Below are positions 1-64,000 of a DNA stretch of 64,000 bases, piece after piece. Position 1 is the stretch's first letter; the number at the start of each line of letters is the position of its first letter. Source of the stretch: an uncultured bacterium (GTDB lineage Bacteria; Armatimonadota; DTGP01; CAYSAW01); contig CAYSAW010000006.1 of assembly GCA_964429225.1 (NCBI GenBank), forward strand, positions 89,559 to 153,558, given 5' to 3'. The notes beneath the pieces are model-generated. The model was not told where the DNA came from. It was given only the letters and a program-made list of their open reading frames with translations, and did no database searches. The position numbers were made by a program, and so were the translations under genes.

Positions 1-516
1 CTCAATTCGACCAAAACGGTGGGAGTTGAGGGGGTTTTTAGGGGGTTCGGGCCACAAACCGGCGGAAACCAGGATTTGGTGACGCAATTCTCTGGCTCGA
101 CGCTCCCACTCCTGCCGACTCTTGAAGGAGGGGAGAGGGCAAGGAGTCTCAACTTTGCGGACTTGCAGAAGACGGGCATCTTTTATTGGGGGGTGTTCCT
201 GATCCCAAACCTGAAGACTGATGGTGTTAACTAAGGTTTTTGCTGATGGAACCATCATTCCACTCACTAAAAGAAGAGTAAGGTATGTCATTCCTTTTTT
301 CATAGGAGGGAAAGAGTTGACGGCTTTCCCTGGCTTCTCTTGATCTTTAGGGTACTTAAGGCTTAGTGCCCTTTTCCCGCACTTTCTCTTCAACAAAGGA
401 TGGGAAGCCTCCTCTTATGGGTTGGGATCTCATTACAAGGGTTGGAGGAAGAAGGGAGCACCGACTTTCTAAGGAAACCCTCTCCTAAGCCAAAAGACCG
501 AAGGCTTCTTTTAAAG

Positions 517-2628
517 TTACAGAGGGCATTCCCCAGCGGGGCATCCTCCTGCGTACTCGGAAGCGGCACGGACATGCTCAGGTTCCAAGGTTTCCCGAGA
601 TTCTTGAGGCCCGATATAAAGAACCTGCTCAGTTTTGCTTCCATAGCGGTAAACAGTGATCCCCTTACATTTCAGCTGATAAGCCATCCAAAACACTTTG
701 CGCACCTCTTCTGGGGTTGCTTCCTTCGGAAGATTGACCGTTTTGGAGACTGCATTGTCGACATATTTCTGGAAAGCGGATTGCATTCGCACATGCCATT
801 CCGGGGCCACTTCCATCGCGGTGACGAAGACCCTTTGGATCTCTTCAGGTACTTCAGGTAGCCCTCGCACAGAGCCCCGCCGAGCCACCTCAGTCATTAG
901 CTCCTGGGAGTAGAAACCTCGCTTTCGAGCGATCTCTTCAAAAACAGGATTGACCTCCAGTAGACGAGCCCCTTCCATGACCTCCCTGATGAAGACTACA
1001 GCGAAAATCGGTTCAATTCCGCTACTGCAGTTCGCGATAATGGAGATAGTTCCGGTGGGAGCAACGGTTGTGACGGTGGCGTTACGCATTGCAGGAAATT
1101 CCTTTTCCCAAAGACTACCTTTAAAGTTGGGAAAAGATCCTCTCTGCTGGCCCAAAAGGAGGCTATACTTTCTGGCTTCTGCAGTGATAAAGGACATCAC
1201 TTGCTCCGCAAAGCGAATCGCTTCCTCTGTGTCATAGGGAATACCCAACTTGATGAGGGCATCCGCAAAACCCATTACTCCCAGGCCGATCCTTCTATTC
1301 GCCTTGGTGGCTTTTTCTGTTTCTGGCACAACATAGCGGTTCACATCTATAACGTTATCTAAAAAGTGGACTGCTTTCTGAACAGTAGCCCTTAGGTAGT
1401 CCCAGTCAAATTGCCCTTCCTTGTTGAACATTCGGGAGAGGTTGATAGAGCCGAGGTTACAGGACTCGTAGGGGTGGAGGGGGATCTCCCCGCAGGGGTT
1501 AGTGCTTTCGATAGGGCCTAAGTGGGCAGTGGGATTTTTACGGTTGATCTCGTCAATAAAAATTAAACCCGGGTCCCCTGTTCGCCAAGCAGAATTAACA
1601 ATGAGATCAAAGACATCCTTGGCCTTGATCCTCCTTACTTCTTGGCCCGTTCGGGGGTTAATGAGGGGGTAGTCTTTCCCTTGTTCCACTGCTTCCATAA
1701 ATGTGTCGGTGACTGCTACCGAGAGGTTAAAATTTTCTAAAACCCCCGGCTTCTCTTTGGCGGTGATGAACTCTAGAATATCCGGGTGGTCACATCGGAG
1801 GATACCCATATTAGCACCTCGTCGTTTGCCCCCCGCTTTCAAGACATCAGTGGTGGTGTCGTAAATTTTCATAAAGGAGACAGGACCAGAAGAGATGCCT
1901 TTTGTTGAGCACACAAGGTCTCCCTTAGGGCGGAGACGAGAGAAAGAGAAACCTGTACCTCCGGCAGTGCGCTGGATCAGAGCCATATGTTTCAGGGTAG
2001 TAAAGATACTCTCAATTGAGTCCTCAACGGGAAGGACAAAACAAGCAGAGAGTTGCCCTAAAGGGGTTCCAGCATTCATTAAGGTAGGTGAGTTAGGGAG
2101 GAATTCTAAACGGGCCATCATATGGTAGAATTCCTCTGCAGTGCGCTGGATCTCCCCTTCTTTGGCCCCGTAAAGGGTATCCGCTTCAGCAATGGCTTGG
2201 GCTACTCTTTGGAACATCCCTGCAGGAGTCTCAATGATATTGCCTTCGTCGTCTCTTAGTAAGTACCGGCGTTGAAGAACTGCTATGGCGTTGACCGAAA
2301 GCTTTAGCTCATCGGATACCCCCAGCAACTTCTTTACTCTTCGTACCTCAGCTCGGTGGGATCGGTAACGAATATAAGCCCGAGCAACTTCCGCCAGACC
2401 CGACTCTATTAAGGTTTCCTCCACCAGGTCTTGGACCTCTTCTACGGTGGGGTATCGTTCTATGAATTGTTTTTCAACCTTATCAACTACTTTTTGCGCT
2501 AAGGTTTCGGCAAGGGAACCATCTTCGGTGCCGGTGGCAGTGAGGGCCTTTTGAAGGGCCTTGGTAATCTTTGTTGCCTGGAAGGGTTCAATCCGCCCAT
2601 CCCGTTTAACAATATGGGTGGGAAGCAC
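517..2628 (-). CDS. nrdJ: Ribonucleoside-diphosphate/triphosphate reductase, class II (adenosylcobalamin-dependent)
   Basis: The 703-aa ORF has an N-terminal ATP-cone (VKRDGRIEPF..KITKAL). The active-site motif NPCGEIPL and long RNR-like core are typical of class II RNR. The C-terminus carries a Cys cluster (GGCPAGECPL). A roughly 290-nt untranslated leader lies upstream at 2629-2915. Confidence 0.9.
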   Translation of the reverse strand: MLPTHIVKRDGRIEPFQATKITKALQKALTATGTEDGSLAETLAQKVVDKVEKQFIERYPTVEEVQDLVEETLIESGLAEVARAYIRYRSHRAEVRRVKKLLGVSDELKLSVNAIAVLQRRYLLRDDEGNIIETPAGMFQRVAQAIAEADTLYGAKEGEIQRTAEEFYHMMARLEFLPNSPTLMNAGTPLGQLSACFVLPVEDSIESIFTTLKHMALIQRTAGGTGFSFSRLRPKGDLVCSTKGISSGPVSFMKIYDTTTDVLKAGGKRRGANMGILRCDHPDILEFITAKEKPGVLENFNLSVAVTDTFMEAVEQGKDYPLINPRTGQEVRRIKAKDVFDLIVNSAWRTGDPGLIFIDEINRKNPTAHLGPIESTNPCGEIPLHPYESCNLGSINLSRMFNKEGQFDWDYLRATVQKAVHFLDNVIDVNRYVVPETEKATKANRRIGLGVMGFADALIKLGIPYDTEEAIRFAEQVMSFITAEARKYSLLLGQQRGSFPNFKGSLWEKEFPAMRNATVTTVAPTGTISIIANCSSGIEPIFAVVFIREVMEGARLLEVNPVFEEIARKRGFYSQELMTEVARRGSVRGLPEVPEEIQRVFVTAMEVAPEWHVRMQSAFQKYVDNAVSKTVNLPKEATPEEVRKVFWMAYQLKCKGITVYRYGSKTEQVLYIGPQESRETLEPEHVRAASEYAGGCPAGECPL

Positions 2629-2915
2629 TTGAGATCACCTCCGAATAAACATTCCCCTTATTTATTTTCCTTATCCCCTGTGTTCAAACCTTTCAGAGTG
2701 GCGGGAAGATGTGGAACAAAGGATTGAGGGGGTTTTAAGAAGTGCATATTCTTTAAAAGGAGTCATTGGGTAGGGGCATGAGATTTGATACCCCTACCTG
2801 AGGTTGATAGGTCTATCTCAAGAAGAAGTTGGCATCCTTACCCTAGGCGTTATTGATTGTCGGTTAGCTTAAGCCTAGGATTACCCTATTCAATAACCCT
2901 TGATCAAAGGGAAGG

Positions 2916-4031
2916 TTAGCCTATCTTGTGGAGGCGGAAGAGATGATTTTGAAGCCTTCTAACGGATTCTCGGGCGAACTGGGCAACCCAGTTAGGCGAG
3001 GGAGGTTCTACTTTAGTCGAATCTCTAAGGGTTTCTGCACTTCCATCCCAGTTTTTAAGATAATCTTCTGGGAGGGGATCGGGCAAGGAGACCTGGACTT
3101 GGGCGGCGAAGGCTAAAGCCCAGACCCGAGGTACGGTATCGCGGGCGTAGCCTCCTCCTCCAAGGAGGAGCCAGGGGAGGTTCAGCTGATCGTAGTAGGC
3201 GAGGATTTTCTCGTAAGCTTGAGTGGTGAGATTAAGGTGAGTGAGAGGGTCTGTGTGGTGGGCATCGGCACCAAATTGGGTGACTATGACCTGGGGTTGA
3301 AACCATTGAATCAGGGGGGGGACTACCTCGTTGAAAGCCCAGAGGAAGGTATCGTCGTCGGTGTAGGGAGCTAGAGGAACGTTAGCGGAATAGCCTCGGC
3401 CTGGCCCCTCCCCTATGTCTTCCGGTTCCCCTGTTCCTGGAAAGAGGTAACGACCCGACTCATGGAAGGAGATGGTAAGTACCCGGGGATCTCTGTAGAA
3501 GATGCGTTCCACCCCGTCGCCGTGGTGAGCATCAGTATCTATGTAAACCACCCGGTCCACCTCTTGAAGGAGGCGGACGATGGCGATTGCTGGGTCGTTT
3601 AGGTAGCAAAAACCGCTTGCTTTATTGGGCAAAGCATGGTGCAATCCTCCGGAGATATTGTCGGCCCGTTGGGTTTTCCTTTCTAAAATCAGTTCGGCAG
3701 CTGTGAGAGAAGCGCCGGTATAGATTAGGGAGGCGGTCCAAAGTTCGGGAAAGATGGGGTTGTCTCCTGTACCTAAGCCATAGTGATAGAGGAGGGGAAG
3801 AGTTTCTCCAGCCTCTAACCGTTTGAGGACTTCTACGTACTCAGGTGTATGAACCCAAAGCACCTCCTCCTCTGTGGCCCACCGAGGTTCGACCACCGAG
3901 ACTCCTTCCCTGAAAACCTGGTAAGCCTTTAGGAGTTCGTAAGTCTGCTGGTACCGGGCCGCTTTAAGGGGGTGTTCAGGGCCCAAATCATATCGTAAGA
4001 AATCTGGGGAATAAACGAAGATCGCTTGCAT
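2916..4031 (-). CDS. Histone deacetylase family protein (acetoin utilization AcuC / acetylpolyamine amidohydrolase-like)
   Basis: Arginase/deacetylase-fold motifs are present: YIDTDAHHGDGVE, ISFHESGRY and GGGGY. Length is 371 aa. Confidence 0.8.
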   Translation of the reverse strand: MQAIFVYSPDFLRYDLGPEHPLKAARYQQTYELLKAYQVFREGVSVVEPRWATEEEVLWVHTPEYVEVLKRLEAGETLPLLYHYGLGTGDNPIFPELWTASLIYTGASLTAAELILERKTQRADNISGGLHHALPNKASGFCYLNDPAIAIVRLLQEVDRVVYIDTDAHHGDGVERIFYRDPRVLTISFHESGRYLFPGTGEPEDIGEGPGRGYSANVPLAPYTDDDTFLWAFNEVVPPLIQWFQPQVIVTQFGADAHHTDPLTHLNLTTQAYEKILAYYDQLNLPWLLLGGGGYARDTVPRVWALAFAAQVQVSLPDPLPEDYLKNWDGSAETLRDSTKVEPPSPNWVAQFARESVRRLQNHLFRLHKIG

Positions 4032-4049
4032 CTCTTAGTGCCCTGACCC

Positions 4050-5216
4050 CTAATATTCCGGTTCGAATTCCCGGGCTGCTTCTACCATTGCTAAGATATT
4101 CTCGGGTTTCACGGCGGGGGCAATAGAGCAGGCACTGCTCAGGATATAGCCTCCGCCGGGAGAGCCAATCCTTAAGCGGTAGAGGGCATCCTTTCGGACT
4201 TCTTCCGGGCCTTTCCGGAGAAGGGTGTTGACGGAGTCAATATTCCCCTTAAAGAAGATGCGGTGCCCCCAGGCTTTCTTCGCTTCTTCCAAATCGGTGT
4301 TTCCTAGGGGAGGGGGATCGAGGGTTTCGATACCGTCTATCTCAGTTTCCACCATTAAAGCGAGGCGATCTCCGATCGCTCCACAGGTGTGGGTGTAGAT
4401 TTTGGCCCCCGCTTGGTGAACGGCTCGAGCCAGTTCGCGTTCGTAAGGGACGATGAACTCCTCATACATCTCTCGGGAGATAAACCCTCCTCCGGCATAA
4501 GGGGAGGAGATTTTAATCGCGTCGCAACCATGTTGAACCTGAGCGACACACCAAGCGGCAGCACAACGGGTAAAGTATTCGAGAAGTCGGTGACAGCGCT
4601 CAGGCTCGGTGAGGAGGGCCAATAGGGCATTCTCCATCCCTAAGAAATTGAGGAGATAATCCGAAGGGGCTTTAGTTTCTCCATGGATAGAATATTTATC
4701 GCCGACCCTTCGGAGGATAGTGTCAATAGCGGTGAAGTAGAAATCCGGGAATTGGTCTGGTTCAGTGAACCAGTGAAGGCCCTTATGAAGCCACCAGTGT
4801 TTCAGGCTTTCGGGGATGGCTTCGGGGTCAATGGGTTGTTCTAAGTTGACTTCTTCGATATTGGGAGGGGTATAATCCTCCGGAGGATAATAGTAGGGGT
4901 CATCGTTAGGCCGAAGTTCAATCGCCCCTCCATCGGGGAAGACGAGTTTAACCCCTTCCTCACTCTTCTCGACTCGTTCTATAAGGTCCCAGACCGCTTC
5001 TTCCCGGCCGGGTTTATGGATCAGGATTCCGTCGAAGTCATATTTATCTCTGATCTGGAGAAGCCCCCGAACATATCCTTCGTTGGTGAAGTTGAACTCT
5101 TCAGGAGTAACCTCTGTGTTGAGAAGGATATGACCAATGGTTAACTGGCACATTACCGGAATTTTGGGGGGTTTTCCCCGGTCCATTGCAAGGGCTATCA
5201 GCTCTTTTCCCGTCAT
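4050..5216 (-). CDS. Uroporphyrinogen-decarboxylase (URO-D) family protein, MtaA/CmuA-like methyltransferase or decarboxylase
   Basis: The URO-D-like core (…YAGGGFISREMYEEFIVPYE…, C-terminal GGGYILSSACSI) starts at MTGKELIALAMDRGKPPKIPVMCQ. The ORF track extends to 5372, but the internal ATG at 5214-5216 has a GAGGA-like SD and leaves a normal divergent intergenic gap. The alternative start is 5372. Confidence 0.65.
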   Translation of the reverse strand: MTGKELIALAMDRGKPPKIPVMCQLTIGHILLNTEVTPEEFNFTNEGYVRGLLQIRDKYDFDGILIHKPGREEAVWDLIERVEKSEEGVKLVFPDGGAIELRPNDDPYYYPPEDYTPPNIEEVNLEQPIDPEAIPESLKHWWLHKGLHWFTEPDQFPDFYFTAIDTILRRVGDKYSIHGETKAPSDYLLNFLGMENALLALLTEPERCHRLLEYFTRCAAAWCVAQVQHGCDAIKISSPYAGGGFISREMYEEFIVPYERELARAVHQAGAKIYTHTCGAIGDRLALMVETEIDGIETLDPPPLGNTDLEEAKKAWGHRIFFKGNIDSVNTLLRKGPEEVRKDALYRLRIGSPGGGYILSSACSIAPAVKPENILAMVEAAREFEPEY

Positions 5217-5416
5217 AGTGGTTTCCTCGAAGGAGAATCTGGCATAATAGCTATTCGGAGGAGGGGGGAAAAGTTCCTTGAGGTCTCCTAGAACAGCTTT
5301 TGAAAGACCAAGAAACGAGGTATCGGCGGGGAATAACCCAAGGGTGGGGGCCACCCCGGGCTGGCTCTTCACAGAGGGGTCGGCTGTGATGGATTAGGCA
5401 GGAAGGATGTAAGCAC

Positions 5417-6799
5417 TTGATGCGTTTTCCAATAGTCATCCTCTTGACGCTCGCTTTATCGAGTCTCTTTTCGGATAGCCTTCTCAGTGAAGAGGCCGGG
5501 CTTGAAGTTTTCACTCTTTCTAACGGCGTACCGGTCATCTTCCAAAAAGAGAGTTCATCCCCTTTGGTAGCGATTGATCTTTGGGTCAAGGGAGGATCTT
5601 GCCTTCCAGACCTGGCTCCTGGTTCTGTCCACTTTTTAGAACACCTTCTCTTCAAGAAGAAGACCCCTTCCGGTCGCTCTTTGGATGAGGAGGCAGAGAC
5701 CTTGGGAGGCGTTCTTGAAGCTTATACTTCTCGGGATTGGATGCACTTCACTCTCGCCCTTCCTAAGGATAAGTTTTCCCAAGGTCTTCCCCTCTTGGCG
5801 AAGGTTCTTTCTCCACCCTCCTTCTCCGAGGAGGATTTATCCCGAGAGAGAGGTGTAGTCCTCGACGAAATCGTTTCCCAACGTTTGGCTCCGGCTAAGA
5901 GGTTAAAAGACCTTTTATGGGAGAAGGTTTACGGCAGTCATCCTTATAGCAGGCGGATACCCGGTTCTGTTGAGCAGGTCCTACGCCTGGGTCCAGCGGA
6001 TTTACAGAAAGCTTATCAGTATCTTTTTCGACCCGAAAACCTGAGGATAGTCATTGTCGGGAATCTTCCTTCCGACCAGGTTAAAAAGTCAGTTCAACAG
6101 ACCTTTGGTTCACTCTTTTCTAACCTAAAAGAAAAACAACCTCTTCCTAGATTGTCTACTATTCCCAGCAGGGTTTCCTGGCCAAGTAATCGAGATCTGG
6201 GCTTGATCCCCTTAGCGGGGACTGGGGGTAAGGGGGTATTGCTCCTTGCTTTTCCTGGCCCTACTATTGATCAAATACAAGAAGTATGGACCCTTGATCT
6301 CCTGAGTGTCCTTCTTGACGAGGGACCTTTAGGGTTGCTGAGTGATTTGCTGGTGAAGTCGGGGTTAGCCAAGGAGGTGGAAGTAGATTTTCTTACCCAA
6401 ATAGGGCCTTCTTTATTTGTGATTCAGGTAACCACTCAGCCTCAGCAGATCCCCCGAGTCCGGGAGGTCCTTCAGGAGGAGATCAATAATCTTTTAAAGA
6501 GGGTACAAAGTTCCGATTTGCTCCAGTCAGCTAAACAGAGACTTTTAACCCACTATGCTTTTGATACAGAGACAGTGATGGGTAAGGCTAGCTTCCTCGG
6601 TTTTTATGCTGTGGTGTCTTCCTTGGACAGAGCTCGAAGCTATAAAGAATCTATCTTAAAAATCTCGGGGGAAGAGGTTAGGAGAGTAATCGAGAAGTAC
6701 TTGAAAGCGGAAAAGGGCTACTGGTTAGTAGGGGTGCCGGCAACTCCTTCTTCTCCTGAGAGTGGGAGGGCTTATGAAGAGGGACGTAAAGGAAGTTAA
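5417..6799 (+). CDS. M16 family zinc peptidase (insulinase-like), catalytic subunit, secreted
   Basis: N-terminal signal peptide. Inverted zincin motif HFLEHLLF (HxxEH) is present. Length (460 aa) and architecture match pitrilysin-family enzymes. Confidence 0.8.
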   Translation: MMRFPIVILLTLALSSLFSDSLLSEEAGLEVFTLSNGVPVIFQKESSSPLVAIDLWVKGGSCLPDLAPGSVHFLEHLLFKKKTPSGRSLDEEAETLGGVLEAYTSRDWMHFTLALPKDKFSQGLPLLAKVLSPPSFSEEDLSRERGVVLDEIVSQRLAPAKRLKDLLWEKVYGSHPYSRRIPGSVEQVLRLGPADLQKAYQYLFRPENLRIVIVGNLPSDQVKKSVQQTFGSLFSNLKEKQPLPRLSTIPSRVSWPSNRDLGLIPLAGTGGKGVLLLAFPGPTIDQIQEVWTLDLLSVLLDEGPLGLLSDLLVKSGLAKEVEVDFLTQIGPSLFVIQVTTQPQQIPRVREVLQEEINNLLKRVQSSDLLQSAKQRLLTHYAFDTETVMGKASFLGFYAVVSSLDRARSYKESILKISGEEVRRVIEKYLKAEKGYWLVGVPATPSSPESGRAYEEGRKGS

Positions 6800-8207
6800 A
6801 GTTTTGCTTGCTACCCTCTTCTTCCTCCTCTCTTTGGCTGCTTGGGCGCAGGAGCAGGGGCTTTATAAAGTAACCTATCCGGAGGGGCTTACTGTAATCG
6901 TCGAAAGGCTTCCTAACGTTGAGGGCGTGGCGCTTACTGCTATGGTCCGAGTGGGAGGTTTGGATAACCAGGAGGGGAGGGTTTCCCAAGAAGCCCAGTC
7001 TCTGCTTGTTCATCTTCTGCTAAGAGAAGGATGTCATCCTGCCATTGCGGAGGATTTATCTCGGTTGTACCAAGAGGTGGGGGGGGGAGTTTCTGCTCTT
7101 GCAGGTGAAGAGGTGGCTGAATTTTCGGTGATCACTCTTCGGAGGAATTGGCAACTGGGAGTGGAATTGCTCTCTCTTCTTCTCACTCAGCCACGGATTA
7201 AGGAGTCCGATTTAGAGCAAGTTCGTCAGGAACGGATAGATCAGATAAAGGAGGAATCTCCTTGGGTAGAGGGGGTTCGGCAGTTGTTAGAAGATAAGCT
7301 CCTAGCTCGGAGGGGAGGAGGGTTCTCTCAAGGGGAGAAGGAGAAAGCTCTAAAACAGGTTACTCCCGAGTACCTTCAGCAGATATACCAACAATATTAT
7401 TGTTTAAGGAATATGATTGTCGTTGCTGTTGGGGATTTGGACCCTCCTTTTACTGCCGAATATATTGCCGAGTCTTTTAAGAAGAAGATCCCCGGTGGGC
7501 CTAAACCTTTAAGGGGGGCCGTCCGTAAGAAGAGGATAGATTATCCGAGAGATATAGAGATAGGTGAAACCCTGTTAAATCCTAGAGGGGAGACTGAGGT
7601 TACCATAGTGGAGGCGGAATCACCTTCAGCGGTGCTGGCGATGGGTTTTAAGGTGCCGGGGGTGGAGAGTCCTGACTATCCGGCTCTGCTAGTACTGAAT
7701 GCCCTTATTGGAGGAGGCAAGGGAAGTCGGCTTTTCCGGTATCTGCGTGAAAGGGAGGGGATTGGTTACGAGATCGGTGGGTGGCTTCCTCCCCGCTTAA
7801 AAGAAGGGATATTAATGTTTTATGTCATCACTCAGCCCTATCGAGTTAATCTACGAGGGGAGAGGGAACCTCTTTTAGAAAAAGCCCGTCGAATTATGGG
7901 AGAGCAGATCGAGGCGGTAACCCGAGGGGATTTTTCGGAAGCAGAGTTAATCCGCGCGCGACAATATATCAAAGGGAGTTGGCTGATCCGAAGGGAAAGG
8001 CTTTCGGACCGAGCTTCTTTGACTGGTTGGTGGGTACTGGCATCGATCCAAGAGGCTCATCCCGAAGATTTCCTAAAGCGAATCGAGGCTGTGAGCAGGA
8101 AACAAGTATTAGCAGTGGCGAAAAAATATATGAGAAGCCCCTCTATAGCGCTCATTCTTCCTCGGCAAGGGGGGCGGACGGATTCCTGGGGAGTGAACTC
8201 CCGGTGA
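6774..8207 (+). CDS. M16 family peptidase, probable non-catalytic partner subunit, secreted
   Basis: Signal peptide MKRDVKEVKVLLATLFFLLSLAAWAQ. M16-like length and layout but no HxxEH motif (LLVHLLLREG instead). Its ORF overlaps the upstream M16 gene by 38 nt, which suggests an operon. Confidence 0.7.
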   Translation: MKRDVKEVKVLLATLFFLLSLAAWAQEQGLYKVTYPEGLTVIVERLPNVEGVALTAMVRVGGLDNQEGRVSQEAQSLLVHLLLREGCHPAIAEDLSRLYQEVGGGVSALAGEEVAEFSVITLRRNWQLGVELLSLLLTQPRIKESDLEQVRQERIDQIKEESPWVEGVRQLLEDKLLARRGGGFSQGEKEKALKQVTPEYLQQIYQQYYCLRNMIVVAVGDLDPPFTAEYIAESFKKKIPGGPKPLRGAVRKKRIDYPRDIEIGETLLNPRGETEVTIVEAESPSAVLAMGFKVPGVESPDYPALLVLNALIGGGKGSRLFRYLREREGIGYEIGGWLPPRLKEGILMFYVITQPYRVNLRGEREPLLEKARRIMGEQIEAVTRGDFSEAELIRARQYIKGSWLIRRERLSDRASLTGWWVLASIQEAHPEDFLKRIEAVSRKQVLAVAKKYMRSPSIALILPRQGGRTDSWGVNSR

Positions 8208-8278
8208 ACCGCTGGGGTTTTGGAAGAAAGCGAAAGTTTCCATCATCTATACCACTCTGTCTGGAAGAGGAATAAGGG

Positions 8279-11200
8279 ATGAAGGCTGGAAAGGCTTGGC
8301 TTCTGGTGGCATTCATTCTCGGCTTTGGGCTTTTACCCTCGGAGGGTTTTGGTCAGAGTGAAGAGAACAAGCCTACCCCGGAACAGGCGCGGATGTACCG
8401 CTTATTCTGGGGGGAGGTACAAGCGGGAAACCTGCTTCGGCATCTGAAAAAATTGACCCAGGCTTCCTCCCGCGTCGTTGGTTACCCTGGAGCTGATCAA
8501 GCGGCTGATTACATCCTTTCTGAGTTTCGGAGGCTTGGTTTAGAAAATGTTCGGGAGGAGCGTTACTGGGCCACGGTCCCCATTGATGAAGGGGCCTCTT
8601 TAACCATTGAAGGGGCGCAAGGGAAACCAATACCCCTCTACGCTTTGTGGCCGAATAGTGTTCGTACCTCTCAACTGCCTCCAGAGGGGCTTACCCTTCC
8701 GATGATTTATGGAGGGAATGGAGCCATCGCTCATTTGAACGGCAAGACCGTAGAAGGGTCTGCGGTTTTAATGGATTTTAACTGTGGTTCGGAGTGGTTG
8801 AATTCCGCTCGCTTGGGAGCTAGGGCAATTCTCTTCATCGAGCCGGAGGAGACCAGCCGAGGAGAGGCGGAGGCGAAGTTCCTAACGGTTCCTCTCGATA
8901 TGCCTCGCTTTTGGGTTCCTCGCAAGTATGCCCCTGCTTTGATCGCTTTGTGTCGGTCTGCCATCCCTCCTAAAGTGACTCTTCGTTGCCGAATGCCCTG
9001 GAAGCGCGTCCAGGCCCGAAACATCTTCGGGGTAATTCCCGGGACGGACCCCGAATTGAAGAATCAGATTATTATCCTTGAGGCTTACTATGACTCGATG
9101 TCGGTGGTGCCTCGCTTGGCTCCGGGGGCTGAGAGTGCTTCTGGAGTTTCTGCTTTGTTGGAATTGGCTCGCCTCTTTAAGAAGTACCCTCCAAAACGTA
9201 CCCTTTGGTTCCTTGTTACCTCAGGCCATCACTTGGGTTTAGCAGGGATTCGAAATTGGATTGAGGCTCACTGGAAGGATTTGGAACAGAATAGCACGCG
9301 TCAGAACTTTAAAGCTTGGTTGACAAGAACCTTCCCCTTCCTCTTCCATTTTAAGACCCGAGAACCTTGGCCCATTTACTTACTCATCGGATTGGACCTT
9401 TCCACTCAGACAAAAGGTGTGGGTATCTTCTACAAAGGTTGGTACTACGATTTCCGGGAGGATCTTCAGAGTAAATATTCGGATATTGCCCGCGTCCATC
9501 GAGAAAATGCTGAAAAAGTGGCTCAGGTCCTAAACCTGAATATTGGGGAGCGCTTTGCTGATGGGGTAAATCCCATTTCAGGGAAGTCTTGGCGGAACTT
9601 CATCCCTGCTAAGCCTGCCTTTGACGCGGAAGCCTATGCGATGGCAGGGGGGAAAGGAGTCACCTTTGCGAGTATAGACGACGGCCGAATGTTGGTAGAC
9701 ACTCCACTAGATCAGCTCTCGAGGATTAATATCGCGAACCTGACAGAGCAGACGAAATTAATCGCTTGTTTGACCTGGCATGATACTTATGACCCTAACG
9801 GGATTGGGATTACTCAGGGGACACACTTTCCCATTGTAGAGCCCTCTCCTCTCGGACGATTAAGGCTTCAGGGAGGTTTTGCCAAGATTGTTGGGCAAGT
9901 GATGGAGTTTGATCCACGCATTAGTATTGTTCCCAGTAAGCCGATTTTAGGGAGTATTGCGGTTTTGAAAAAGTGGAATAAGTCCTATATGGGAGTTCGG
10001 GGGTATCAGTTTGAGTTGGTGGATGACCAGGCCCGGTTCCAGTTTATCGGAGCTCCTCCTCTCACTGCTTATGGAGGAGGAGTCCAAACCCAGATTGCCG
10101 CTTATAAAGTGGATGACCGTACTGGGGAGTTGATTTATGCTCCCGACCTTGGGGTTACTGGGGGGAAAGAGAACTACCAAACCACCTTCCCCATTACTAC
10201 TGGTTTGAAAGAGACAGGTGTGGTCGTTTTCCGGTGCAATACCACTGCTCTTTATGACTTTGTGGATCCCCAAACTTTGCGGAGCTTGCCCACTATTAGT
10301 GTATTAGATTCGGTGAGCAACGGCGAACCCCGGATGTACGGCTTTGATAAGACCGTTCCTGAGCGGTTGGTCTCCCATATTGAGGATGTTGCCTTGATCT
10401 ACGCTCAAAAGGGGAATCGAGCCCTGGGCATTGAGCCTACTCGGGTGAAGATACTAGGATCTGCTGGGCCAGGGGCTATCCGGATGGTTCTGCTCAATAT
10501 GGCGGCGCGTCTCCCGAACGGTCAAATCCTCCGGGCGGACCAACTCCAGTATTTCCAAGGAGAGATCCCTCTCGATCGCCTCCAGCCTGTGGATACTGAA
10601 GGCCAGGGGTATGAGTTGAAAGGGGGTACTCTTTACAACACTCCTCTTCTTGCCGCCTGGGATATGTATGTGCTTAATGATGCCCGCATTAAAAAGCTAG
10701 CCCGCCACCGAATCATTAATCCCGCCATTGATGATCTCCATAATCGAGGGCGTCGAGAGCTCCAAGCGGCGTTAGTAGCGTTTCGTAACCGCCAGTGGGA
10801 TGAGTTCGACTCCCGGGCCCGCGCGGCCTGGGGCTATGAGTCCCGAGCTTATCCTGACGTCCGCCGCACGATGAATGACGTAGTTAAGGGAGTAATCTTC
10901 TACCTCTTCCTCCTCTTGCCTTTCTCCTATTTCTTTGAGCGGTTAGTTATCGGAAGCAAATTCCTCGTTCATCAGGTCCTTTGGACTTTGACCACCTTTA
11001 TTGTCATCTTCGTTATTTTCCGCTATGTCCATCCCGCCTTTGATATTACGATGAACCCCTTAATCGTTCTGCTGGCCTTCGTTATGTTGGCCCTCTCGAT
11101 CTTGGTTATTGGAATGATCTCCGGCCGGTTTGAGAAGGAGCTTAAAGAGTTTAACAAGCAGGTTTCTGGAGTTCATCGAATTGATATTGGGCGGATGAGC

Positions 11201-12967
11201 ATAGCGGCTGCGGCCTTCTCTTTAGGGATTTCCAATATGCGGCGAAGGAAGGCCCGGACGATTCTCACTTGCATAACGCTCATTTTACTTACTTTCACCG
11301 TGCTGTCCTTCACCTCAGTAGTACCTACGGTGCGCTTCAATAAGGTTCCCGCGCCGGGAAGCCCTTACTATTTTGGGATTATGCTGAGGACTCCGGAGTG
11401 GGGTACCTTGGAGGAGTCTGCCTACCGGATCTTGCGGGATGAGTTTTCCCGAACTCGGCCAGTGTCTGCTCGAGCTTGGTTCTTTGGCACCCAGTTGGGT
11501 GAACAGAGCTTTATTACTCTGAAACGGGGAGATAAGCGCTATGATGTCAAGGCAGTGGTCGGTTTAACCCCGGAGGAGGAGCGTATCCTCGAGCCAGGAA
11601 AGCGATCCTTAATCGCTGGCCGTTGGTTCCTCCCCGGAGACCGGAACGTGGTCATCCTTCCTAAACCGGTTGCGGATAGCTTAAACGTTACCCCGGAGCA
11701 GGTGGGGATTGCCAAAATTTCCTTCACGGGCCAAGATTATACCGTAATCGGCATTGTGGATAAAGATAAATTTAAAGAGGTGAAAGACCTCGACACCGAA
11801 CCCTTGACTCCGGTGGACTTTATTCAAATGAACCGGCTTCAGTCTCAGGGGAGAACTTCGGGAGCGGCAGAGGAGGGCTTTCGGGAGTATATCCACCTAG
11901 AACCAGAAGCGTGTGCTTTTATCCCCTTCCAAACTGCTCTTAATATGGGGGCGGAAATTCGCTCCATTGCGGTGAATATGGTGACGCCGGAAGAGGTGAG
12001 GAAAACCCTGGGGAACTTAATGTTCCGTCTGGGGCTGAACCTCTACGGCGGAGAACAGGTGAAAGTAGGGAATCGGGTGGAGAATCGCACCTATCGCTTC
12101 TCCACCATTGGAGCCACGGCAGCAAAGGGAGGCGGGGATGTTTTCATTCCTATCCTTATCGCTGCGCTCATTGTTCTTAACACAATGCTGGGATCGGTTT
12201 ATGAGCGGGTTAAGGAGATTGGAATTTACAGCTCGATTGGCCTGGCTCCCAATCACATAGCAGCCCTTTTCATCGGAGAGGCGATGGTCTATGCGGTTCT
12301 AGGGGCGGTGGCCGGTTATCTCACCGGGCAGATAGCGGCGAAAATCGTAACCCTCATTCCCGGTATGGGAGCGTTGTATCTGAACTTCTCCAGCCTCTCC
12401 GCAGTACTCACCACCCTTGTTGTAGTGGGGGTAGTCCTTTTATCTACCCTCTATCCAGCCCGTAAAGCCTCAGAAGTAGCTACCCCGGCGATCGAACGCA
12501 CCTGGAAAGTTCCTGAGCCAGAGGGAGATGAATGGCACATCACAATGCCCTTTGCAGTTACAGGTATCCAAGCGGTTGGACTCAATTCTTTCCTCAGAGA
12601 ATGGTTTGAAGCCTATGAGGAGTACAGCATTGGTGACTTTGTGACCCAGGATGTTTCGGCCCAGGAAGTGATGTATGAGAAGGGGAAAGGATACCAGATC
12701 CGCCTTAAAGCTTGGTTGGCCCCCTTCGACTTGGGAGTAAGTCAAACTTGCTTGTTAGAGACGATTCCCACCGAGATGGAAGATGTCTATGAGCTGAAGC
12801 TGACCATTCACCGAGAAAGTGGCGATGTTTCTAACTGGAAGCGTATCAACCGTCGCTTCCTTAATACCTTGCGCAAGCAATTCTTGATTTGGAGAACCCT
12901 CCGTCAGGAAGAGCGGGAGAGATATTTGGTTCAAACCTCTGGAGAGGCTCAACCGGTATCCTCCTAA
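8279..12967 (+). CDS. Giant 1562-aa fusion: signal peptide + PA-domain/M28-like peptidase domain + polytopic membrane region + FtsX/MacB-type permease domain
   Basis: Signal peptide MKAGKAWLLVAFILGFGLLPSEGFG. The N-terminal PA domain plus an M28-like region (YYDSMSVVPRLAPGAESASGVSALLELARLF; FLVTSGHHLGLAGIRNW) place it in the M28 family. Three TM helices lie near residue 880-950, followed by an FtsX-like module. That module has TM1 (RRRKARTILTCITLILLTFTVLSF), an extracytoplasmic domain of about 400 aa, and TM2-4 (IAALIVLNTMLGSVYERVKEIGIYSSIGLAPNHIAALFIGEAMVYAVLGAVAGYL). A C-terminal tail of about 180 aa follows. Confidence 0.75.
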   Translation: MKAGKAWLLVAFILGFGLLPSEGFGQSEENKPTPEQARMYRLFWGEVQAGNLLRHLKKLTQASSRVVGYPGADQAADYILSEFRRLGLENVREERYWATVPIDEGASLTIEGAQGKPIPLYALWPNSVRTSQLPPEGLTLPMIYGGNGAIAHLNGKTVEGSAVLMDFNCGSEWLNSARLGARAILFIEPEETSRGEAEAKFLTVPLDMPRFWVPRKYAPALIALCRSAIPPKVTLRCRMPWKRVQARNIFGVIPGTDPELKNQIIILEAYYDSMSVVPRLAPGAESASGVSALLELARLFKKYPPKRTLWFLVTSGHHLGLAGIRNWIEAHWKDLEQNSTRQNFKAWLTRTFPFLFHFKTREPWPIYLLIGLDLSTQTKGVGIFYKGWYYDFREDLQSKYSDIARVHRENAEKVAQVLNLNIGERFADGVNPISGKSWRNFIPAKPAFDAEAYAMAGGKGVTFASIDDGRMLVDTPLDQLSRINIANLTEQTKLIACLTWHDTYDPNGIGITQGTHFPIVEPSPLGRLRLQGGFAKIVGQVMEFDPRISIVPSKPILGSIAVLKKWNKSYMGVRGYQFELVDDQARFQFIGAPPLTAYGGGVQTQIAAYKVDDRTGELIYAPDLGVTGGKENYQTTFPITTGLKETGVVVFRCNTTALYDFVDPQTLRSLPTISVLDSVSNGEPRMYGFDKTVPERLVSHIEDVALIYAQKGNRALGIEPTRVKILGSAGPGAIRMVLLNMAARLPNGQILRADQLQYFQGEIPLDRLQPVDTEGQGYELKGGTLYNTPLLAAWDMYVLNDARIKKLARHRIINPAIDDLHNRGRRELQAALVAFRNRQWDEFDSRARAAWGYESRAYPDVRRTMNDVVKGVIFYLFLLLPFSYFFERLVIGSKFLVHQVLWTLTTFIVIFVIFRYVHPAFDITMNPLIVLLAFVMLALSILVIGMISGRFEKELKEFNKQVSGVHRIDIGRMSIAAAAFSLGISNMRRRKARTILTCITLILLTFTVLSFTSVVPTVRFNKVPAPGSPYYFGIMLRTPEWGTLEESAYRILRDEFSRTRPVSARAWFFGTQLGEQSFITLKRGDKRYDVKAVVGLTPEEERILEPGKRSLIAGRWFLPGDRNVVILPKPVADSLNVTPEQVGIAKISFTGQDYTVIGIVDKDKFKEVKDLDTEPLTPVDFIQMNRLQSQGRTSGAAEEGFREYIHLEPEACAFIPFQTALNMGAEIRSIAVNMVTPEEVRKTLGNLMFRLGLNLYGGEQVKVGNRVENRTYRFSTIGATAAKGGGDVFIPILIAALIVLNTMLGSVYERVKEIGIYSSIGLAPNHIAALFIGEAMVYAVLGAVAGYLTGQIAAKIVTLIPGMGALYLNFSSLSAVLTTLVVVGVVLLSTLYPARKASEVATPAIERTWKVPEPEGDEWHITMPFAVTGIQAVGLNSFLREWFEAYEEYSIGDFVTQDVSAQEVMYEKGKGYQIRLKAWLAPFDLGVSQTCLLETIPTEMEDVYELKLTIHRESGDVSNWKRINRRFLNTLRKQFLIWRTLRQEERERYLVQTSGEAQPVSS

Positions 12968-13060
12968 AAGAAGGCATAAGGTATAAAGTATAGGGGAGAA
13001 AGGAAATGGGTTTTCTCCCCTCCTCTTTGTTGTTGAATCTTCTATAAGGAGTAAAACCTG

Positions 13061-13735
13061 ATGCAAATTTGGATGCGTGGCTTTCGTTTCTTTACCCTTT
13101 TCTTTTTGGTTATTGGCCTCGTTAGTAGCGTTGGGTCTGCACCTGGAAAAGCAGCCAAGAAAGGAGCGGGGTTCACCTCTTTAGTGATCCAGGGGAAGTT
13201 AATTAGCAAGCCTAATCAAGGATCGGTTAGGACAGAGAAGTCTTCTCTTTACGTTCAGAACAATCGGTTTCGCTGGGAGGAGGGGCCGATGGTACGGGTT
13301 TTTGATGGGAGCCGGCTCCTCCTTTGGGATACTCGATCTCCCCGAAAAGTGGCTATTGAGTTGACACCTCCTAAAGAATTACTGAACAGCAAGGGGAAAA
13401 CTGCCTCTCAGCTTCTAGCCCAGTTGAATGCCAGTCCTCAGAAGGGGAAGAAGATCGGCACGGGGAAGGTGGCTGGGTATCTTTGTGACATTTACCTGAA
13501 TGAGACCCCCAATGGGAAGCAGAAAGTGTGGCTTGCGAAGGACCTTGGGGTTCCTCTTCCCCTTCGAGTTCAGTTTACCGGGTCTATGGGGAGTATGGAG
13601 CTGGTGGCAGAATCAGTAAAAACCAATATAAAAATTGCGGAGGCCCTCTTTCGGTTGCCCGCGGGTTATTCGGTCACCCGACCTCCTGCTGGCCCACCGG
13701 GAGGCCCGCCCGCGGCTCCTCCTTCGAAGCGTTGA
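13061..13735 (+). CDS. Secreted hypothetical protein, DUF4412-like, with Pro/Gly-rich C-terminal tail
   Basis: Signal peptide (FFTLFFLVIGLVSSVGSA). The central segment KVAGYLCDIYLNETPNGKQKVWLAKDLG resembles the DUF4412 family. The C-terminus is PPAGPPGGPPAAPP. Confidence 0.45.
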   Translation: MQIWMRGFRFFTLFFLVIGLVSSVGSAPGKAAKKGAGFTSLVIQGKLISKPNQGSVRTEKSSLYVQNNRFRWEEGPMVRVFDGSRLLLWDTRSPRKVAIELTPPKELLNSKGKTASQLLAQLNASPQKGKKIGTGKVAGYLCDIYLNETPNGKQKVWLAKDLGVPLPLRVQFTGSMGSMELVAESVKTNIKIAEALFRLPAGYSVTRPPAGPPGGPPAAPPSKR

Positions 13736-13777
13736 TGAGAGGGCAAATTCCTTAAAGGGAGAGGGAGTGGGGGCGTA

Positions 13778-14731
13778 ATGAGTTACGTCCCCACAAGGAG
13801 TTTTTTTATGTTGAACGGAGAGATTCTGGGGGCCTCGCTCAAAACTCGCTCGGCTCTTTTATCCGTTTTTTCTAATGCTTCCCTCACCCTGCTGAAATTG
13901 CTTGTAGGGTTCTCCAGCGGTTCCATTAGTGTTATCTCCGAGGCGATTCACTCAGGCGTAGACCTTTTGGCTTCGGTGATTGCCTATCTATCGGTCCGAG
14001 TCGCTGACCAGCCACCAGATAGAGAGCATCCTTATGGGCATGGGAAAGTTGAGCATATATCCGGTGTTGCAGAAGGTGTGTTGATTTTCCTCGCCGCTGG
14101 GTTAGTCCTTTGGGAAGCGGTAAAGCGACTTATAGGGGGGGTTGTCCCCTTTCAGCCCATTTATGGGATTGCGGTGATGGCCCTCTCTGCAGTGCTCAAC
14201 CTAGGTATCTCTGAGTGGCTTTACCGAGTTGCCGAGGAGACAGAATCCGATGCTTTAGAGGCGGATGCGGGTCACCTTCGAGCTGATGTTTACACTTCTG
14301 CGGGCGTGTTATTAGGTTTGGTGGTGATTCATCTCACAGGTTGGAGGTTTCTGGATCCTCTTATAGCCCTTTTTATCTCCTTTTTTGTCCTACGACTTGC
14401 CTGGACCACGACTACTGGCTCCCTAGGGCACTTATTAGATGCCGGTCTCCCTCAAGAAGAGATAGATACCATTGCTCGGCTGGCTCGGTCACAACCTGGG
14501 GTTATGAGTTTCCATAAGATTCGCACCCGACGTGCTGGCTCTTATCGTTATATTGATCTCCATATCCAGGTACGAAAGGATATAACGGTGGAGGAGGGAC
14601 ACCGGATTGCCCATTCTCTTCAGGACCGAATTCATCAAGTTCTCCCTCGTGCCCACGTCATTATCCATATCGAACCCTTTGAAGATTCGGCGGATCATCT
14701 CGAGCGAAGTTATAAAGCACAAGCTGAGTAA
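13778..14731 (+). CDS. Cation diffusion facilitator (CDF) family metal efflux transporter
   Basis: Six predicted TM helices. Motifs SGSISVISEAIHSGVDLLASVIAYLS and HPYGHGKVEH match CDF transporters, with a CDF C-terminal cytoplasmic domain. Confidence 0.85.
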   Translation: MSYVPTRSFFMLNGEILGASLKTRSALLSVFSNASLTLLKLLVGFSSGSISVISEAIHSGVDLLASVIAYLSVRVADQPPDREHPYGHGKVEHISGVAEGVLIFLAAGLVLWEAVKRLIGGVVPFQPIYGIAVMALSAVLNLGISEWLYRVAEETESDALEADAGHLRADVYTSAGVLLGLVVIHLTGWRFLDPLIALFISFFVLRLAWTTTTGSLGHLLDAGLPQEEIDTIARLARSQPGVMSFHKIRTRRAGSYRYIDLHIQVRKDITVEEGHRIAHSLQDRIHQVLPRAHVIIHIEPFEDSADHLERSYKAQAE

Positions 14732-14745
14732 CTGGAGAGGTAATT

Positions 14746-14773
14746 GGAGGAGGTATTCCTCCCTCCTTTCTCT
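14746..14773 (+). terminator. Putative intrinsic terminator after CDF gene
   Basis: Hairpin GGAGGAGG-tatt-CCTCCCTCC followed by TTTCTCT. Confidence 0.45.
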
Positions 14774-14846
14774 GGAAAAGCCGGTATGAGTGCTTTTTTA
14801 AAGATATGGTTATCTGAAGTTCCCTCTACCTTTAACCTTACGGATT

Positions 14847-14855
14847 TGTTATAAT
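14847..14855 (+). promoter_or_regulatory. Extended -10 promoter element (TGtTATAAT) upstream of hflX
   Basis: TGTTATAAT lies about 80 nt upstream of the hflX start, with TTTAAC upstream as a weak -35. Confidence 0.4.
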
Positions 14856-14937
14856 ATTTTGAAAAGTTGAAAAGGGAAACCATTCTCTATTAACGGGAGG
14901 TGAATTTCTCTTCTTAACCTGAAGAAGTTTCCCCAAT

Positions 14938-16188
14938 ATGGAGCGGAGACAACATCAGGTGGTCAACCAATCGGATCGGGCGATCCTGACCTCGGTCTCA
15001 GAGCACTTAGATTTAGAGGAGCTGCGGCAGCTGGCCCTTTCTGCGGGGGTTGAAGTGGTAGGAGAGTTCTTCCAAAAGAGAGCGGAGCCGAACCCTGTAA
15101 CTTATCTGGGCCAGGGTAAAGCCCAAGAGTTGGGCGCTTTGGTAGAGAAGCTCCAGGCAAACACAGTGATTGCAGATGATGATCTCTCTCCGATTCAACA
15201 GAGAAACTTGGAGGATATTGTCCACGCCCGGGTCATAGATAGGACCCAGCTTATTTTGGACATCTTTGCTCGGCGAGCTCATACCCGAGAGGGGAAGTTA
15301 CAGGTTGAGTTAGCTCAGCTAACTTATCTCTTGCCCCGGTTGAGGGGCGAAGGGGTGGTGATGTCCCGGTTAGGAGGAGGTATTGGAACCCGGGGGCCAG
15401 GAGAGACGAAGCTCGAGAGTGACCGGAAGCGCATTCGTAAGCGGATCCAGGACCTCGAGGAGGAGATTGAGGAGGTCAAGCAACATCGCAATCGGGCTCG
15501 GGAATCCCGTCGCCGATTGCCTTTCCCCTCGGCGGCTTTAGTGGGTTATACCAGCGCTGGGAAGTCCACTCTGTTGAATGCCCTCACCGGTGCCCACGTT
15601 TATACAGACGCGAGACTCTTTGCCACCCTAGACCCGACAACGCGTCGGGTTCTTCTTCCTAGTGGATGGGGAGTTCTGCTGACAGATACCGTAGGTTTTA
15701 TCCAACGCTTGCCTTACCATCTCGTGGCCGCTTTCCGGGCGACCCTTGAAGAAGTTGTTGAGGCAGATCTATTAATTCACGTTGTCGATGTCTCCCACCC
15801 CCATCGAGAAGCTCAGATGGCAGCTGTCAAAGAAGTCCTGGAGGAGTTAGGAGCAGGGCACAAACCCTTGATCACTGCCTACAATAAAGCAGATAAGGTG
15901 GTTGACCAGTACGAGTTGCGCCAGCTGGTTGCTCACCAACCCGATTCCGTTTATATCTCTGCCCTTAAGCGTCAGGGACTCCAAGATTTGCTCCTTTTAG
16001 TGGAAAAGGTTTTGCAGAGGCTATTGGTGCCTCTTCGGCTTCAAATCCCTTACCAGCAGAGTCAGATTCTGGCCCAGTGTCACGAGTGGGGAAGAGTAGA
16101 TCGGGTGGAGTACCAAGCGGATTATGTTCTTGTTGAGGGGAGGTTCACTCGGGAATTTGCCAACCGAGTAAAGCTTTATCAAGTATAG
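14938..16188 (+). CDS. hflX: GTPase HflX
   Basis: G1 motif GYTSAGKSTLLNALTG and DTVGF. The HflX N-terminal domain and coiled-coil linker (IRKRIQDLEEEIEEVKQHR) are present. Confidence 0.9.
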   Translation: MERRQHQVVNQSDRAILTSVSEHLDLEELRQLALSAGVEVVGEFFQKRAEPNPVTYLGQGKAQELGALVEKLQANTVIADDDLSPIQQRNLEDIVHARVIDRTQLILDIFARRAHTREGKLQVELAQLTYLLPRLRGEGVVMSRLGGGIGTRGPGETKLESDRKRIRKRIQDLEEEIEEVKQHRNRARESRRRLPFPSAALVGYTSAGKSTLLNALTGAHVYTDARLFATLDPTTRRVLLPSGWGVLLTDTVGFIQRLPYHLVAAFRATLEEVVEADLLIHVVDVSHPHREAQMAAVKEVLEELGAGHKPLITAYNKADKVVDQYELRQLVAHQPDSVYISALKRQGLQDLLLLVEKVLQRLLVPLRLQIPYQQSQILAQCHEWGRVDRVEYQADYVLVEGRFTREFANRVKLYQV

Positions 16189-16208
16189 GACGAAGGCAGG
16201 AGAAAATG

Positions 16209-16255
16209 CTGTAAGGAAGTGAGGGCACGTTCACCGTGCCCTCACTTCCTTACAG
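16209..16255. repeat. Perfect 21-bp inverted repeat (hairpin, 5-nt loop) immediately downstream of hflX
   Basis: CTGTAAGGAAGTGAGGGCACG-ttcac-CGTGCCCTCACTTCCTTACAG. No U-tract follows on either strand. Confidence 0.6.
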
Positions 16256-16376
16256 GGGCAAGAGAGGAGGATTTTTTCTCCTGGCGTTAAAAAGTCCTTT
16301 TGAGAAAAGAGAGACGGGAGGGAAGAATTATCTTGTTGTTTTTCCTGCGAACTTTACCTTTGAGGAGGGAGTTGAG

Positions 16377-17102
16377 ATGCATCGAAAGAGACTCTGCGGT
16401 TTCACCTTGATCGAGCTTTTAGTGGTGATTGCGATCATCGCTATTCTAGCGGCGATCCTTTTCCCGGTTTTCGCCCGGGCTCGGGAGAAAGCCCGTCAAT
16501 CCGTGTGCCAGCAACATCAGAAACAGTTTGCTGCCGCGTACCTTCAGTACGCTCAAGATTGGGATGAGGTGGTTCCCCCCTGGGTTCGTCCTGCAGATCG
16601 AACCCACCCTCTTGGATGGCATCTGCAGGATTTTCTCCAGCCCTATATTCGCAGTTATGATATGTTTAAGTGCCCTAGTGATGACGGCCGTCGAGTTCTC
16701 CGAGGGCCTACTGGCCCTGTGAATTATAGCTTCTGGCGTAATTCTTACTTGGACCGTTGGTCGGGTTATCTCCCTAATGAACCGATCTCCCTAGGAGAGA
16801 TCCCTCATCCGGGAACTACAGTTTTTATTTGTGATGGCCCGAGTAACGACGGTCAACACACCTGGGGGCTGAATCCTTCTCACCCTTTGCAGAAGCAATG
16901 GCCCGATTTCCGCTTTGGTGATGATCGCCATAATGGAGGCGGTAATTATGCCTTTATGGATGGTCATGTGAAGTGGTATCGTCCTACAGAGATTAAGACC
17001 ACTCGGACCGATGCGGATACAGATACTGAGCCGAAATGGACTTCCCCAGCTCACCCCAAACTCCCTAGAAATGATGGTACTCATCCCTGGTTCCGACCTT
17101 AA
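16377..17102 (+). CDS. Prepilin-type N-terminal cleavage/methylation domain protein, DUF1559 (H-X9-DG) family
   Basis: Start at MHRKRLCGFTLIELLVVIAIIAILAAILFPVFARAREKAR, a class III signal with the type IV pilin-like G/FTLIELLVV motif. The C-terminus carries the H-X9-DG signature NYAFMDGHVKW. An RBS GAGGAGGGAG lies upstream of the ATG at 16377. The ORF track's 16236 start sits inside the upstream hairpin. Confidence 0.8.
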   Translation: MHRKRLCGFTLIELLVVIAIIAILAAILFPVFARAREKARQSVCQQHQKQFAAAYLQYAQDWDEVVPPWVRPADRTHPLGWHLQDFLQPYIRSYDMFKCPSDDGRRVLRGPTGPVNYSFWRNSYLDRWSGYLPNEPISLGEIPHPGTTVFICDGPSNDGQHTWGLNPSHPLQKQWPDFRFGDDRHNGGGNYAFMDGHVKWYRPTEIKTTRTDADTDTEPKWTSPAHPKLPRNDGTHPWFRP

Positions 17103-17147
17103 TTCACTCCTTGAGGTGGGGTTAAAACACCTTGGTTAGGGATAACG

Positions 17148-18827
17148 ATGGCCTCTTCTCTTCGCTCTCTCGATCAAAAGGTATTAGAGCTTTTAAAGGT
17201 TCGCTTGGAGCCGATCTGGGGAGATTATCTCCTTTTTTATCAGTCGGAGGAGGCGAAGCGGTTACGAGCAGAGCAGGAGGTTCGCAAAAACCTCTTTCGT
17301 ACCGCCCTTGCTCCAAGCAACCTCCAGGCCCTCGATCAGGATCAACTGGCGGATATCCTCAAACACTTATTTTCGGCTCGCTATCCTAGCCGAGCCTCTC
17401 GCCTGGCTGTGGAGGGCAACGATCTGGAGGACTTAAAGTGGTCCCTTCACGACTTGCTTTGGGGCCAGGATGATCTTCCTTTGCGCTTTGATTCCGCTCG
17501 GCGGTCTATTCGGGGCTTGGGTACCGCTTCTCTCACTGAGATTCTTTACTGGGTTCACACTGACCAGTGCTTCCTCTGTAACCGCTGGGTGGAATCGGCT
17601 TTCCATTCTCTTGGGTTATGGCCCTCTTCAGCGCACTTGGAGCATCTTTCGGGCCTTCAATATGTTCAGATTTGTGAAGGCGCTCGATACCTTATGGCTT
17701 TACTCCCTTCCTCTACCCGAGAAGCGGGAGATTTTACTGATGTGGATTGCTTGGTAGCCTTCCTCCACTATCGTAAATCCCAAGAGCAGCCGGAATTACC
17801 CCAGTTAAAGGTGGTCACCCCGGAGGTTACGCCACTCTCCTTCTCCGCTTCAGAGAGGAAGACAAACCTCTCTTCAGAGGTTCTCCAAGAGCCTCAGGCC
17901 GGCCTGTCGGAACCAGGGGTGGGGCGGGTGGCGGAAGCCCCTCCACCAGAGTGGTCCCGTCAATCAGCCTTAGAGCAGCTCTCCCGAGAGACTTATCTCC
18001 CCCAAAGGTTTCTGGCAACAATAGAACGCTTGATTAGAAGTAAGGGACAGTTGATTTTCAAAGGGCCTCCAGGGACCGGAAAAACTTTTCTCGCTCGAAA
18101 AGTGGCCCAGTATCTGGCAGGCCCCGGGGGATTAGTTACAGTGGTTCAGTTCCATCCCTCCTACACTTATGAGGACTTTATTGAAGGCATCCGACCTCAG
18201 TCCATCTTGGTTCAAGGTCAATATGAAGTGACCTATCCAGTTCAGGAGGGGGTCTTTTTACAATTTTGTCGTTTGGCCTCCCAACGGCCCGACACCTGCG
18301 TGTTGGTGGTAGATGAGATCAATCGAGGAGACCTTCCTCGCATCTTCGGGGAGCTTTTGTACAGCCTGGAGTACCGAGGGGAACCCGTTCTCCTCCCTTA
18401 CTCTCACCGATCCTTTATTCTCCCTTCTAATGTGTTAATTTTAGGGACGATGAATACCGCCGACCGGAGTGCTGGGAGCCTGGATTTGGCTTTACAAAGG
18501 CGCTTTGCCTTTGTTGAGCTGCGACCCGACGTCAACGTGTTGAAGCGATGGTTAAAGGCGAATCCAGTGAAGATTCCCAATTTGCTGGAATATTTCCATT
18601 TGAGTCAAGAGGCCGTGCCTCGGCCTGAAGCTCGTCCCGGCCACGGCTTCTTTATGGTTCCTGGTCTTGATGAGAAGGGGATGGAACTTCTTTGGCGCCA
18701 TACTATTTACCCTTATCTTGTCTCTTGTCTTTGGGATCAACCCCATCGTGCTGAGGAGTTTCGCTGGGAGAGAATTCAGAAGCGGATAGGGCCTCTTGAG
18801 AAACCTTCAGAGAAGGCTAAGGGGTGA
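17148..18827 (+). CDS. McrB-like AAA+ GTPase (type IV restriction system specificity/motor subunit) with uncharacterised 300-aa N-terminal domain
   Basis: Walker A FKGPPGTGKTF. McrB signature segments VLVVDEINRGDLPRIFGELLYSLEYRG, GTMNTADRS and LALQRRFAFVEL are present. The N-terminal 300 aa has no recognisable DNA-binding fold from sequence alone. Confidence 0.8.
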   Translation: MASSLRSLDQKVLELLKVRLEPIWGDYLLFYQSEEAKRLRAEQEVRKNLFRTALAPSNLQALDQDQLADILKHLFSARYPSRASRLAVEGNDLEDLKWSLHDLLWGQDDLPLRFDSARRSIRGLGTASLTEILYWVHTDQCFLCNRWVESAFHSLGLWPSSAHLEHLSGLQYVQICEGARYLMALLPSSTREAGDFTDVDCLVAFLHYRKSQEQPELPQLKVVTPEVTPLSFSASERKTNLSSEVLQEPQAGLSEPGVGRVAEAPPPEWSRQSALEQLSRETYLPQRFLATIERLIRSKGQLIFKGPPGTGKTFLARKVAQYLAGPGGLVTVVQFHPSYTYEDFIEGIRPQSILVQGQYEVTYPVQEGVFLQFCRLASQRPDTCVLVVDEINRGDLPRIFGELLYSLEYRGEPVLLPYSHRSFILPSNVLILGTMNTADRSAGSLDLALQRRFAFVELRPDVNVLKRWLKANPVKIPNLLEYFHLSQEAVPRPEARPGHGFFMVPGLDEKGMELLWRHTIYPYLVSCLWDQPHRAEEFRWERIQKRIGPLEKPSEKAKG

Positions 18828-18957
18828 GTATCTTTCATCAGATAGGGGCGAAAGTCAGAGCAATGGGGTAGCGATAGGCTTAAGCCTGAGCAAAAGAGGA
18901 GTGTTAGAGTGAACCCTTACCCTTTTGGGAGGGACTTTTAGCTGGAGGTAGCCTCGG

Positions 18958-20172
18958 GTGGGGGCCAACAAAGTGCCTAAGAAGCACTTGGTTTTAAGGG
19001 AGTCGAGTGTTCGCCGGGGGGTGGAGTTTCCTTTCGAGGAGGTGATAGAAGTCACTCGCTCCTTCTCCAATGTGCTAACCTTTGTTCCTTCCTCTAGGGG
19101 GCATCGGTTTGACATCTACACCAAAGATTTTGTAGGGGTTCTTCAAGTCAATGATTGGAAGATCACTATCTTGCCAAAAGGGGGATGGGTAGCTCTTTTC
19201 CCTTTGCTAGCTAAAATCCGTTACTGGCCAGAGATAGAGGGAGATTCTACCACCGCCTATCGGGTTCGTAAGGGTTTCTTAGAAACGGTAGCTGGGTGTT
19301 TTTTGGAGATGCTTAAGCCCCTTCTCCGAAGAGGTTGGGCGGAAGTCTTCCACAAAGAGGCGAATTTCACCCCAACAGTAAGAGGGCGTATTCAGTGGAA
19401 TCTTCCCTCCTACCGGCGTACTCCTCCCTCCTTCTGTTGTGAATATCCCTACCGGACCAAAAACCTCCCGCCGAATCAATTGATCAAGAAGGCTCTTCAA
19501 GCTTTATCCTTTTTCCCTGAGCTAGAGCAAGATTTTAGATCGCAAATTGACCGTTTACTGGAGGATTTAGAGGAGGTGGGGGAGTTAACCCTTCCTCCGG
19601 AAGAAGTGAATGCTCCCTTTCAGCGGCCGGAGTATCGCCCCGTGTTAAACTTAGCTCGTTTAATTGTTGCTGGAACCAGCCCTTACTGCTTATCTGTTGA
19701 TAGTACCTCCTCCCCTCCTTTGCCGGCCTTTCTTCTCTCCTTGTCTCGGATCTTTCAGGATTACGTTACCGCAATTCTTTCGGAGAAGCTAGAGCCGATG
19801 GCTTATTGGGTAAAGCCGGAGCCTCGCTTTCTCCTCTCCTCAGAAGAAAAGTCTTTGGAAATCAAACCCGATCTGGTCCTCTATGATGAGGCTCCTATAG
19901 GGGTTGTGGAAGTTAAGTATAAATACGGGGATAACTTGCCGGCCCCTGAGGATTTCTATCAGGTTGTGACTTATGCTACAATGATGAACATCCAGGAGGC
20001 TTTCTTAGTTTATCCGGGGCGAAGGTCTCCTTTATGCTTCTCTTTAACCCCTCATTTAAGGGTTCATCTCCTCTTCGGTCCTCTTTCGGGAAGCCCCTCC
20101 CAGATAGAGGAAGAGTGGAAAGCTTTGGGAGATTATATTGAGAACCAAATTTCCAAGTTCGTTACCGGGTAG
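18958..20172 (+). CDS. McrC-like nuclease subunit (PD-(D/E)xK)
   Basis: It lies immediately downstream of the McrB-like gene. The C-terminal PD-(D/E)xK-like motif PDLVLYDEAPIGVVEVKYKY is present. GTG start with GGAGG SD. Confidence 0.65.
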   Translation: MGANKVPKKHLVLRESSVRRGVEFPFEEVIEVTRSFSNVLTFVPSSRGHRFDIYTKDFVGVLQVNDWKITILPKGGWVALFPLLAKIRYWPEIEGDSTTAYRVRKGFLETVAGCFLEMLKPLLRRGWAEVFHKEANFTPTVRGRIQWNLPSYRRTPPSFCCEYPYRTKNLPPNQLIKKALQALSFFPELEQDFRSQIDRLLEDLEEVGELTLPPEEVNAPFQRPEYRPVLNLARLIVAGTSPYCLSVDSTSSPPLPAFLLSLSRIFQDYVTAILSEKLEPMAYWVKPEPRFLLSSEEKSLEIKPDLVLYDEAPIGVVEVKYKYGDNLPAPEDFYQVVTYATMMNIQEAFLVYPGRRSPLCFSLTPHLRVHLLFGPLSGSPSQIEEEWKALGDYIENQISKFVTG

Positions 20173-20851
20173 CCTTCCACAGATTCTTTAACCCTTCCAA
20201 GGAGAAGCCAGGGCTTTTGCAGTAATCTATGATGATTCTTTCCCGTTGTTCTACCTCTTGGACTGCCGAAAGGAGCTGGTCAGCAATCTCTAAAGGAATA
20301 AGGAGAACACCATGGCGGTCCGCGTGGAGGAGGTCACCGGGGTGAACAGTAAGGCCTCCTACTTGGACGGGTTGACCATAATCTACGAGATGGACATAGG
20401 CGTGAGAGACCAAGGGAGCTGAGGCGAAGAAGTGGAAGCCTAAACTCCGCACTTCCTCTAGGTCCCGAACACCTCCGTTAGTTACCGTGCCAACGCATCC
20501 CAAAGCTTTATGGATACTTCCGTTGACTTCTCCCCAAAAGGAGCCAATCGGGGGGTAGCCGTCTAAATCTTCTAGAACAACCACTTTGGGGCTGGGTTGA
20601 GAAAGGATATAATCCCACCACTCTTCTCTAGGGATAGATTGGTATCCTTGAGGGGGTTCCTTTGCTCGAATCCGTCCGGTGACTGCATAGCCTACCATTG
20701 GCCCTAACTCCGGAAAGAAACACCGGATTTGGGGAGACATAAAACCTTCACTTCGAGGGCGGATTTGGAACACTTCGATAGCATTAGAGAGGGTGGGGGT
20801 GGAGATTTGGCGTAACTGTTCTAATTGGGTTTCAGAAAGTAACGGGGGCAT
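20162..20851 (-). CDS. RraA family protein (4-hydroxy-4-methyl-2-oxoglutarate aldolase / regulator of RNase E activity-like)
   Basis: Swivelling beta/beta/alpha motif region GCVGTVTNGGVRDLEEV…GGLTVHPGDLLHADRHGVLLIP. Confidence 0.8.
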   Translation of the reverse strand: MPPLLSETQLEQLRQISTPTLSNAIEVFQIRPRSEGFMSPQIRCFFPELGPMVGYAVTGRIRAKEPPQGYQSIPREEWWDYILSQPSPKVVVLEDLDGYPPIGSFWGEVNGSIHKALGCVGTVTNGGVRDLEEVRSLGFHFFASAPLVSHAYVHLVDYGQPVQVGGLTVHPGDLLHADRHGVLLIPLEIADQLLSAVQEVEQRERIIIDYCKSPGFSLEGLKNLWKATR

Positions 20852-21178
20852 AAGTCCTCCTTAATTTTTAATATCCTTTCCCTTCGTCCACTCCGTTCAA
20901 TAAAGGTTCACCCTGGGCAAAACGCCCGGGAAGCAAAGCCGAAGCATCCATCTATTTGTGGGGCGTGTTGGAGAGCTTCTTGGGGGTTACGTGTTTGGGT
21001 GTAAAGGACGTTACCAAAAGAGTAGTCTGCGTGGTAATGGGTGTCAAAGACAAAATGGATCAGCTTGGGGGTTCTTTCTTGAGATTGTAATCCTGCTGAG
21101 GGAAAGGTTAAACTGAGAAGAGTTAGTCTAAAGAGGAACCTGGTGGTAGGGTCTATAATCTCTTTACTTGGTGATGTT

Positions 21179-21640
21179 ATGAAAAATTTTTCCCTCTTGA
21201 TGAGAAAGGCCAGCATTTGGGGGCCTCCTCTCTTTTGGTTAATGGTTATTGCTCTTTTTTCTACGGATCCCTTCTCTTCCCAACATACCCAGACTTGGAT
21301 TACTCGGTGGATGGTTTATCTGGGGGTACCCATTCCTCTCCAAAGGGTCCCCATTATTGATTTTTATGTGCGCAAAAGTGCTCATTTTCTTGAGTACGCG
21401 ACTTTGTCTCTTCTCTGGATCCGGGCTTTCCGTTTAAGTGGTTATCGGTTGCTCCCCTCAATATTAGGAACTCTTTTGATTAGCATTGCTTGGGCTGGAG
21501 CCGATGAGCTTCATCAGAGTTTTGTCCCTTCTCGTACTCCTGCTTTTAAAGACGTTTTGATTGACGCCAGCGGCGGGCTAATGGGTTTGGTCATCGGCTT
21601 AGGCTTTTTCTTTAGGCGGAAAAGAGTTTCGGAACATTAA
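21179..21640 (+). CDS. VanZ-like family membrane protein
   Basis: Four TM helices. Motifs SAHFLEYATLSLL and AGADELHQSFVPSRTPAFKDVLIDASGGLMG match VanZ. Confidence 0.6.
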   Translation: MKNFSLLMRKASIWGPPLFWLMVIALFSTDPFSSQHTQTWITRWMVYLGVPIPLQRVPIIDFYVRKSAHFLEYATLSLLWIRAFRLSGYRLLPSILGTLLISIAWAGADELHQSFVPSRTPAFKDVLIDASGGLMGLVIGLGFFFRRKRVSEH

Positions 21641-21731
21641 AGTGCTAGGCTGTTTGAGAAGGGTTTTCTTTCTCTTCTTTCGGCAATAAGTCCCTGGTTT
21701 GCAAACAATCTTTCCTAACAGGGCTGGCGCT

Positions 21732-22907
21732 TTATCCCTTTTTAACCTCTGCAATCGCTTTTCGAGTCCACTCCAAGTGAGGTTCCAGGGCGATACCGTA
21801 GTGGTAGAAGTTGATGTTCTCCACCTCTGCCCGAGCACCGGCGAGAGCATTGGCTCTAATCTCTTCTTCCCGAGTCGTGGCTGGAGGGAATATGCATAGA
21901 CCGAGGGCTTTTTTACATTTATTGCCGACCAGCCCGGCTAAGTGGTGGAGGGCGGTTTCTACCACTCCTGTTTGAGGAGTATAAGCCAAAACCATTACCT
22001 TATCCACAATATCTGCAACCTCTTGGATCGGCGCTCCGGATTCCAATCGGCTTCCCATATCGTAGAAGCAGAGAGGGGCTGAAGAAGCCGATTTCAAATT
22101 ATTGAGAAATTCCTTCACTATCTTCTCTCTGACGCGTTGAAATCGGCGAAGCGGAGGATGCTGGGCTAGGAATTCGTCCACACTCACTCCGTGAGGTCTG
22201 CCCTCCGTAAAAGATTGTTTCAGCGTCTGTTCTACGGGAGCACGAATCTCTGAGGTTTCTAAGCCTGCTTCTTGAGCTGCTTTGAAGCAGTGGGGGCAGA
22301 AGCAGAGCGAGAGTAAGTAGTGTTCCAGAGGGCCGGGAGTAAAGGCGATCTTCTCGTGGCCATGGCTGTGTCCTATTCCCCCATAGCCCGCTGACTCCAA
22401 TTCCACTTCTGCGATCGGGTATCTCTGGGTGAGGTCAGAGAGGAGAAGGGTTAGGAATTCTTGTACCGCAGGATTAGCTGGGCAGAGGTTTGTAGGATAG
22501 CCTATTCCGAAGACGTTCTGCATCTGAGCTTCTGGGTGCCGGCGACCAATCTCAGAATTATGGAGACAGACAGTCCAAGAAACAAGCCGAAGCCCCGTTT
22601 TATCACAGGCTCGAGCTACTTTTTCCAGAGGGTCAGAAGAGGGATCGGCCGTGTACAAGGGGGGCTTTAAGGGGGATTTCTCTAGGGTCTTTTCTGTGAG
22701 CCGAAAATAGACTCTGCCCTCTGATCGGTAGAGGGAGGGGGAGGGGCCTCGTAGCCGCCAGTGCTCTACACTGTGGTAAATCGTCGCTACACTAACGCCC
22801 TCTACCCCAAGGTCTTCTTTAAGCCTCTTGGCGCAAACCTCTGGGCCTTCTTCCAGAAAGTCCCAGATATAAGCCCACATTCGTGTCTCAGGCATTTTCT
22901 CCCTCAC
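21732..22907 (-). CDS. Hypothetical protein (possible glycoside-hydrolase-like TIM-barrel with N-terminal winged-helix-like segment)
   Basis: The 391-aa ORF has coding-like composition. No diagnostic motif was recognised. Segments such as ELESAGYGGIGHSHGHEKIAF are suggestive only. Confidence 0.4.
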   Translation of the reverse strand: MREKMPETRMWAYIWDFLEEGPEVCAKRLKEDLGVEGVSVATIYHSVEHWRLRGPSPSLYRSEGRVYFRLTEKTLEKSPLKPPLYTADPSSDPLEKVARACDKTGLRLVSWTVCLHNSEIGRRHPEAQMQNVFGIGYPTNLCPANPAVQEFLTLLLSDLTQRYPIAEVELESAGYGGIGHSHGHEKIAFTPGPLEHYLLSLCFCPHCFKAAQEAGLETSEIRAPVEQTLKQSFTEGRPHGVSVDEFLAQHPPLRRFQRVREKIVKEFLNNLKSASSAPLCFYDMGSRLESGAPIQEVADIVDKVMVLAYTPQTGVVETALHHLAGLVGNKCKKALGLCIFPPATTREEEIRANALAGARAEVENINFYHYGIALEPHLEWTRKAIAEVKKG

Positions 22908-23293
22908 TTTTCCGGCAATTTAGCAATGACATCAATCTCCACCTTCATTCCACCACCAAGACCTGCTTGAACAGTAGTCCGAGCGGGTTTTGGATCGGGG
23001 AACCATCGGGCATAAACCTCATTCATTGCTTGGAAATCGTTTAGGTCCCTGAGAAAAACAGAGACCTTCACTACATCAGCCATTGTAGCCCCAGCAGCTT
23101 CCAAAATAGCTTGGATATTACGAAGAGTTCGTTCCGTCTCTTCCCGGATATCGCCCAGCACGAATTCGCCGGTGGCAGGATCAATAGGGCCTTGTCCCGC
23201 TACAAAAACGAAGCCTCCACAGAGGATACCCGGGGAATAAGGGCCTTTCGGAGCGGGGGCGTTAGAAGGTGCTATTGCTTTCTTCTCAGCCAA
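22904..23293 (-). CDS. ridA: RidA family reactive-intermediate (enamine/imine) deaminase
   Basis: APKGPYSPGILCGGFVFVAGQGPIDPATGEF…TLRNIQAILEAAGATMADVVKVSVFL is typical of YjgF/RidA. The probable TTG start at 23293, with a GAGAGG SD, avoids a 59-nt overlap with the upstream D-aminoacylase. The ORF track extends to 23344. Confidence 0.75.
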   Translation of the reverse strand: MAEKKAIAPSNAPAPKGPYSPGILCGGFVFVAGQGPIDPATGEFVLGDIREETERTLRNIQAILEAAGATMADVVKVSVFLRDLNDFQAMNEVYARWFPDPKPARTTVQAGLGGGMKVEIDVIAKLPEK

Positions 23294-24860
23294 GGTTTTC
23301 ACCTCTCTTGAGTACTTTTCCCGGAGTCGCCCCGGTGTGCTCACCCTGAGCCACTACGGGCACTCCGTTAACAAAAACCCACTCAATACCCTGAGGGAAG
23401 CGGCAAGGATCATCATAAGTTGCCAAGTCTTGAACTCTTTGGGGGTCAAAGACTACCAAGTCCGCTGCGTATCCCGGAGCAATCCTCCCTCGGTCTCTCA
23501 GGCCGACACGTTCCGCGGTTGCTCCCGTCATTTTGTAAATCGCTTCTTCTAGGGAGAGGAGAGAAAGGTCCCTCCAGTAACGGGCGAGAATGCGTGGGAA
23601 ACAGCCGTAAAGGCGAGGGTGGGTTTTCCCCGGAAGATGCAGACCATCCGAGCCTACTCGTTGAGCAGGGTGCTTGAGCATCGCTTGGAGGTCTTCTTCA
23701 AAAGCCTGGTGACGGATGAAACAGACCTTAAGGTTCTCCTTGATCAACAGATCACAGATAACCTCCGGTTCAGAAATCTCCTTTTGGCGGGCGATTTCGG
23801 ATAGAGGTAACCCTTCAAAGGGAAGGTAGTCAGGATGGTGTACCCCTACGATATGGACTTGGCTCCAGTCTTGACGCGAAGAGGCCAAAGCCTCCTGAAT
23901 CTGTTGGCGAGATTGGGGAGAATCCAGCCGGGCCAAGAGGGCCGAGGGACCTCCTTCCTGCGCCCAATAGGGGAGAAGAGCTGACAACAGAGTGGACCCC
24001 GCTAGGTAAGGGTAGGTGTCACAAGTCACATCAATTCCCTGAGACCAAGCCTGTTCGATTCTTTCGAGAATTGCTTGCGATCGTCCTTTGGCTTGAGGTC
24101 CTGTGGGGTGGAGGTGAGAGACTTGCACGGGGCAACCAGCTTGGTCAGCGATAAGGAGGGCTTCCTCGAGGGCGGAGAGAATGCCCTCTCCATAGTCGCG
24201 CATATGGATAGCGTAGAAACCTCCATAGCCGGCCACTACCCGGCAGATTCGCACTACCTCCTCTTGGTCGGCGAAGGACATCGGCGCATACCAGAGGCCC
24301 GTAGAAAGTCCCCAGGCTCCTTCCTCCATTCCTTGGCGGACCATCTTCTCCATTTGGGTTTTTTCTTCTTCGGTAGCGGGCCGGCGCTCCATTCCCATAA
24401 CGGACACTCGAATTGCTCCGTGAGGAATGAGGTAGGCACAATTCACCGAGGTTCGACCATCTAGGAGACTGAGGTACTCTTGCACTGATTGCCAGTTCCA
24501 AAAGATCCCACGATCCTCACCAAAAAGCCCTAAGAGATATTCCCGTTGGAGGCGAAGGCCCTGGGGGGTGGCGGGAGCAAAACCCAAACCACAATTGGAG
24601 AAGATTTCGGTAGTAACCCCTTGCCGAACCTTAGGTTGATGTTTGGGGTCTGTTAGAAGGGCAAGGTCGGCGTGAGCGTGGATGTCGATGAAACCGGGGC
24701 AGAGGACTTTCCCTGTAATATCTATTTCCTGAAGAGCCTGAAGGCCCTCGAGGCGTCCTAAGCTTACAATTCGACCCGCTTTAACTGCTACATCCCCTGG
24801 AAAAGCGGGGGCACCTGTACCATCAACAATGGTTCCTTTCTTCAATAAAAGATCCACCAT
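23286..24860 (-). CDS. N-acyl-D-amino-acid deacylase (D-aminoacylase), amidohydrolase superfamily
   Basis: N-terminus MVDLLLKKGTIVDGTG…GRIVSLG and metal-binding GFIDIHAHADL. An AAGGTGG SD lies 5 nt upstream of the ATG at 24860. The longer track start is 24896. Confidence 0.8.
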   Translation of the reverse strand: MVDLLLKKGTIVDGTGAPAFPGDVAVKAGRIVSLGRLEGLQALQEIDITGKVLCPGFIDIHAHADLALLTDPKHQPKVRQGVTTEIFSNCGLGFAPATPQGLRLQREYLLGLFGEDRGIFWNWQSVQEYLSLLDGRTSVNCAYLIPHGAIRVSVMGMERRPATEEEKTQMEKMVRQGMEEGAWGLSTGLWYAPMSFADQEEVVRICRVVAGYGGFYAIHMRDYGEGILSALEEALLIADQAGCPVQVSHLHPTGPQAKGRSQAILERIEQAWSQGIDVTCDTYPYLAGSTLLSALLPYWAQEGGPSALLARLDSPQSRQQIQEALASSRQDWSQVHIVGVHHPDYLPFEGLPLSEIARQKEISEPEVICDLLIKENLKVCFIRHQAFEEDLQAMLKHPAQRVGSDGLHLPGKTHPRLYGCFPRILARYWRDLSLLSLEEAIYKMTGATAERVGLRDRGRIAPGYAADLVVFDPQRVQDLATYDDPCRFPQGIEWVFVNGVPVVAQGEHTGATPGKVLKRGENLG

Positions 24861-24899
24861 ATTACCACCTTTTATTCCTAGAGTGGGGGGCATCATTGT

Positions 24900-25925
24900 T
24901 TACGTTTCTACCTTGGGTCTTTTTCCCATTCCTTGGGAAGAGGGTTCTCCTCTTGATAGAGATTCAGAAGAGAGGATTTCTTTTACAGAGTATATTGGTT
25001 TTCCTTGAGATTCGTAGTAGGTCCGAACGACGAGCTCAGCGATCAAGCCAAGGCTGATGAACTGTACCCCTAGGATCATTAGGAGGATGCCGAGGAAGAG
25101 GAGGGGTTCATGGTGAGCGTAGGGGATACCCTGGAAAAACTTACGAAAGGTGAGGATCCCTAAGATGCCGAAGCCGGCTCCTCCCAGTAGCAGTCCGATA
25201 AGGCCGAAGAAACGCAGAGGCTGGCGGGAGTAGGAGATGAGGAATTTCACAGCAATAATATCTAAAAGCACTCTCCAGGTCCTGCCCAGCCCATATTTGG
25301 ACTGCCCGCGCTCTCTGGGGTAGAGGTGTACGGGTACTTCGATGATCCGAGCGCCGATACTCGCAGCTAGCGCAGGGATGAAGCGGTGCATTTCGCCGTA
25401 GAGCTTGATCTCCTCCAGGATCTCCCGACGGTAGGCCTTAAAGGTAGAGCCAAAGTCGTGGAGGGGTACTCCGCTGAGCCAGCGGATGATCCGGTTGGCA
25501 ACGAAAGAAGGGAACTTGCGTAGGAAGGGATCCTTTCGGTTTTTCCTCCATCCACTGGCGATGTCATATCCTTCCTCTATCTTTTCCAAAAGAGCGGGAA
25601 TATCCTCTGGGTGATATTGAAGGTCGGCATCCATTGCAATCACAATTTGACCTTGGGCGTAGTGGAAGCCTGCGGATAAGGCGGCGGTTTGCCCAAAGTT
25701 GCGGCGAAGGCGGATGACTTTTAAAAAGGGGTATCGTTGGCACAAAGACCTTACTAGGTGAACAGTTTCATCCGTAGAACCATCGTCTACCAATATTAAC
25801 TCGTAGGAATATCCTAAGGGTTGGAGGTATTCCTGAATAGCGGAACAAAGGGGTTCTAAATTTTCGGCTTCGTTATAGGCAGGAACGACTACCGAGAGAT
25901 AGGGGGATTTCTCTGCTCGGGACAT
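24900..25925 (-). CDS. Glycosyltransferase family 2 (polyprenyl-phosphate sugar transferase, DPM1/ArnC/GtrB-like)
   Basis: LSVVVPAYNEAENL and DDGSTDET motifs. C-terminal TM helices are typical of GtrB/ArnC-type GT2. Confidence 0.8.
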   Translation of the reverse strand: MSRAEKSPYLSVVVPAYNEAENLEPLCSAIQEYLQPLGYSYELILVDDGSTDETVHLVRSLCQRYPFLKVIRLRRNFGQTAALSAGFHYAQGQIVIAMDADLQYHPEDIPALLEKIEEGYDIASGWRKNRKDPFLRKFPSFVANRIIRWLSGVPLHDFGSTFKAYRREILEEIKLYGEMHRFIPALAASIGARIIEVPVHLYPRERGQSKYGLGRTWRVLLDIIAVKFLISYSRQPLRFFGLIGLLLGGAGFGILGILTFRKFFQGIPYAHHEPLLFLGILLMILGVQFISLGLIAELVVRTYYESQGKPIYSVKEILSSESLSRGEPSSQGMGKRPKVET

Positions 25926-26782
25926 TAACGGATGTATTCCTCCAAGATTCTATAGGAGATCAGATGAATCTGCTCCTCTTCTTTCACTCTCTTCAAACGA
26001 TCATCCCGAAGGACTGCCAGTTCCTTTTCCCGGGATTCCACTAAGCGGGTAGGTAATTGGCTGAGGAGGGGATCGACTTTCCCTGGATGGAACATAACCT
26101 CCGTTACTCCTGGAGGGAGATGGCGGAGAACCTCTTCGAGTTTTTGAACCGTCCAAGCTCCGGTGAGGGCAACACCGTAGAAAGAATCGGGGGTACTCCA
26201 ACCTTGTTGGTATAACCTTTTTCGTGCTCGTCGAGCCAAAGGGGCTAGGATTTGAGCCCGGAGCCGGCCCTTAATCGGCGCTCGGAGGTCTTTGCCGAAG
26301 GAAGCCTCTAAAGGGCACCGGCAACGCCGGATCTGGTATTCTTCGCCAATTTCGAGGAGAATTTCTAAGATCGGCGGAAGGATATGAATATGTTTATGAC
26401 TGTCGAAATGGCTTGGTGTAATACCTTTCTCTAAGACGCGCTCAATTTGGGCTTGGAGTTCCTCTTTAATTCGCTTTTGCTCCTGGGAGCGGGAGGCGAT
26501 GATCCATAATCGAAGGAGAGAGTGTTGAAAGTTCCCCCTCTTCGTTACCAAAGGCCCTCGATGAGACCGAGCCGATAGAGGTTTTCCCCAAGTGAGGGTG
26601 AGATGAATGCCTAGGTCCAGAGCTGGGTGAGTTTGGGCAAGATAGACCGCTTTTTCAAAGGCGAGACCATTGGCCATTAGGGTAGCAGAAGTCAGTAGGC
26701 CTTTTTGGTGAGCTTCAATAATCCCCTCGTTGATCCCAGGAGTAAGCCCAAAATCATCAGCGTTCAGGATCAGAGCCCGCAT
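25925..26782 (-). CDS. YdjC/ChbG family carbohydrate deacetylase (HpnK-like)
   Basis: N-terminus MRALILNADDFGLTPGINEGIIEAHQKGLLTSATLMANG is the YdjC signature. It overlaps the GT2 start by 1 nt (translational coupling). Confidence 0.75.
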   Translation of the reverse strand: MRALILNADDFGLTPGINEGIIEAHQKGLLTSATLMANGLAFEKAVYLAQTHPALDLGIHLTLTWGKPLSARSHRGPLVTKRGNFQHSLLRLWIIASRSQEQKRIKEELQAQIERVLEKGITPSHFDSHKHIHILPPILEILLEIGEEYQIRRCRCPLEASFGKDLRAPIKGRLRAQILAPLARRARKRLYQQGWSTPDSFYGVALTGAWTVQKLEEVLRHLPPGVTEVMFHPGKVDPLLSQLPTRLVESREKELAVLRDDRLKRVKEEEQIHLISYRILEEYIR

Positions 26783-26795
26783 CCTTTGTTCCTTG

Positions 26796-27887
26796 CTATC
26801 TTACTTTGCCCCGAGCGGACACCCTCCAAAGGACTTCCACTGTTCCCCGCCGGTGAATCACCAGCTCGTCGTGGAGGTTTACGCAAACGCATACGTGATT
26901 CGGAATCCAAGATAGACGGTCGCCCACTTTATATTGGACAGGAGAATCGCCGGTTTGAACGAAGCCGTGCTCTTCGTTCATCTTGATCAACAGGAGGTGC
27001 TCATCCTCAGGACAGATAGCGTAACCTTGGCCACCAGTGATAAGGGGATCACTAAAGAAGCTTTTGCTCCCGCCATCAATAATCATCTGCCCTGGTACGG
27101 CTGTGCTTACTACCGTGGTGAGCACTCGGAGAGCGCAGTCTTGAAGGGAAGCGGAACCTTCTGCAAGGGTATTCCGGTCGTTAAAAACATAAGTGCCTGG
27201 TCGGATTTCCGTCACCCCCGGCAGGAGGTGCATATAAAAGAGGTTGGGGGTGGAACCTGCGCTGACGATCTCGGGTTCTAGGCCTTCCCGAGTCAACTGA
27301 TCGAGGATTTGGGCAATGCGGTCGCCTTCGGCCCGCATCCCTTGTTCTCTCTCCTCTGGGGTTCCCCGGATATGCCCTTGGTAGGTCATTAGGCCTCGCC
27401 ATTCCACCCCTTTGAGTTGGGAGGCATATTGGCAGAGGCGAATCAACTCCGGCCCTGGGGCGAGGCCACATCGATGAAGCCCCGTATCTGCTTCCACAAG
27501 AACCCCAATAGGAGTCCCTGCGGATCTGCCCGCCTGAGCCACCTCCTCAAGACACTCCTGGGAATCGAGGGCTACGGTAACCCGAGCCTTTTGAGCGAGC
27601 TGAGACAACCTCTGCCTCTTCTCCTTCCCTATAATAGGATAGGCAAGGAGGATGTCTTCAAGACCTCCTTCCGCCATTACTTCTGCTTCTCCTAGTTTGG
27701 CACAGGTAATCCCTACCGCGCCGTAATCCTGCTGAAGCCGGGCAATTTCGATGCACTTATGGGTTTTGATATGGGGCCGCAGTTTGAGGTGGTGCTGTTG
27801 AGCGTATTCGGCGGCCCGGCGGAGATTCTTCTCTAGAATCTCTCGGTCCACAATGATTACAGGGGTATCGAGATCATAGATGGTCAT
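26796..27887 (-). CDS. DSD1 family PLP enzyme (D-serine dehydratase-like / D-threonine aldolase, alanine-racemase N-terminal fold)
   Basis: IIVDREILEKNLRRAAEYAQQHHLKLRPHIKTHKC, with the PLP Lys in the PHIKTHK context. The C-terminal domain matches the D-serine-deaminase-like family. Confidence 0.7.
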   Translation of the reverse strand: MTIYDLDTPVIIVDREILEKNLRRAAEYAQQHHLKLRPHIKTHKCIEIARLQQDYGAVGITCAKLGEAEVMAEGGLEDILLAYPIIGKEKRQRLSQLAQKARVTVALDSQECLEEVAQAGRSAGTPIGVLVEADTGLHRCGLAPGPELIRLCQYASQLKGVEWRGLMTYQGHIRGTPEEREQGMRAEGDRIAQILDQLTREGLEPEIVSAGSTPNLFYMHLLPGVTEIRPGTYVFNDRNTLAEGSASLQDCALRVLTTVVSTAVPGQMIIDGGSKSFFSDPLITGGQGYAICPEDEHLLLIKMNEEHGFVQTGDSPVQYKVGDRLSWIPNHVCVCVNLHDELVIHRRGTVEVLWRVSARGKVR

Positions 27888-28098
27888 TAAAGAGACCCTC
27901 CCTGCACAGATTCGGTTTGGAGGGGGATAATCCTTCTAGAGGGGGTTCTCCAACCCCCTCTGCCTGTGAGGAGGGAGAGTTTGAGAGATTGGTTCATCTC
28001 TAGGTTAAAGAGAGCAGGGCTCTTCTTTTTGATGGAGGATTACTCTTATAGCTGGCGAAGGCAGAGCTGGAAGACTAGAGTGGAGGAGGAAGAGAACG

Positions 28099-28872
28099 AT
28101 GAAAAAATTGGGAAGAGTTTTGAGAGTCTTTTTCCCCCTGAGTTTGATCTTCTTCAGTACTATCCTCCAAGTCCAGTCCGCCCCTAAGAAGCGGATTTTG
28201 GTGGTGACCCATACCGAGGGCTTTCGCCACAGCTCTATTCCTGTTGGGGAGGAGGTGGTGAGAACTCTTGGAGAGCGGAATAGGCTTTGGGAGGTGGACT
28301 ATTGTCGGACTGCTGAGGATGTTCGGCGAATGATTACCGCAGAGAACCTAAAGAAGTATGATGCGGTAATGTTTCTGAATACCACCGGTGAGCTGCCGAT
28401 TTCCGAGGAGAACAAACAAGCTTTCCTCGATTGGTTGAAGAAGGGAAAGGGTTTTATCGGAGTCCACGCGGCCACGGATACTTTCTACAAATGGCCGGAG
28501 TATGGCAAGCTGATTGGAGGGTATTTTGATGGGCATCCTTGGCATCAGAAGATCCGAGTCAAAGTGGAGGATCAGAAGCACCCTTCCACCCAGGGATTAG
28601 GCCCTTCTTTTGAAATTACCGACGAGATCTATCAGTTTCGGGATTGGAGCCGGCAGGATAAGAAGGTTCTTCTTAGCGTGGACAATAGCTCGATAGATGT
28701 TTCTCGGGGAAAGCGGTCGGATCAGGATTATGCTATATCCTGGTGTCGGAGCTATGGTAAAGGGAGGGTCTTTTACACCTCTTTGGGTCATCGGGAGGAT
28801 GTGTGGACCAACCCTCTCTACCAAAAGCATCTCGAGGGAGGGATTAAATGGGTGTTAAGGCTAAAAGGTTAA
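28099..28872 (+). CDS. ThuA-like (trehalose utilisation) family protein, secreted, class I glutamine amidotransferase-like fold
   Basis: Signal peptide. The KRILVVTHTEGFRHSSIP motif and overall 257-aa length match ThuA. Confidence 0.7.
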   Translation: MKKLGRVLRVFFPLSLIFFSTILQVQSAPKKRILVVTHTEGFRHSSIPVGEEVVRTLGERNRLWEVDYCRTAEDVRRMITAENLKKYDAVMFLNTTGELPISEENKQAFLDWLKKGKGFIGVHAATDTFYKWPEYGKLIGGYFDGHPWHQKIRVKVEDQKHPSTQGLGPSFEITDEIYQFRDWSRQDKKVLLSVDNSSIDVSRGKRSDQDYAISWCRSYGKGRVFYTSLGHREDVWTNPLYQKHLEGGIKWVLRLKG

Positions 28873-29175
28873 AAGGGTTTTTCCCTCTTCCTTAAAATTT
28901 GACCCTAAGGTTCGCTTCTGGTATACTTCATCAGGCGAAGGGGGCTTTGAAACTCATTAAGGTAGGCTTTTTAAAAAGGAGGTGGGTAGGAGACCTGAAG
29001 TCCCCTCCTATGAAATGAGAAATTTCCTGTGCCTCATTCCTTATTTAACCCTTCAACCCTTTGCGCGATTGCTGATAGAAGAGAAGGGATGATTTTAATT
29101 GTGCTATAGTGGTTTGGGAACTTGAGTATAAGAAGTGAAGGGGTGGAATGGCAGAAGCGGGTCACAGTTGTCTAC

Positions 29176-29206
29176 GGCTCAGCGGAGCTGAGCTGTTTTC
29201 TTTTTG
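29176..29206 (+). terminator. Putative intrinsic terminator inside the 410-nt purA upstream intergenic region
   Basis: GCTCAGC-gga-GCTGAGC stem followed by TGTTTTCTTTTT. Confidence 0.45.
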
Positions 29207-29303
29207 CCTGGATAAGGGATCCCCCCCTAGAATGCCCTAGGGAGGAGAAGATAAGAAGGATGCTTCGGGTTTCCCTTGAGGTTTGTCGGTAGGAGGTTTA
29301 TCG

Positions 29304-30614
29304 ATGAGTGCTGTTGTTGTGGTAGGTACCCAATGGGGTGACGAAGCCAAGGGGAAAGTAGTGGATGTGCTTTCTCAAAGGGCGGATATGGTTGTGCGTT
29401 TCAACGGAGGTCCTAATGCCGGACATACAGTAGTTTTTGGTGGCCAAGTGTATGCCCTTCGCCTCATTCCTTCAGGGATCTTTAATCCTGCCACCCTTTG
29501 CGTGATTGCTGATGGAGTGGTAGTGGATGCTTCGGAGTTAGCCGAGGAGATTCAACAGCTGCGCCAACGAGGCCTCTCTGTAGAAAACCTTCGTGTTAGC
29601 CCTAATGCTCACTTAATTCTTCCCTATCACCGTCTTCTTGACCGGTTGGAGGAGGAGCATCGAGGAATCGCCTCTTTGGGTACCACGGGGAGAGGAATTG
29701 GACCAGCTTACCAAGATAAGGTGGCCCGCTGTGGGATCCGGGTGGGGGATCTCTTGGAAGGAGCTTCTTTAGAGGAGAAGCTTCATCAGATTGTAGAAGC
29801 GAAAAACCGCCTGATCACCCGCCTTTATGAGGCTCAACCGTTGGATGGACGGCAGATTTTAGAAGAACTGAAAAGAGCTTCTTTAGTCCTCCGCCCTTAT
29901 ATTGCCGATACGGGCCGGTTAGTCCGAGAGGCGGTTACCTCAGGAAAGCGGGTCGTCTTTGAAGGAGCCCAGGGAACCCTACTGGACCTAGACTACGGTT
30001 CTTACCCTTATGTGACTTCCTCTCATCCCATTGCTGGAGGAGCTTGCTTAGGCACAGGTATTGGCCCGCGTCATATTTCTCATATCCTAGGAGTGATGAA
30101 GGCCTATTGTACCCGGGTAGGTGCTGGCCCTATGCCCACGGAATTAACCGATGAAATCGGGGAGTGCCTCCGACAGAAGGGGCGAGAGTTTGGCACCGTG
30201 ACTGGACGTCCCCGAAGGTGCGGATGGCTCGATTTGGTGGCAGTCCGATACTCAGCGGGGGTGAACAGTTTGGATGGTCTAGCGGTGATGTCTCTGGATG
30301 TTTTGTCCGGTTTTAAGACTCTTAAAGTGTGTACGGCGTACCGCTTACCTGAGGGGGTTACTTCTGAATTCCCCGCGGATCACGCCCGTCTCCAAGAGGT
30401 TCAACCGATTTATGAGGAGCTGCCCGGTTGGGAGGAGGAGATCGGTTCTGTTCGCTCCTTTAAAGATTTGCCCCTTAATGCTCAAAAATACCTCCGACGG
30501 ATTGAAGAGTTAGTAGGAGTACCTGTCGAGATGGTTTCCGTTGGGCGGGATCGGGAACAAACCTTCTTTAACACCCCATCTCAAGATTTAGATTGGTTCT
30601 CCGCAGCCGCCTAG
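29304..30614 (+). CDS. purA: Adenylosuccinate synthetase
   Basis: MSAVVVVGTQWGDEAKGKVVD, GGPNAGHT and GTTGRGIGPAY motifs. An AGGAGG SD lies 7 nt upstream of the ATG at 29304. The track's TTG at 29283 lies within the SD. Confidence 0.9.
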   Translation: MSAVVVVGTQWGDEAKGKVVDVLSQRADMVVRFNGGPNAGHTVVFGGQVYALRLIPSGIFNPATLCVIADGVVVDASELAEEIQQLRQRGLSVENLRVSPNAHLILPYHRLLDRLEEEHRGIASLGTTGRGIGPAYQDKVARCGIRVGDLLEGASLEEKLHQIVEAKNRLITRLYEAQPLDGRQILEELKRASLVLRPYIADTGRLVREAVTSGKRVVFEGAQGTLLDLDYGSYPYVTSSHPIAGGACLGTGIGPRHISHILGVMKAYCTRVGAGPMPTELTDEIGECLRQKGREFGTVTGRPRRCGWLDLVAVRYSAGVNSLDGLAVMSLDVLSGFKTLKVCTAYRLPEGVTSEFPADHARLQEVQPIYEELPGWEEEIGSVRSFKDLPLNAQKYLRRIEELVGVPVEMVSVGRDREQTFFNTPSQDLDWFSAAA

Positions 30615-30987
30615 AAAAAGAGAGGCCCGCGACTGGAGAGGAGGGGGAGACAGTCGCGGGCGTTGAGAGAGAGGAGTTGTTTTAGGGCTGTGCGGATCCT
30701 TCCATTTAATATGACGATAAAAGTTCCCTAAATGTTCCCAAAGGATAACCCAGGGTTTTATAGGACTTGCGCAGTTGGGCAAGTTCACTGGTCTCAAACC
30801 TTTACCCTCTTTCAGACCTCTTTTCAGAGTTAGGCCCTCGCATTTTTTCACCAAAACGCTTTTCCCCAGGAATCTGCAGGTCTTGGCCCTCTAGTTTAAA
30901 TTTTTTGTTCGTGAGAGGGTGATGACTTTCGGAGGAAGATGTGATAAAATAAAATTTAGAAAACCACTAAGTTCGGGAGAAGGAAAG

Positions 30988-31620
30988 ATGCAACGACCGT
31001 TAACTTCTTCTCGGCGGGAGATTTTGAATCTCCTTAAAATGAACGGCGGGATGACCGCTGATCAGATTAGCAAAGCGATCGGCACCACGGCGGTCGCGGT
31101 ACGCCAACATCTGCAAACCCTGGAAGCCGAGGGTTTAGTCACGAGTTACACGGAGAGACGACCTGTCGGTCGTCCTGTTCAGGTTTACGTCTTAACCTCT
31201 AAGGCTGACGACTTATTCCCTAAGAATTACCATCTCTTCATCAAAGTACTTTTGGAAGAGCTGAAGGAGTTAGTCGAGCCATCGGTGGTAGAGCGGTTAT
31301 TTGAGAGGATTAAGGAGCGTTTGAAAGCGGATTATGGCTCTCATTTAAAAGGGAAAACTCCGGAAGAGAAGATTGTGGCGTTAGCTCGCCTTCGGGATGG
31401 AGCGGGCTATATGACGGAGGTTCAACGGGAGGATGGGGTTTTCTTCTTGGTCGAGCATAATTGTGCCATCTCTAAAGTTGCCCAAGATTATCCCCAAACC
31501 TGCCAGATAGAACTTGAGCTCTTTCAAGAGCTTATCCCCGAGGCGGAAATTACCCGGGTCTGTCATATCGCTTCTGGTGACCACGTTTGCCGGTATGCTA
31601 TCCGTTTGAGGGAGGGTTGA
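30988..31620 (+). CDS. Winged-helix (ArsR/DeoR-like) transcriptional regulator with C-terminal Cys-containing domain
   Basis: N-terminal HTH segment LTSSRREILNLLKMNGGMTADQISKAIGTTAVAVRQHLQTLEAEGLV. The C-terminal domain has CxxxxxxxxxC…C…HVC residues. SD GGGAGAAGGAAAG precedes the ATG at 30988. Confidence 0.55.
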   Translation: MQRPLTSSRREILNLLKMNGGMTADQISKAIGTTAVAVRQHLQTLEAEGLVTSYTERRPVGRPVQVYVLTSKADDLFPKNYHLFIKVLLEELKELVEPSVVERLFERIKERLKADYGSHLKGKTPEEKIVALARLRDGAGYMTEVQREDGVFFLVEHNCAISKVAQDYPQTCQIELELFQELIPEAEITRVCHIASGDHVCRYAIRLREG

Positions 31621-32233
31621 TCTGGCGCAAAAGGGCTTCGTAATCCTCCGGATAGTCTAGGTCCTTGAGAATCGCTGGATCCTCCACCTTGACAATCAGA
31701 CGATCCTCCGAGTATTGGTGGAGAAGTTGGCGCAAGCCCCCTTCTCCCTGATATTGAAGGATCAAAGGACCATACCGCCGAAGGTCCAGGAGAATCGGAT
31801 GCCCACGTCGGTTAGCATAGGCAGGTTGGATGATACCTTTTTGTTGTTCCCTCCACTTTTGGATTAAAAGGCTGATCGTTTCTGGGCGAACGAAAGGTTG
31901 GTCACCTAAAGCGAGGAGAATAGCTTCAGCGCGGGGGAGGAGCCATTCGACCCCTACTTTAAGGGATTGGAACATCCCCTCGGTATACCGAGGGTTTTCC
32001 AGAAGGACGACATCGTATTGAAAGAGTGTAGGGGCTATCTCCTGGGCCCGGTAACCCAAGACGACGACGATCCCCTCTAGGAGGCCGGGGGCTTTAAGGG
32101 ATCTGAGCACATTCTGGAGGAGGGTTTCAGGGCCGAGAGGGAGTAGGGGTTTCAGCCGGCCCATTCGTCGGGATTCTCCCGCGGCCAAAACTAAGCCCCA
32201 AAGAGAAGGTTGTGGACGATCTGCTCTTTCCAC
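31598..32233 (-). CDS. MobA-like NTP transferase domain protein (molybdenum cofactor cytidylyltransferase MocA-like)
   Basis: N-terminus LWGLVLAAGESRRMGRLKPLLPLG. The family is typical of xdh/cox accessory genes. Confidence 0.7.
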   Translation of the reverse strand: MERADRPQPSLWGLVLAAGESRRMGRLKPLLPLGPETLLQNVLRSLKAPGLLEGIVVVLGYRAQEIAPTLFQYDVVLLENPRYTEGMFQSLKVGVEWLLPRAEAILLALGDQPFVRPETISLLIQKWREQQKGIIQPAYANRRGHPILLDLRRYGPLILQYQGEGGLRQLLHQYSEDRLIVKVEDPAILKDLDYPEDYEALLRQINPPSNG

Positions 32234-32296
32234 CGTAATTTGGGGAAGTCTTTCCCCTCTAGGCTGACCTTCCTAGAGGGGGCTCTTTTTAAAGTT

Positions 32297-33463
32297 CTAG
32301 GTATCCTTGTTGCTTTCTCCCCAGCGTTGTTCAGGACGACGCCAGGTCGAGGAGAGGGGTAGGGGTTCTCGGGTTCCGGGCGGAGGCAGTTCCTCCCCTT
32401 TTGCCCCTTTAATGCGCCGACGGCTCCGCTCTAGCACTAGTTCGGCAGCAATGCTGACAGCGATCTCCTCCACGGTAAGTGCGCCAATTTCAATCCCGAT
32501 GGGGGCTCTTACTCGGGCTAGTTGTTCAGGGGTGGTGATCCTTTCTTCTAACAATCCTTCAAAGATGAGATGGATTTTCCGCCGGCTACCGATCATCCCG
32601 ATGTAGGCAGCTGGGCTATTCACTACCTCTCTCAAAGCTACTCCATCGTGTCGGTGGCCTCGGGTGACGATGACGATATAAGTGTTAGGGGTAATAGGAA
32701 ACTGCCGTAAACCCCGAACAATATCTTCTACAATGATCTGGGAGGCTTCGGGGAAACGCTCCGAATTTGCAAAAGAAGGGCGGTCGTCAAGGACTATAAC
32801 CTCAAAGTCTAAGAAGGCTCCTAAGTGGGCTACTGCTTTCCCTATATGCCCTGCGCCAACAATCAAAAGGGTGGGTTTAGGAAGGTGGGGTTCCAAGTAG
32901 AGGGTAATCCCCTCCGAGATTTCTATAACTTTGGGTTGGGGGGCTTCTTCCTCCATCAGGGAGAAGGCCTCTGTTCGGACCCTTTCTCCTAAAAGAGGAT
33001 CCCTAAGGTTCCCCACCGTCTCTCCTGTTTCCAGAATGAGTAGGGTGTCTCCCATTTGGGTTTTATCTGGATGTTGTACCAGAGTAACTAAAACCGCTTT
33101 CTCTTTCTTACTCTGAGCTTCCAGCAATCGTTGATAGGAGGTGAGTCCTCGGGTGGGTTGAGGATCAACAAAAATCTGAGCAGTCCCTCCACAGATGAGG
33201 CCATCATCAAAGCCGTAGTCGCTATCTAGCCGAAGTTCAAAGAACTCAGGCTGCTGGGTTCTTAGGGAGTTTAGAGCACGCCGTCGGGCCTCTGCTTCTA
33301 GACAGCCTCCTCCTAAGGTTCCATAAAGGCGGCCGTCAGCACAGAAAACAGCCCGTGCCCCCGGTTTTTGAGGGGTTGAACCTTTCGTCTCTACAACTGT
33401 ACCCAGGCTGAAGGGAACCCCTTCGTCAGCTAGCCGAAGGAGATATTGGTAGAAGTTCTTCAT
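32297..33463 (-). CDS. XdhC/CoxI family molybdoenzyme maturation (Mo-cofactor insertion) protein
   Basis: XdhC N-terminal domain (FSLGTVVETKGSTPQKPGARAVFCADGRLYGTLGGGCLEAEA) plus a Rossmann-like XdhC C-terminal domain (LLIVGAGHIGKAVAHLGAFLDFEVIVLDDR). Confidence 0.8.
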   Translation of the reverse strand: MKNFYQYLLRLADEGVPFSLGTVVETKGSTPQKPGARAVFCADGRLYGTLGGGCLEAEARRRALNSLRTQQPEFFELRLDSDYGFDDGLICGGTAQIFVDPQPTRGLTSYQRLLEAQSKKEKAVLVTLVQHPDKTQMGDTLLILETGETVGNLRDPLLGERVRTEAFSLMEEEAPQPKVIEISEGITLYLEPHLPKPTLLIVGAGHIGKAVAHLGAFLDFEVIVLDDRPSFANSERFPEASQIIVEDIVRGLRQFPITPNTYIVIVTRGHRHDGVALREVVNSPAAYIGMIGSRRKIHLIFEGLLEERITTPEQLARVRAPIGIEIGALTVEEIAVSIAAELVLERSRRRIKGAKGEELPPPGTREPLPLSSTWRRPEQRWGESNKDT

Positions 33464-33546
33464 TTTTCCCTCGCTTAGTTCCGTAACCTTCTTTCCAATT
33501 TGCTGAAGGGGGTAGGGAGGTTCAATCTCCCCCTAACCGCCAAGCT

Positions 33547-34035
33547 TTAAATTCGTTTTAACCACACACTAAGACCTATGATAGTGATCGCCAAAAGAAT
33601 GTTGGTGATCAACCACTGTTTGCGTCTTGCTTGAAAGGGTTTCACCCAAGAGAAAGAGGTATTCAGAATGGTGAGGATGCCTACGAGAACCAAGACTAAG
33701 ACGACTTTAGTCAGCAGTAAAGTGCGTTTGAGGCTAGGGGTGAACAGAACTTGGTGAACTTTGATAAAATTCACCAATCCCGAGATAGTAATGAGCAGAA
33801 CACAAATCCAAACCACCCTCCGGAATTGGCTTTGGGTTTTTTCGAAGAGGATCTTTTTTTCCGGATCAGACAGGGTTTGAAGGGCTGGAAGCAGGACGAA
33901 GTAGGAATAAAAGGCTCCTCCCAAAGCGATAGCAATGGCGCTCAGGTGGATCCATTGCATTAGGATGTTCAACCATACGGGTAATTGCATCACTTTTGTC
34001 TGCTCCAAAAGTAATGATACGATAGGAGCAGGCAA
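33547..34035 (-). CDS. Small integral membrane protein (4 TM), CopD/DUF-like
   Basis: Hydropathy only; no diagnostic motif. Confidence 0.4.
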   Translation of the reverse strand: MPAPIVSLLLEQTKVMQLPVWLNILMQWIHLSAIAIALGGAFYSYFVLLPALQTLSDPEKKILFEKTQSQFRRVVWICVLLITISGLVNFIKVHQVLFTPSLKRTLLLTKVVLVLVLVGILTILNTSFSWVKPFQARRKQWLITNILLAITIIGLSVWLKRI

Positions 34036-34176
34036 AGTTCCAGGGGAAGAGGAAATCAGCCTTGGGTCTAGAGTGGAGGGATATCTTTGGAGCCGAACTT
34101 TACAAGGATTCCCGGAGGTGAAAGGGGAAAAGGAATATTACCTTAAAGATCTCTTAGGGATTTTTCCCTAGGGGTT

Positions 34177-34932
34177 ATGGAAGAAAGCCTTTTCAAAGGG
34201 CAGGATAGTAAGATGAAACCCGCTCAGCTTTGTGAGGGCCCGAAGTGCCCGATAGCGATTTGGACGCCCGTCCCAGCTTTGACAGAGATCGTGGTGGGCT
34301 ATTTGTATCAGCATAGCTCTTTCCGGCCAAGGGGTGTTGAGACCCTTTCCGAGCTGGGGAGAGTGGAGGGAGGAGTCGTTCTTTGGGTGATCCCTACCCC
34401 TCAAGATTTTGAGGAGGTACTTCTTTGGATGCAGTCGAGGAGCCTTTCCCAAAAAGTGTTATATATTCTTTGGTTTCTGGCAAAGGGGATTCTTCCTCCA
34501 CCAGGCTTAGCCTCCGGGATGATAGTCTATCTTGGTAGAGAGATTAAGTTGGAGAAATTGGTAAGTCTTTTGAGCCGGTTGACCCGAGGTGGAAAAGGAG
34601 TTCCCAAGGGATTTTGTGATGGCTTTCAAGAGGAACAGATGTTTTGGTTGGGTAAAGAAGCGGTTTTTCAGAAGGGAAGGATTTCTCCCCGCCAAAAGCA
34701 GATTTTGCTAGGAGTTGCTCTTGGGTTAGCGAACAAACAGATCGCCCAGCGATTGAAGATCTCTGAGGAGACGGTAAAATCCTATCTTCGCAACCTTGAG
34801 AGGAAGTTCAAGACCTCGAATCGGGCGGGATTGGCCGTTTCGGCCCTCCTCCGGGGCATTCTTCCCTCCCAGGACCTTCTCAACCCGAAGCCTCCCTATC
34901 GAAAAGAAGATCGCCTGATACCGGATCTTTAA
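34177..34932 (+). CDS. LuxR-family transcriptional regulator (C-terminal HTH) with uncharacterised N-terminal domain
   Basis: ISPRQKQILLGVALGLANKQIAQRLKISEETVKSYLRNLERKF is the LuxR/GerE HTH signature. Confidence 0.7.
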   Translation: MEESLFKGQDSKMKPAQLCEGPKCPIAIWTPVPALTEIVVGYLYQHSSFRPRGVETLSELGRVEGGVVLWVIPTPQDFEEVLLWMQSRSLSQKVLYILWFLAKGILPPPGLASGMIVYLGREIKLEKLVSLLSRLTRGGKGVPKGFCDGFQEEQMFWLGKEAVFQKGRISPRQKQILLGVALGLANKQIAQRLKISEETVKSYLRNLERKFKTSNRAGLAVSALLRGILPSQDLLNPKPPYRKEDRLIPDL

Positions 34933-34948
34933 ACACAGAAAGAGGTTT

Positions 34949-36430
34949 TTAACCGGAAGGGATTAATTGCTTAAACTCTTGATAGGCCTTTTGCCACTCG
35001 GGAGTGTTTTGGGGGTGGTACCAGGCCATTTCGAAGGACTGGCGAACGATTCGCCGAAGTTCCGTTAGAGAGGCGAGATGACCTTGGGCCATTGCCTGAG
35101 TGAGGAGGTTGCCGAGGGCGGTTGCTTCTATGGGGCCTGCAGAAGTAGGTTTTCCTGTAGCATCAGCGGTAAACTGGCAAAGGAGTGTGTTTTGACTCCC
35201 TCCTCCCACAATGTGGATCACAGAAAGGGGTTGACCCAAGAGCTCCTCCAGCCGGTCCAGCACCCAACGATATTTCAGGGCAAGGCTCTCGAGGGCGCAG
35301 CGGGTTATCTCTCCAGGAGTTTCGGGTTCTTGTTGGTGGGTTTCTCGGCAAAACTCCCGGATGCGCTCTGGCATGTTACCTGGGGCTAGAAACCGAGGGT
35401 CATCCGGATCAACAAAAGCTTTAAAAGGCTTTGCTTCTTTGGCCATCTGAGTCAGGTCGTGATAGGAATATTCCTTGCCCTCCCTAGCCCAAGTCCTCCG
35501 GCACTCTTGGACTAACCAGAGGCCCATTATATTTCTTAGGAAGCGAAACCGTTTGGCTACTCCTCCCTCGTTGGTGAAGTTATATTGTAGGCTCTTATCA
35601 TTGATGATTGGTTGGGAGACTTCAATCCCCATTAGGGACCAAGTGCCGGAGCTGATATAAGCGAAGTTGTCTCCTTCGGCGGGCACGGCTGCCACAGCCG
35701 AGGCAGTATCATGGCTTCCTGGGGTGATTACTTGAACTTGTTTTGCCCCCGTTTCTTCTCCAATCTCTTCAAGCATCGGCCCAAGAGGAGTGCCCGGGGA
35801 AACGATCTGGGGGAAAATATGGGTGGGGATTCCCATCTTTTCCAAGAGATCTTGGTCCCAGTCCTCTTTTAAGGGGTTATAACACTGAGAGGTAGTCGCT
35901 ATGGTAAACTCGGATACTTTTTGACCTGTGAGCCAGTAATGGAAGAGGTCAGGCATCATCAGGAGGCAATCTGCGGTTTCGAGAAGGGGGGAGGAGGCAA
36001 CTACCATAGAGAGCAATTGATAGAGGGTGTTGAGCTGCATAAATTGGATACCCGTGGCGCGGAAGATCTCTTCTCGAGGTACCCGCCGAAAGGCTTCTTC
36101 CATCATTCCGTTGGTTCGAGAATCGCGGTAGTGATAGGGATTTCCCAGGAGAGATCCATCCCTAGCCAACAGGGCGTAATCCACTCCCCAGGTATCTACC
36201 CCTAAAGAGCAGAAGGAGTATCCTTCCCGAACGGCTTTAGCCAAACCTTCTTTCATCTCTTGAAAAAGGCGAAGAACATCCCAAAAAAGATGCCCTTGTA
36301 TTCTAACAGGGCCGTTGACAAACCGATGGACTTCTTGGAGGAGGATTTTGTCTTTCTGAAGGGTTCCTGCTACAGCTCTTCCGCTTTCAGCTCCTAAGTC
36401 AAAAGCAAGGAACTGGGCTCTCTCCGACAT
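34949..36430 (-). CDS. FGGY-family carbohydrate kinase (rhamnulokinase-like)
   Basis: N-terminus FLAFDLGAESGRAVAG. FGGY N- and C-terminal domain motifs (…HIVGGGSQNTLLCQFTADATG…) are present. Length is 493 aa. Confidence 0.8.
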   Translation of the reverse strand: MSERAQFLAFDLGAESGRAVAGTLQKDKILLQEVHRFVNGPVRIQGHLFWDVLRLFQEMKEGLAKAVREGYSFCSLGVDTWGVDYALLARDGSLLGNPYHYRDSRTNGMMEEAFRRVPREEIFRATGIQFMQLNTLYQLLSMVVASSPLLETADCLLMMPDLFHYWLTGQKVSEFTIATTSQCYNPLKEDWDQDLLEKMGIPTHIFPQIVSPGTPLGPMLEEIGEETGAKQVQVITPGSHDTASAVAAVPAEGDNFAYISSGTWSLMGIEVSQPIINDKSLQYNFTNEGGVAKRFRFLRNIMGLWLVQECRRTWAREGKEYSYHDLTQMAKEAKPFKAFVDPDDPRFLAPGNMPERIREFCRETHQQEPETPGEITRCALESLALKYRWVLDRLEELLGQPLSVIHIVGGGSQNTLLCQFTADATGKPTSAGPIEATALGNLLTQAMAQGHLASLTELRRIVRQSFEMAWYHPQNTPEWQKAYQEFKQLIPSG

Positions 36431-36607
36431 TCCTACACCTCCTAACAGCCTTTTCGAGAAAGGAGGGGGAAAACCCTGCTAGAAGGCTGGGATCTTCGGA
36501 GGGGGGGATATAGAAGAGGAGAAAGGGGCCGGGAGGTTTTCCCGGCCCCCTGGCGGAGGTTGGATTCGCGACCGACGCGGGCCACGGTCGCTGGCGGGCG
36601 TTGGAGT

Positions 36608-38752
36608 TCACCGAAGAGGGAGTGATAAGAGACTCCCCCGAGTAGTTGCTACTACAATCACGTCGTTATCTCCGAAGCCGGAGACAGAGAGGGAAGTGGC
36701 GGGCGTCCCAAGAGGGATACCCACGTGGTCATCAAAATTAGTAACATTGAGGATGTGCAATTCCCCTTGAGTGTCAGCTACGTAGAGGTACGGAGCCCCT
36801 TGGAGCCGGCTCACCACAATAGGAGACTGCTTTTCGGTGGTTGGTCCTAAAGTCATCGCCCGCACTTTTGTCAGATCGGTTCCGTTAAGAACGTAAGCTT
36901 CTCCTTGAGCGGTAATAGCAACAACCACATCGGGTTCCAGCAGACCCGGTTTCGCTACCACGAAGAGGGAGCCGAGTACTGGGGCACCCAAATTAGCGGA
37001 TTTCCCCAGCTCTTTAGGAGGGGTGATCTGATATTGGTATACCACCCCATCTTTGGCACCGACAAAGACGGTGTTGCCCAGGGAGAAGGGACTGGAGGTT
37101 ACTGCCCCTCCGACGTCGAAGGCAATGTCTACCGTAAGATCGGGCTTCAGACGGAGGATGCTCCCTTTGGTCGGGTCAGCAGAGTTAACAGAGCCGATCC
37201 ATAGGTTGCCCGTGGTTCCATCCGGGTTAGGGTTTGCCGAGGGGCTAGAGATAAAGCCTCCTGCACCTGGTGGGCGGAAGGAGCGAACTTCTTTGCCGTC
37301 CGCATCGCTTAAGGCCCGAATGTTGCCTTGACCATCTGCTACGTAAACAAAGCCGCCGAGCACCGCGGGGGTAGACCCCAGAAGGGTGGTTCCTAAGTTT
37401 GCTGGATTTGGCCAGGCCGATTGGATTTGTTTGCCGTCCGGTGAAAGAGTCCATTTAGAAACCAATCCATTATCGGTAGCGATGTAGATACTCCCTTCTT
37501 TAAACACGGGCCGGCCAGATACCGAGCCTCCGACGTCGGCAACGAAGAGGGGGGCACTTTCATTGGTGAGAGGCAGGGAGTACCCCAAGAGGTTCCCACT
37601 ATCATCTACTACCAAAGCCACTTTTAGTTGATCCGAGAGGGTAGCAACGGTAACCGATCCAGAGACGGAACCCAGCAGAGGAGTTTTAACTTGGGGCGGA
37701 GGAGTTACCCCGGCGATTTGCACGCTGCCTCCCGCCCGGTCTACAACAGTGATACTTCCGTTGAAGACCGTACCTTCGATCGTTTTGTTAGGGTCCTCAG
37801 AGACCATTTGGAATTGGGTTAGATCCACCAAGAGGGGGCTGGTAGCAAAGTTAGGGGCGGTATCCACTGCTTTGAAGAAGAGGTCAAAGAGCTTTCCCGT
37901 TTTCTGAGCACCCGTGGTTGAGGCGTAGGCGATGGTAATCCCCTTCAATCCTTTAGCGTCAGGAGGAGCCTCTGTTTCAAAGTTAGCGTCCCCAATGCCT
38001 CCTGCTATGACGGAGTCAGCAAAGTCCTTTTTGTTTACGATAGGCTGAACGACTTTAGGGTCGTAAAGGATCCGGATTTGTACGCCGGCCACAGCAGTGG
38101 GATTCATTAGGATAAGGCGGATTCGGGCTTCGGGTTGGCCCTTCACAACTACGTGGTTCCCCAGGTTGATAGCGTTTTCCACCTTAGGAGGGGGTGATAC
38201 AGGGGGAGGTGGGGGGGGAGCACCCTTAACCTCCAACACTCCGGGTTCCGTTTTAGCGGTGAATTGAGTAGCCCCATCTTCTGCAAGGAAGGTGACATTA
38301 GATAAGTTTAAGGTATATTTGGCGCCTGGGGGGGCGGATTCGGGAACTTTGACTTTTACTAAAGCAAGTACCCCTCCCCCCGCTTCGGAAACCCCGATAG
38401 TGGTCATCAACACCCGTACTCTTTGGGGGTCGGTGGCGTTAGCGACGGCAAGGGGGGGAGTGCTTCCCCAAACCGCTCCAGGTTTCACCTCACCCTCGTC
38501 GGGACTCTCCGCTTTTTTCACTGCTTCCAGCAGAGGGGCATCCGAAGGGGTTCGCTGAACCCAGTCAATAGTAAAGTCAACTCCGGTGATCTTTCCCACC
38601 TCGGGGCTGATTCTGACCTGGAGATCCACAACAGCCCCGGGATCTGCGGTTAAGGAATCCACAGAAATCGTGCCTTTCACCGCAACTTCTTGTGCCCAAA
38701 GGGAGGGGCCCAGAGCCAATAAGAAAAGAATAAAAACTGTGCGCCCTTTCAT
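36608..38752 (-). CDS. Secreted 714-aa protein with cohesin/Ig-like N-terminal domains, poly-Pro linker and PQQ-like beta-propeller
   Basis: Signal peptide MKGRTVFILFLLALGPSLWAQE. PPPPPVSPPP linker. Repeated beta-propeller-like segments (VYVADGQGNIRAL, IYIATDNGLVSKW, VFVGAKDGVVYQY). Confidence 0.5.
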   Translation of the reverse strand: MKGRTVFILFLLALGPSLWAQEVAVKGTISVDSLTADPGAVVDLQVRISPEVGKITGVDFTIDWVQRTPSDAPLLEAVKKAESPDEGEVKPGAVWGSTPPLAVANATDPQRVRVLMTTIGVSEAGGGVLALVKVKVPESAPPGAKYTLNLSNVTFLAEDGATQFTAKTEPGVLEVKGAPPPPPPVSPPPKVENAINLGNHVVVKGQPEARIRLILMNPTAVAGVQIRILYDPKVVQPIVNKKDFADSVIAGGIGDANFETEAPPDAKGLKGITIAYASTTGAQKTGKLFDLFFKAVDTAPNFATSPLLVDLTQFQMVSEDPNKTIEGTVFNGSITVVDRAGGSVQIAGVTPPPQVKTPLLGSVSGSVTVATLSDQLKVALVVDDSGNLLGYSLPLTNESAPLFVADVGGSVSGRPVFKEGSIYIATDNGLVSKWTLSPDGKQIQSAWPNPANLGTTLLGSTPAVLGGFVYVADGQGNIRALSDADGKEVRSFRPPGAGGFISSPSANPNPDGTTGNLWIGSVNSADPTKGSILRLKPDLTVDIAFDVGGAVTSSPFSLGNTVFVGAKDGVVYQYQITPPKELGKSANLGAPVLGSLFVVAKPGLLEPDVVVAITAQGEAYVLNGTDLTKVRAMTLGPTTEKQSPIVVSRLQGAPYLYVADTQGELHILNVTNFDDHVGIPLGTPATSLSVSGFGDNDVIVVATTRGSLLSLPLR

Positions 38753-38921
38753 ATTCTTCGTACATACCTCCTCAAGCCCGTAGTTAGGTCCTTTCGCTAA
38801 AAGGAGAAAAGAAACACTCCCTCCCAGGGAGGCCGAAAGGAAAAGGGAAAGAAAGAGTGAAACCTTCCTTGGGAGTCCTTCTTCCTTAATTCAATACAAG
38901 CCGGCAGGGGTAAAACCTACA

Positions 38922-38950
38922 TTGACAATACCCTAGGGCCTCTCTATAAT
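38922..38950 (+). promoter_or_regulatory. Consensus sigma70-type promoter (TTGACA-17-TATAAT) for nfeD-stomatin operon
   Basis: TTGACA at 38922-38927, a 17-nt spacer, and TATAAT at 38945-38950. The ATG of nfeD at 38962 would make the mRNA near-leaderless. Confidence 0.6.
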
Positions 38951-38961
38951 AAGCGCAGAGG

Positions 38962-40293
38962 ATGGCTTTGATGGGTCAAGCGAACCGCTGGGAGCGATGG
39001 AGAAGGTTTACTCTTTTGTTATGGGTGCTCAGCTTTTTTATTCTTCCCCCCCTGCTAGCTCAGAAGGGTAAGAACCAAATCCTAGTTTTGGAAGTCAAAG
39101 GCGTTATTGATCCCCCTATCGCTTCTTATGTATTACGGGGCCTTCGGGTGGCTCGAGAGAGGTCTGCGGAGGCTTTAATCCTCTCTTTGGACACCCCCGG
39201 GGGGCTTGATGATGCGATGCGGGATATTATCCAAGGTATTTTAAGTAGCCCCATCCCTGTGGTGGTGTATGTTTCTCCCTCTGGAGCCAGGGCCGCTTCT
39301 GCGGGTGCTCTGATCACCCTATCAGCCCATATCGCAGCAATGGCCCCGGGTACCACTATCGGGGCGGCTCACCCCGTCCGGATTGGAGGAGGTCCTAGCT
39401 CGGACGAGGAGGAGTTACAGAAGAAGATTACCAATGATGCGGCTGCTTATGCCCGAAGCATTGCCCAACAACGGGGCCGAAACGTGGAATGGGCGGAGAA
39501 GGCGGTGCGACAAAGCATCTCATCTACTGAAGAGGAGGCCCTGAAACAGAGGGTGATTGACATCATCGCCAAGGATTTAAAAGACCTGAAAAAATTGCTC
39601 GAAGGTCGTAAAGTGGAGGGGAAAGTACTGCATACCTTGGAGGCAGAGGCGGTTCCCTTTCCGATGACTCCTAAAGAGGTTTTTCTCCATATCCTCTCTA
39701 ACCCTAATATCACGGTTCTCCTGTTGACCCTAGCAATTTACGGATTGATCGGAGAGCTCAGCCATCCTGGAGCTATCTTCCCAGGGGTTGTGGGAGCTAT
39801 GAGTTTGATCTTAGCCCTTTATTCCTTCTCAGTGCTCTCCTTGAACACCGCGGGATTATTGCTGATCCTTCTAGCGGTTCTCTTGTTTATTGTGGACTTG
39901 TTTGTCCCTTCTCATGGCCTTATTTCTTTAGGAGCGGCGGCGATTCTTGGTCTAGGATTCTTTCTGTTATATGAAAACTCCCCTGCTTTCCTGCGGGCTT
40001 CGGTGGCGATGATCATTAGCGTGGTTTTGCTAACCACAGGGTTTTTCCTTTTCGGAGTGAGTGCGGGATTAAGAGCTCGAAGGAGGCCTGTTGCTACAGG
40101 GAGAGAAGGTCTTCTGGGAGAGAGAGGGTTGATCATCGTTGGGGGAGATCGGCCTCAAGCCTTGATCCGAGGAGAGTACTGGCGAGTAAAGAGCGGAGTT
40201 CCTTTGGAGAAGGGGGATATCGTCGTTGTGGAAGGCTTTGATAAGGATAGCCTGGTTTTAAAAGTTCGTAAGGAGGAGAAAAATGTGGGGTGA
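38962..40293 (+). CDS. NfeD-like membrane-bound ClpP-class serine protease (stomatin operon partner)
   Basis: ClpP-fold N-terminal domain (ILVLEVKGVIDPPIASYVLRGL…SLDTPGGLDDAMRDII…SGARAASAGALI). Multiple TM helices. C-terminal OB-fold (GEYWRVKSGVPLEKGDIVVVEG). Confidence 0.85.
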   Translation: MALMGQANRWERWRRFTLLLWVLSFFILPPLLAQKGKNQILVLEVKGVIDPPIASYVLRGLRVARERSAEALILSLDTPGGLDDAMRDIIQGILSSPIPVVVYVSPSGARAASAGALITLSAHIAAMAPGTTIGAAHPVRIGGGPSSDEEELQKKITNDAAAYARSIAQQRGRNVEWAEKAVRQSISSTEEEALKQRVIDIIAKDLKDLKKLLEGRKVEGKVLHTLEAEAVPFPMTPKEVFLHILSNPNITVLLLTLAIYGLIGELSHPGAIFPGVVGAMSLILALYSFSVLSLNTAGLLLILLAVLLFIVDLFVPSHGLISLGAAAILGLGFFLLYENSPAFLRASVAMIISVVLLTTGFFLFGVSAGLRARRRPVATGREGLLGERGLIIVGGDRPQALIRGEYWRVKSGVPLEKGDIVVVEGFDKDSLVLKVRKEEKNVG

Positions 40294-41068
40294 AGGAGCA
40301 AGTGGGTCCGTCATAGGGGTTATCATTGTGGCGGTGGCGATTATCGCCTCAGTTTTAAAGGTAGTCCCTGAGTACGAGCGCTTGGTGGTTTTTCGTTTTG
40401 GGAGGCTAATGCCCGCTCGAGGACCTGGGATTACTTACATTATCCCTCTTGTCGAGCGAGCCATCCGAGTAGACCTGCGGGAAGTTCCACGCGATGTTCC
40501 CCGACAGGATTTAATGACCCGGGATAATGTTCCGGTGAGTGTAGATGCAGTCGTATTTTATCGGGTGATCAACCCTGAATGGGCGGTGGTGAATATCGAG
40601 GATTACCGGAGGGCTACCTCGCTTTATGCTCAAACGACCTTGCGGAGTATTATCGGCCAGGTGGAGTTAGATCAGCTTTTGGCCGAGCGGGAAGAGATCA
40701 ACCGACGCCTTCAGGAAGTGTTGGATGAGCACACTGCTCCTTGGGGGGTGAAGGTGACAAAGGTGGAGGTTCGGGACGTGCTCCTTCCTGAGGGGATGCG
40801 CAGAGCTATGGCTCGACAGGCTGAGGTGGAGAGAGAGCGCCGGGCTAAGGTTATTAACGCTGAGGGGGAATTCCAAGCGGCTGAACGGTTAAGACAAGCG
40901 GCCGATGTCATCTCTGGAAATCCTACCGCCTTACAGCTCCGGTTCCTCCAAACCTTGTCTGAAGTGGCTACTGAGAATAATTCGACCATCGTTTTCCCTG
41001 TTCCCGTTGACTTGGTTCGACCCTTTATGGAGCGATTGAGCCAGAATCAAACTCCTTCACAAGGATAG
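40283..41068 (+). CDS. SPFH/band-7 (stomatin/prohibitin-like) protein
   Basis: VPEYERLVVFRFGRL…PRQDLMTRDNVPVSVDAVVFYRV…AEGEFQAAERL. It overlaps nfeD by 11 nt. Confidence 0.9.
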   Translation: MWGEGASGSVIGVIIVAVAIIASVLKVVPEYERLVVFRFGRLMPARGPGITYIIPLVERAIRVDLREVPRDVPRQDLMTRDNVPVSVDAVVFYRVINPEWAVVNIEDYRRATSLYAQTTLRSIIGQVELDQLLAEREEINRRLQEVLDEHTAPWGVKVTKVEVRDVLLPEGMRRAMARQAEVERERRAKVINAEGEFQAAERLRQAADVISGNPTALQLRFLQTLSEVATENNSTIVFPVPVDLVRPFMERLSQNQTPSQG

Positions 41069-41079
41069 GGAAGACCACA

Positions 41080-41439
41080 ATGTCCTTGCCAGGGTACCTG
41101 GGAGTGATGGCCGTTATGGCTGCACTCTTCTTTGCCTTTGCTGCCACCACCTTCATTGCTCGTTTCACTGGCCCTAAAACTCAGAGGACTACGGTAGGAC
41201 GTTGTCTCTTTTGTGGGAGGAGTCTGGAACCTGGGGCGGTAGCTTGTGATGGGTGTGGCTTGCCCCTTCCTCCCCCCTTTGAACTTCCTCACCGATGGAC
41301 CGCCTTTCACACTTTTGCTGTGATCGCCCTCTGCTTATGGCTGGGGTTCATTGGTTGGACTATTTACAATGAATGGCGCAGTTATCCGATGCGGGCCACA
41401 CCTCAACCTTCTATTCCCTCAACTTACCAGCGTCCCTAA
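41080..41439 (+). CDS. Small membrane protein with zinc-ribbon (CxxC…CxxC)
   Basis: N-terminal TM. CLFCGRSLEPGAVACDGCGLPL. Second TM. It is the third gene of the NfeD-stomatin operon. Confidence 0.4.
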   Translation: MSLPGYLGVMAVMAALFFAFAATTFIARFTGPKTQRTTVGRCLFCGRSLEPGAVACDGCGLPLPPPFELPHRWTAFHTFAVIALCLWLGFIGWTIYNEWRSYPMRATPQPSIPSTYQRP

Positions 41440-41457
41440 GAAGGGAGAAGGAGGGCA

Positions 41458-42471
41458 ATGAAAATTATCAGCCGAGCTCCTGTAAGAATTGACTACGGAG
41501 GAGGAGGAACTGATTGTCCCCCTTACTCTACTGATTTTGGAGGAGCGGTTTTCAACGCTGGGATTTCCCGATATGCTTACGCAGTTTTAGAACCGGGAGA
41601 GAAGGGAGACCCCGTGATTCTTCGGTCCTTGGATTTAAACCTCACCGTTTCGGCCCCGTCGGTGGAGGATCTGGAGCTTAATGGCCAATTAGATTTGATT
41701 AAATCGGCGGTAAAGCGGTTAGATCCGGGCCGGGGGTTTCGCCTTACTACGGAGACCGAAGTCCCACCGGGAAGTGGTTTGGGAGCTTCTGCTTCCCTCA
41801 CCGTTGCGGTCCTCGGCGCTTTAGCTCATTGGCAAGGTTTGTCCCTTTCCCCCTCCCAGATTGCTGAGTTGGCTTTTCAAGTGGAGCGGATAGATTTGGG
41901 ATACCCCGGAGGCAAGCAGGATCAGTATGGTGCGGTCCTCGGGGGCATCAATTACTTGGAGTTTAAGGACCCTGAGGTACGTTGGGAGAAGTTGCCTTTG
42001 GATACCCCTCTGGCTTGGCAGTTGGAGAAGAACTCCCTTCTTGTTCATACTGGCGCGGCTCATTTATCCCAGAATATCCACTGGGAAATCCGAACCTCTT
42101 ACGCCGATCCTCAAAGCGAAACCCGGGATGCGATGCACCAATTGAAACGCATTGCCCAGGAATGCCGGGAGGCTTATTGGAAGGGAGACCTCCATCATTT
42201 TGTGTACGCAATGAATGAGAATTGGGTTCATCATAAGCGACTCCATCCTTCTTGTACTAACCCCGATTTTGACCGGTTCTTTGAGGTAGGTTTATCTGCC
42301 GGCGCAACGGGGGCCGAAGCTTGTGGGGCAGGAGGGGGAGGCTGTATCATCTTCTACTGCCCGGGTGAGACCAAATGCTTGGTTCGAAAGGCTTTGGAAG
42401 CGATAGGGGGCGTGATCCTTGACTTCGTCTTTGACCGGGTGGGCCTGAGGGTATGGGAGATAAAGGAGTGA
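41458..42471 (+). CDS. GHMP-family sugar kinase (HddA/fucokinase-like)
   Basis: MKIISRAPVRIDYGGGGTDCPPY N-terminus. GHMP motif PPGSGLGASASLTVAVLGAL. Confidence 0.8.
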   Translation: MKIISRAPVRIDYGGGGTDCPPYSTDFGGAVFNAGISRYAYAVLEPGEKGDPVILRSLDLNLTVSAPSVEDLELNGQLDLIKSAVKRLDPGRGFRLTTETEVPPGSGLGASASLTVAVLGALAHWQGLSLSPSQIAELAFQVERIDLGYPGGKQDQYGAVLGGINYLEFKDPEVRWEKLPLDTPLAWQLEKNSLLVHTGAAHLSQNIHWEIRTSYADPQSETRDAMHQLKRIAQECREAYWKGDLHHFVYAMNENWVHHKRLHPSCTNPDFDRFFEVGLSAGATGAEACGAGGGGCIIFYCPGETKCLVRKALEAIGGVILDFVFDRVGLRVWEIKE

Positions 42472-42508
42472 AAGACGTTAGAATATTAGGACGAAGTGCC
42501 CACAGTTT

Positions 42509-43465
42509 TTATCCCCCTCTGCTGATCAAACCCTCCGCGTAAATCCAGACCTCTTCTTTCTTCGCCCAAGCAAGAGCGACATATTTATCCCCCGCACCGT
42601 AGTACATCAGATACTTATCTCCCCATTCCACTAGGCCGGTGGGAAAGACCACATAGATCTCGGTGTTCCCTGAAAGAAAGGGGGCTTCGTAATCCTCTGT
42701 AGGCTCCATAAGAGGGTCAGGAGATCGGCCAAGAACGCGACGAGGGTCGTCTCGATCCAAAACCGCCAATCCCACTCGGTAGGTCCTTCGGTTTTTAGCC
42801 ATCTCCGTTCCGTGATAGAAGAGGAGCCAACCTACTGGGCTGAGGACCGGAGGGGGGCCTGCACCCACGCGATCGGAATCCCATTTTCCCTCCCGAGGGC
42901 GAAGCAGGGGACGATGGAAATACCAGTGGAGGAGGTTTTTTGAGGCGGTTATCCAGATGTCTGGGTAAGGACGGTGCAAGAGGTAGTACTGCCCTCTGAT
43001 TTTCCGAGGGAAAAGCACCGCATTTTTGCTATCTCTGTGGCGGAGGAGGCGTTGAAAGGGGCTGAAATGTTGAAAATCGGTGGTCCAGGAAAGACCCGGC
43101 CGGACTCTCCAGGGAGTGCCGGCATCCCAAGGTGTTGGAAGACGGCGAGGATAGAGGGAAGCCATAGTGAAAGTCACATAGACTCGATCCTCTAAAACGA
43201 CTGCCCGAGGGTCCTCTATACCTATCTTTTGGTAGGGGTCTTGGGGATCAGGTTCTAAGACGGGTTGCGGAGAACGATAGCTGAAATGAAGACCGTCTGA
43301 GGATCGGGCTAATCCCAAGCAGGATATTCCTTGAGAGTTGATGGCTCGATAGAGGAGGTAAACCTGCTCTTGCCAGAGGACTGCGGCAGGATTGCAAACC
43401 GCTGAACACTCCCATTCGTTAGAGGTTGGAGCCAGGATGGGGTTTTGTGGACAGCGATGCCACAT
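42509..43465 (-). CDS. Glycoside hydrolase family 130-like (beta-mannoside phosphorylase/hydrolase)
   Basis: N-terminus CPQNPILAPTSNEWECSAVCNPAAV…VYLLYRA matches the GH130 five-bladed propeller family. Length is 318 aa. Confidence 0.7.
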   Translation of the reverse strand: MWHRCPQNPILAPTSNEWECSAVCNPAAVLWQEQVYLLYRAINSQGISCLGLARSSDGLHFSYRSPQPVLEPDPQDPYQKIGIEDPRAVVLEDRVYVTFTMASLYPRRLPTPWDAGTPWRVRPGLSWTTDFQHFSPFQRLLRHRDSKNAVLFPRKIRGQYYLLHRPYPDIWITASKNLLHWYFHRPLLRPREGKWDSDRVGAGPPPVLSPVGWLLFYHGTEMAKNRRTYRVGLAVLDRDDPRRVLGRSPDPLMEPTEDYEAPFLSGNTEIYVVFPTGLVEWGDKYLMYYGAGDKYVALAWAKKEEVWIYAEGLISRGG

Positions 43466-44307
43466 CAGGACTTTTTGAGTACCTCATTCAAACTACCCGA
43501 TCGAAAGCCTTGGAGATCAAGGGTTACAAAGGTGTATCCAAGTTCTTTGAAGCGCGCTACAATTTGATCGGGAATATCCCCTTCAATAAGGCGTGGGAAC
43601 TCCTCTTTAGGGATTTCTATCCGGGCGATGTGTTCATGGTGGCGGACCCGGAGCTGGCGGAAGCCTAAGTTTTTTAGAAAGCGCTCAGCTTCTAAAACCT
43701 GCTGAAGTTTTTGGGGGGTAATAGGGGTACCGTAGGGGAATCGAGAGGATAAGCAAGCGGAAGCAGGTTTATCCCACGTAGGGAGACCCATCCTTCGGGA
43801 GAGTTCTCGAATTTCCACTTTAGTTAAGCCGGCTTCTAGGAGAGGTGCTCGAACATTAAACTCTTTTGCAGCTTGCTGGCCGGGTCGCCAATCCCCTTGG
43901 TCATCTACGTTGGCTCCATAAGCCAGCCATTGGACTCCTAATTGAGGGGTTATTTCAGACATTTTGGTGAAGAGCTCCCTCTTGCAATAGTAACAGCGAT
44001 TTGCTGGGTTGTTGGCATAATTCGGGTTGGATAGTTCTTCTGTACGGATGAAGTAACACTGTACCCCCAACCAGTCTGCAAAGCCTTTAGCTTCCTCGGC
44101 TTCTTCAGGAGGATAGCTTTCTGAGAGAGCAACAATAGCAATACAGCGATCTCCAAGAACATCATGGGCTACTTTGAGGAGAAAAGCGCTGTCAGTGCCT
44201 CCTGAAAAAGCCACCGCGACGCTTTCCATCTCCTTGAGGATTGCTTTAAGGTGCTCCAGTTTTTCCTCCAACTGTTTTGGATGCGCCAGAGTGATCGTGT
44301 TCATCAT
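43465..44307 (-). CDS. LarE-like ATP-dependent PP-loop sulfur transferase (TIGR00268 family)
   Basis: PP-loop VAFSGGTDSAFLL. Conserved C-terminal segment CLSSRFPYGTPIT with the LarE-type Cys context. Confidence 0.75.
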   Translation of the reverse strand: MMNTITLAHPKQLEEKLEHLKAILKEMESVAVAFSGGTDSAFLLKVAHDVLGDRCIAIVALSESYPPEEAEEAKGFADWLGVQCYFIRTEELSNPNYANNPANRCYYCKRELFTKMSEITPQLGVQWLAYGANVDDQGDWRPGQQAAKEFNVRAPLLEAGLTKVEIRELSRRMGLPTWDKPASACLSSRFPYGTPITPQKLQQVLEAERFLKNLGFRQLRVRHHEHIARIEIPKEEFPRLIEGDIPDQIVARFKELGYTFVTLDLQGFRSGSLNEVLKKS

Positions 44308-44648
44308 GATTCACCTTAGGAGGGTTTCTGCTCCATTACGGTTATTTAAGGGCGCCCACACTCCCTACTCCTGATGACTTATCCCCTCTCTAACCCTAAC
44401 TTCCTGGGGAAGGGCCTTTTCGGGAGGGTGAGGGGCCTTCCTCCCTTTTGGGGCTTGCCGGGGGATTCGCCCTCCCAGGTTAAGCTTTACGCAGGCTTTA
44501 GCCTGCGACTACCTACCAAACTTAACGCAGGCTGGAACCCACAGTTCCCTCCTCCTTTAGTGTTAGAGATTTTCTTCCCCTAATATTAAGTTAGACCTCT
44601 TTTAAGGAGAATCCTCACCTCGGGATCCTAACTTAGGGGTTTGGGCTC

Positions 44649-45518
44649 CTATTCAAGAGGCCAGAACCCTTGGAAGACTTCCTGGGCATCGCCGGTGAGG
44701 GAGATCGGTCCTTTGCCCTCCCAGCGAACTTTGAGGATACCTCCCCGGCTTTCAATGATTTGCTCCGGGGAGGAACTCCCGGTAAGGATGGCAGACACAG
44801 CGATCGCGCAAGCTCCGGTACCGCAGGCCAGCGTTTCTCCTACTCCGCGTTCCCAAATCCGTGTCTGCCAGTGGCCTTCTTTAGGCCAGACCCACAAGAC
44901 GCTGGTCCTCGCAGGAAAGAAGGGGTGGTTTTCAATCTGAGGGCTAATTTCTAAGAATTCTTCTTCGGGGATTGGGTCAGGGCGGAAAAGAACTGTATGG
45001 GTAGTTCCTACAGAAAGCACCGCGGACGGATAGCACTTCCCGTTCACCAACAGCCGAATCCTTCGGAGAGAATTCTCAGAGGGGAGCAGGAAAGGAGAGG
45101 TGAGGGCCTCCTTTTTCAAGGGGATTCGGGAAGGTTCAAACTCGGGGGGAGGAAGAAGGGTCTGAATCTGAGCGGGAGGTCCGGGGTCTATCACTCGACC
45201 TTCAGCTATTCCTGAACGGGTTTCCACAGTGAACTCCCTCTGGCAAAACCCTTGTTGCTTAGCGTAGTAGAGGATAGCACACCGTAGGCCATTTCCACAA
45301 GTATCTTCAGTGCCATCGGGGTTCCACATCCTTAAGCGAAAATCTCCTTTAGAGGAAGGGCTTACCACTAACAGACCATCCGCTCCTACTCTCCAGCGGT
45401 GCTGACAGAGAATCTGCGCCCATTGGGACCAATCTTTTTCCTCTTCTCGGGTTTGGTCCACTAGAATGAAATCATTTCCTGTGGCGGTAAGCTTGGTAAA
45501 AGTTAGCGTTTTCGCCAT
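44649..45518 (-). CDS. dapF: Diaminopimelate epimerase
   Basis: N-terminus FTKLTATGNDFILVDQ. Catalytic Cys contexts TCGNGLRCAI and CGTGACA. Confidence 0.9.
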   Translation of the reverse strand: MAKTLTFTKLTATGNDFILVDQTREEEKDWSQWAQILCQHRWRVGADGLLVVSPSSKGDFRLRMWNPDGTEDTCGNGLRCAILYYAKQQGFCQREFTVETRSGIAEGRVIDPGPPAQIQTLLPPPEFEPSRIPLKKEALTSPFLLPSENSLRRIRLLVNGKCYPSAVLSVGTTHTVLFRPDPIPEEEFLEISPQIENHPFFPARTSVLWVWPKEGHWQTRIWERGVGETLACGTGACAIAVSAILTGSSSPEQIIESRGGILKVRWEGKGPISLTGDAQEVFQGFWPLE

Positions 45519-45638
45519 AGATTTGTTTCTTCAATCGAGGGAGGCACAATCCTTAGAGAGCAGTTTCAAAGGCCCTTGAAATCGATTTAACCTCCTTAAT
45601 TCCCTCTTCCCACGGGGAGGAGAGTTTTGAAAGAGGTT

Positions 45639-47645
45639 TTAGGAACCGCATTTACATTTGCATCGAGAGGGTTCCAAGGTGCTTAAAGGCTCCAGATAGG
45701 CTTCCGTTCTTTTGGCGATTTCTTGGAACCATTCGCCATTGGGAGTTGTGAGGAGAAACCACCAAGCGGAAGGCCGGTAGTGGGTTCTCTCCAACCCTTC
45801 AACGGTGAGAAGGGCATCTCTGACGAGTTCCACTTTGATCCGGTGGGCTTCCAAGTCTAGAGTTTTCATTTGTTCCCGATCTGCTTTAATTTGGGGATCG
45901 GAGAGGAGGCGGTGGCGTTCTTCTCTCAGCTTTTGAATTTGTGCGGAATAATCCCGAATTTGTTGGTGGAGGGCTTGCCATTGGGTATCAAAGACTTTTC
46001 TCCTTTCCTGATGGGATTGGATTTCTCTCCGAAGCGCTTCTGCTTCTGGGGTATGGGATTGTTTTTGAGCCTCTAGTTCCAGCAATCGTTCTCGGAGAGG
46101 CATTACCAAGGCTCTCCAATCCCGGCCCTTCTCTCGAGCGATGGCTTCGGACTCGGCCTTCAGGGCTTTGATCTCCCAAAAGAGGCGGTGGATCTCATCT
46201 TTTAGGGCTTGAAGACGTTTACGAAGCTGGAGGATTCTCTGCCGGCTCTGGGCATATTGCTCTTTCTTGGCAGTCCATTCTTCAGGTATCCAGTTTGCCA
46301 AGAGCTGGATGAGGTCCCAGGGGCTTCGGGCCTCCTTCAGTTGGAGGAGGCGTTGTTGCTGAGATCGCCTTACTTGGCGCCAGGAATGGGCAAACTCTTC
46401 GGAAGTAATTTCTTTCTTACCGAAAGCGCGTGCGAGGTGGGGAGGGAGCCGAAAGAGGGCTTGGGTAGGTCCTACAGCGTCCCAGGTGGGATAGCGTAAG
46501 CGCAGGATGGGGTGAAGAGGGAAAGGAACCCCTCGCTGAGCAAGGGCCTGAGCCATCTTTCGAGTGCGCCATACATAAGAGGAACCAAGTTCGTTAAGAA
46601 CTACAATGAACTCACTGGCCATCATCGCGATCAGGACAACTGCTTTCCCCACCAAGGCGATTGCTTGGCCCAGGTTTTGTTCCAAGATTTCTGCGAGGTC
46701 GCAGACATTGAGGACGTCTTCCCTTGTTTTTAGGTAGAGAGGTTCATCACCAGCGATAACAATCTTTCTAGGGAGAAGGCAGAGAGTGCCGCGTCCATAT
46801 CCGGGGATGACTACATCGAAAGGGAGGGTTCCTGGGCCAAACTTATCGAGGGTGTAAATCTCGGAGCCTGCCACTGCTTCATTATAGCTCTCGCAGTAGA
46901 GGGATCGGGTAGTAGGGTTGAGGAAGCGTTGAAGGAGGAAGAAGCGAGGAGCTCGGCAGGTTTCTCGGTTAAAGCGGAACAGATCGCTGGATAAACCGAT
47001 TCTTACTCCCTCCAAAGGAGCTTGGGTAAGGGATTGGAGGAGGAATTCTGCCAAGTGGAGGTAGAGGTCTGTGAGTTTGGCTTCGGGGTGGGCTTGGGCG
47101 AAATCTTGAACCCTTTGTAAAAATTGCTCGGCCCATTGCCGAGACTTTTCAGGGGAGGGGCCGAGGAGGGATTCCAGGGATGCCTCTAAACCCCAGCGTA
47201 GCAGATCCATCAATCGGGGGAGTACCGCTTTTAGAGGGACTTCTCCTGCCAGCAGGCGTCGGGAGCCAGTGAAAACCAAGCCCCTCCACCCCCAGGCTTC
47301 CGTAATTCGATCAAGAAAGGCGTCGCGCCCTTCGGGGGAGGTCCGGGCCACTTTTTCCACCTGGGCGTTATAAGCGGTTAATTTTTCTCGAGTGGGAAGG
47401 GTTTCGCTCCCGAAGAGTTGGGAGAGTTCTCCGGTGGCTACCCACAAGTCCCGGGTGCTATGGTCGTTATGAGGAAGGATCTCAAACTCATCTTGGCCGG
47501 GATGTCCGGTAGGAGACTTAGAGAAGTAGTCTGTATCCATTACCCCCATCCAAAAGGGGGCGGGGTAACCTACCTCTCGAAGGGGTTCCAGAAGGACTGC
47601 TTTAGTTGGTTCATCCCAGAGGACCGTTTGGCCCAGGGCGACCAA
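45639..47645 (-). CDS. Hypothetical 668-aa protein with long C-terminal coiled-coil
   Basis: Coding-like composition. No recognisable catalytic motif. C-terminal heptad-rich region (…LQLRKRLQALKDEIHRLFWEIKALKAESEAIAREKG…) ends in CKCKCGS. Confidence 0.45.
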   Translation of the reverse strand: MVALGQTVLWDEPTKAVLLEPLREVGYPAPFWMGVMDTDYFSKSPTGHPGQDEFEILPHNDHSTRDLWVATGELSQLFGSETLPTREKLTAYNAQVEKVARTSPEGRDAFLDRITEAWGWRGLVFTGSRRLLAGEVPLKAVLPRLMDLLRWGLEASLESLLGPSPEKSRQWAEQFLQRVQDFAQAHPEAKLTDLYLHLAEFLLQSLTQAPLEGVRIGLSSDLFRFNRETCRAPRFFLLQRFLNPTTRSLYCESYNEAVAGSEIYTLDKFGPGTLPFDVVIPGYGRGTLCLLPRKIVIAGDEPLYLKTREDVLNVCDLAEILEQNLGQAIALVGKAVVLIAMMASEFIVVLNELGSSYVWRTRKMAQALAQRGVPFPLHPILRLRYPTWDAVGPTQALFRLPPHLARAFGKKEITSEEFAHSWRQVRRSQQQRLLQLKEARSPWDLIQLLANWIPEEWTAKKEQYAQSRQRILQLRKRLQALKDEIHRLFWEIKALKAESEAIAREKGRDWRALVMPLRERLLELEAQKQSHTPEAEALRREIQSHQERRKVFDTQWQALHQQIRDYSAQIQKLREERHRLLSDPQIKADREQMKTLDLEAHRIKVELVRDALLTVEGLERTHYRPSAWWFLLTTPNGEWFQEIAKRTEAYLEPLSTLEPSRCKCKCGS

Positions 47646-47952
47646 GGGAGTTGCTCCAAACCGGTGGCGCAGCTCGGTAAGGAGTTCCGCCAGAGATTTA
47701 CAGGCATAGTCTTTAATCGGTGAGTCCCCCCTTGTCTTTTAGGGTTAAAACCACTGATAAGGGTCTTTGTTCTGTCACGATAATACCAGATTCAGGAGGA
47801 TGGAGCAAGTTGTCCTCTTTTTTAGGAGGGAGTCCTTTGTTGGAGGAGAAGCGGGTTAGAAGGGCAAATTTTCCTGAGCTCAAAAAAGAGAGTGAGGGGG
47901 TAGGAGGGGAGCTTGCCCTTTGAGAAATAGAGCTTAAGGAGGTTTCTCTTTT

Positions 47953-48345
47953 GTGATGACGACCCCAGTTTGGCCAACCCATCCCCCGAATTCCTTTCAA
48001 GAGGAGGGAGATCGGTTTGCGCGTTTTCTGAGCATTCTCGTCTTTTTAGGGGGGGTGGGAGGGCTAGGAGTTTGTTTCTATTTTGCTTGGCATATGTTGG
48101 TAGAGGCCTTTACACGCCCCTTGTCCCAGAACCTCGGGGCAGAGGTTTCCGGATGGTTGATTCGTTTGCTCTTGCTCTTGGTAATGGGGTATCTATCTTC
48201 TTCAATGGCGGGGAGAGGGATAGACCTCTATTGGGCCGCGCGGTATAAGGGGGTCTCGGCTTCTCCAGGAACGCGCATTCCCAAGGGCATCCGGGAATCG
48301 ACTCAGGTTCAGGAAGAGAAGGAGGAGGCAAAACAGGAGGGGTAA
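47953..48345 (+). CDS. Possible small 2-TM membrane protein
   Basis: ORF with two hydrophobic helices upstream of the ccoN promoter. It may be spurious. Confidence 0.25.
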   Translation: MMTTPVWPTHPPNSFQEEGDRFARFLSILVFLGGVGGLGVCFYFAWHMLVEAFTRPLSQNLGAEVSGWLIRLLLLLVMGYLSSSMAGRGIDLYWAARYKGVSASPGTRIPKGIRESTQVQEEKEEAKQEG

Positions 48346-48407
48346 GACCGGGAGAAGAGGAAAAAGTATGGTGGTAGAAGAAGAAAATCCTTTTTGATCT
48401 TTTTAGT

Positions 48408-48437
48408 TTGACAAAAATTTCTCAAGTTGCGTAAAAT
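48408..48437 (+). promoter_or_regulatory. Sigma70-like promoter (TTGACA-18-TAAAAT) upstream of ccoN operon
   Basis: TTGACA at 48408-48413, an 18-nt spacer, and TAAAAT at 48432-48437, about 60 nt upstream of the ccoN start. Confidence 0.5.
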
Positions 48438-48496
48438 AGGCAAGGGACAAAGGTCTCCGCCTTAAAAGCAGGGGGCACATTCTATAGGGAGGACCT

Positions 48497-49879
48497 ATGT
48501 GGAAGAGACTCTTTAGCGATGAGGAATATTCTTCAGCCCGGAACTGGCTTTATTCAGCAGCGGGATGGCTTTTAGTTGCTTTTACGATGGCTATTATCCT
48601 GGCCATCAAATTTGTTTATCCCACTTTTTTGGGAGAGCATCCCTGGCTTCAGATGGGTCGGATTCGCCCTATTCACGTGAACACTGCCGCCTTCGGTTTT
48701 CTCTCTATGGGGTTAGTAGGTTCTATCTTCTATATGATTCCCCGGCTGACCGGCGTTCCCTTATATAGTGAGCGGCTGGGGAACTTCACTTGCTGGATTT
48801 GGAACCTGACAATGGTGTTGGCGGTATTGACCTTGGCAACGGGGCATACCGAAGGGCGTGAGTATGCGGAGTTGATTGCTCCTTTAGATTGGCTAGTGCT
48901 TGCTGGGTTGATTGCGATTGCTTATAATGTATTTGGGACCATTGCCCGCAGGCAAGAGAAGCAGTTGTACATCTCCCTTTGGTACTGGATGGGGACGATG
49001 ATTTGGTTTCCCCTGGTTTTTATCATTGGGAATCGCACTTTTGTCCGTTTGTCGGGGTTGAATGACGCTGCGGTGAACTGGTTTTATGGGCACAATGTCC
49101 TCGGCTTATGGTTCACCACCTTAGGGGTGGGAGTAGCTTATTATTTAATCCCGATTATCAGTCGAAATCCCCTCTTCTCTCATAAGCTCTCTCTGATTGG
49201 TTTTTGGACCATTGCGATGGTTTATGCTCCTACCGGAGCTCATCACCTTCTCCAAGCTCCTATTCCCGAATGGTTGAAGAGTGTGGCGATTGTCTCTAGC
49301 TTGCTTCTTCTCATCCCTGTGGCGGCTGCGGTAACCAACTTCCTGGCGACTTGTAAGGGTAAATGGGATGTTGTCCTCAGTAATATCGCCCTGCGTTTTA
49401 CGGTGACGGGAGTGATTTGGTATCTGGTAACCTGTGTGCAGGGGCCTTTGCAAGCCAGCCGGCCAGTAAACTGGTATATTCACTTCAGTAACTGGGTGGT
49501 GGGACACGCTCACGTAGCTTTGCTTGGCTCTTTCGCTTACTTTGTCTGGGGGGCTTTCTATCATATTATTCCGAGAATTACAGGGAAAGACTGGTACAGC
49601 CGGCCTCTTCAGGAAGCTCACTATTGGTTAACCACTTTGGGTTTCTTCTTCTTCTTCTCTGCTTTGACTATTGCGGGGCTCCAACAGGCGGCGATGTGGC
49701 GGGAGAATGTCGGCTTCTTAAAAGTGGTCATCGCAATGAAGCCGATGATGGTTCTCCGGATGTTGTCCGGCGCTGCTATGGTCGTTGGTCAGTATATCTT
49801 TGTGTATAACCTCTATCGAACCGTTACTGCTCGAGCCGAAGTTCCTGAGGAGGCGGTAGCGGTTCCTGCCCGGGCCTAA
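48497..49879 (+). CDS. ccoN: Heme-copper oxidase subunit I, cbb3-type (CcoN-like)
   Basis: Twelve TM helices. His ligands are at canonical HCO positions: helix II RPIHVNT, helix VI WFYGHNVLGLWF, helix VII GAHHLLQ and helix X WVVGHAHVALLG. A CcoO-type subunit follows immediately. Confidence 0.85.
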   Translation: MWKRLFSDEEYSSARNWLYSAAGWLLVAFTMAIILAIKFVYPTFLGEHPWLQMGRIRPIHVNTAAFGFLSMGLVGSIFYMIPRLTGVPLYSERLGNFTCWIWNLTMVLAVLTLATGHTEGREYAELIAPLDWLVLAGLIAIAYNVFGTIARRQEKQLYISLWYWMGTMIWFPLVFIIGNRTFVRLSGLNDAAVNWFYGHNVLGLWFTTLGVGVAYYLIPIISRNPLFSHKLSLIGFWTIAMVYAPTGAHHLLQAPIPEWLKSVAIVSSLLLLIPVAAAVTNFLATCKGKWDVVLSNIALRFTVTGVIWYLVTCVQGPLQASRPVNWYIHFSNWVVGHAHVALLGSFAYFVWGAFYHIIPRITGKDWYSRPLQEAHYWLTTLGFFFFFSALTIAGLQQAAMWRENVGFLKVVIAMKPMMVLRMLSGAAMVVGQYIFVYNLYRTVTARAEVPEEAVAVPARA

Positions 49880-49906
49880 GAAAGAAGGGGAGGCAGTAAA
49901 GAATCT

Positions 49907-50965
49907 ATGACGGGGCCACAAACTTACGGAGTTGGAATTGTTGCTGTTGCGGTACTCTTCGTCCTGATCTATGGATGGATGGTTTATAAGAGTACCCGCC
50001 ATGCTCTCGTTTCGGTGGTCATTATTGGGTCGGTGTTCATCTTTGCCGCGGTCGTTTTTGGAACGATCGTCCTCCCTTATATCACCTTTCAGCCAGCCCC
50101 TTCTCCAGGAATGAGGCCTTACACTCCTTTGGAGCTCATCGGGAGGGATATTTATCGCCGAGAGGGTTGCTGGTATTGCCACAGCCAGTTTACTCGTCCC
50201 CAGGATCGGGACTTCGGTCTTCCTTCGGATGCGGGGGATTATGTTTACGATAGCCCTCACCTATTAGGCACGGAGCGGACAGGGCCTGACCTCTCGAATA
50301 TCGGGGGTAAGTTCCCGGATGAGTGGCACCGGATTCACCATCGGGATCCCCGGGCGGTGCAGCCGGGTTCAATTATGCCCTCCTTTGCTTATCTTGACCG
50401 TGCTTGGGCTTCTCCGGACCCTAATGATAAGCGTTTTTGGATCTACGATCCCAAGGAGGGCCGGATGCGACGAGCCACGGAGCTGGATGCTCTAGTGGCC
50501 TACCTTCAGAGTCTGGGGACGCGGCGGGAGAAGGTTCGTTTGACCACTGAGCCGGAGATTCCCAATGAGTATCGCTTCCAGTATCTTCCCAAAGAGGGGC
50601 GTTATGTGGAGCGGAGGGCACCAGATGCCATCCCCTTTAAGCTCCGGTTCGTGAAGCAGGGTCAAGGAATTTATAATGAGAAGTGTGCTCCGTGCCACGG
50701 ACCTAGGGGTTATGGCAACGGTACCAATGCCCGAGATCTAGTGGTCAAACCTGCTAACTTCCATCTCCCTCAATTTAGAAATTATTCTGAAGCTAAGTGG
50801 TTCTGGAGGATTAGTGAGGGGGTCCCGGGAACGAGAATGCCACCCTGGCAGTTCACTCTGACGGAGGAACAACGATGGTATCTCGTCCGCTGGCTTCAGT
50901 TCCTCTCCGGGTCCTACCGAGACCCTAAAACGGGGGAGCGTGTTCTTATACCACCTAGAGGTTAA
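49907..50965 (+). CDS. ccoO: cbb3 oxidase monoheme subunit CcoO fused to an additional C-terminal monoheme cytochrome c domain
   Basis: N-terminal TM. The FixO/CcoO signature REGCWYCHSQFTRP…GPDLSNIGGKFPDEWHRIHHRDPRAVQPGSIMPSFAYL is present. A second heme site, CAPCHGPRG, lies in the C-terminal 120 aa. Confidence 0.8.
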   Translation: MTGPQTYGVGIVAVAVLFVLIYGWMVYKSTRHALVSVVIIGSVFIFAAVVFGTIVLPYITFQPAPSPGMRPYTPLELIGRDIYRREGCWYCHSQFTRPQDRDFGLPSDAGDYVYDSPHLLGTERTGPDLSNIGGKFPDEWHRIHHRDPRAVQPGSIMPSFAYLDRAWASPDPNDKRFWIYDPKEGRMRRATELDALVAYLQSLGTRREKVRLTTEPEIPNEYRFQYLPKEGRYVERRAPDAIPFKLRFVKQGQGIYNEKCAPCHGPRGYGNGTNARDLVVKPANFHLPQFRNYSEAKWFWRISEGVPGTRMPPWQFTLTEEQRWYLVRWLQFLSGSYRDPKTGERVLIPPRG

Positions 50966-50970
50966 CTCTT

Positions 50971-51246
50971 ATGATCAAGCGATATACTGGTGTGCTCACA
51001 ATGGCCTTGATGAGTGGAGTGGTCAAAGCCCTTGCGGATCGTCCTCCGGAGGTTGCCGATAAGCTGAACTTTGACCCTGGTCCTTCAGTGGTTTTGGTAT
51101 CTAGTATGCTTGGAATCTTTGCGGTGGTGGGAATCGCTGGGTTGTATTGGGCCTACCGTCATGGCCAGTTTAAGGAGGTAGAGGAGGCCAAGTATCGGAT
51201 GCTTGATGTGGAAACCCGTTACCCTGTTAAGAAGACGGGAAGGTGA
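50971..51246 (+). CDS. Small single-TM protein, CcoQ/FixQ-like
   Basis: TM helix VVLVSSMLGIFAVVGIAGLYWAY followed by a charged tail (RHGQFKEVEEAKYRML) resembles FixQ. The true start may be an internal Met. Confidence 0.35.
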   Translation: MIKRYTGVLTMALMSGVVKALADRPPEVADKLNFDPGPSVVLVSSMLGIFAVVGIAGLYWAYRHGQFKEVEEAKYRMLDVETRYPVKKTGR

Positions 51247-51261
51247 CAAGGTGAGTTTTGA

Positions 51262-51552
51262 GTGATTCAAGGAGGTTGCAGGATGGCCGAGGAAAGGAAG
51301 GAATCCCAGGAAGAGCAGAAGAGTAACGGACCTGTTAAGGCAATTAAGCAGGCAGCCGAAGCGATTGAGCAGGAGGTTAAAGGGGAAATTGCTGATGAGG
51401 AGCACCAGATGGGCCCCTTTAAACACCCGGAGTCAGTAATGGTAGCAGGCATCGAGGAGCGGGTAGGAGTTGTTCCTAAATGGTTAGTTTATATCTTTGT
51501 GGGGATCTTGCTGGTTGCTGCTGTTGCGTGGGTGAGGATCTATGGATACTAA
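51262..51552 (+). CDS. Small C-terminally anchored membrane protein
   Basis: Acidic N-terminal region and a single C-terminal TM (WLVYIFVGILLVAAVAWV). It lies within the operon. Confidence 0.3.
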   Translation: MIQGGCRMAEERKESQEEQKSNGPVKAIKQAAEAIEQEVKGEIADEEHQMGPFKHPESVMVAGIEERVGVVPKWLVYIFVGILLVAAVAWVRIYGY

Positions 51553-52639
51553 GATGAGGCAAAAGATATTCTTAGGTTTAGGTTTGTTTCTCCTCTTTGG
51601 ATCTTGGGGGATTCTAGGAGGGTGTAGTTCCCGAACCCAGTTGTCAGTAAAGACAACCGAACAACCTGTCCTCACTAAAGTGTCTCAAGAGCGCTTGTCT
51701 TTCCAAAATCAAGCTGCAGCCAGCCCGGATGTTAAGGAGCTGAGTGCTATTCCTCAGGTCTCTTTGGATCCCGAGAAGGCGAAACATACTCCTTTAGAAC
51801 AACGAGAAGATGGAGAAGCAGTCTACCTCAAGTTTTGCGCTAGTTGTCATGGTTCCAATGGTGAAGGAACTCCTCAGGTTCCTCGCCCTAACTTTAAGGA
51901 CCTCGATTATATGAGGGAGGTTACCCCTTTGGGGTTGTTTAACGCAATTAAATATGGGAAGAAGGTGAACTTCCCTCACTATAAAGGGATTCATCATCGC
52001 CACGAGCAAGAGTTAGCCACGAATCTGGAGGAAGAGATCCTTCCTGAGGGTCGGCATGAGTTTGGGGGAAGAGGTCGGGCCTTACAGGCTCAGAATAAAC
52101 AACCCTTATCCAATCAAGAGATCTGGAATGTAGTGATGTACCTCTTCTTCCAGTCTGCTGCCAAAGATAAGCAGGATGTCTACCGCCAGATCCTTAAACT
52201 GGCTGGTCCGGACAAAGCGAAGGAAGTTTTGAAGCCGGAAAACACTTTTCCTGTGGCTGTAGTGATGTTAATGAGCGCCCAAGGTGCTTTATTTGACCGC
52301 AATTGCTCCGTCTGTCATGGGAAGCGAGGACAAGGAGATGGCAACCTCGCTCGTACCTTGGAGCCGAAGCCGAGAAACTTTACCGATTTTGGTTGGATGG
52401 CTGACAAGTCCCCCAGTCATCTGTTTTACAGTATTACCTTTGGTCGAAGATATACCGCAATGCTGGCTTGGGGAGATCGCTTGGGAAATCACTTCCCTGG
52501 GGATCCCGAACTACCGGGGGATCAGAAGATCCGGGCTCACGATTTATCTTTGACCGATGAGGAGCGGTGGGCCATTGCGAATTATCTCCGAGCTTTTACC
52601 TATGAACCACCTCGAAGGATTGTTGTAGAAGCGCAGTAG
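51542..52639 (+). CDS. Diheme cytochrome c lipoprotein (CcoP-like)
   Basis: Lipoprotein signal with lipobox LGGC. Two CxxCH sites: CASCHGSNGEG and CSVCHGKRGQGDG. Confidence 0.75.
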   Translation: MDTKMRQKIFLGLGLFLLFGSWGILGGCSSRTQLSVKTTEQPVLTKVSQERLSFQNQAAASPDVKELSAIPQVSLDPEKAKHTPLEQREDGEAVYLKFCASCHGSNGEGTPQVPRPNFKDLDYMREVTPLGLFNAIKYGKKVNFPHYKGIHHRHEQELATNLEEEILPEGRHEFGGRGRALQAQNKQPLSNQEIWNVVMYLFFQSAAKDKQDVYRQILKLAGPDKAKEVLKPENTFPVAVVMLMSAQGALFDRNCSVCHGKRGQGDGNLARTLEPKPRNFTDFGWMADKSPSHLFYSITFGRRYTAMLAWGDRLGNHFPGDPELPGDQKIRAHDLSLTDEERWAIANYLRAFTYEPPRRIVVEAQ

Positions 52640-52654
52640 CTCAATGGAGGAGCT

Positions 52655-53353
52655 GTGATGAATAGAAGAACTCTCTTTCTCCGATTTCTCAACTGGGTTG
52701 CTGGTTTACCCGTGGTCGTTGGATTACTGGCAGCTATTTCTCCGATTCTGAGGGTTTTGCGTCCCACTCTGCAACCCTTTCAGTTCAATCAACCCCCGGA
52801 CCCTCCTCCGGGCGAACCTCAGGTTGTAGGGAATATCAGTGAGTTTAAGGAGGTATGGGCTTATAAGTCTTTTTACTTTGTCCAGAGAAACCGGGAGTAC
52901 TCCCCCCGGAGAGTGAATGAGAGTTTGATTGCGGGCTTTGCGGTCCGTTTGCCTCAAGATGTGGCCCAAAAGGCAGGAGATTACATCGCTGCTTCTGCTC
53001 AAAGTCCAGAGCAGAAGGCCACTGCTGAGGCGATCCGTAAGACGGGAGTTATGCTCTTCAGTCGGATTTGCCCTCACTTAGGGTGCAACTTTAATTACTT
53101 CCCTCCGGAGAAGTCGGAGAAGGTACGTGCCGATTACAATTACTCCGGTGCCCAAAGTGACCGGGCCTATTTTGCTTGCCCCTGCCATTTCAGCACGTAT
53201 GACTTAAAGCAGTTCCAGGATGTGTTGGGGCAGATGAAGCTGGGGAAAGTGGTCAACGGCCCTGCCCCTCGTCCTCCTCGTACTTTCACCTTTGAAGTAA
53301 GGGACAACGGAGATATTGTGGTTACAGGAGTGGAGGCTGGCGGTGTTGCGTAA
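52655..53353 (+). CDS. Rieske [2Fe-2S] iron-sulfur protein, TAT-exported
   Basis: Twin-arginine signal MMNRRTLFLRFLNWVAG. Rieske boxes CPHLGC and CPCHFS. Confidence 0.8.
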   Translation: MMNRRTLFLRFLNWVAGLPVVVGLLAAISPILRVLRPTLQPFQFNQPPDPPPGEPQVVGNISEFKEVWAYKSFYFVQRNREYSPRRVNESLIAGFAVRLPQDVAQKAGDYIAASAQSPEQKATAEAIRKTGVMLFSRICPHLGCNFNYFPPEKSEKVRADYNYSGAQSDRAYFACPCHFSTYDLKQFQDVLGQMKLGKVVNGPAPRPPRTFTFEVRDNGDIVVTGVEAGGVA

Positions 53354-54809
53354 ACGAGCTCGAGAATTGTGGGAAACCTTTACTACCTGGTACGCCGAAC
53401 AAGGGGAAAAACTAGACTTATTCGACGAGACCGAAGTAGAACGGCAGAGAGAATCCCCTTGGTTCCTGATGGGACCAATGGCCTATCTCTTCTGGATTGC
53501 TACCATCGTTACCGGTTTCTTTCTGGTGATCTATTATATTCCTACTCCGAGCAGAGCCTGGAATAGCCTAGGGTACATCCAAAATGAGGTTCCCCTAGGA
53601 TGGCTTTTTCGGGGAGTGCATAAATACGCTGCTGATGCCTTTATTATCGCCATCACGATGCGTATCTACCGGATGTACTTCACTGCTGAGTACCGTCGGG
53701 GGAAGCAGCTCACCTGGATAGTGGCTATCCTCCTCTTGGTCTTTGGGATGTTTTCAGGCCTTACAGGGTATCTACTTCAGTGGAATCAACGGGCTTACTG
53801 GGCAACAAAAGTCTTCGGAACTTTCCCTACTTACCTCAATGAGCCTTATATCCCCCATTTGAATATCGGTCGAACCATCTCTTCCATCCTTCTTGGAGGG
53901 CCTGCTATCGGCCCTGCGACCATCACCCGGTGGTATTCCGGCCATTACGCTCTGTCTCTGATCTTGCTCATCCTGGCTGAATTGCATTTCCAGCGGCTGG
54001 GATGCAAACGTTTGAATATGAGCCGGTTCGCTATTTTCATTACCCTTCTGATCCCTACTGCGGTAGCAACAATTATCCCCAGCCCTATGGGCCGTCCTGC
54101 AGACCCTAGCACAACCCCTGAAAGGATTTTCTCTGACTGGTACTTCTTAGCGCTTTACCATACTTATCGAATTATGGATCCCTTCTGGGCCACTTTAATG
54201 ACCGTATTACTGCCTCCGATAGCTTTTGCAGTGGCCTTCCTGGATAGGCGCGGTACTCGCGAACCCTTAGGCCGGCCTTTCGTCTTTCTCTTCGGTTTGC
54301 TCTGTATCTTCTACTGGTTGGGGTTCTCTACTTTGCTTATTATGAACATTGCAGATATTAACCGAAACCCCATCCAGTTTATGACGGTAGCGGCGATGAT
54401 GACCATTGTTGCGGCCCTTTGGCAGGTGGTTCATTCGGCTCGGAGGCCTTGGGAAACCCGGCCTTTCCCAGAGGCGATGGATGGTGTTGTTTTAGCCTCT
54501 TGGTTCCTTTGGGGGGTCAATGTACACCATCTCTTTGAACTGGTGCGGAGAGGGGGCTTCTCTCATTTGGCTCGTTTCCCCAATGATATTGCGATGTTCT
54601 TTGTCCTAGGAACAACCTCCCTTATTCTTTTGGGGTTGTCCCTTTACGATATTCGCCGGGCCAAGAAGGGAGTATCCGCCCCGGAACGCCCTGCTGTTTC
54701 AGCGGAGCCTCCTTCCATCGGTTTGCCCGGCCGTTATGCAATGCTGTATCTGGCTGTCTTCTTCTGTGTTATGTTGATCGCCGGTTTTGGGCTTATCGCG
54801 GAGTTCTGA
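53316..54809 (+). CDS. Cytochrome b (long form, b + subunit IV fused) of a Rieske/cyt b complex
   Basis: GYLLQWNQRAYWATKVFG matches the cyt b PEWY-region neighbourhood. Helix D has H-x13-H (HYALSLILLILAELH). Helix B has H-x13-R (HKYAADAFIIAITMR), so one canonical His is replaced by Arg (codon CGT at 53661-53663). The probable start is GTG 53343 (GGAGG SD), giving an 11-nt overlap with the Rieske gene. Confidence 0.8.
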   Translation: MWLQEWRLAVLRKRARELWETFTTWYAEQGEKLDLFDETEVERQRESPWFLMGPMAYLFWIATIVTGFFLVIYYIPTPSRAWNSLGYIQNEVPLGWLFRGVHKYAADAFIIAITMRIYRMYFTAEYRRGKQLTWIVAILLLVFGMFSGLTGYLLQWNQRAYWATKVFGTFPTYLNEPYIPHLNIGRTISSILLGGPAIGPATITRWYSGHYALSLILLILAELHFQRLGCKRLNMSRFAIFITLLIPTAVATIIPSPMGRPADPSTTPERIFSDWYFLALYHTYRIMDPFWATLMTVLLPPIAFAVAFLDRRGTREPLGRPFVFLFGLLCIFYWLGFSTLLIMNIADINRNPIQFMTVAAMMTIVAALWQVVHSARRPWETRPFPEAMDGVVLASWFLWGVNVHHLFELVRRGGFSHLARFPNDIAMFFVLGTTSLILLGLSLYDIRRAKKGVSAPERPAVSAEPPSIGLPGRYAMLYLAVFFCVMLIAGFGLIAEF

Positions 54810-55095
54810 GGCAAGGATGAGGTTTCGCTATCATTATTGGATCTGCTTTATCATCGCCACTTTATCCCTCAGCCATCTCTTTGCGGTTTATCGGCAGGTA
54901 GTGGAGGGGTCTTCCCCTTTACTCTGGCCCCTCCTCCGAGGGTTGTTGGCCCTGACCTTAATGGTTCTCTGCTTCTTTCTGATGGGCTTAGACCTCTATG
55001 CCCGCGAGAAGAGGAGAGGGCAGATTCAGCATACCCTCTCTTTTTATGAAAAGATTTTAAGTAAACACGATAAAGGGGAGCGTACAAAGGGATGA
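54787..55095 (+). CDS. Small 2-TM membrane protein
   Basis: Hydropathy only. It is within the operon, tightly packed, and overlaps its neighbours. Confidence 0.3.
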   Translation: MGLSRSSEARMRFRYHYWICFIIATLSLSHLFAVYRQVVEGSSPLLWPLLRGLLALTLMVLCFFLMGLDLYAREKRRGQIQHTLSFYEKILSKHDKGERTKG

Positions 55096-55397
55096 AAAGA
55101 GAACCTCCTTGGTTTCGCCAGCTGATGATCTTGTTTTGGGGGCTTTGTTCCCTCTTAAGCCTTGTCCTGGCTCTCTGGATGGCCAAAATTGAACTACAAT
55201 CTGCCTTGCCCCAGGATCCTAGAACTAAAGGAGTGGTGACTAATATCCCCAGCGAACTTCTGCGTCAGCGTCGAGAGCAGTGGCAAAGGAATAGTATTCT
55301 GATAGGAGCCCTTTTTCTGACCTCTGCCTTTGGTATGCTAGCGGTCAAATGGTATGAATATCCCGGGCCTGTAACTCGCCCGGAAGAAGAGTCGTGA
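55092..55397 (+). CDS. Small 2-TM membrane protein
   Basis: Hydropathy only. It overlaps its neighbours by 4 nt and 1 nt. Confidence 0.3.
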   Translation: MKREPPWFRQLMILFWGLCSLLSLVLALWMAKIELQSALPQDPRTKGVVTNIPSELLRQRREQWQRNSILIGALFLTSAFGMLAVKWYEYPGPVTRPEEES

Positions 55398-55398
55398 T

Positions 55399-56676
55399 GT
55401 GGAGCCTTTTATCATTCGCTGGGACTTTTCAGTCTGGAATGATCTGGAAACTAACCCATTCCAAGAGGTGACCTATATGTACCGTAAGTTTCTGGACCTA
55501 ACTCTTAAGACCTGGCATTGGTTGGATCGTGCTTGCAACGCCCTTTTCCCTCACAACTGGAACCCGATGTACTACCTGGGAGGCATAACCAACCTCTATA
55601 TGTGGGTGTGTATGATTTCAGGGGTGATACTTTTTCTCTATTACACTCCCAGTCTTACCGAAGCGTATAAAACGGTCCGATTTTTCACTGAAGAAGTGCC
55701 TTATGGTGTGGTAATGCGAGGGATCCATCGCTATGGTGCGGATGCAATGATGCTGTTCTTGCTCCTCCATATGTTCCGCACCTGGTTTACTTATCGTCAT
55801 AGCAAGTTCCGAATGGTGGCTTGGGTCTCCGGGGTTATCCTCTTTGCCCTAACCCTTTTGATTGGGGTAACTGGATATATTATGCCCTGGGACTTACGGG
55901 CGCGTTTCCTTAATGATGTTACAGTTTCGGCTTTCCACACCCTGGACACTTTGCCAGTTTTAGGAGCTTTGGGAGTAGGAGCTTGGCTAGGGAATTTCTT
56001 CCAGGGGGGATCGGTTATCAGCGACTTTACTTTAACTCGATTTCTCTTCTTCCACATCACCTTTGCAACAGCTTTGTTCTTCTTCCTTTGGATGCACTAT
56101 ATTCGGATCAATCGGCCCATTGTTTACCCTCCTGCTCTGCTTACCATTGGTTTGATTGGAGCAGTTTTGGTAGCTGCTGGGGCCTCCCCGGCTCTGCTCA
56201 GTGCAGAGGGGCCTCCTGCTCCAACAGGAGTTGAGCCGGTTTTACAGGTTTCTAATGTGCCGATGGATTGGTTCTTTCTCTTTGGTTACCACTTTATGTC
56301 GGTCATCCCACCGGTCGTGGTTTTAGGATTGTTTGTTCTCGTTTTCCTCGGTTTGTTCCTCGTTCCTTACTTCTTGAAAGAGGATTACCGAAACGTGGTT
56401 GTTGTTCATCCGGAGCTTTGTACAGGTTGTACCCTGTGTGCTGTGGATTGTCATGCGAATGCTATTATTATGGTGCCGATGCCGGGAAAGAAGCGGGGAC
56501 GCAACTTACTGGCTAAGGTGATTGCTCCTCGCTGTGCGGAGTGCGGTATTTGTGTGGGTTCCTGTGCTTTTGGGGCCATTGAGTTGCCTTTGCTACCCGA
56601 TAAGGTGATTGAAAACCGGATCTTTGCCGCCTTAGCTCCTTCAACGACTTCATCGGAGTCTCAAGTAAAAGCTTAG
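55399..56676 (+). CDS. Cytochrome b fused to C-terminal 2x[4Fe-4S] ferredoxin domain
   Basis: Cyt b core with both His pairs intact (HRYGADAMMLFLLLH and HITFATALFFFLWMH, each H-x13-H) and PWD in place of PEWY. The C-terminal 90 aa carry CTGCTLCAVDCHANAI and CAECGICVGSCAFGAI, two CxxCxxCxxxC clusters. Confidence 0.8.
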   Translation: MEPFIIRWDFSVWNDLETNPFQEVTYMYRKFLDLTLKTWHWLDRACNALFPHNWNPMYYLGGITNLYMWVCMISGVILFLYYTPSLTEAYKTVRFFTEEVPYGVVMRGIHRYGADAMMLFLLLHMFRTWFTYRHSKFRMVAWVSGVILFALTLLIGVTGYIMPWDLRARFLNDVTVSAFHTLDTLPVLGALGVGAWLGNFFQGGSVISDFTLTRFLFFHITFATALFFFLWMHYIRINRPIVYPPALLTIGLIGAVLVAAGASPALLSAEGPPAPTGVEPVLQVSNVPMDWFFLFGYHFMSVIPPVVVLGLFVLVFLGLFLVPYFLKEDYRNVVVVHPELCTGCTLCAVDCHANAIIMVPMPGKKRGRNLLAKVIAPRCAECGICVGSCAFGAIELPLLPDKVIENRIFAALAPSTTSSESQVKA

Positions 56677-56739
56677 AAGAGAGGCGATAGGTTGTTAGCA
56701 TAGCTTCAAAAGAATTTCTGACTTTAGGATGAGGAGAAG

Positions 56740-57180
56740 ATGGCTGAGGAACCTCGGATTATAGGCTTTGTCTGTGATTGGGCTGTCTCCACGGAGGGCG
56801 AGCTCGACGAGAACAACAACCTCAAGGCTTTGCCTCACGTTAACATTATTAAGGTACCCTGTTCCGGTTACGTGAAGAGCGAGTGGCTGGAACTAGCCTT
56901 AAGAAGCGGTGCTAAGGGAGTTTTCGTCGTCGGTTGCCCTATTATCGACTGCCACTACCGGGAGGGGAATAAGTGGGTTCGAGACCGGGTTCGGATGATT
57001 CGTCCTCCGAAGCTGAACCCACGCCGAGGAGGAGATCCCAACCGGGTGAGATGTTTCTTCCGGCAGTTGATTGAAACTTCCTCGCTTATCGAGGATTTGA
57101 AACAGTTTACCGAGGAGCTGAAGGAATACGAGGCGAGTCTTGTTCGGAATTCAGCTCCTGCACAGCCAGCACAAAAATAG
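56740..57180 (+). CDS. MvhD/FlpD-like iron-sulfur protein (methyl-viologen-reducing hydrogenase delta-subunit family)
   Basis: IIGFVCDWAV…VPCSGYV…VVGCPIIDCHYREGN matches the Cys pattern of MvhD-family [2Fe-2S] proteins. Confidence 0.65.
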   Translation: MAEEPRIIGFVCDWAVSTEGELDENNNLKALPHVNIIKVPCSGYVKSEWLELALRSGAKGVFVVGCPIIDCHYREGNKWVRDRVRMIRPPKLNPRRGGDPNRVRCFFRQLIETSSLIEDLKQFTEELKEYEASLVRNSAPAQPAQK

Positions 57181-57501
57181 CTCCTAAGCCTTTCCTCCGG
57201 GGGTTCAAAGAAGAGGAGGGTGTACCCCAAGGAGTAGAGATGTTTTGATTTTATTTTTTATCCCTTCTCCGCCGAGGGAAGGAGCCTGTAGGGAACCCAA
57301 AATAGGAGGCCCTATAGGCTATTATTTTTAAGATATAGATTTTTCCTCCCCCTTCCCCTTATACTAGTTGGTGAAGTTGTATCTCCAATCTTCCCTCGAG
57401 AAAGGAGGTTAAAGAGCGGGATCCCTCAGACTTGCCCTTACTTCAACCCTGAAGTTTCTTCCTCGATACTCTTAGAAAAGAGGGGTTTCCGCAATTAAGA
57501 A

Positions 57502-58266
57502 ATGCGGTTAAAGGACAAAGTGGCGGTTATCACAGGAGCAGCCTCAGGCATTGGAGAGGCGACAGCCCATCTTTTTGTGGAGGAAGGAGCGAAGGTCATT
57601 ATCGCGGATATAGACCGGGAGGGAGGAGAGCGAGTCACAAGAGACCTTCAGGAAAAGGGGGGCGAATCTGCCTTTATTCCTGTAGATGTTTCTAAAGAAG
57701 AGGAAGCCCTTCGTTTAGGCCCTTTTGCTATGGAGCGTTTTGGTGCTGTCCATATCTTGGTGAACAATGCTGGGGTGCGAGTATATGGCCCGATTACCGA
57801 AGCCTCGGAGGAATCCTGGGATTATATTCTTGGAGTAAACCTAAAAGGGGTTGCCTTCTGTTGTAAAAGTGTCATTCCCTTTATGGCTCAGTCGGGAGGG
57901 GGTTCTATTGTGAACATCTCCTCGGCGAATGCCCTAGTAGGCCGTGGAGGGATGGGTCAGTACGATGCGACCAAAGCAGGGATCTTAGCTTTGACGCGCT
58001 CCTTGGCTTGCGATCACGCCCATCAAAACATTCGAGTGAATGCCCTTTGCCCCGGCCCGACTATCACTCAGTATCACCTCCGGCGGGCTGCCGAGAAGGG
58101 GATTTCTGAGGAAGAACTGCGTCGGCGGGGAGCTCCTTATGTGTTGTTGAAGCGTCAGGCTGAACCTCGGGAAATTGCCTATGGAATCCTTTTTCTCGCC
58201 TCTGATGAATCCTCTTACGTAACAGGAACGGTGTTAATGGTGGATGGGGGCTATAGCGCTATTTAG
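57502..58266 (+). CDS. Short-chain dehydrogenase/reductase (SDR) family oxidoreductase
   Basis: TGAASGIGEA, NNAG and catalytic S…YxxxK (YDATKAG). Confidence 0.85.
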   Translation: MRLKDKVAVITGAASGIGEATAHLFVEEGAKVIIADIDREGGERVTRDLQEKGGESAFIPVDVSKEEEALRLGPFAMERFGAVHILVNNAGVRVYGPITEASEESWDYILGVNLKGVAFCCKSVIPFMAQSGGGSIVNISSANALVGRGGMGQYDATKAGILALTRSLACDHAHQNIRVNALCPGPTITQYHLRRAAEKGISEEELRRRGAPYVLLKRQAEPREIAYGILFLASDESSYVTGTVLMVDGGYSAI

Positions 58267-58316
58267 AGGGAGGGCCTGGGGAGAAGGATGTTGAATTGCT
58301 TTTGTAGGAAGAGCCT

Positions 58317-58865
58317 ATGCTTTACCCTCAGGTATCCTTCGGGTTCTATCCCAGACAAAGCCAGAGGAGCAAGCTTCTGATCCTCGGTCTCCTTTTAGTT
58401 TTAGGTTTTGGGCTGTGCCAGGGATTTTGGGCTCCTCGAAAGAGCTTCAAACCGGCCCTAGAAAATCGCCTTGTTCTCCGAAGATTATGTGCTCGGAATC
58501 TCCTGATGATCTACCAGGCTCTTCAGGAATATCGCTTAGAGTATGGCGATTATCCTCAGTCCCTTCGGAGGCTTACCCCCCGTTTCCTCACTCCTCAACA
58601 GATTCTTTGTCCTGCTGACCTGGGTGCAACAGGCAAGCGGCTTTCGAATGGCTCCTATTTTTATCCCGCAGGACCTGGGAATCGGGCCTTAATCCTGCCT
58701 TACAACCGTCGGGTTCGAGAGGCGCTTCGCCATCAGCCGGGAGCTCAGCAGGAGCAGGTCTTAGTTTATTGTCCATGGCATTGGGATGCTCGTCCTGGTT
58801 ACTCTGTTGATTACCTTTTAGTGGTTACTGCCTCGGGCAAGGTGTGGGAGATTGAGTCTTACTAA
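58317..58865 (+). CDS. Hypothetical N-terminally anchored protein
   Basis: N-terminal TM (LLILGLLLVLGFGLC). No recognisable domain. Confidence 0.4.
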   Translation: MLYPQVSFGFYPRQSQRSKLLILGLLLVLGFGLCQGFWAPRKSFKPALENRLVLRRLCARNLLMIYQALQEYRLEYGDYPQSLRRLTPRFLTPQQILCPADLGATGKRLSNGSYFYPAGPGNRALILPYNRRVREALRHQPGAQQEQVLVYCPWHWDARPGYSVDYLLVVTASGKVWEIESY

Positions 58866-58875
58866 GTCCCTAATC

Positions 58876-59583
58876 CTACATTTTTTCCAGCATCTTCTTC
58901 ATCTGCTCGACTTGCTTGCGAACTCTTTGGGCCTGCTCATCATTGGGAGCTACTTTAAGATATTCCTCCCAAGCCTTAATCGAACCGGGAATGTCTCCCA
59001 AGTCGGAGTGAAGGACGACGCCGATGTTATAACGGCTTTGGGGATGTTGGGGGTCTAAAGCGGCCGCCGTGCGAAATTCTCTCAGAGCGTCTTGGAAACG
59101 CCCCAGTTTTCGGTACATAATCCCTAAGTCGGTGCGGACATCCGGGTCTTTGGGGTTAATTTTCAGAGCTTTTTCATAAGCGGCTACTGCCAGCAGAGCG
59201 TGACCTGCATCGAATTGTTGATTCCCAATTTGCACTAGCTCTTCGTAGTTGTTGGATTCTTCGATCCGCTTGCGAATAGCTGGATCATCAAAGAAGGTAG
59301 CGCTATTATCGCTCTGGTTCGATGGGCTAGGGGAGGGATTAGAGGATTGAGAAGAGGCAGAATCGATGGGGGGATGCCCCGGTGGTAAACCTGGGAGAGA
59401 AGAAGTTGCCGTCTGGGATTTAGAAGAGGTGTGAGGACCAAGGATAAAGGCTCCAACGAAAAGCCCGGCAAGAAAAGTGATCAGGAGCATCACAATAACG
59501 TTCCACAAATTCAACCAGGCCGGTTGATGGGGAGGAGAACTTGCCCCTTTGACTTTGGGAGTTGAGGTACCTGTTGGTGCCAT
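58876..59583 (-). CDS. TPR-repeat protein with N-terminal TM anchor and Ser/Pro-rich linker
   Basis: TM LNLWNVIVMLLITFLAGLFVGAFIL. TPR-like repeats (AVAAYEKALKINPKDPDVRTDLGIMYRKLGRFQDALREFRTAAALDPQHPQSRYNIGVV). Confidence 0.6.
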   Translation of the reverse strand: MAPTGTSTPKVKGASSPPHQPAWLNLWNVIVMLLITFLAGLFVGAFILGPHTSSKSQTATSSLPGLPPGHPPIDSASSQSSNPSPSPSNQSDNSATFFDDPAIRKRIEESNNYEELVQIGNQQFDAGHALLAVAAYEKALKINPKDPDVRTDLGIMYRKLGRFQDALREFRTAAALDPQHPQSRYNIGVVLHSDLGDIPGSIKAWEEYLKVAPNDEQAQRVRKQVEQMKKMLEKM

Positions 59584-59849
59584 TTATACCTCCAGAGGGT
59601 TGAGATATTCTGCCGATTCTATTGTACTCTTCTCAGAGATCCGTTAGAAAGGAGAACGGTTGTCCCCTTTCGGCCCCTACCAAAGGTCTATCCTCCCAAT
59701 GGGCGTTTAGAAAAAGGGTTTGCTCGCCCACTGATGACCAATTATCCTCTTCCTTGTCCTATTCCCCTCTAGGTGGAGGAGTATTAAGTTATCCCCTTCG
59801 TTCCTCGGCTGGGAAAAAGAAAAAGAAGAGTTTGCTATAATGGTAATGA

Positions 59850-60764
59850 ATGAAGAGAGGCGAAAGTCTGCACCTTACTGGTTTGGAGGAGTCAATGCCG
59901 GAAATTGCTTTGCTTACCGAAGAACAGGCTCAAGGAAAGACGAAAGAGATTTTTAACGATATAAAAGATACGCTGGGCACCCCTTTAATCCACCCCTTTT
60001 TCAATATCCTCGCTCCTTTTGAACCCTATTTCCAAAAGGCTTGGGAGCAGTTAAAACCGAACATCACCAGTCCTTATTTCGAGACCTTCTCCTCTCAAGT
60101 GCGATTTCAGCTGGAGGATGGGATCAAAGGCAACTTCTTTATGCCGGACCATATCATTAACTTGGTTCGGATGGGGTTGCAGGACTATAAGAAGGAGGTT
60201 CAGAGAATCGTCGGTTTTTTTTACTACCAGGATGCTAACTTGATCATCCTCTCGGCTTGCTTAAATTCCGCTTGGGTGGGTTCGATCATAGGAGGCTCGG
60301 TTCCTTCGCCCAGAGGGCGGTATTCCCCTCCGGAAATCTACCGGATTTTACGCAGGATGGAGATCCCTTTAATCAGTGAGGAGGAGATAGCAACCCAAGA
60401 GAAGATTGGATCGATTTTTACGGATATTCAGGCGACTTTGGGCACTTTATATCTTCCTCCCGATTTCCGAGCACTCGCCTGCTGGCCAGCCTATCTAGAA
60501 TACGCCTGGACCAAGACAAAACCTTATCTTACCCACCGAAAGTTTGCCCCTTTAAAGCAGAAGGTGAAAGACTTCTTATCCCAAGGGATTCGGGATCTGC
60601 CTTACTCTATTCGGCTGTCCGAGGAAGGAGTCAAAGCTTTAGGCGTTTCCCAAGAACAAACAGAGCAGTTAAAGAGACTTCTTGACCACCTCCACGAGGG
60701 AATGGTTTCCACCGCTTTGGCTTTAGCTTGTCTCAAAGTGGGATTATCTATCAAGGGGATTTGA
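59850..60764 (+). CDS. Hypothetical protein with internal tandem duplication; DehI-like (alpha-helical haloacid dehalogenase) or CMD-like fold candidate
   Basis: Two homologous halves: IALLTEEQAQGKTKEIFNDIKDTLGTPLIHPFFNILAPFEPYFQKAWEQLKP and IPLISEEEIATQEKIGSIFTDIQATLGTLYLPPDFRALACWPAYLEYAWTKTKP. The start may be the internal MPEIALL at 59895. Confidence 0.4.
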   Translation: MKRGESLHLTGLEESMPEIALLTEEQAQGKTKEIFNDIKDTLGTPLIHPFFNILAPFEPYFQKAWEQLKPNITSPYFETFSSQVRFQLEDGIKGNFFMPDHIINLVRMGLQDYKKEVQRIVGFFYYQDANLIILSACLNSAWVGSIIGGSVPSPRGRYSPPEIYRILRRMEIPLISEEEIATQEKIGSIFTDIQATLGTLYLPPDFRALACWPAYLEYAWTKTKPYLTHRKFAPLKQKVKDFLSQGIRDLPYSIRLSEEGVKALGVSQEQTEQLKRLLDHLHEGMVSTALALACLKVGLSIKGI

Positions 60765-60993
60765 GGGGGAATCCTTTGATAAGGGTACCTCGGTTGGAGG
60801 CCTCCTGATGGTGGGTTCCCCGGGCGTTTTGTGGGGAGGACGAACTCAGTTGACTTCCCCTGTTTCAACCCTTATGATGAAAGTGAGGTAGCCCCCTTAG
60901 GGGGAGGAGTTTTTGTCATCTCTCAGTAGTTGCTTTTTTATTAATCAAGGGAAAAAGGGTCGATTCTAAAAAGGTTGGGAGGAGGGTACGCTT

Positions 60994-63504
60994 TTGCGAC
61001 TCCGTTATACTCATTGGGCTGGAATTATCGCCCTTTTAGTTTTGGTGTGTGGTTATATTATTTATGATAACCACCGTTTTCCTGTACGCCAGGGCCTCGA
61101 TTTAGCTGGTGGGGTTCGGGTGGTATTAAAGTTAAAGCCTGAACCGGGCCAGAGGGTAACCCCCGGTATTCTAGAGGAAGTCGTCAAAGTCGTTCGCAAC
61201 CGGGTGGATACTTTAGGAGTGGCCGAACCCTATATCCAACCGAAGGGGGGGGACCAGGTTGTTGTGGAGCTGGCGGAGAGCGTTAAAGAGAAGGGCCAAC
61301 CCCTGGACAAACGCCATGCGGTGGAGGTTTTAAGGAAAACCGCCAAGCTCGAGTTTATTTACCTACGAGAGGTCAAGAGTGACAAAAACCCCTTTGGGAG
61401 ATACGAGCACAGAGGAGGAAATACTTTTATTGACCGGCAAACAGGACGCACCTTAACCGATGAGGAGGTTAGGAGACTGATTCTTTATGCCCGTCCGAAG
61501 CCTTATCCCGAAGGGGATATTGTTCTGACGGGTAAAGACCTGGTGCCGGGGAAGGCTCAGGCTAACATCAATCCCCAAACCCAAGAGGTAGAAACCCTCC
61601 TGCAATTGAATAGCGAGGGGAGAGATAAATTTGCCCGCTTTACTCGCGAGCATGTCAAGGATTTGGTAGCCATTGTTTATGATGGTAAGGTCCAGTCCGC
61701 TCCGGTCATTCAGGAGCCGATTGAAGAGGGGAATGTCCGGATCACTCATGGAGCGGGAGCGACCCTAAAAGACGCTATCGAGCAGGCGAATTTGTTGAAT
61801 GCAGGTGCATTGCCTGTTCCTCTGGAGGTCGACTCCATTACCTTGGTTGAGGCTACTTTAGGCGCAGACTCCGTCCGAAGTGCTAAGATTGCTGGTTTAG
61901 TGGGCCTTGGGGCGGTAGTCCTCTTTATGGCGGTTTACTACCTCCTCCCTGGTATTTTGGCGGATATTGCCCTCTTTATTTATGCCCTCCTCACCTTTGC
62001 GGTATTTAAGATTATAGGGGTTACCCTCACCCTGCCGGGCATTGCTGGTTTTATTCTCTCCATTGGTATGGCGGTAGACGCCAATATTCTGATCTTTGAG
62101 CGGCTGAAGGAGGAATTAAAGGCGGGGAAGAGTTTACACGCGGCTATTGATGCAGGGTTTGCTCGGGCCTTTACCTCCATTTTCGACTCGAATATGACCA
62201 CCCTGATCACCTGCGCGGTTTTAGGGTATTTTGGTCACGGCCCTATTCGAGGGTTTGCCATTACCTTGGCCATTGGTGTTTTGGCCAGTATGTTCACCGC
62301 GATTACCGTAACCCGAACTTTCCTCCACTTAGTAGTTAATCGCCCTGCTTTCCAAAAGCCCTCTTTATTTGGTGTCACTCGGGGATGGCTGATGCGGGCG
62401 GACCGGCCGCGTTTAGACATTGTTCGCACCCGGAATTTCTGGTTTGCTTTCAGTGGGATCTTAATCCTGATAGGGCTGGTTTTCATCCTGATGGGGGGTC
62501 TTAAACCGGGCATTGATTTCACAGGTGGAGCGCTTCTGCAATATCGCTTGAATAAGCGGGTTAACGCCGGGCAAATTCGCTCTGCTCTCGAAAAAGTGGG
62601 GATTAAAGATCCCTCTGTTACTCTATCTCAAGAGCCTGGGAAGAAGGAGTGGAATGCTTTCGTCCGAACTAAAAGGTTAGATGAAAATCAGCAAGCCCGA
62701 GCTCGCGAGGCCTTGAAAAGCCTTGGCGGTCAGCTCCTCAGCTTTGATCAAGTGGGGCCAGCCATTAGTCGGGAGCTGACTCGGAACGCTTTCCTCTCAG
62801 TCCTTCTGGCTTGTGTGCTCATCACTATCTACCTCTCCTTCCGGTTCGCCCCAGGTGGGTTTGTCACAGGGTTAAAGTATGGAGTGTGTGCGGTTATCGC
62901 TTTAGTTCACGATGCTTTAGTCACTTTAGGCTTTATGGCCCTAATGGGGTTGTTGCGGGGTTGGGAAGTAGATAGCCTTTTCGTTACAGCGGTCTTAACC
63001 GTTATCGGTTTCTCCGTCCACGATACGATTGTCATTTTTGACCGGATCCGGGAAAACTATAAGAACCGTTCTCGGGAGGATACCTTTGAAGATATAGTGA
63101 ACCGGAGTATCAATCAAACTTTAGCACGTTCTATCAACACCTCTTTGACCGTTGTTCTCACCCTCTTAGCCCTTCTGATCTTTGGGGGGCCGGTCATTCG
63201 GGCTTTCGTCTCTGCAATGCTGGTTGGCGTTATTTCGGGAACTTACTCCTCCATCTTCAACGCCAGCCCTTTAGTCCTGGTTTGGAATGCTCTTGCTGAA
63301 AAGCGAAGGATTATTGTAACTGCACCTCGTCCTGCGGTTCGACCTTTGCCTTCCACTCCTAGGACTTCTTCTACTCCTTCTTCAACGGATGGGCAGAAGA
63401 CAAAGGAACCAGTGGCAACAGGAACAGTGAAGACCGCTGGTTCCAAACCGCGCCCGGCAAAAAGCTCGCAGAAATCGAAGCCCAAGCGGAAGCGCCGCTA
63501 TTAA
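60994..63504 (+). CDS. secDF: Protein translocase subunit SecDF (fused SecD-SecF)
   Basis: The 836-aa ORF has an N-terminal TM, a large periplasmic domain, then two six-TM bundles with the SecD/SecF motifs GLDLAGGVRVVL, LTLPGIAGFILSIGMAVDANILIFERLKEE and VIGFSVHDTIVIFDRIREN. TTG start with GGGAGGAGGG SD. Lys/Pro-rich C-terminal tail. Confidence 0.9.
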   Translation: MRLRYTHWAGIIALLVLVCGYIIYDNHRFPVRQGLDLAGGVRVVLKLKPEPGQRVTPGILEEVVKVVRNRVDTLGVAEPYIQPKGGDQVVVELAESVKEKGQPLDKRHAVEVLRKTAKLEFIYLREVKSDKNPFGRYEHRGGNTFIDRQTGRTLTDEEVRRLILYARPKPYPEGDIVLTGKDLVPGKAQANINPQTQEVETLLQLNSEGRDKFARFTREHVKDLVAIVYDGKVQSAPVIQEPIEEGNVRITHGAGATLKDAIEQANLLNAGALPVPLEVDSITLVEATLGADSVRSAKIAGLVGLGAVVLFMAVYYLLPGILADIALFIYALLTFAVFKIIGVTLTLPGIAGFILSIGMAVDANILIFERLKEELKAGKSLHAAIDAGFARAFTSIFDSNMTTLITCAVLGYFGHGPIRGFAITLAIGVLASMFTAITVTRTFLHLVVNRPAFQKPSLFGVTRGWLMRADRPRLDIVRTRNFWFAFSGILILIGLVFILMGGLKPGIDFTGGALLQYRLNKRVNAGQIRSALEKVGIKDPSVTLSQEPGKKEWNAFVRTKRLDENQQARAREALKSLGGQLLSFDQVGPAISRELTRNAFLSVLLACVLITIYLSFRFAPGGFVTGLKYGVCAVIALVHDALVTLGFMALMGLLRGWEVDSLFVTAVLTVIGFSVHDTIVIFDRIRENYKNRSREDTFEDIVNRSINQTLARSINTSLTVVLTLLALLIFGGPVIRAFVSAMLVGVISGTYSSIFNASPLVLVWNALAEKRRIIVTAPRPAVRPLPSTPRTSSTPSSTDGQKTKEPVATGTVKTAGSKPRPAKSSQKSKPKRKRRY

Positions 63505-63678
63505 GGTTTTTGAAGTAGGAGCTGGGGTGGATAACCCTTCCCCTGAGACCGAAAATATTAAAGGAGATTTCGGAAATCTTTTGGGGAAACCCAGAGCCTC
63601 CGGGTATTGGGGAGAGAGCAGGGATGTCAGCGGGGGTTTTCCTTTACGAGTCTTTTGGGTATAATAATAATGCCCTGT

Positions 63679-64000
63679 GGGGGCGATGGGTCTCGACAGG
63701 GAGCTGTTTGGCAGGAGTGGCAGGCCGAGGTGCCGAAGGCCTCGTAAAAATCGGCAACCGATAAGTGCCAACAATTACGGCTACGCTCTCGCTGCCTAAT
63801 TAAAGAGCAGCGCGTCCGCGCGGACCCTGGCCGGGGGAGCCAAAGCGGGCGTGTCTAAACCGGCCTCCTCATCCCTAATAGCCCACGTTGGGGATGGGCA
63901 GAAAAGAGTGGGCTAGCTCCGGCGGATCCTGCTCGTGGGAGCCAAAGGAGCAAAGTTCAAAACACGAGCTAAGCCTGTAGAAGCTTCTGCGGGACGCTCT
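63679..64000 (+). ncRNA. ssrA: tmRNA (ssrA), 5' portion; continues past window end
   Basis: The 5' GGGGGCGA acceptor-stem start and GGCCUCGUAAAAA element match tmRNA. The resume-codon context AUAAGU|GCC sets a tag ORF at 63767-63796: GCC AAC AAT TAC GGC TAC GCT CTC GCT GCC TAA, encoding ANNYGYALAA with the canonical ALAA end. A TATAAT -10 lies at 63660-63665. Confidence 0.85.

Follow-up and report, generated by a model that had tools for sequence, protein, structure and literature searches.

The four consecutive genes examined here, which lie in a 64-kb stretch of DNA (the window), are in our judgement, held with moderate confidence, a detached fragment of a larger and undescribed envelope system with an ABC-type engine, rather than a protease operon of four genes complete in itself. 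The largest product, here called the giant protein, belongs as the large membrane subunit to a 'mechanotransmission' complex of the type VII ABC class (that of MacB, LolCDE and FtsEX) and is the signature part of a six-gene ABC-transporter module across the phylum Armatimonadota. In the genus of the window this module is scattered: beside the giant gene there remains only a pair of M16 peptidase genes upstream, while its usual neighbour X stands alone on another contig.

The locus and its secreted proteins

5417-6799, + strand: M16A, secreted zinc peptidase of M16B type, predicted to be the active subunit; 460 aa from TTG, probable start ATG 5420
5630-5644, + strand: HFLEH zinc-binding/catalytic motif of M16A (aa 72-76)
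6762-8207, + strand: M16B, secreted M16 partner that lacks HxxEH and is predicted to be the non-catalytic subunit; 481 aa from GTG, probable start ATG 6774
8279-12967, + strand: giant gene, 1562 aa; membrane domain of the type VII ABC class (MacB/LolC/E-type) with a pseudo-M28 ectodomain fused to it
12992-13021, + strand: stem-loop just past the giant stop codon, with a C/T-rich run behind it; probably a terminator or attenuator
13061-13735, + strand: 224-aa LolA-fold (DUF4412-like) secreted protein with a Pro/Gly tail; lineage-specific neighbour

The four ORFs are real genes, each under purifying selection, with dN/dS values against a sister species (85% nucleotide identity) of 0.116 for M16A, 0.168 for M16B, 0.025 for the giant gene and 0.197 for the 224-aa gene. 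A preliminary description had presented them as a co-oriented quartet of products with N-terminal signals, and this is borne out by the ORF positions and by hydropathy, which places one N-terminal hydrophobic segment in every protein and seven more in the giant one. It had also rightly recognised an M16 peptidase with HFLEH and an overlapping partner devoid of HxxEH. M16A, with its hydrophobic segment at aa 5-23, matches Peptidase_M16 (1.3e-21) and M16_C (1e-21) in Pfam and finds its best PDB sequence matches in 3hdi (1.5e-21) and 3amj_C, an 'active subunit' (4.8e-19); both its HFLEH and the downstream ERGVVLDEI align with 3hdi, the latter with ERKVVFEEI. M16B matches M16_C alone (3.3e-25), reads SLLVH in alignment where M16A has HFLEH, and has a signal-like N-terminus ending AWA/QEQ. 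A GGGAGGG ribosome-binding site precedes its likely start at ATG 6774, from which the overlap with M16A amounts to 26 nt, against 38 nt from GTG. The two proteins resemble a heterodimer of one active and one inactive subunit, and their genes overlap translationally. The same division, one subunit having HxxEH and a distal Glu and the other neither, is seen in 3amj of Sphingomonas sp. A1, in mitochondrial processing peptidase alpha/beta and in PqqF/G, and heterodimeric peptidases of this kind likewise have adjacent overlapping genes for proteins of about 450-480 aa with M16 and M16_C domains. The present pair departs from them in that both subunits carry signal peptides and lie beside a type VII ABC subunit.

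M16A, M16B and the giant gene are co-oriented, and the 71-nt spacer between the last two is unstructured, with no terminator in it. The hairpin 3' of the giant gene folds at -28.1 kcal/mol (z -2.3) and recurs at the same place in the sister species, where the stem sequence differs (z -2.8); it is probably a terminator or attenuator. Terminators between the genes had been proposed as a sign of separate transcription, and on this point the locus is divided: the hairpin sets off the 224-aa gene, whereas the spacer before the giant gene has no such signal. The product of the 224-aa gene had been called a DUF4412-like secreted protein with a Pro/Gly tail (TRPPAGPPGGPPAAPPSKR). Taken alone its Pfam match is marginal (22.8 bits vs a cut-off of 21.6), but its relatives support the assignment: 146 distant ones were found, and of the 41 scanned 24 match DUF4412, the others matching DUF2092, LolA_like, LolA or MucB_RseB. 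The family profile compared with the PDB has a lipoprotein-sorting protein, LolA, RseB and VioE at its top (E 0.0014-0.03). This protein evolves fast, with only 3 close homologues found, and its gene adjoins the giant gene in this genus alone, with the conserved hairpin in between; it is probably a separate unit outside the conserved module, not the operon member that it had been taken for.

Architecture of the giant protein

8279-8353, + strand: signal peptide or anchor (~aa 1-25; hydrophobic aa 1-19)
8381-9838, + strand: periplasmic PA + M28-fold module with degenerate site (~aa 35-520; AF2 pLDDT 91.3)
9866-10873, + strand: beta-rich periplasmic domain(s) (~aa 530-785) and helical stalk (~aa 788-865); confident AF2 model
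10880-11119, + strand: three extra TM helices returning the chain to the cytoplasm (aa 868-947; hydropathy and model)
11258-12451, + strand: FtsX/MacB-type 4-TM domain (TM1 aa 994-1012, TM2-4 aa 1288-1391)
11315-12139, + strand: periplasmic core domain between TM1 and TM2 (aa ~1013-1287)
12521-12943, + strand: cytoplasmic C-terminal alpha/beta domain (~aa 1415-1555), conserved family-wide

There are at least 867 homologues of full-length type, and every named source belongs to Armatimonadota. Pfam finds Peptidase_M28 (1.1e-9, aa 248-355) and FtsX (8.2e-16, aa 1289-1398), with MacB_PCD under its cut-off (1.7e-4), and returns no match for aa ~530-865 or for the C-terminal domain. Two AF2 models were used for the architecture. 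In the one that includes the PA + M28 module, residues 22-26 have low pLDDT and the chain is well folded from ~aa 30. Its PA + M28 module retrieves 2ek8 (6.3e-24), BSAP, PaAP, transferrin receptor and GCPII in Foldseek. The protein has seven TM helices besides the signal segment, and its membrane domain matches MacB (5lil, 5.5e-8), YtrF (1.3e-6) and LolC (1.7e-4) by PDB sequence; Foldseek with the C-terminal half, for which the model is moderate (pLDDT 76, pTM 0.48), again gives 5lil (6.1e-14), as well as LolCDE, YtrEF and FtsEX, and the periplasmic core domain resembles that of MacB (3ftj, TMt 0.60). The idea of a membrane-tethered, FtsX-coupled module is supported by this membership in the FtsX/MacB class. 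The C-terminal domain, modelled as beta-alpha-beta4-alpha2 at pLDDT of about 75-90, has only weak START/Bet v 1/PsbP-like matches (E 0.006-0.04).

Proteins of this architecture have been catalogued before, as follows from a strong match (1.8e-64, 216 bits) to the PADLOC profile PDLC01991, 'CARF_m8--CARF_LolE_TM', which extends over aa 827-1542, from the stalk through all TM helices and the periplasmic core domain into the C-terminal domain. The model, however, shows no clear CARF fold of Rossmann-like type; the last ~127 profile positions are unmatched by the giant protein, and none of ~100 loci has CRISPR or defence genes as neighbours.

The M28 module had been taken for a peptidase, but throughout the family other residues stand in place of three of the five zinc ligands and of the catalytic Glu, so that the domain cannot be a canonical peptidase. 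Its site residues are Y270, D272, E285, H317, H318, D373 and D474, and alignment with 2ek8 shows H changed to Y, DD to ES and EE to HH. Counted in 118 and 61 homologues, position 270 is Y in 96, F in 18 and H in 3, position 285 is E in 95 and D in 22, position 317 is H in 117/118, and position 318 is F in 86, H in 15 and Y in 14, while D373 is invariant and D474 is present in at least 90%. In terms of the canonical site, the first His has become Tyr or Phe, the bridging Asp Glu, and the Glu-Glu pair His-Phe/His/Tyr; the last His appears to be replaced by Asp, an equivalence drawn from motifs. Because the site is rewired across the whole family, we read the module as a pseudo-peptidase that would serve binding or presentation, like nicalin, itself among the PDB sequence matches (4.6e-6), or transferrin receptor, and not as an aminopeptidase. 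These two proteins share with GCPII the PA + M28 fold of the giant protein and have also lost the zinc site, the module presumably serving for binding; the giant protein differs from the whole group in being bacterial, in its fusion to an ABC permease and in the conservation of the replacement set Y/E/H/F/D itself. D272, E285, H317, D373 and D474 show almost no variation, and a non-canonical metal site made up of them could give the module some hydrolytic activity.

Gene order across Armatimonadota

In the ~100 related Armatimonadota loci that we examined, five closely spaced genes come after the giant gene in this order:

X: OPT-like polytopic membrane 'peptide transporter'
Y: cytoplasmic Cys/His-rich protein with invariant CxxC...C...CH
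PqqD-like partner: peptide chaperone, PqqD domain 4e-12
mini-FtsX partner: without a periplasmic domain
ATPase partner: LolD/MacB/FtsE-type

X directly follows the giant gene in 73/76 cases, and the series Y, PqqD-like, mini-FtsX and ATPase follows X in 48/54; median spacers within the module are 15-77 nt, and the ATPase retains 77-84% identity between lineages. No further conserved neighbour was seen around the giant gene at these loci. Our literature search found no paper describing the six-gene module, which we take to be undescribed and for which a function is proposed below.

The genus of the window is the exception to this order. None of the five partner genes, mini-FtsX included, lies in the 64-kb window, where X, Y, PqqD and ABC searches gave no match. 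The window's exact giant protein and an X orthologue occur on different contigs of sample SRR11582145, the X contig correlating with the window in tetranucleotide profile at r=0.948 (other lineages at most 0.405), and in the sister species X is solitary over 10 kb on each side. The giant gene has nevertheless stayed under very strong constraint despite the dispersal, on which ground we assume that an intact complex with Y, PqqD-like, mini-FtsX and ATPase proteins, none of which was located in this organism, exists here.

The order M16-M16-giant does recur in relatives with differing outer flanks, as the preliminary description would have it, and has persisted even where the five downstream genes have left. 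Given that the pair lies upstream of the giant gene in only 6/40 informative loci, all of one clade, it is probably a co-transcribed accessory of that gene. It could also be an inherited neighbour without functional partnership, because the adjacency is patchy, the pair is absent in lineage L032, the sister of two M16-positive lineages, and neither subunit of L016 carries HxxEH. In L001 the pair is fused as one ORF.

Alternative explanations and proposed mechanism

How, then, should the locus be understood? The original proposal, in which the M16 pair, an active M28/FtsX fusion and the DUF4412-like protein form one extracytoplasmic proteolysis operon, could draw upon co-orientation, N-terminal signals, short spacers and the recurrent M16-M16-giant order. 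It had taken conservation of the four-gene order in relatives as a deciding point; this order is not conserved, the partners that are conserved being five other genes, and synteny largely refutes the operon. Of the proposal, the M16 pair and the membrane-tethered giant module stand, whereas M28 activity and the membership of the 224-aa gene do not, and we regard it as very improbable. A ribosomal peptide pathway of RiPP type is unlikely, too. In such a pathway a peptide would be bound by the PqqD-like protein, modified by Y with its invariant Cys/His residues, exported by the MacB-type ABC complex and trimmed by M16 enzymes, by analogy with PqqF/G or AlbE/F. In its favour, lasso, PQQ and GeoRSP chaperone models are the best NCBIfam matches of the PqqD-like partner, the darobactin exporter model gives the ATPase 214.6 bits, and the PDB matches of M16A include PqqL and a homologue of AlbF. 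Yet neither the module genes nor the gaps between them contain a conserved small ORF, inserted genes are clade-specific and not peptide-like, and known maturases, such as a radical SAM enzyme or a cyclodehydratase, are absent. The M16 pair, moreover, is secreted and missing from most clusters, and the module pervades the sampled phylum with housekeeping-like conservation, unlike sporadic RiPP clusters.

Lipoprotein or lipid trafficking in the manner of Lol, with the giant and mini-FtsX proteins and the ATPase extracting lipoproteins and the LolA-fold neighbour acting as periplasmic carrier in this genus, would suit the diderm envelope and 55-nm periplasm of an Armatimonadota isolate (PMC11535203). 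LolD is the best NCBIfam match of the ATPase, and E. coli LolCDE similarly combines two different FtsX/MacB-type membrane subunits with one LolD-type ATPase gene and has a periplasmic core domain between TM1 and TM2. We still find this doubtful, for Lol family scores are far under their cut-offs (LolD 230 bits/307.75, LolC 22.9/473), and the 224-aa gene, although of the LolA/LolB/RseB superfamily, is neither a conserved nor a slowly evolving neighbour and lies beyond the hairpin. Trafficking of this kind also leaves unexplained the OPT-like, PqqD-like and Y partners and the 880-aa PA/M28-fold ectodomain, which LolCDE lacks, as it lacks the three additional TM helices, the cytoplasmic C-terminal domain and a small subunit devoid of periplasmic domain. 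In their membrane and periplasmic core domains, MacB (MacAB-TolC) and B. subtilis YtrEF are the closest matches by sequence and by fold (5lil, 3ftj, 9o9x); unlike MacB, the module has an unfused ATPase and no MacA-like membrane-fusion gene in the cluster, and it differs from both in its heterodimer with mini-FtsX and its large pseudo-peptidase ectodomain. FtsEX works through the catalytically dead LytM protein EnvC. A comparable regulator, in which an adaptor that is peptidase-like but inactive would let the ABC engine allosterically switch an extracytoplasmic hydrolase (the M16 pair or an enzyme of the cell wall), shares the ABC class and a pseudo-enzyme ectodomain with FtsEX-EnvC/PcsB, and cell-wall genes adjoin some clusters (SpoIID in L017, MreB/MreC in L016). 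These neighbours are not conserved, however, FtsX and FtsE models score under their cut-offs, no coiled-coil adaptor or amidase is present, and here the pseudo-enzyme is of M28 fold and covalently fused, the candidate hydrolase being the M16 pair; this improbable reading overlaps with the one that we favour, and the two do not exclude each other.

Under the explanation that we favour, a detached part of an ABC-driven envelope system, the ATPase dimer would drive movements of the giant/mini-FtsX heterodimer, which the stalk may relay to the periplasmic core domain as well as to the pseudo-peptidase module in the wide diderm periplasm. There a peptide or protein N-terminus would be captured, presented or released, and in the M16-carrying clade the co-transcribed, secreted active/inactive M16 heterodimer would perform the actual cleavage. 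To judge from the OPT-like and PqqD-like partners, peptides may be handled on the cytoplasmic side as well.

Coding capacity, constraint and transcription of the four genes

The locus that the preliminary description had interpreted as a possible envelope proteolysis system consists of four plus-strand genes, each of which was said to carry a signal peptide. Coordinates and hydropathy agree with this, all four proteins starting with a single hydrophobic, signal-like segment.

5417-6799, + strand: M16A, first gene of the overlapping M16 pair; the ORF opens at TTG, with an ATG at 5420 behind AGGAAGGA
6762-8207, + strand: M16B, second gene of the pair; likely start ATG 6774 behind GGGAGGG
8279-12967, + strand: gene for the giant protein of 1562 aa, a pseudo-M28/FtsX fusion
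13061-13735, + strand: gene for a DUF4412-like protein of 224 aa

M16A contains both the M16 and M16_C domains of Pfam together with the expected HFLEH motif (aa 72-76), and its distal glutamate lies in ERGVVLDEI, which aligns with ERKVVFEEI of 3hdi. M16B had been considered an overlapping partner devoid of HxxEH, and this is borne out: Pfam detects M16_C alone (3.3e-25) and no N-terminal M16 domain, SLLVH occupies the aligned motif position, and the overlap with M16A amounts to 26-38 nt because the likely start is ATG 6774. Judged by these sequence features, the two products probably form a heterodimer of M16B type, in which a subunit with the catalytic motif is paired with a motif-less partner of the same fold; among known systems they most resemble M16B heterodimers such as 3amj.

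The four genes are real and under constraint. In comparison with the sister species, a relative having 85% nucleotide identity, dN/dS is 0.116 for M16A, 0.168 for M16B, 0.025 for the giant gene and 0.197 for the 224-aa gene, and the giant evolves more slowly in this genus than the neighbouring HflX (0.06). The flanking genes are unrelated, with URO-D-like and HDAC-like genes upstream on the opposite strand and a CDF transporter plus HflX downstream. The URO-D/MtaA-like product, a methyltransferase-family protein of 440 aa (4050-5372, minus strand), matches Pfam at aa 210-435 only and has an N-terminal extension of ~200 aa outside this match; the gene call of the sister species starts later and gives 388 aa. 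At the other extremity of the window lies a tmRNA gene (Rfam RF00023, 127 bits; 63679-64000, plus strand), cut by the window end.

Terminators between the genes, which the preliminary description counted against a common system, are missing in one place and probable in another. Upstream of the giant gene, the 71-nt spacer that follows M16B is devoid of stable structure (z +1.0) and of terminator-like sites, whereas an 11-bp stem-loop at 12992-13021 directly follows the stop codon of the giant gene and precedes a C/T-rich run; at the corresponding position the sister species also has a hairpin, whose stem differs in sequence (z -2.3 in the window, -2.8 in the sister). A promoter scan returned 6 sites versus 7.1 expected in shuffled sequence, its consensus being uncalibrated for the phylum. 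Read with such uncalibrated consensus scans, these signals suggest a transcript spanning M16A, M16B and the giant gene, with the 224-aa gene expressed separately or by read-through.

A degenerate M28 module on a type VII ABC membrane subunit

The giant protein has at least 867 homologues, the best 120 of which are nearly all 1450-1800 aa long and 49-97% identical to it across most of their length. All the source names given for these homologues are of Armatimonadota, Chthonomonadales included, and two related genome loci come from Candidatus Hebobacteria, a class of the same phylum. Hydropathy delineates a signal-like N-terminus and seven transmembrane (TM) segments, of which three fall within aa 868-947 and the other four within aa 994-1391. 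Pfam recognizes Peptidase_M28 at aa 248-355, MacB_PCD below threshold and FtsX at aa 1289-1398 (8.2e-16), while under relaxed settings Pfam found nothing in aa 351-874 or 1401-1562.

The AlphaFold model of aa 1-880 is confident (pLDDT 91.3, pTM 0.89), and its first ~500 residues match PA+M28 folds in Foldseek, including the Aneurinibacillus aminopeptidase 2ek8 (6.3e-24), BSAP, PaAP, transferrin receptor and GCPII (with entries such as 6hc6 and 8acr). A PA/M28 fold is therefore what the model predicts for the ectodomain, followed by beta-rich domains (~aa 530-785) and then a helical stalk; the closest known ectodomains are those of nicalin and transferrin receptor. The model of aa 881-1562 is moderate (pLDDT 76) and matches MacB, LolCDE, YtrEF and FtsEX, as well as the isolated periplasmic domain of MacB (3ftj, TMt 0.60); sequence matches to MacB, YtrF and LolC agree with these fold matches. 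The giant has the architecture of a type VII ABC membrane subunit, namely a four-TM FtsX domain with a periplasmic core domain inserted between TM1 and TM2, and LolCDE, MacB/YtrEF and FtsEX-EnvC are the closest known engines.

This architecture has been catalogued before, since the PADLOC model 'CARF_m8--CARF_LolE_TM' matches aa 827-1542 at 1.8e-64 (window 11000-12900). A sister model in PADLOC-DB, 'CARF_Beta-galactosidase_LolE_TM', matches the FtsX region alone, a hint that the same chassis may bear another ectodomain in other lineages. The CARF label of these models would point to a role in CRISPR or defence, a reading that we do not favour: no defence genes are conserved nearby and no Rossmann-like domain is evident in the model, the conserved cytoplasmic domain of ~140 aa that follows TM4 being modelled as beta-alpha-beta4-alpha2, with weak START/PsbP-like matches.

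The preliminary description called the giant a peptidase-permease fusion. The permease part holds, as Pfam and Foldseek both identify a membrane domain of FtsX/MacB class, but the peptidase part, in the canonical sense, does not, the M28 catalytic residues being replaced family-wide in 118 sequences. When the giant is aligned with 2ek8 by HMMER, AYYDS stands for SHHDS, GA-ES-ASG for GANDDASG and SGHHLGL for GAEENGL.

Residues found at the M28 site in 118 homologues of the giant protein
First His ligand (giant 270): Y 96, F 18, H 3
Bridging Asp (giant 285): E 95, D 22
General-base Glu (giant 317): H in 117 of 118
Glu ligand (giant 318): F 86, H 15, Y 14

In the giant itself, Y270, E285, H317, H318 and D474 replace His, Asp, Glu, Glu and His, respectively, and D373 alone is retained. 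The last substitution is deduced from the motif, VDTPLD standing in place of the usual YHTxxD, so that D474 or its equivalent takes the position of the His in at least 90% of the sequences; by similar reasoning, the invariant D373 (GLDLS for NLDM) appears to be the fourth zinc ligand. Because of these substitutions, three of the five zinc ligands and the catalytic base are lost, while the replacements are themselves conserved. A canonical M28 aminopeptidase would possess a co-catalytic di-zinc site and a general-base glutamate; the whole family lacks both, and we discard this identification even if the fold is of M28 type. Nicalin, an M28-like protein without peptidase activity, is a direct sequence match of the giant (4.6e-6). 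We conclude that the M28-fold module probably binds or presents something, although its replaced site might conceivably constitute a non-canonical metal site. To annotate this family as 'M28 family peptidase' is misleading.

Conserved neighbours of the giant gene and their dispersal

The preliminary description also implied that the four genes would stay together in related genomes. Which genes, then, travel with the giant? The loci that we compared derive from 13 GTDB genome loci, from contigs of selected homologues and from 80 JGI metagenome loci anchored on X, an OPT-like membrane protein, with duplicates removed. X lies directly 3' of the giant gene in 73 of the 76 loci having at least 2.5 kb of downstream DNA; two of the exceptions show an insertion of 1.5-2.1 kb and the third is the sister species of the window. 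Four additional genes, coding for the Cys/His-rich protein Y, a PqqD-like protein, a small FtsX protein (mini-FtsX) and the cognate ABC ATPase, then follow X in 48 of the 54 cases with enough downstream DNA, median spacers being 76.5, 77, 15 and 52.5 nt. Beyond these six genes, no neighbour family is conserved in ~100 loci.

The M16 pair, on the other hand, was found upstream of the giant in 6 of the 40 informative loci and in another three that are partial, all within one of the three major clades in the neighbour-joining tree of the giant. Even there its distribution is patchy, for it is absent in L032, the sister of two loci that have it (L017 and L036). When the window proteins were searched by tblastn against the 13 genome loci, the M16 pair appeared in the closest relative only and the 224-aa gene in none; the latter adjoins the giant solely in the genus of the window. 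Given this restricted occurrence of the M16 pair and of the 224-aa gene, the four-gene unit is not conserved, and the conserved unit is a different set of six genes, present across the sampled Armatimonadota. Two M16 loci deviate from the usual arrangement. At L001:104-2833 both genes read as a single ORF of 909 aa with HLLEH in its first half, and hence either the subunits are fused or an assembly error has joined them; at L016:6998-9766 neither subunit has HxxEH (ALLQR and LLMSR stand at the motif positions), so that this pair beside the giant would be wholly non-catalytic.

The resemblance of the 224-aa protein to DUF4412 was confirmed, with a marginal Pfam match (22.8 versus a cut-off of 21.6 bits, 40 residues covered) and 24 of 41 relatives matching the same family, the best at 1.1e-19; other scanned relatives match DUF2092, LolA_like, LolA or MucB_RseB. 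A word-index search retrieved its own cluster, an 83% identical sister copy and a single fragment, annotated by JGI as 'outer membrane lipoprotein-sorting protein', whereas exhaustive phmmer collected 146 distant representatives, mostly of ~200-230 aa. Profile-versus-PDB hits all fall within the LolA-LolB-RseB superfamily, weakly (E 0.0014-0.03), and we take the product to be a secreted protein of probable LolA fold. Although its position beside a LolC/E-like permease invites attention, the two are not conserved neighbours, and the gene is probably a bystander.

Some lineages modify the six-gene order. In one subclade an extra gene of ~275 aa with a membrane N-terminus separates X from Y (L002:16946-17780, L059, L061, L062, L073, L083, L087 and L096), and in another (L040-L045, L056) two small membrane-protein genes, of ~160 and ~120 aa, separate the giant from X. 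At five loci (L048, L065, L072, L076 and L078) neither the giant nor the downstream set accompanies X over a distance of up to 10 kb, and L100 has the giant and X only; the lone-X loci either belong to other lineages whose module is dispersed or contain stand-alone paralogues of X.

The genus of the window offers a case of dispersal. None of the five downstream genes is present in the 64-kb window by tblastn, the sole match being the giant's own FtsX domain, and no ABC ATPase emerges at E<0.01 with three queries of MacB/LolD type. The sister species, whose giant is 97% identical, has the same derived order of M16-M16-giant-224 aa-CDF-HflX, and its X is solitary in a context of 10 kb on either side. 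The exact giant protein of the window recurs on SRR11582145_2630, and an X orthologue (72% identical to X of locus L014) occurs in the same sample on SRR11582145_24257, where a T2SSE-type ATPase and a sigma/anti-sigma set come next in place of Y. The tetranucleotide profile of this second contig correlates with an independent part of the window at r=0.948, as compared with 0.958-0.970 for the window's own species and no more than 0.405 for all other lineages. In NCBI, too, the two proteins are on contigs that differ in length, 202,707 bp for the giant and 128,613 bp for the X orthologue. Since the five genes are absent from the window and X is separate and solitary, the module is dispersed in this genus; despite dispersal, the giant is still under very strong constraint. 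HflX lies downstream of the giant both in the window and in L014 and L030. Immediately behind HflX in the window are a prepilin-type N_methyl/DUF1559 protein (16236-17102, plus strand) and, as a defence island beside the break point of the conserved module, a plus-strand McrBC-type restriction pair (AAA_5 ATPase, 17148-18827; McrC, 18958-20172), a vicinity compatible with a rearrangement-prone region.

Partner proteins and possible role of the six-gene module

In the relatives that retain it, X is a protein of ~650-690 aa with at least 11 hydrophobic segments and invariant motifs, among them ESWRW, IPIPF and GRGD. A minority of its members match the OPT family of Pfam, weakly, which is the only result from Pfam and NCBIfam; NCBI names it 'peptide transporter', and a profile search of PDB gave no significant match. 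Y (~300 aa) has no TM segment, displays invariant C120/C123, C281 and C312-H313, and matches nothing in Pfam, NCBIfam or PDB. The PqqD-like protein matches PF05402 at 4e-12 and 1.1e-12, with peptide-chaperone models as its best NCBIfam hits. Mini-FtsX (~190-230 aa) has no periplasmic domain, as only ~30 residues lie between hydrophobic segments one and two. Between lineages, the ATPase shows 77-84% identity; it scores almost equally on LolD, MacB, DarD and FtsE models, below each curated cut-off shown. Taken together with the giant, these proteins would make up a heterodimeric engine of the type VII ABC class and three partners that are peptide-themed or without a recognized family.

Could the module be a known system in disguise? 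LolCDE proper is rejected by the scores of LolC (22.9 versus a cut-off of 473), of mini-FtsX on lolCE (52.7 versus 362) and of LolD (230 versus 307.75), and FtsEX proper by those of FtsX_Gneg (15.5 versus 255) and FtsE (205.1 versus 264.85). A PqqD-dependent RiPP cluster would account for the RRE/PqqD-like protein, which occurs in the relatives and is absent from the window; we consider it unlikely, because the gaps contain no conserved small ORF and X and Y match no maturase family. A search for a precursor peptide in the intergenic gaps yielded clade-specific inserted genes alone. Our literature search retrieved no description of the six-gene system. At its core, the locus contains part of a type VII ABC module that is undescribed and is distributed across the sampled Armatimonadota, and to which the M16 pair is plausibly a clade-specific accessory.

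Type VII ABC transporters such as MacB, LolCDE and FtsEX use ATP hydrolysed in the cytoplasm to do mechanical work in the periplasm and, to our knowledge, each known member has revealed a distinct envelope process. We know of no description for this class of a pseudo-aminopeptidase tower of 880 aa, of three extra TM helices or of a cytoplasmic C-terminal domain, nor of a partner subunit without periplasmic domain or of OPT-like and PqqD-like partners. In the mechanism that we infer, the ATPase dimer would power the heterodimer of giant and mini-FtsX, and the motion would pass to the periplasmic core domain and the pseudo-peptidase tower; the tower would capture or present a peptide or protein N-terminus, which the M16 heterodimer, where present, would cleave, while X and the PqqD-like protein would deal with peptides at the inner membrane or inside it. 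The envelope of an isolate of the phylum is diderm, with a periplasm of 55 nm (PMC11535203). Among the proteins detected in cultures of the Armatimonadota isolate Fervidibacter sacchari are an 'M28' peptidase and an 'OPT superfamily oligopeptide transporter', which could be the giant and X (PMC11535203).

For annotation, our results advise against counting the M16 pair or the LolA-fold gene among the core components. Armatimonadota are diderm Terrabacteria, and we would venture, as a tentative and rather doubtful proposal, that the six genes form an unrecognized housekeeping machine of the envelope across the sampled members of the phylum: an ABC-driven periplasmic tower that handles the N-termini of peptides or proteins, for instance in envelope protein maturation or in a signalling loop of peptide export and re-import, with M16 peptidases recruited as accessories in one clade. 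The module is large and ancient. Its conservation extends across those classes that were sampled in this diderm phylum, itself little studied, and if it were essential it would point to a pathway of envelope or peptide handling without counterpart in model organisms.

Follow-up and report, generated by a model that had tools for sequence, protein, structure and literature searches.

The window analyzed here, a contiguous stretch of 64,000 nucleotides of Armatimonadota DNA, carries at positions 8279..12967 of the forward strand an ATG-initiated gene, the sole long open reading frame (ORF) of that region. The ORF listing, Pfam searches, and homologues identified its product as a 1562-residue fusion protein, referred to below as Big. 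The first-pass annotation had described an M28 peptidase-like module fused to an FtsX/MacB-type permease. Pfam matches above the cut-offs bore this out for both moieties, Peptidase_M28 (residues 248-355, 38.8 bits, cut-off 21.3) and FtsX (PF02687, residues 1289-1398, 58.6 bits, gathering cut-off 25.5). The MacB_PCD match (PF12704, residues 994-1164) fell slightly below the threshold in Big itself (22.3 bits, cut-off 27) and is recorded on most of its homologues. A comparative search for the same fusion, which had been proposed, recovered it in at least 598 species genomes, and the single-ORF architecture was the same at these loci and in more than 120 full-length homologues. The alternative raised at the outset, a chimera of two genes joined by a frameshift, was ruled out, since hundreds of orthologues display one ORF throughout.

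The features of Big are given here from the N terminus to the C terminus, all on the forward strand. Hydropathy revealed a signal-like segment at residues 1 to 24 (8279..8350), which may be a signal peptide or an N-terminal anchor, with no lipobox cysteine in the N-terminal sequence. The M28 aminopeptidase fold spans residues ~48 to 505 (8420..9793), with a putative PA domain inserted at residues ~118 to 245, and the remodeled active-site positions lie between 9086 and 9631 (9086..9631). According to AF2 secondary structure, this fold is followed by a beta-rich module (residues 506 to ~760) and by a four-helix bundle (~788 to 867) leading into the membrane (9794..10879), neither of which matches any Pfam family. 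Among 1.84 billion representative proteins scanned, the beta-rich module was detected in 415 clusters, at the same relative position and mostly in proteins of 1400 to 1900 residues, the remaining matches being a few giants and shorter sequences that are probably incomplete. Three extra transmembrane (TM) helices, also anticipated by the first-pass annotation, were located by hydropathy at residues 868-891, 895-918, and 929-947 (10880..11119) and contain the invariant motifs E887-R888 and H918-P-A-F. The permease core (11120..12451), delineated by Pfam and by alignment to MacB (5lil) and YtrF (9o9x), consists of a cytoplasmic elbow region, TM1 (994-1012), a periplasmic core of 275 residues (1013-1287), TM2, a coupling helix (ERVKEIGIYSSIG), TM3, and TM4, TM2 to TM4 being located at residues 1288-1391 in the MacB hydropathy pattern. 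A conserved cytoplasmic domain (residues 1396-1562; 12464..12964) ends the protein. As modeled, this domain is helix-grip-like, with a beta-alpha-beta4-alpha2 topology, and it contains no nucleotide-binding motifs and is not an ATPase.

Two genes for M16-family peptidase subunits precede the gene for Big on the same strand. The first (5420..6799; Pfam Peptidase_M16 and M16_C) encodes a protein with a signal-like N terminus and an HFLEH zinc motif (HxxEH at residue 72), is also called in L001, which represents the region of the window itself in a Logan assembly, and is probably cotranscribed upstream of Big. The second (6774..8207) encodes a protein that matches M16_C only and lacks HxxEH, and is therefore probably, on its sequence, a noncatalytic partner. 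This pair was found directly upstream of Big only in the present lineage, L004, L090, and 3 of 49 species loci. On the 3' side, a terminator-like hairpin (12992..13031, +; 11-bp stem and T-rich tail) lies 25 nucleotides past the stop codon of Big; its position alone supports it, since terminator-like sites are no more common in this region than in shuffled sequence. The next gene (13061..13735, +) had the right size for an adjacent ATPase (224 residues) but was assigned by Pfam to the secreted DUF4412 proteins. It occupies the slot held in other genomes by the gene for a conserved membrane protein, partner A (see below), and was absent from 85 comparison loci, with the exception of L001. The DUF4412 protein is thus, as judged from this distribution, outside the conserved system, and it was rejected as a candidate LolA-like partner on the same grounds. 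The absence of an ABC ATPase gene from the window, reported by the first-pass annotation, was confirmed: no Walker A plus LSGGQ pair was detected in any of the six frames, and tblastn searches with four LolD-type ATPases returned no match at an E value of ≤1e-3.

The absence of an ATPase is not a trait of the family. We restricted the analysis of gene order to the 45 species loci whose downstream flank extends over at least 9 kb. At 39 of these, all five partners were present in a cluster comprising, in order, the genes for Big, partner A, partner B, a PqqD-like chaperone, a minimal 4-TM FtsX protein, and a LolD/MacB-type ATPase. The ATPase gene was located 4.1 to 9.0 kb downstream of Big at the loci with all five partners, with a median start at 4.6 kb. 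The ATPase displays intact Walker A (GPSGSGKS), LSGGQ, and Walker B (ILADEP) motifs, and its best model matches are LolD, MacB, DarD, YbbA, and FtsE, LolD being the best NCBIfam match (230 bits, below the cut-off of 308). The minimal FtsX protein has four TM helices and no periplasmic domain whatever, and both it and Big carry an ER.KEIG coupling helix. Partner A is an OPT-like polytopic membrane protein with at least 12 hydrophobic segments. The OPT family (PF03169) was detected weakly, in 2 of 30 members at an E value of ~1e-5 (best, 1.2e-5), with no match for partner A of L004; precomputed annotations include it for ~15 of 120 homologues, some of which are named "peptide transporter" by NCBI. 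Partner B is a Cys-rich soluble protein. Profile searches with partners A and B against PDB sequences gave no match, and Big, A, and B are all without a model in NCBIfam. Clustering of all ORFs from 82 loci revealed no further widely conserved neighbor, the groups obtained being shadow ORFs on the antisense strand, small membrane proteins that certain lineages encode between A and B (18 loci), and the two M16 genes (7 loci). The full cluster is present in the cultured bacterium Chthonomonas calidirosea (L016 and L030), and Big and partner A are found on a short contig of Fervidibacter, also a cultured member of the phylum (L084). A literature search disclosed no paper describing the fusion or the cluster.

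The PqqD-like partner matches PF05402 (46.7 bits, cut-off 23.4) and the peptide chaperone models of lasso, PQQ, and GeoRSP systems. These matches could point to maturation and export of a RiPP-like peptide, with the PqqD-like protein for leader recognition, the M16 and M28-like domains as processing proteases, and the ABC part as the exporter; MacB-type exporters do serve RiPP clusters, and the model for darobactin DarD is among the top matches of the ATPase. Against this, none of the PqqD matches reaches the curated cut-off of a named system, and neither a conserved small precursor ORF nor a modifying enzyme (radical SAM or cyclase) was found in the cluster. Presence throughout the phylum with 45 to 70% identity (70 to 93% for the ATPase) is also atypical of secondary-metabolite clusters, and such values are, on sequence comparison, typical of core genes. 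We therefore consider a role in RiPP biosynthesis to be very improbable.

The cluster is dispersed in the lineage of the window. In the same sample (SRR11582145), partner A was found on a different contig; its gene stands alone in close relatives, with no other partner within 10 kb at one such locus, whereas homologue searches retrieved no partner B from this sample. Persistence of partner A as an unlinked gene indicates dispersal rather than loss. We presume that the genes for the ATPase and for the remaining partners lie elsewhere in this genome, partner A being the one located for this lineage, so that the ATPase would act in trans. The alternative is that the permease works without any ABC ATPase in this organism, as a passive scaffold or driven otherwise, for example by its own C-terminal domain. 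The lack of an ATPase gene within 64 kb, the hairpin directly 3' of Big, the additional conserved cytoplasmic domain, and the lack of a nearby ATPase gene at 6 of the 45 species loci would all fit such a permease. However, the C-terminal domain is small, helix-grip-like, and devoid of nucleotide-binding motifs, the unlinked partner A speaks for dispersal, and 87% of the assessable loci have the ATPase gene in the cluster. Furthermore, the coupling helix between TM2 and TM3, in which ERVKEIGIYSSIG pairs with ERTKEIGVRMAIG of MacB and which is invariant in the Big family, is as conserved in split-cluster lineages, including that of the window, as in lineages with an intact cluster. A permease operating without an ATPase consequently appears very improbable.

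In order to define the active site of the ectodomain, Big was aligned by HMMER to the solved M28 enzymes AAP from Aeromonas (1rtq), BSAP from Bacillus (6hc6), and the Aneurinibacillus enzyme (2ek8), and conservation was read from column profiles of 121 close and 100 diverse family members. The M28 fold itself was recovered. The proposed PA domain was supported by structural alignments, which extended over 357 to 389 residues for PA-bearing M28 enzymes versus 267 residues for the PA-less AAP, i.e., 90 to 120 additional residues, but not by Pfam, which gave no PA match in Big itself at an E value of ≤1; PF02225 is recorded for four homologues of Big. The alignments paired the GHLDS motif of the M28 enzymes with AYYDS, GA(D/N)D with GA-E, and EE with HH. 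The substitutions listed by the first-pass annotation (YYD, GAES, and HH) were thus confirmed for Big, except that the second His is not a family-wide trait. Residue by residue, H97 of AAP is replaced by Y270 (conserved in 75 to 81% of the sequences), D117 by E285, the general base E151 by H317 (96 to 99%), E152 by H318 (His only in Big and a minority of relatives, Phe in most), and H256 by A450 (Ala, Ser, or Gly, with His in 9% of the family). D179, corresponding to D373 of Big (92 to 100%), is the sole zinc ligand retained. Neither the co-catalytic H-D-E-D-H zinc set nor the general-base Glu was found in Big, and loss of the canonical di-zinc site was shown at the sequence level for the entire family. 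A different polar set is nearly invariant, namely, D272, E285, H317, D373, E451 (a family-specific invariant residue adjacent to A450), D468, R470, and D474, indicating that the pocket has been remodeled rather than left to decay.

A noncatalytic binding module, similar to nicastrin and the transferrin receptor, and a noncanonical metal site remain the right pair of alternatives for this pocket, as initially proposed. The near-invariant His and carboxylate residues might coordinate one metal ion and support catalysis. The ectodomain would then be an active hydrolase, for example with a mononuclear metal on E285, D373, H317, and E451, switched by the ABC module as FtsEX switches cell wall hydrolases. 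It could target peptidoglycan stem peptides or periplasmic peptides, and the OPT-like partner would import the products. However, the general base has been substituted, as have three of the five metal ligands, and position 318 is mostly Phe. Genomic context also argues against this possibility, since a LysM domain was found in one distant cluster only, the other giants bearing Ig-like repeats, and since the M16 pair is adjacent at just 3 of the 49 loci. A catalytic ectodomain is accordingly possible but unlikely.

Several M28-like proteins devoid of aminopeptidase activity, namely, nicalin, nicastrin, transferrin receptor 1, and GPAA1, belong to membrane complexes. Nicalin aligns to the Big family profile by sequence (E value of 9e-9), and transferrin receptor 1 and GPAA1 were matched to Big by structure. 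In these proteins, as in Big, an ectodomain of the M28 or M28/PA type that has lost the zinc ligands is mounted on a membrane machine, and by analogy that of Big would have the role of a receptor or gatekeeper. Big differs from them in being bacterial and fused to an ABC-type permease, and the near-invariance of its substitute pocket is unexpected for a purely steric gate. In comparison to AAP and to the PA-domain M28 aminopeptidases, namely, 2ek8, BSAP, and PaAP from Pseudomonas (8acr), Big contains an additional beta and helical extension of 360 residues and is anchored to the membrane within a permease.

The C-terminal half of Big (residues 827-1542) matches the PADLOC profile PDLC01991 ("CARF_m8--CARF_LolE_TM") with an E value of 1.8e-64 (216 bits), the three extra TM helices, the periplasmic core, the FtsX domain, and a C-terminal domain being common to both. 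The profile differs from Big by the lack of the M28 ectodomain and by ~127 extra C-terminal positions. We take its name to go back to the 2020 census of CARF proteins by Makarova et al. This match, together with the McrBC genes located 4 kb downstream of Big in the window, could designate Big as a CARF-type signaling effector of antiviral defense. Both fold and context disfavor this assignment: as modeled, the cytoplasmic domain is not CARF-like, the Rossmann-like fold of CARF domains being absent, and we consider a defense function to be hardly tenable.

Type VII ABC systems transfer the energy of cytoplasmic ATP to periplasmic partners that are separate proteins, with roles in cell division, the sorting of lipoproteins, efflux, and the hydrolysis of lipids. 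Big aligns to MacB (5lil), YtrF, and LolC. Its scores against the curated models lie far below the cut-offs (15.5 bits versus 255 for FtsX, 22.9 versus 473 for LolC, 17.9 versus 362 for lolCE, and 22.9 versus 966 for MacB), and it lacks the fused nucleotide-binding domain of MacB. Big shares with the FtsEX-EnvC, -PcsB, and -RipC systems and with YbbAP-TesA a 4-TM core of the FtsX fold, a periplasmic domain between TM1 and TM2, and the coupling helix. An ATPase of the LolD/FtsE type, encoded in the gene cluster of the family, and a hydrolase-family module located outside the membrane are also common features. However, the outer module of Big is fused, N-terminal, and tethered by the three extra TM helices, and it adopts the M28 fold, probably with a PA domain, instead of the LytM/coiled-coil, CHAP, NlpC/P60, or SGNH folds of type VII partners. 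The helix-grip-like cytoplasmic domain is a further addition. Similar to LolCDE, the cluster encodes two different membrane subunits of the FtsX fold and one ATPase, although its second subunit lacks a periplasmic domain and no LolA-like partner is conserved.

Together, these comparisons lead us to propose that Big is probably the large TM subunit of an asymmetric type VII (MacB/LolCE/FtsX-fold) ABC mechanotransducer conserved across Armatimonadota. On the basis of gene order, Big would pair with the minimal FtsX protein in the manner of LolC and LolE, and two copies of the ATPase would dock on the TM2-TM3 coupling helices of the two subunits. A homodimer of Big, with the minimal FtsX protein forming a transporter of its own that uses the same ATPase, would fit the data equally well. 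In the heterodimer, binding and hydrolysis of ATP would set in motion the stalk formed by TM1 and TM2, together with the periplasmic core. The motion would be transmitted to the covalently tethered M28/PA ectodomain, which would replace a separate EnvC, PcsB, RipC, or TesA partner. Established type VII systems driving a noncovalent periplasmic partner include FtsEX-EnvC (PMC7668044) and YbbAP-TesA (PMC12646458). The remodeled pocket would hold a periplasmic peptide or protein by its free end, as in nicastrin and nicalin, instead of acting as a di-zinc exopeptidase. The constant adjacency of the OPT-like partner A, together with a PqqD-like protein as cytoplasmic peptide chaperone, suggests that the system may transfer a peptide across the inner membrane or along it. 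The first-pass interpretation of the locus is thus partly supported, and it had left unremarked that the C-terminal cytoplasmic domain is conserved, that a second FtsX subunit of minimal size exists, and that the pocket is nearly invariant.

Extended to the whole cluster, this mechanism leads to a speculative and rather doubtful proposal, that of an unrecognized housekeeping machine of the envelope in which an ATP-driven MacB-fold heterodimer drives a nicastrin-like, remodeled aminopeptidase ectodomain for the capture and handover of peptides or protein termini with an OPT-like channel and a cytoplasmic RRE-type chaperone. If so, the cluster could replace or supplement Lol-type trafficking or FtsEX-type wall remodeling in Armatimonadota. 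Since cultured members carry genes of the cluster, the question can be approached experimentally. With the partner built into the permease, the path of force from the ATPase to the effector would lie inside one polypeptide, making Big attractive for structural studies of mechanotransmission. The effector, a bacterial M28-fold module lacking the canonical zinc site, corresponds to the eukaryotic design of nicastrin, nicalin, the transferrin receptor, and GPAA1 and may provide a prokaryotic counterpart for the reading of substrates by M28-like domains at a membrane. This cluster, although it matches no curated family and no paper on it was found in the literature searched, is conserved in a poorly studied phylum.

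The reading frame extending from position 8279 to position 12967 (plus strand) starts with ATG, encodes a protein of 1562 aa, referred to as Big, and is the sole long ORF at that position. Pfam searches detected the domains Peptidase_M28 (residues 248 to 355; 38.8 bits for a cut-off of 21.3, the alignment being limited to the profile's first half) and FtsX (residues 1289 to 1398; 58.6 bits for a cut-off of 25.5), together with MacB_PCD just under its cut-off (residues 994 to 1164; 22.3 bits for a cut-off of 27). A search of PDB sequences matched the PA-containing aminopeptidase 2ek8 (residues 48 to 329), MacB, YtrF, LolC, and nicalin. Hydropathy analysis delineated a signal-like segment (residues 1 to 24), an ectodomain (25 to 867), three extra transmembrane segments (TMs; 868 to 891, 895 to 918, and 929 to 947), a Lys/Arg-rich linker (948 to 993), TM1 (994 to 1012), an external domain (1013 to 1287), TM2 to TM4 (1288 to 1391), and a C-terminal tail of ~170 residues ending at residue 1562. 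This topology is self-consistent if the N terminus is cleaved or acts as an anchor, the ectodomain and the MacB core domain being outside and the linker and tail inside. The Pfam domains and the hydropathy layout agree with the first-pass annotation, which had described an M28-like/FtsX fusion encoded by one ORF.

Homologue searches retrieved >120 full-length proteins (1330 to 2030 aa; 49 to 97% identity) in which both Pfam domains were present, and scanning GTDB with a single genome for each species yielded at least 598 confirmed loci. This recurrence of the fusion, for which a comparative-genomics search had been proposed, excludes a chimera of two genes joined by a frameshift. Full-length identity across the phylum was 43 to 68%, and the conserved stretch includes the C-terminal domain as well as the three extra TMs. 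All named records among the 80 retained loci belonged to Armatimonadota (Chthonomonadales, Fimbriimonadales, Capsulimonadaceae, Armatimonadales, Ca. Hebobacteria, or Fervidibacter). Giant distant variants (2100 to 3050 aa) carry additions N-terminal of the M28 domain, consisting of LysM peptidoglycan-binding repeats plus NMB0315 domain I (P0278 and P0425) or Ig-like Big_5 repeats (P0338, P0396, and P0403). The family may extend outside Armatimonadota, since one LysM-bearing cluster of distant variants includes a sequence labelled Candidatus Poribacteria. Source names for the homologues were only "FtsX-like permease family protein" or "M28 family peptidase," and Big was not recognized by curated LolC/E, FtsX, or MacB models.

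An AlphaFold2 model of residues 26 to 871, for which 70 homologues were used, displayed a mean pLDDT of 92.4 and a pTM of 0.91. The PA-bearing structures 2ek8 and 3iib aligned with this model across 357 to 389 residues, followed by TfR1, GCPII, glutaminyl cyclases, and GPAA1, in agreement with Foldseek. These alignments indicate a complete M28 fold with a probable PA insertion, the PA domain having been proposed in the first-pass annotation. The model also comprised a beta-rich part (residues ~506 to 760) and a helical bundle running into the membrane (residues ~788 to 867). Among 1.84 billion representative proteins scanned, this beta/helical module occurred in 415 clusters, at the same relative position and mostly in proteins of 1400 to 1900 aa, the remainder being shorter (probably partial) proteins and a few giants. 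Many family members of ~1650 to 1700 aa (P0040, P0050, P0055, P0064, P0079, P0092, P0099, P0104, P0113, and P0117) contain an insertion of ~70 to 100 residues, including two hydrophobic helices, which falls within the M28 domain after the H317 motif and before D373; at this site (window positions 9233 to 9380), Big has only a short amphipathic stretch (AWLTRTFPFLFHF). The hydrophobic helices present in these homologues suggest that this face of the ectodomain rests against the membrane.

Metal ligands were mapped by HMMER alignments of Big and of the family profile to solved M28 enzymes, with column profiles from 121 close homologues and 100 diverse 50%-identity representatives. Relative to the Aeromonas aminopeptidase (1rtq), the ligand H97 is replaced by Y270 (Y/F in ~82 to 97% of the family, H in 2 to 6%), the bridging ligand D117 by E285 (E 70 to 81%, D 14 to 18%, with a one-residue deletion), the general base E151 by H317 (96 to 99%), the ligand E152 by H318 (mostly F in the family, else C/G/H/Y), and the ligand H256 by A450 (mostly A/S/G). 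The structural D99 (D272; invariant) and the ligand D179 (D373; 92 to 100%) are retained. The register at position 450 is fixed by the minority that keeps His there (9% of diverse members). Judged from these alignments, which confirm the zinc-ligand substitutions noticed by eye in the first pass, the canonical co-catalytic site is lost throughout the family, and the test for catalytic residues of M28 peptidases was negative for Big. E451 (87 to 100%), D468, R470, D474, T475, and P476 are nearly invariant, and the pocket, as far as sequence conservation tells, is not decaying; this residue set could support either one metal and catalysis or ligand binding alone. These data show Big to be a permease of the MacB fold to which an M28/PA ectodomain devoid of a di-zinc site is covalently joined.

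The PADLOC profile CARF_m8--CARF_LolE_TM matched residues 827 to 1542 (window positions 10757 to 12964) with 216 bits, spanning the extra TMs and the core, FtsX, and C-terminal domains. Unlike Big, this profile has no M28 part and contains ~127 further C-terminal positions; hence, an M28-less sister family with a different cytoplasmic domain appears to exist. A CARF identity for the C-terminal domain of Big was unsupported by the fold found.

In homologous loci, Big is the first gene of a conserved cluster, followed by genes encoding A (660 to 685 aa), B (~300 aa), a PqqD-like protein (~150 aa), a small FtsX-only protein (~190 to 215 aa), and an ABC ATPase (~245 aa). A tblastn census of partners over 85 loci located all five in 39 of the 45 species loci having ≥9 kb of downstream flank; three of the others had no partner and three had A only. 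The ATPase gene starts 4.1 to 9.0 kb (median, 4.6 kb) downstream of Big in cluster loci. Thus, the permease without an ATPase, presented as a striking feature in the first pass, is not a property of the family. Clustering of every ORF in the loci revealed no further widely conserved neighbour. Walker A, signature, and Walker B motifs are all intact in the ATPase, which shares 70 to 93% identity with whichever of four reference ATPases is nearest and has LolD, MacB, DarD, YbbA, DevA, and FtsE as best models, every score being under the cut-off. The small FtsX protein has four TMs, an outer loop of just ~30 residues (with an SLBB insertion in some lineages), and an ER.KEIG coupling helix shared with Big. 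In some lineages (L005, 18818 to 20113; L027, 18132 to 19406), it reaches ~430 aa, its FtsX domain being preceded by additional hydrophobic segments and by SLBB, a soluble ligand-binding beta-grasp domain recorded for L005 only. Elsewhere, such domains typify proteins of polysaccharide export. A is polytopic and weakly OPT-like, B is a soluble protein in which CxxC, WHC, and C-terminal CH motifs are conserved, and the PqqD-like protein is similar to RiPP leader-peptide chaperones. In 18 loci, including Chthonomonadales (L003, 19567 to 21499; L014, 17078 to 18476), one or two small membrane-anchored proteins are encoded between A and B; their C-terminal ends resemble the H-X9-DG motif of DUF1559-type proteins. 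Besides Big, the cluster encodes another MacB-fold subunit, which is minimal, and a single LolD-type ATPase.

In the window, a six-frame scan revealed no G..G.GK[ST] motif with a matching LSGGQ, apart from a McrB-type AAA protein at ~18 kb, and tblastn with four LolD-type ATPases returned nothing at E ≤ 1e-3, bearing out the reported lack of an ABC ATPase. All five partners were missing from the window and from 10 kb of upstream sequence (L001, the same region in a Logan assembly). An A orthologue (P0123), 72% identical to A of L004 (a relative at 68% identity), was present in the same sample (SRR11582145) on another contig; in the NCBI assembly, Big and A are on contigs of 202.7 and 128.6 kb, respectively. 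In close relatives, A is solitary: the 10 kb to each side of it contain neither B nor a PqqD-like, FtsX, or ABC gene. In the window's lineage (L086, 210 to 2249; L093 to L095, ~10001 to 12040), A has on one side the gene for a PQQ_2 beta-propeller protein, preceded further upstream by a GH99-like glycosidase, and on the other that for a PilT-like T2SSE ATPase, beyond which comes a sigma/anti-sigma pair. The unlinked A in the same sample and the lone A in close relatives indicate that the cluster is dispersed in this lineage, not absent from the start, and the missing ATPase is probably an accident of local gene order. The nearest relatives (L004, L054, and L090) have an intact cluster. The coupling helix of Big and of split-cluster lineages (L032, L034, and L083) is that of intact-cluster lineages, which argues that Big may still use an ATPase in this genome.

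Two secreted M16-family genes (5420 to 8207, plus strand) lie directly upstream of Big, as also in L004 and L090. Only the first subunit has HxxEH (HFLEH at residue 72), the second having only an M16_C "inactive" domain; active/inactive heterodimers are the usual layout of M16 pairs. Their best models were YfmH/YfmF and PqqF, each under the cut-off. A terminator-like hairpin (12992 to 13031, plus strand; 11-bp GC-containing stem and T-rich tail) 25 nt past the Big stop codon is consistent with termination of an M16-M16-Big transcription unit. The usual slot of A is filled by a gene (13061 to 13735, plus strand) for a secreted DUF4412 protein whose tail is proline-rich, found in no comparison locus except L001. 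Pfam identified CDF transporter, HflX, DUF1559/N-methyl, and McrBC genes further downstream. The last of these form a restriction pair (17148 to 20172, plus strand) 4 kb downstream of Big, consisting of a McrB-like AAA_5 GTPase/ATPase of 559 aa and a McrC of 404 aa; it is not conserved next to Big elsewhere. Nine of the ten largest remaining ORFs were housekeeping genes and one had no Pfam match. A 668-aa ORF (45639 to 47645, minus strand) without a Pfam family at E ≤ 1e-5 was unrelated to A by tblastn.

The behaviour of type VII systems is established for MacB (reviewed in PMC5985334), FtsEX-EnvC (PMC7668044), and YbbAP-TesA (PMC12646458). By analogy, Big and the minimal FtsX protein would pair asymmetrically, with a dimer of the ATPase supplying the energy, and ATP-driven motion of the stalk helices and periplasmic core domain would act on the tethered ectodomain, whose remodelled aminopeptidase pocket may grip a peptide or protein by its end. 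The working mode would be similar to that of FtsEX-hydrolase and YbbAP-TesA systems, although the partner is fused in Big; the subunit layout resembles that of LolCDE, and nicalin, nicastrin, TfR, and GPAA1 offer parallels to the ectodomain. The constant adjacency of the OPT-like A and the PqqD-like chaperone, plus secreted M16 peptidases in some lineages, points to a peptide substrate, and LysM in distant relatives hints at a cell-wall connection. We are fairly confident that Big functions as a type VII subunit coupled to an ATPase and that its M28 site is non-canonical; any specific substrate model is doubtful. No paper on Big or its cluster was found in the literature searched. Big belongs to a phylum-wide six-gene system that has so far been uncharacterised.

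Follow-up and report, generated by a model that had tools for sequence, protein, structure and literature searches.

An 11-gene cluster in an uncultured member of the Armatimonadota encodes what we read, with slightly better than even confidence, as one respiratory module running from membrane quinol to O2, in which a cbb3-type oxidase is joined to a non-canonical Rieske/cytochrome b complex with a heterodimeric cytochrome b core. This complex probably runs no textbook Q cycle, because one of the two cytochromes b has lost its heme bH site and the other bears an iron-sulfur wire. The cluster (positions 48497-57180) lies on the + strand of the 64-kb stretch of DNA that we analysed, hereafter the window, and its features are collected in Table 1.

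Table 1. Features of the respiratory cluster, in positions of the window
Feature	Position	Strand	Size	Remarks
Sigma-70-like promoter candidate TTGACA-18-TAAAAT	48408..48437	+		60 nt before ccoN; consensus match only
CcoN, catalytic subunit of a C-family (cbb3) heme-copper O2 reductase	48497..49879	+	460 aa	~12 transmembrane helices
Fusion of CcoO (mono-heme c) with an additional class I cytochrome c domain	49907..50965	+	352 aa	
FixS/CcoS-like protein	50971..51246	+	91 aa	one predicted transmembrane helix (40-58)
CcoP/FixP N-terminal-anchor-like protein	51262..51552	+	96 aa	C-terminal transmembrane helix (75-93)
Diheme cytochrome c lipoprotein, CcoP-like/QcrC-like	51542..52639	+	365 aa	
Rieske [2Fe-2S] protein	52655..53353	+	232 aa	twin-arginine signal/anchor
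Long cytochrome b	53316..54809	+	497 aa	alternative start 53343 possible
First small membrane protein	54787..55095	+	102 aa	transmembrane helices 17-35, 52-70; alternative start 54817
Second small membrane protein	55092..55397	+	101 aa	transmembrane helices 11-29, 67-85
Second cytochrome b: diheme cytochrome b (helices A-F) with C-terminal 2x[4Fe-4S] ferredoxin domain	55399..56676	+	425 aa	
MvhD/FlpD-type [2Fe-2S] electron-connector protein	56740..57180	+	146 aa	cytoplasmic; PF02662 3.4e-26

Layout and conservation of the cluster

The cluster is a genuine respiratory operon, kept in many bacterial phyla. Spacing between its genes ranges from a 38-nt overlap to a 63-nt gap; the downstream neighbour lies 321 nt off, and the upstream neighbour is on the opposite strand. 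An earlier note on this DNA had described a co-directional, packed operon of 12 genes; the packing is real, and the count is 11. Profile searches and motifs bore out its naming of the gene products in essence. As for the promoter it had proposed, a candidate matching 11 of 12 consensus positions is indeed present, but a scan of the region returned fewer such sites than shuffled sequence did (4 observed vs 7.4), and a consensus match alone is therefore no proof. A ribosome-binding site (GGGAGGA, 48488-48494) lies ahead of ccoN.

We found the arrangement in ~50 species-level loci, spread over Armatimonadota, Deinococcales metagenome-assembled genomes (MAGs), Vampirovibrio, Holophagaceae and Sysuimicrobiota, and the closest relatives of the window are Armatimonadota/Chloroflexota MAG proteins (46-52% identity) rather than Melainabacteria. 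The order diheme cytochrome c, Rieske protein, long cytochrome b, two small membrane proteins, second cytochrome b, MvhD is unbroken in loci L002-L057. Neither small membrane protein has a family match in Pfam or NCBIfam; most related loci have a homologue of the first in the corresponding place, and a similar-sized gene takes the place of the second in L002, L003, L005 and L007. By our own tally, the oxidase is linked to the Rieske/cytochrome b genes in ~34 of ~44 informative loci, lying downstream instead of upstream of them in five, and in ~10 loci the Rieske/b module occurs without a cbb3 oxidase inside 10 kb. In view of these loci, the obligate quinol-to-O2 supercomplex suggested earlier is at most a putative one. 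The second cytochrome b and MvhD stay with the Rieske/b genes in these ~10 cbb3-less loci and are therefore tied to them, not to the oxidase. The diheme cytochrome c accompanies the Rieske/cytochrome b genes even in loci without an adjacent cbb3. Judged by this gene order, the second cytochrome b and MvhD are conserved members of the module, not passengers.

The two cytochromes b and the proposed electron path

The N-terminal region of the Rieske protein holds a twin-arginine motif (NRRTLFL) and a transmembrane helix (14-32). Its cluster motifs (C139-P-H-L-G-C144 ... C175-P-C-H178) supply a complete ligand set, and C139, H141, C144, C175, C177 and H178 are invariant in 46/46 orthologues; the profile matches are PF00355 at 19.2 bits, just under the cut-off of 20.3, and TIGR01416 at 5.3e-8. 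The diheme cytochrome c has a lipobox (L-G-G-C28), CXXCH motifs at C99 and C255, and two PF13442/PF00034 domains, with matches to TIGR00782 ccoP (1.9e-11) and QcrC (2.1e-8) that both fall under their cut-offs. Pfam and NCBIfam searches of the cluster genes found no cytochrome c1/f homologue and this CcoP-like diheme protein instead; it is the sole candidate acceptor for the Rieske cluster, which fits direct wiring to the oxidase.

The long cytochrome b combines a b6 part, a subunit IV part and extra C-terminal helices (~10 transmembrane helices in all; PF00033 2.3e-34, PF00032 1e-6). In an alignment to cytochrome b6, H102 and H210 fall on the ligand positions of heme bp, and R116 falls on the position of b6 His100. 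This residue is Arg in 36 and Lys in 11 of 47 orthologues and His in none of them; among 148 representatives of a 50%-identity library, R/K here is confined to the clade nearest the long cytochrome b. Position 224 is His in just 5/47, and one of the two bH ligands, H224, survives in the window's own protein. The bL ligands H102 and H210, E222 and the Qo motif S273-D274-W275-Y276 are each present in 47/47, the Qo site being strongly conserved as a whole (SDWYFL and the cd loop). As aligned, the long cytochrome b is thus without the heme bH ligand pair and carries a conserved R/K116 and E222 at the site. Also conserved is the glycine G53, which in canonical cytochromes b packs against the n-side heme, so that the n-side pocket may hold something. 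We found no mention of the missing bH site in the literature searched.

The second cytochrome b (PF00033 2.8e-31, plus Fer4_9/Fer4_7) keeps H110, H124, H219 and H233 in 56/56 orthologues, the eight Cys of its ferredoxin domain (341, 344, 347, 351, 379, 382, 385, 389) in 55-56/56 and D290 in 55/56. It has no close homologue among solved structures. In its AlphaFold2 model (pLDDT 84.4, pTM 0.79), a beta/alpha domain comes after six long helices; over the first ~300 aligned residues the model can be superposed on bc1 cytochrome b, and helices A-F would put the ferredoxin domain on the cytoplasmic side. The protein retains p-side Qo-type motifs of its own (GYxxxWD and D290) and may therefore oxidise quinol independently. 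The solved relatives of its neighbour MvhD are MvhD subunits (1e-17 to 4e-8), and C12, C41, C66 and C71 are kept in at least 90% of 47 orthologues. In the window and in ~50 loci, MvhD has a gene of its own next to that of the second cytochrome b, and hundreds of distant relatives carry it fused to the cytochrome b-ferredoxin; in ~30 loci such fusions adjoin clusters for a CuA-type heme-copper oxidase and SenC. The literature searched held no mention of the intact second cytochrome b (four His, eight Cys, distant MvhD fusion), nor of the link between the fusions and CuA-type oxidase/SenC clusters.

In bc1/b6f homodimers the two bL hemes lie within electron-transfer distance, and bL-bL electron transfer in bc1 dimers has reportedly been demonstrated experimentally. 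By analogy with this homodimeric core, the two cytochromes b could form a heterodimeric one. Quinol would be oxidised at the Qo site of the long cytochrome b, its high-potential electron passing from the Rieske protein through the diheme c, CcoO-c and CcoN to O2. The low-potential electron would arrive at bL of the long subunit and, for want of a bH there, cross to the second cytochrome b, passing bL' and then bH'. From bH' it could either reduce quinone at an n-side site or exit through the 2x[4Fe-4S] clusters and the MvhD [2Fe-2S] to a cytoplasmic partner; alternatively, electrons could enter through the MvhD/iron-sulfur wire. It speaks against this scheme that we found neither an HdrA-like flavoprotein nor another obvious MvhD partner encoded in the 64 kb. 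The two proteins may instead be arranged as separate cytochrome b homodimers. The earlier note had seen in the second cytochrome b and MvhD a pointer to an extra branch. They are a conserved part of the module; with the bH ligands gone from the long cytochrome b, the ferredoxin-bearing one is probably no add-on but the main low-potential path.

We consider it rather unlikely that the operon encodes two independent machines sharing only the quinone pool: the cbb3 oxidase with a simplified Rieske/cytochrome b quinol:cytochrome c reductase, and a NarI/QmoC/DsrMK-style unit that would oxidise quinol on the p-side and pass both electrons to a cytoplasmic acceptor by way of two b hemes, 2x[4Fe-4S] and MvhD. 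The design of a diheme cytochrome b with a cytoplasmic iron-sulfur wire is well established from NarGHI, HdrED, DsrMK and QmoABC, and the second cytochrome b has its own Qo-type motifs to work with. Moreover, the pair stands alone in a Vampirovibrionales MAG (L020), and the ~30 loci with a single fused protein have no Rieske or long cytochrome b gene nearby, the same setting that Kao & Hunte 2014 (PMC4122944) report for the PDWF-FeS clade; the pair is therefore autonomous in at least some settings. Such a division would, however, leave the long cytochrome b (with a Qo site and bL but no bH) without an outlet for the second electron, although every one of the 47 orthologues has its bL ligands and Qo motif. 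The pair is also never apart from the Rieske/long-b genes in the ~50 loci, the small membrane-protein genes lying between the two cytochrome b genes at junctions of 1-4 nt, and we found no cytoplasmic terminal reductase encoded with it in the 64 kb.

We regard as improbable a role of the second cytochrome b and MvhD in the biogenesis or maintenance of heme-copper oxidases, e.g., as a CcoG-like reductant for copper or heme insertion. The two genes sit amid structural genes, not beside ccoS/ccoI, and remain with the Rieske/long-b genes where no cbb3 lies inside 10 kb (~10 loci); the absent bH of the long cytochrome b demands a catalytic partner, and a full Qo-type pocket with two b hemes is elaborate for a chaperone-like role. 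The idea draws on the company that their relatives keep: these nearly always adjoin heme-copper oxidases of two families (cbb3 and CuA-type, sNOR-like) and share a block with the assembly genes SenC/Sco1 and CtaB/UbiA. In loci related to the window, the cluster has FixS/CcoS and a CcoI-like P-type ATPase at its flanks, and no CcoG homologue was seen in these loci or in the window. In the sNOR cluster of N. europaea, an unnamed gene after senC is co-induced with the oxidase under O2 limitation, but the identity of NE0681 as a protein of the second cytochrome b type is a candidate one.

The oxidase genes and the integrity of the locus

CcoN matches PF00115 at 4.5e-87 and contains H60, H199, Y243, H249, H250, H337 and H339, i.e., a complete set of six His ligands, with the three CuB His and the C-family helix-7 Tyr (Y243-x5-H249-H250); of 33 aligned orthologues, 27-28 keep these residues. 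Its top solved relatives are all cbb3 CcoN (8e-79 to 3e-67, the best being P. stutzeri CcoN, 3mk7_A), against merely 1e-9 to 3e-7 for NorB. By ligands and relatives alike, the protein is a C-family oxidase with a complete predicted active site, not NorB, in line with its earlier identification. That the oxidase half is a nitric oxide reductase or other non-O2 enzyme, and the module one for denitrification, seems very unlikely to us in view of these residues and relatives, of the CcoO gene and of the absence of nir/nor genes from the 64 kb. For it speak the CcoN score under the TIGR00780 equivalog cut-off (318 vs 583 bits), the NO reductase side activity of cbb3 enzymes reported in the literature, and the NirS and sNOR-like enzymes that distant relatives of the second cytochrome b adjoin.

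The CcoO fusion comprises PF02433 (1.6e-41, residues 42-165) and PF00034 (4.7e-14, residues 250-331), has CXXCH motifs at C88 and C260, and scores 173.7 bits against NF011054 'bifunctional subunit II/cytochrome c'. The next protein, previously labelled CcoQ-like, matches FixS/CcoS instead (PF03597, 27 bits, cut-off 23.1); its homologues follow CcoO or, in Holophagaceae, MvhD. The former 'small anchor' resembles the CcoP N-terminal anchor (PF14715 FixP_N) at 18.5 bits, short of the cut-off of 24.9.

An assembly artefact joining separate operons can be dismissed, because two independent Logan assemblies, L092 (SRR11582145) and L001 (SRR11582147), cover both cluster halves and the cbb3/Rieske junction and agree with the NCBI contig at every junction, dozens of unrelated genomes from several phyla show this gene order too, and GC content is level across the region.

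Comparison with known systems

The Rhodobacter capsulatus and Pseudomonas aeruginosa bc1-cbb3 supercomplexes (PDB 6xkw, 8smr) follow the same route from quinol through Rieske/b and c to cbb3 and O2, and the window's CcoN and both its cytochromes b match their chains. Unlike the window, they have separate operons for the two complexes, a homodimeric cytochrome b with two hemes per subunit and a cytochrome c1, and are without a ferredoxin domain or MvhD.

In NarI-NarH, HdrE-HdrD, DsrM-DsrK and QmoC, two b hemes span the membrane from the quinone pool to cytoplasmic iron-sulfur clusters, and the MvhD-like domain of QmoB exemplifies an MvhD-type [2Fe-2S] connector. The second cytochrome b and MvhD share this design principle with them; NarI/HdrE-type cytochromes b belong to a fold family distinct from bc1/b6, with neither a Qo-type site nor a Rieske partner. 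The anammox complexes R/b-2 and R/b-3 are said to be Rieske/b complexes with extra redox subunits (an FAD/NAD(P)-binding protein and multiheme cytochromes) and normal cytochrome b hemes, in which the low-potential quinol electron has reportedly been proposed to reach a cytoplasmic acceptor (quinol-based bifurcation). Unlike the window, their clusters reportedly have neither MvhD nor cbb3.

The window's type of operon has already been reported from aerobic Melainabacteria, under the name 'complex III-IV operon' and with a pair of cytochromes b (Soo et al. 2017, quoted in bioRxiv 10.1101/531145; also Matheus Carnevali et al. 2019, PMC6349859, Supplementary Note 6). In the quoted and supplementary passages, it is described as a C-family oxidase with 'two cytochrome bc oxidases' or 'petB, petB, petC', and shares the window's gene set (ccoN, ccoO, two petB-like genes and a petC-like Rieske); these passages make no mention of the ferredoxin domain, MvhD or missing heme ligands. 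Two Vampirovibrio loci (L036, L040) have the window's order from CcoN to MvhD, with second cytochromes b 38-39% identical.

The actinobacterial bcc-aa3 system (QcrCAB + CtaCDEF; PDB 6adq, 7q21) shares with the window a long cytochrome b with extra C-terminal helices, an Asp in the Qo motif (xDWY), and a diheme c in place of c1 and a soluble carrier, so that the oxidase would be wired directly. The Asp-bearing motif has been associated with menaquinol use (Kao & Hunte 2014, PMC4122944). Unlike the window, bcc-aa3 has an aa3-type oxidase, a homodimeric two-heme cytochrome b, and neither a second cytochrome b nor an FeS/MvhD branch.

The family of the second cytochrome b and MvhD corresponds to the 'PDWF-FeS clade' (Kao & Hunte 2014, PMC4122944) or 'subfamily H' (Dibrova et al. 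2017, PMC5600118), to which these papers assign no function. Common features are the four His, the xDW[FY] motif, the eight Cys, the FlpD domain and the tie to a heme-copper oxidase. In that clade, unlike in the window, the three parts are joined in a single polypeptide (510-740 aa), genes for a Rieske protein or a long cytochrome b are absent from the vicinity, and a CuA-type oxidase lies alongside together with SenC, often also with CtaB and NirS. Judged from gene order only, the clade's protein is probably 'orf1' of the norSY-senC-orf1 sNOR cluster. Lastly, cyanobacterial cytochrome b 'subfamily K' (Dibrova et al. 2017, PMC5600118), in which Glu/Gln replaces the helix-2 His of the n-side heme, differs from the window's long cytochrome b in being a short four-helix protein of another clade, unlinked to an oxidase or an FeS-bearing paralogue, and offers a precedent for a b6-type protein with a replaced n-side heme ligand.

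Operon layout and its two cytochromes b

An earlier note on this DNA had described a respiratory gene cluster joining a cbb3 oxidase to a Rieske/cytochrome b complex. We confirmed this observation, finding eleven ORFs on the + strand with junctions that range from a 38-nt overlap to a 63-nt gap (coordinates are collected in the table); the twelve genes of that note were a miscount, its own list holding eleven. The first ATG, that of ccoN, is preceded by a GGGAGGA ribosome-binding site, and the consensus-like promoter said to stand before the cluster does have a match on the + strand, which we retain as a candidate only, because shuffled sequence gives more matches than the promoter scan found. 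No FNR-type box was visible by eye 5' of ccoN. After mvhD, a consensus scan returned no terminator, and folding (z-score -0.39) gave no terminator-like hairpin; the next gene 3' of the operon, a short-chain dehydrogenase, starts 321 nt after the operon ends.

Positions of the operon, its genes and other features of the window
Feature	Position	Strand	Remarks
1562-aa protein, Peptidase_M28 and FtsX-like permease domains	8279-12967	+	unusual architecture
Protein with prepilin-type N-terminal methylation motif and DUF1559	16236-17102	+	
McrBC-type restriction pair	17148-20172	+	AAA_5 ATPase 17148-18827, then McrC-family protein 18958-20172
MobA-like NTP transferase, XdhC-family maturation protein and CopD-like membrane protein, in a row	31598-34035	-	
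Upstream neighbour of the operon	45639-47645	-	668-aa ORF without Pfam domain, divergent from the operon
Membrane ORF, 130 aa	47953-48345	+	just 5' of the promoter-like site
Promoter candidate TTGACA-18-TAAAAT	48408-48437	+	consensus match
Operon, ccoN to mvhD	48497-57180	+	eleven ORFs
CcoN	48497-49879	+	
91-aa protein	50971-51246	+	
Diheme cytochrome c	51542-52639	+	
Rieske protein	52655-53353	+	
Long cytochrome b	53316-54809	+	
Second cytochrome b	55399-56676	+	
MvhD	56740-57180	+	
tmRNA gene	63679-64000	+	RF00023, 127 bits; 3' end cut by the window end

In textbook Rieske/cytochrome b complexes, the dimer is symmetric and each subunit binds two b hemes. The long cytochrome b of the operon (497 aa) aligns with cytochrome b6 plus subunit IV, and it does not carry the four-histidine, two-heme (bL and bH) set of bc1/b6f cytochrome b. 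The helix-B ligand of the n-side heme, His100 in b6, is replaced by Arg116, and helix B holds no other His. Across 47 long-b orthologues, position 116 is Arg in 36 and Lys in 11, never His, while at position 224, on the n-side of helix D, 41 have Tyr, Phe or Arg and five, the window protein among them, have His. The two p-side His, H102 and H210, do not vary in any of the 47, and neither do Glu222 and the Qo motif S-D-W-Y-F-L; the motif is of the P[ED]W[YF] type, with Ser in place of Pro at its first position (S-D-W-Y). To gauge the specificity of the Arg/Lys column, we ran a HMMER scan against 1.8 billion representatives. Every full-length sequence among the closest ~25 (E < about 1e-37) has Arg or Lys there, as does one more distant representative (P0281), and all inspected canonical cytochromes b ranked just below the closest ~25 have His. 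The parsimonious reading is that the long cytochrome b is a predicted one-heme (bL only) protein with an intact Qo site, in whose bH pocket the conserved Arg/Lys-Glu pair may sit.

The cytoplasmic N-terminus of the same protein carries an acidic motif at residues 34-38 (D34, F36, D37, E38; at least 93% of the 47 orthologues), to which, speculatively, the ferredoxin domain or MvhD could dock. The gene is followed by those of two small membrane proteins, each with two transmembrane helices and no family match.

The second cytochrome b (425 aa) retains all four ligands, H110, H124, H219 and H233, in 56 of 56 orthologues, and with them the two-heme arrangement. Its ef loop reads M-D-W-F (D290 in 55 of the 56), and helix F is followed by the eight Cys of a 2x[4Fe-4S] domain (conserved in 55-56 of 56), which the b6-type topology and the six helices place on the cytoplasmic side. 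AlphaFold2 models the protein with confidence (pLDDT 84, pTM 0.79), and the predicted membrane part superposes on helices A-F of bc1 cytochrome b. A fold search returned ordinary cytochromes b only, and no solved protein with an appended ferredoxin domain. Heme cn of the b6f type (CxGG) was rejected for both cytochromes b, as neither has a Cys at that place (Y-Y-L-G-G in the second, L-M-G-P in the long one). The operon encodes both a cytochrome b apparently unable to bind the inner heme in the usual way and an FeS-wired paralogue.

The operon's last protein, MvhD, scores 92.1 bits against PF02662 (cut-off 22.3) and keeps C12, C41, C66 and C71 in at least 90% of 47 orthologues. Its solved relatives are [2Fe-2S] connector subunits of Mvh/Hdr-type complexes, and by these structures its own cluster is probably [2Fe-2S] as well. 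Neither an HdrA-like flavoprotein nor a hydrogenase partner for MvhD was found in the cluster, in the 64 kb or in the related loci inspected.

The Rieske protein carries a twin-arginine motif and an invariant set of cluster ligands and disulfide cysteines (C139, H141, C144, C175, C177 and H178, 46 of 46 orthologues), with a Pfam score just under the cut-off (19.2 against 20.3). The diheme cytochrome c has a lipobox (LGGC28) and two CXXCH motifs and resembles both CcoP and actinobacterial QcrC, each with a score under the cut-off. Since the cluster has no homologue of cytochrome c1 or f, no other c-type cytochrome could take the Rieske electrons.

Conservation of the block and its fused relatives

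For each locus that was fetched, we called ORFs and assigned them to the eleven proteins of the window. The synteny check proposed in the earlier note found the operon's gene order again, at 36-52% identity, both in contigs from metagenomes and in species-representative genomes. The block of diheme c, Rieske, long cytochrome b, small protein(s), cytochrome b/ferredoxin and MvhD is intact in ~50 loci, labelled Armatimonadota, Deinococcales, Vampirovibrionales/Melainabacteria, Holophagaceae/Acidobacteria, Sysuimicrobiota, Fervidifonticultor and a 'Symbiobacterium' MAG; it is inherited together in at least six named lineages, and the patchiness of this spread suggests putative lateral transfer. 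By a tally over the fetched loci, CcoN-CcoO lie upstream of the block in ~29 and downstream in five (L010, L024, L030, L042 and L050), and are not found within 10 kb in ~10 (e.g., L017, L021, L026-L029, L031, L041 and L055).

Some flanking genes vary as well. In related loci, mvhD is followed by a gene for a CcoI-like copper P-type ATPase, accompanied by YtkA and DsbD_2 genes, and ccoN has a FixS/CcoS gene in front of it (L005 11918-15467, L002 6003-8477, L003 2540-2716); the window lacks these neighbours, and its 64 kb encode no CcoG, CcoI or SenC. In one Vampirovibrionales MAG (L020, 9962-12090), the cytochrome b/ferredoxin gene and mvhD stand by themselves next to rpoC1/rpoC2, with the Rieske gene, the long cytochrome b and the oxidase all absent within 10 kb.

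Relatives of the second cytochrome b at 30-35% identity are single polypeptides of 510-740 aa that join cytochrome b, 2x[4Fe-4S] and FlpD/MvhD, a fusion that ties MvhD functionally to the cytochrome b/ferredoxin protein. These fusion proteins retain the four His, the D-W-[FY] motif and the eight Cys. One of them has >5000 relatives (E < 1e-20), mostly annotated as 'hydrogenase iron-sulfur subunit'. In ~30 loci (L058-L091; e.g., L067 2086-7382, L059 2170-11965, L089 5708-11285) the fusion gene directly adjoins a CuA-type heme-copper oxidase whose subunit II bears the motif CNEFCGIGH; SenC/Sco1 is also present, CtaB and NirS often, and the taxa comprise Aquificaceae, Nitrospinota, Alpha- and Gammaproteobacteria, Chloroflexota and a spirochaete. 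These loci share their gene order, subunit II, subunit I, SenC, fusion, with the 'norSY-senC-orf1' sNOR cluster of ammonia oxidisers. The unnamed gene that follows senC in N. europaea (NE0681, the locus tags in the review table being shifted) is co-induced with the oxidase when O2 is limiting, and gene order suggests that this 'orf1' may be the fusion protein; text searches for this link gave no hit, and a protein search yielded unnamed MAG proteins only.

The fusion proteins match the 'PDWF-FeS clade' of Kao & Hunte (2014; PMC4122944), described there as cytochromes b that carry a fused 4Fe-4S domain and MvhD, of function not known and without a Rieske neighbour. The window protein is alike in having a bc-type cytochrome b with xDW[FY] followed by 2x[4Fe-4S]. 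It differs in that MvhD/FlpD, on the same polypeptide in the clade, is here a separate gene 63 nt downstream, and in that a Rieske gene, absent from the clade's clusters, lies 2 kb upstream of the second cytochrome b in the same operon.

The operon type itself is not new. A Melainabacteria complex III-IV operon with a C-family oxidase and two 'cytochrome bc oxidases' is reported by Soo et al. 2017, as excerpted in bioRxiv 10.1101/531145, and PMC6349859 gives ccoNO adjoining 'petB, petB, petC'. Dibrova et al. (2017; PMC5600118) mention large cytochrome-b-containing proteins of function not known and a subfamily in cyanobacteria from which the helix-2 His has been lost. Compared with all characterised systems, the operon is a variant of the Rieske/cytochrome b plus cbb3 theme. 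In the literature searched, we found no paper on a module of cytochrome b/ferredoxin, MvhD, Rieske and cbb3, the nearest mentions being a domain listing in an appendix and the PDWF-FeS remark; nor did we find a statement that the long cytochrome b of III-IV operons is without bH ligands, or one that describes a ferredoxin fusion, with MvhD after it, as the partner.

Candidate electron routes

The cofactor-binding inventory, topology and gene co-inheritance are shown by sequence, and from them we infer the routes of the electrons. Our analysis leans somewhat towards an overall architecture in which an asymmetric b/b' core, formed by the long and the second cytochrome b, would feed the cbb3 oxidase. 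In bc1 dimers, the two bL hemes exchange electrons. A Qo site with bL but no bH leaves the second quinol electron no outlet except the neighbouring bL' of a partner, and the second cytochrome b is the obvious partner because it is co-inherited, shares the fold, and has both b hemes as well as an FeS wire reaching into the cytoplasm. The first electron would pass from the Rieske protein through diheme c and the cytochrome c domain of CcoO to CcoN and O2. The other would move from bL to bL' and bH', and from there either to a quinone site or, via 2x[4Fe-4S] and the MvhD [2Fe-2S] cluster, to the cytoplasm. Alternatively, electrons could equally well flow inward, for which the ferredoxin-fed cyclic flow proposed in b6f offers a parallel.

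The cytochrome b/ferredoxin-MvhD pair could also be an independent, NarI/Qmo-like module passing electrons from quinol to a cytoplasmic acceptor. This agrees with the pair standing alone in L020 and with the fusion class, where the same unit occurs without a Rieske gene; set beside the co-inheritance of the pair with the long cytochrome b, we consider it unlikely. A role as an oxidase biogenesis factor, to which the SenC and CtaB genes adjoining the pair's relatives would point, we judge quite improbable, since the pair remains with the Rieske/b genes in loci lacking cbb3 within 10 kb.

The asymmetric b/b' core can be extended to a fuller reading that combines an obligate b/b' heterodimer, quinol-based bifurcation to the cytoplasm and an equivalent in the fused family; taken jointly, this is rather improbable. 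The heterodimer would then have arisen by division of labour, the bH-less long subunit supplying the Rieske-served Qo site and the short subunit the only cytoplasmic-side exit. The low-potential electron of every quinol would leave via 2x[4Fe-4S] and MvhD [2Fe-2S] to a cytoplasmic acceptor, cbb3 O2 reduction would drive quinol-based electron bifurcation in place of a Q cycle, and the single fused cytochrome b-FeS-MvhD protein would play the corresponding part next to thousands of sNOR-type oxidases.

Should the two b subunits pair, they would form a natural asymmetric bc complex with compulsory inter-b electron transfer, in which the low-potential electron gains a non-quinone outlet or inlet; this would bear directly on two questions, what keeps the Q cycle from short-circuiting and whether electrons of quinol are bifurcated to cytoplasmic acceptors at all. 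The operon also gives a lead on the unexplained cytochrome b-FeS-MvhD family, with its thousands of metagenome relatives beside sNOR-type oxidases, enzymes that matter for N2O and low-O2 physiology. On the ordinary reading, the operon is simply a divergent complex III-IV operon of a kind already met in genome surveys. The specific, conserved asymmetry yields a clear, testable prediction, and the earlier note's interpretation as a whole, a quinol-to-O2 supercomplex with an extra electron branch, is supported in part, its obligate supercomplex and its extra branch being reasonable proposals.

The oxidase half, the locus and its surroundings

CcoN matches PF00115 (4.5e-87) and CcoO matches PF02433 (1.6e-41). 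Both fall below their equivalog cut-offs (TIGR00780, 318 bits against 583; TIGR00781, 149 against 201), and by sequence they are divergent family members. The solved relatives closest to CcoN are cbb3 CcoN chains (3mk7_A at 8e-79; also 8smr_E and 6xkw_n), whereas NorB chains reach only 1e-9 to 3e-7. Its H60, H199, H249, H250, H337 and H339 align with H60, H207, H257, H258, H345 and H347 of P. stutzeri CcoN, completing the ligand set for low-spin heme b, heme b3 and CuB. The helix-7 Tyr that would form the cross-link, a C-family feature absent from NO reductases, is present as judged by alignment (Y243-A-P-T-G-A-H249-H250, or Y-x5-HH), spaced as Y251...H257-H258 in 3mk7_A. These His and Tyr residues are retained in 27-28 of 33 aligned orthologues. 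An NO reductase, the identity against which the earlier note had wanted its oxidase call checked, is therefore highly improbable; the solved-structure scores and the helix-7 Tyr led us to reject NorB, and the window oxidase is a predicted C-family (cbb3) O2 reductase.

CcoO has a CXXCH at C88 and is extended by a second, fused class I cytochrome c domain, whose CXXCH is at C260. The 91-aa protein, previously called CcoQ-like, has instead a FixS/CcoS match above the cut-off, and so is not obviously CcoQ. A 96-aa protein bears a weak likeness to the CcoP N-terminal anchor (FixP_N, 18.5 bits, under the cut-off), and the diheme lipoprotein scores 43.8 bits against TIGR00782 (cut-off 180); CcoP seems to be split into a FixP_N-like anchor and the diheme lipoprotein.

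That the operon is an assembly artefact joining separate operons is next to impossible, as it is recovered in two independent Logan assemblies: L092 (SRR11582145) spans the upstream gene, ccoN and everything up to the Rieske gene, and L001 (SRR11582147) picks up at diheme cytochrome c and continues past mvhD. The window derives from an NCBI contig of 202,707 bp, and base composition is flat over the operon region. The 668-aa and 130-aa ORFs upstream were also called in independent assemblies (L092 and L093).

An Rfam search of the window gave nothing besides the tmRNA at its end. The MobA-like, XdhC-family and CopD-like genes form a molybdenum-cofactor/copper handling cluster without a nearby enzyme. 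The DUF1559 prepilin-type family is abundant in Planctomycetota-like and Armatimonadota-like genomes, and apart from the operon's closest homologues its member here gives the window's sole hint at taxonomy. The rest of the 64 kb resembles a sugar-using heterotroph.
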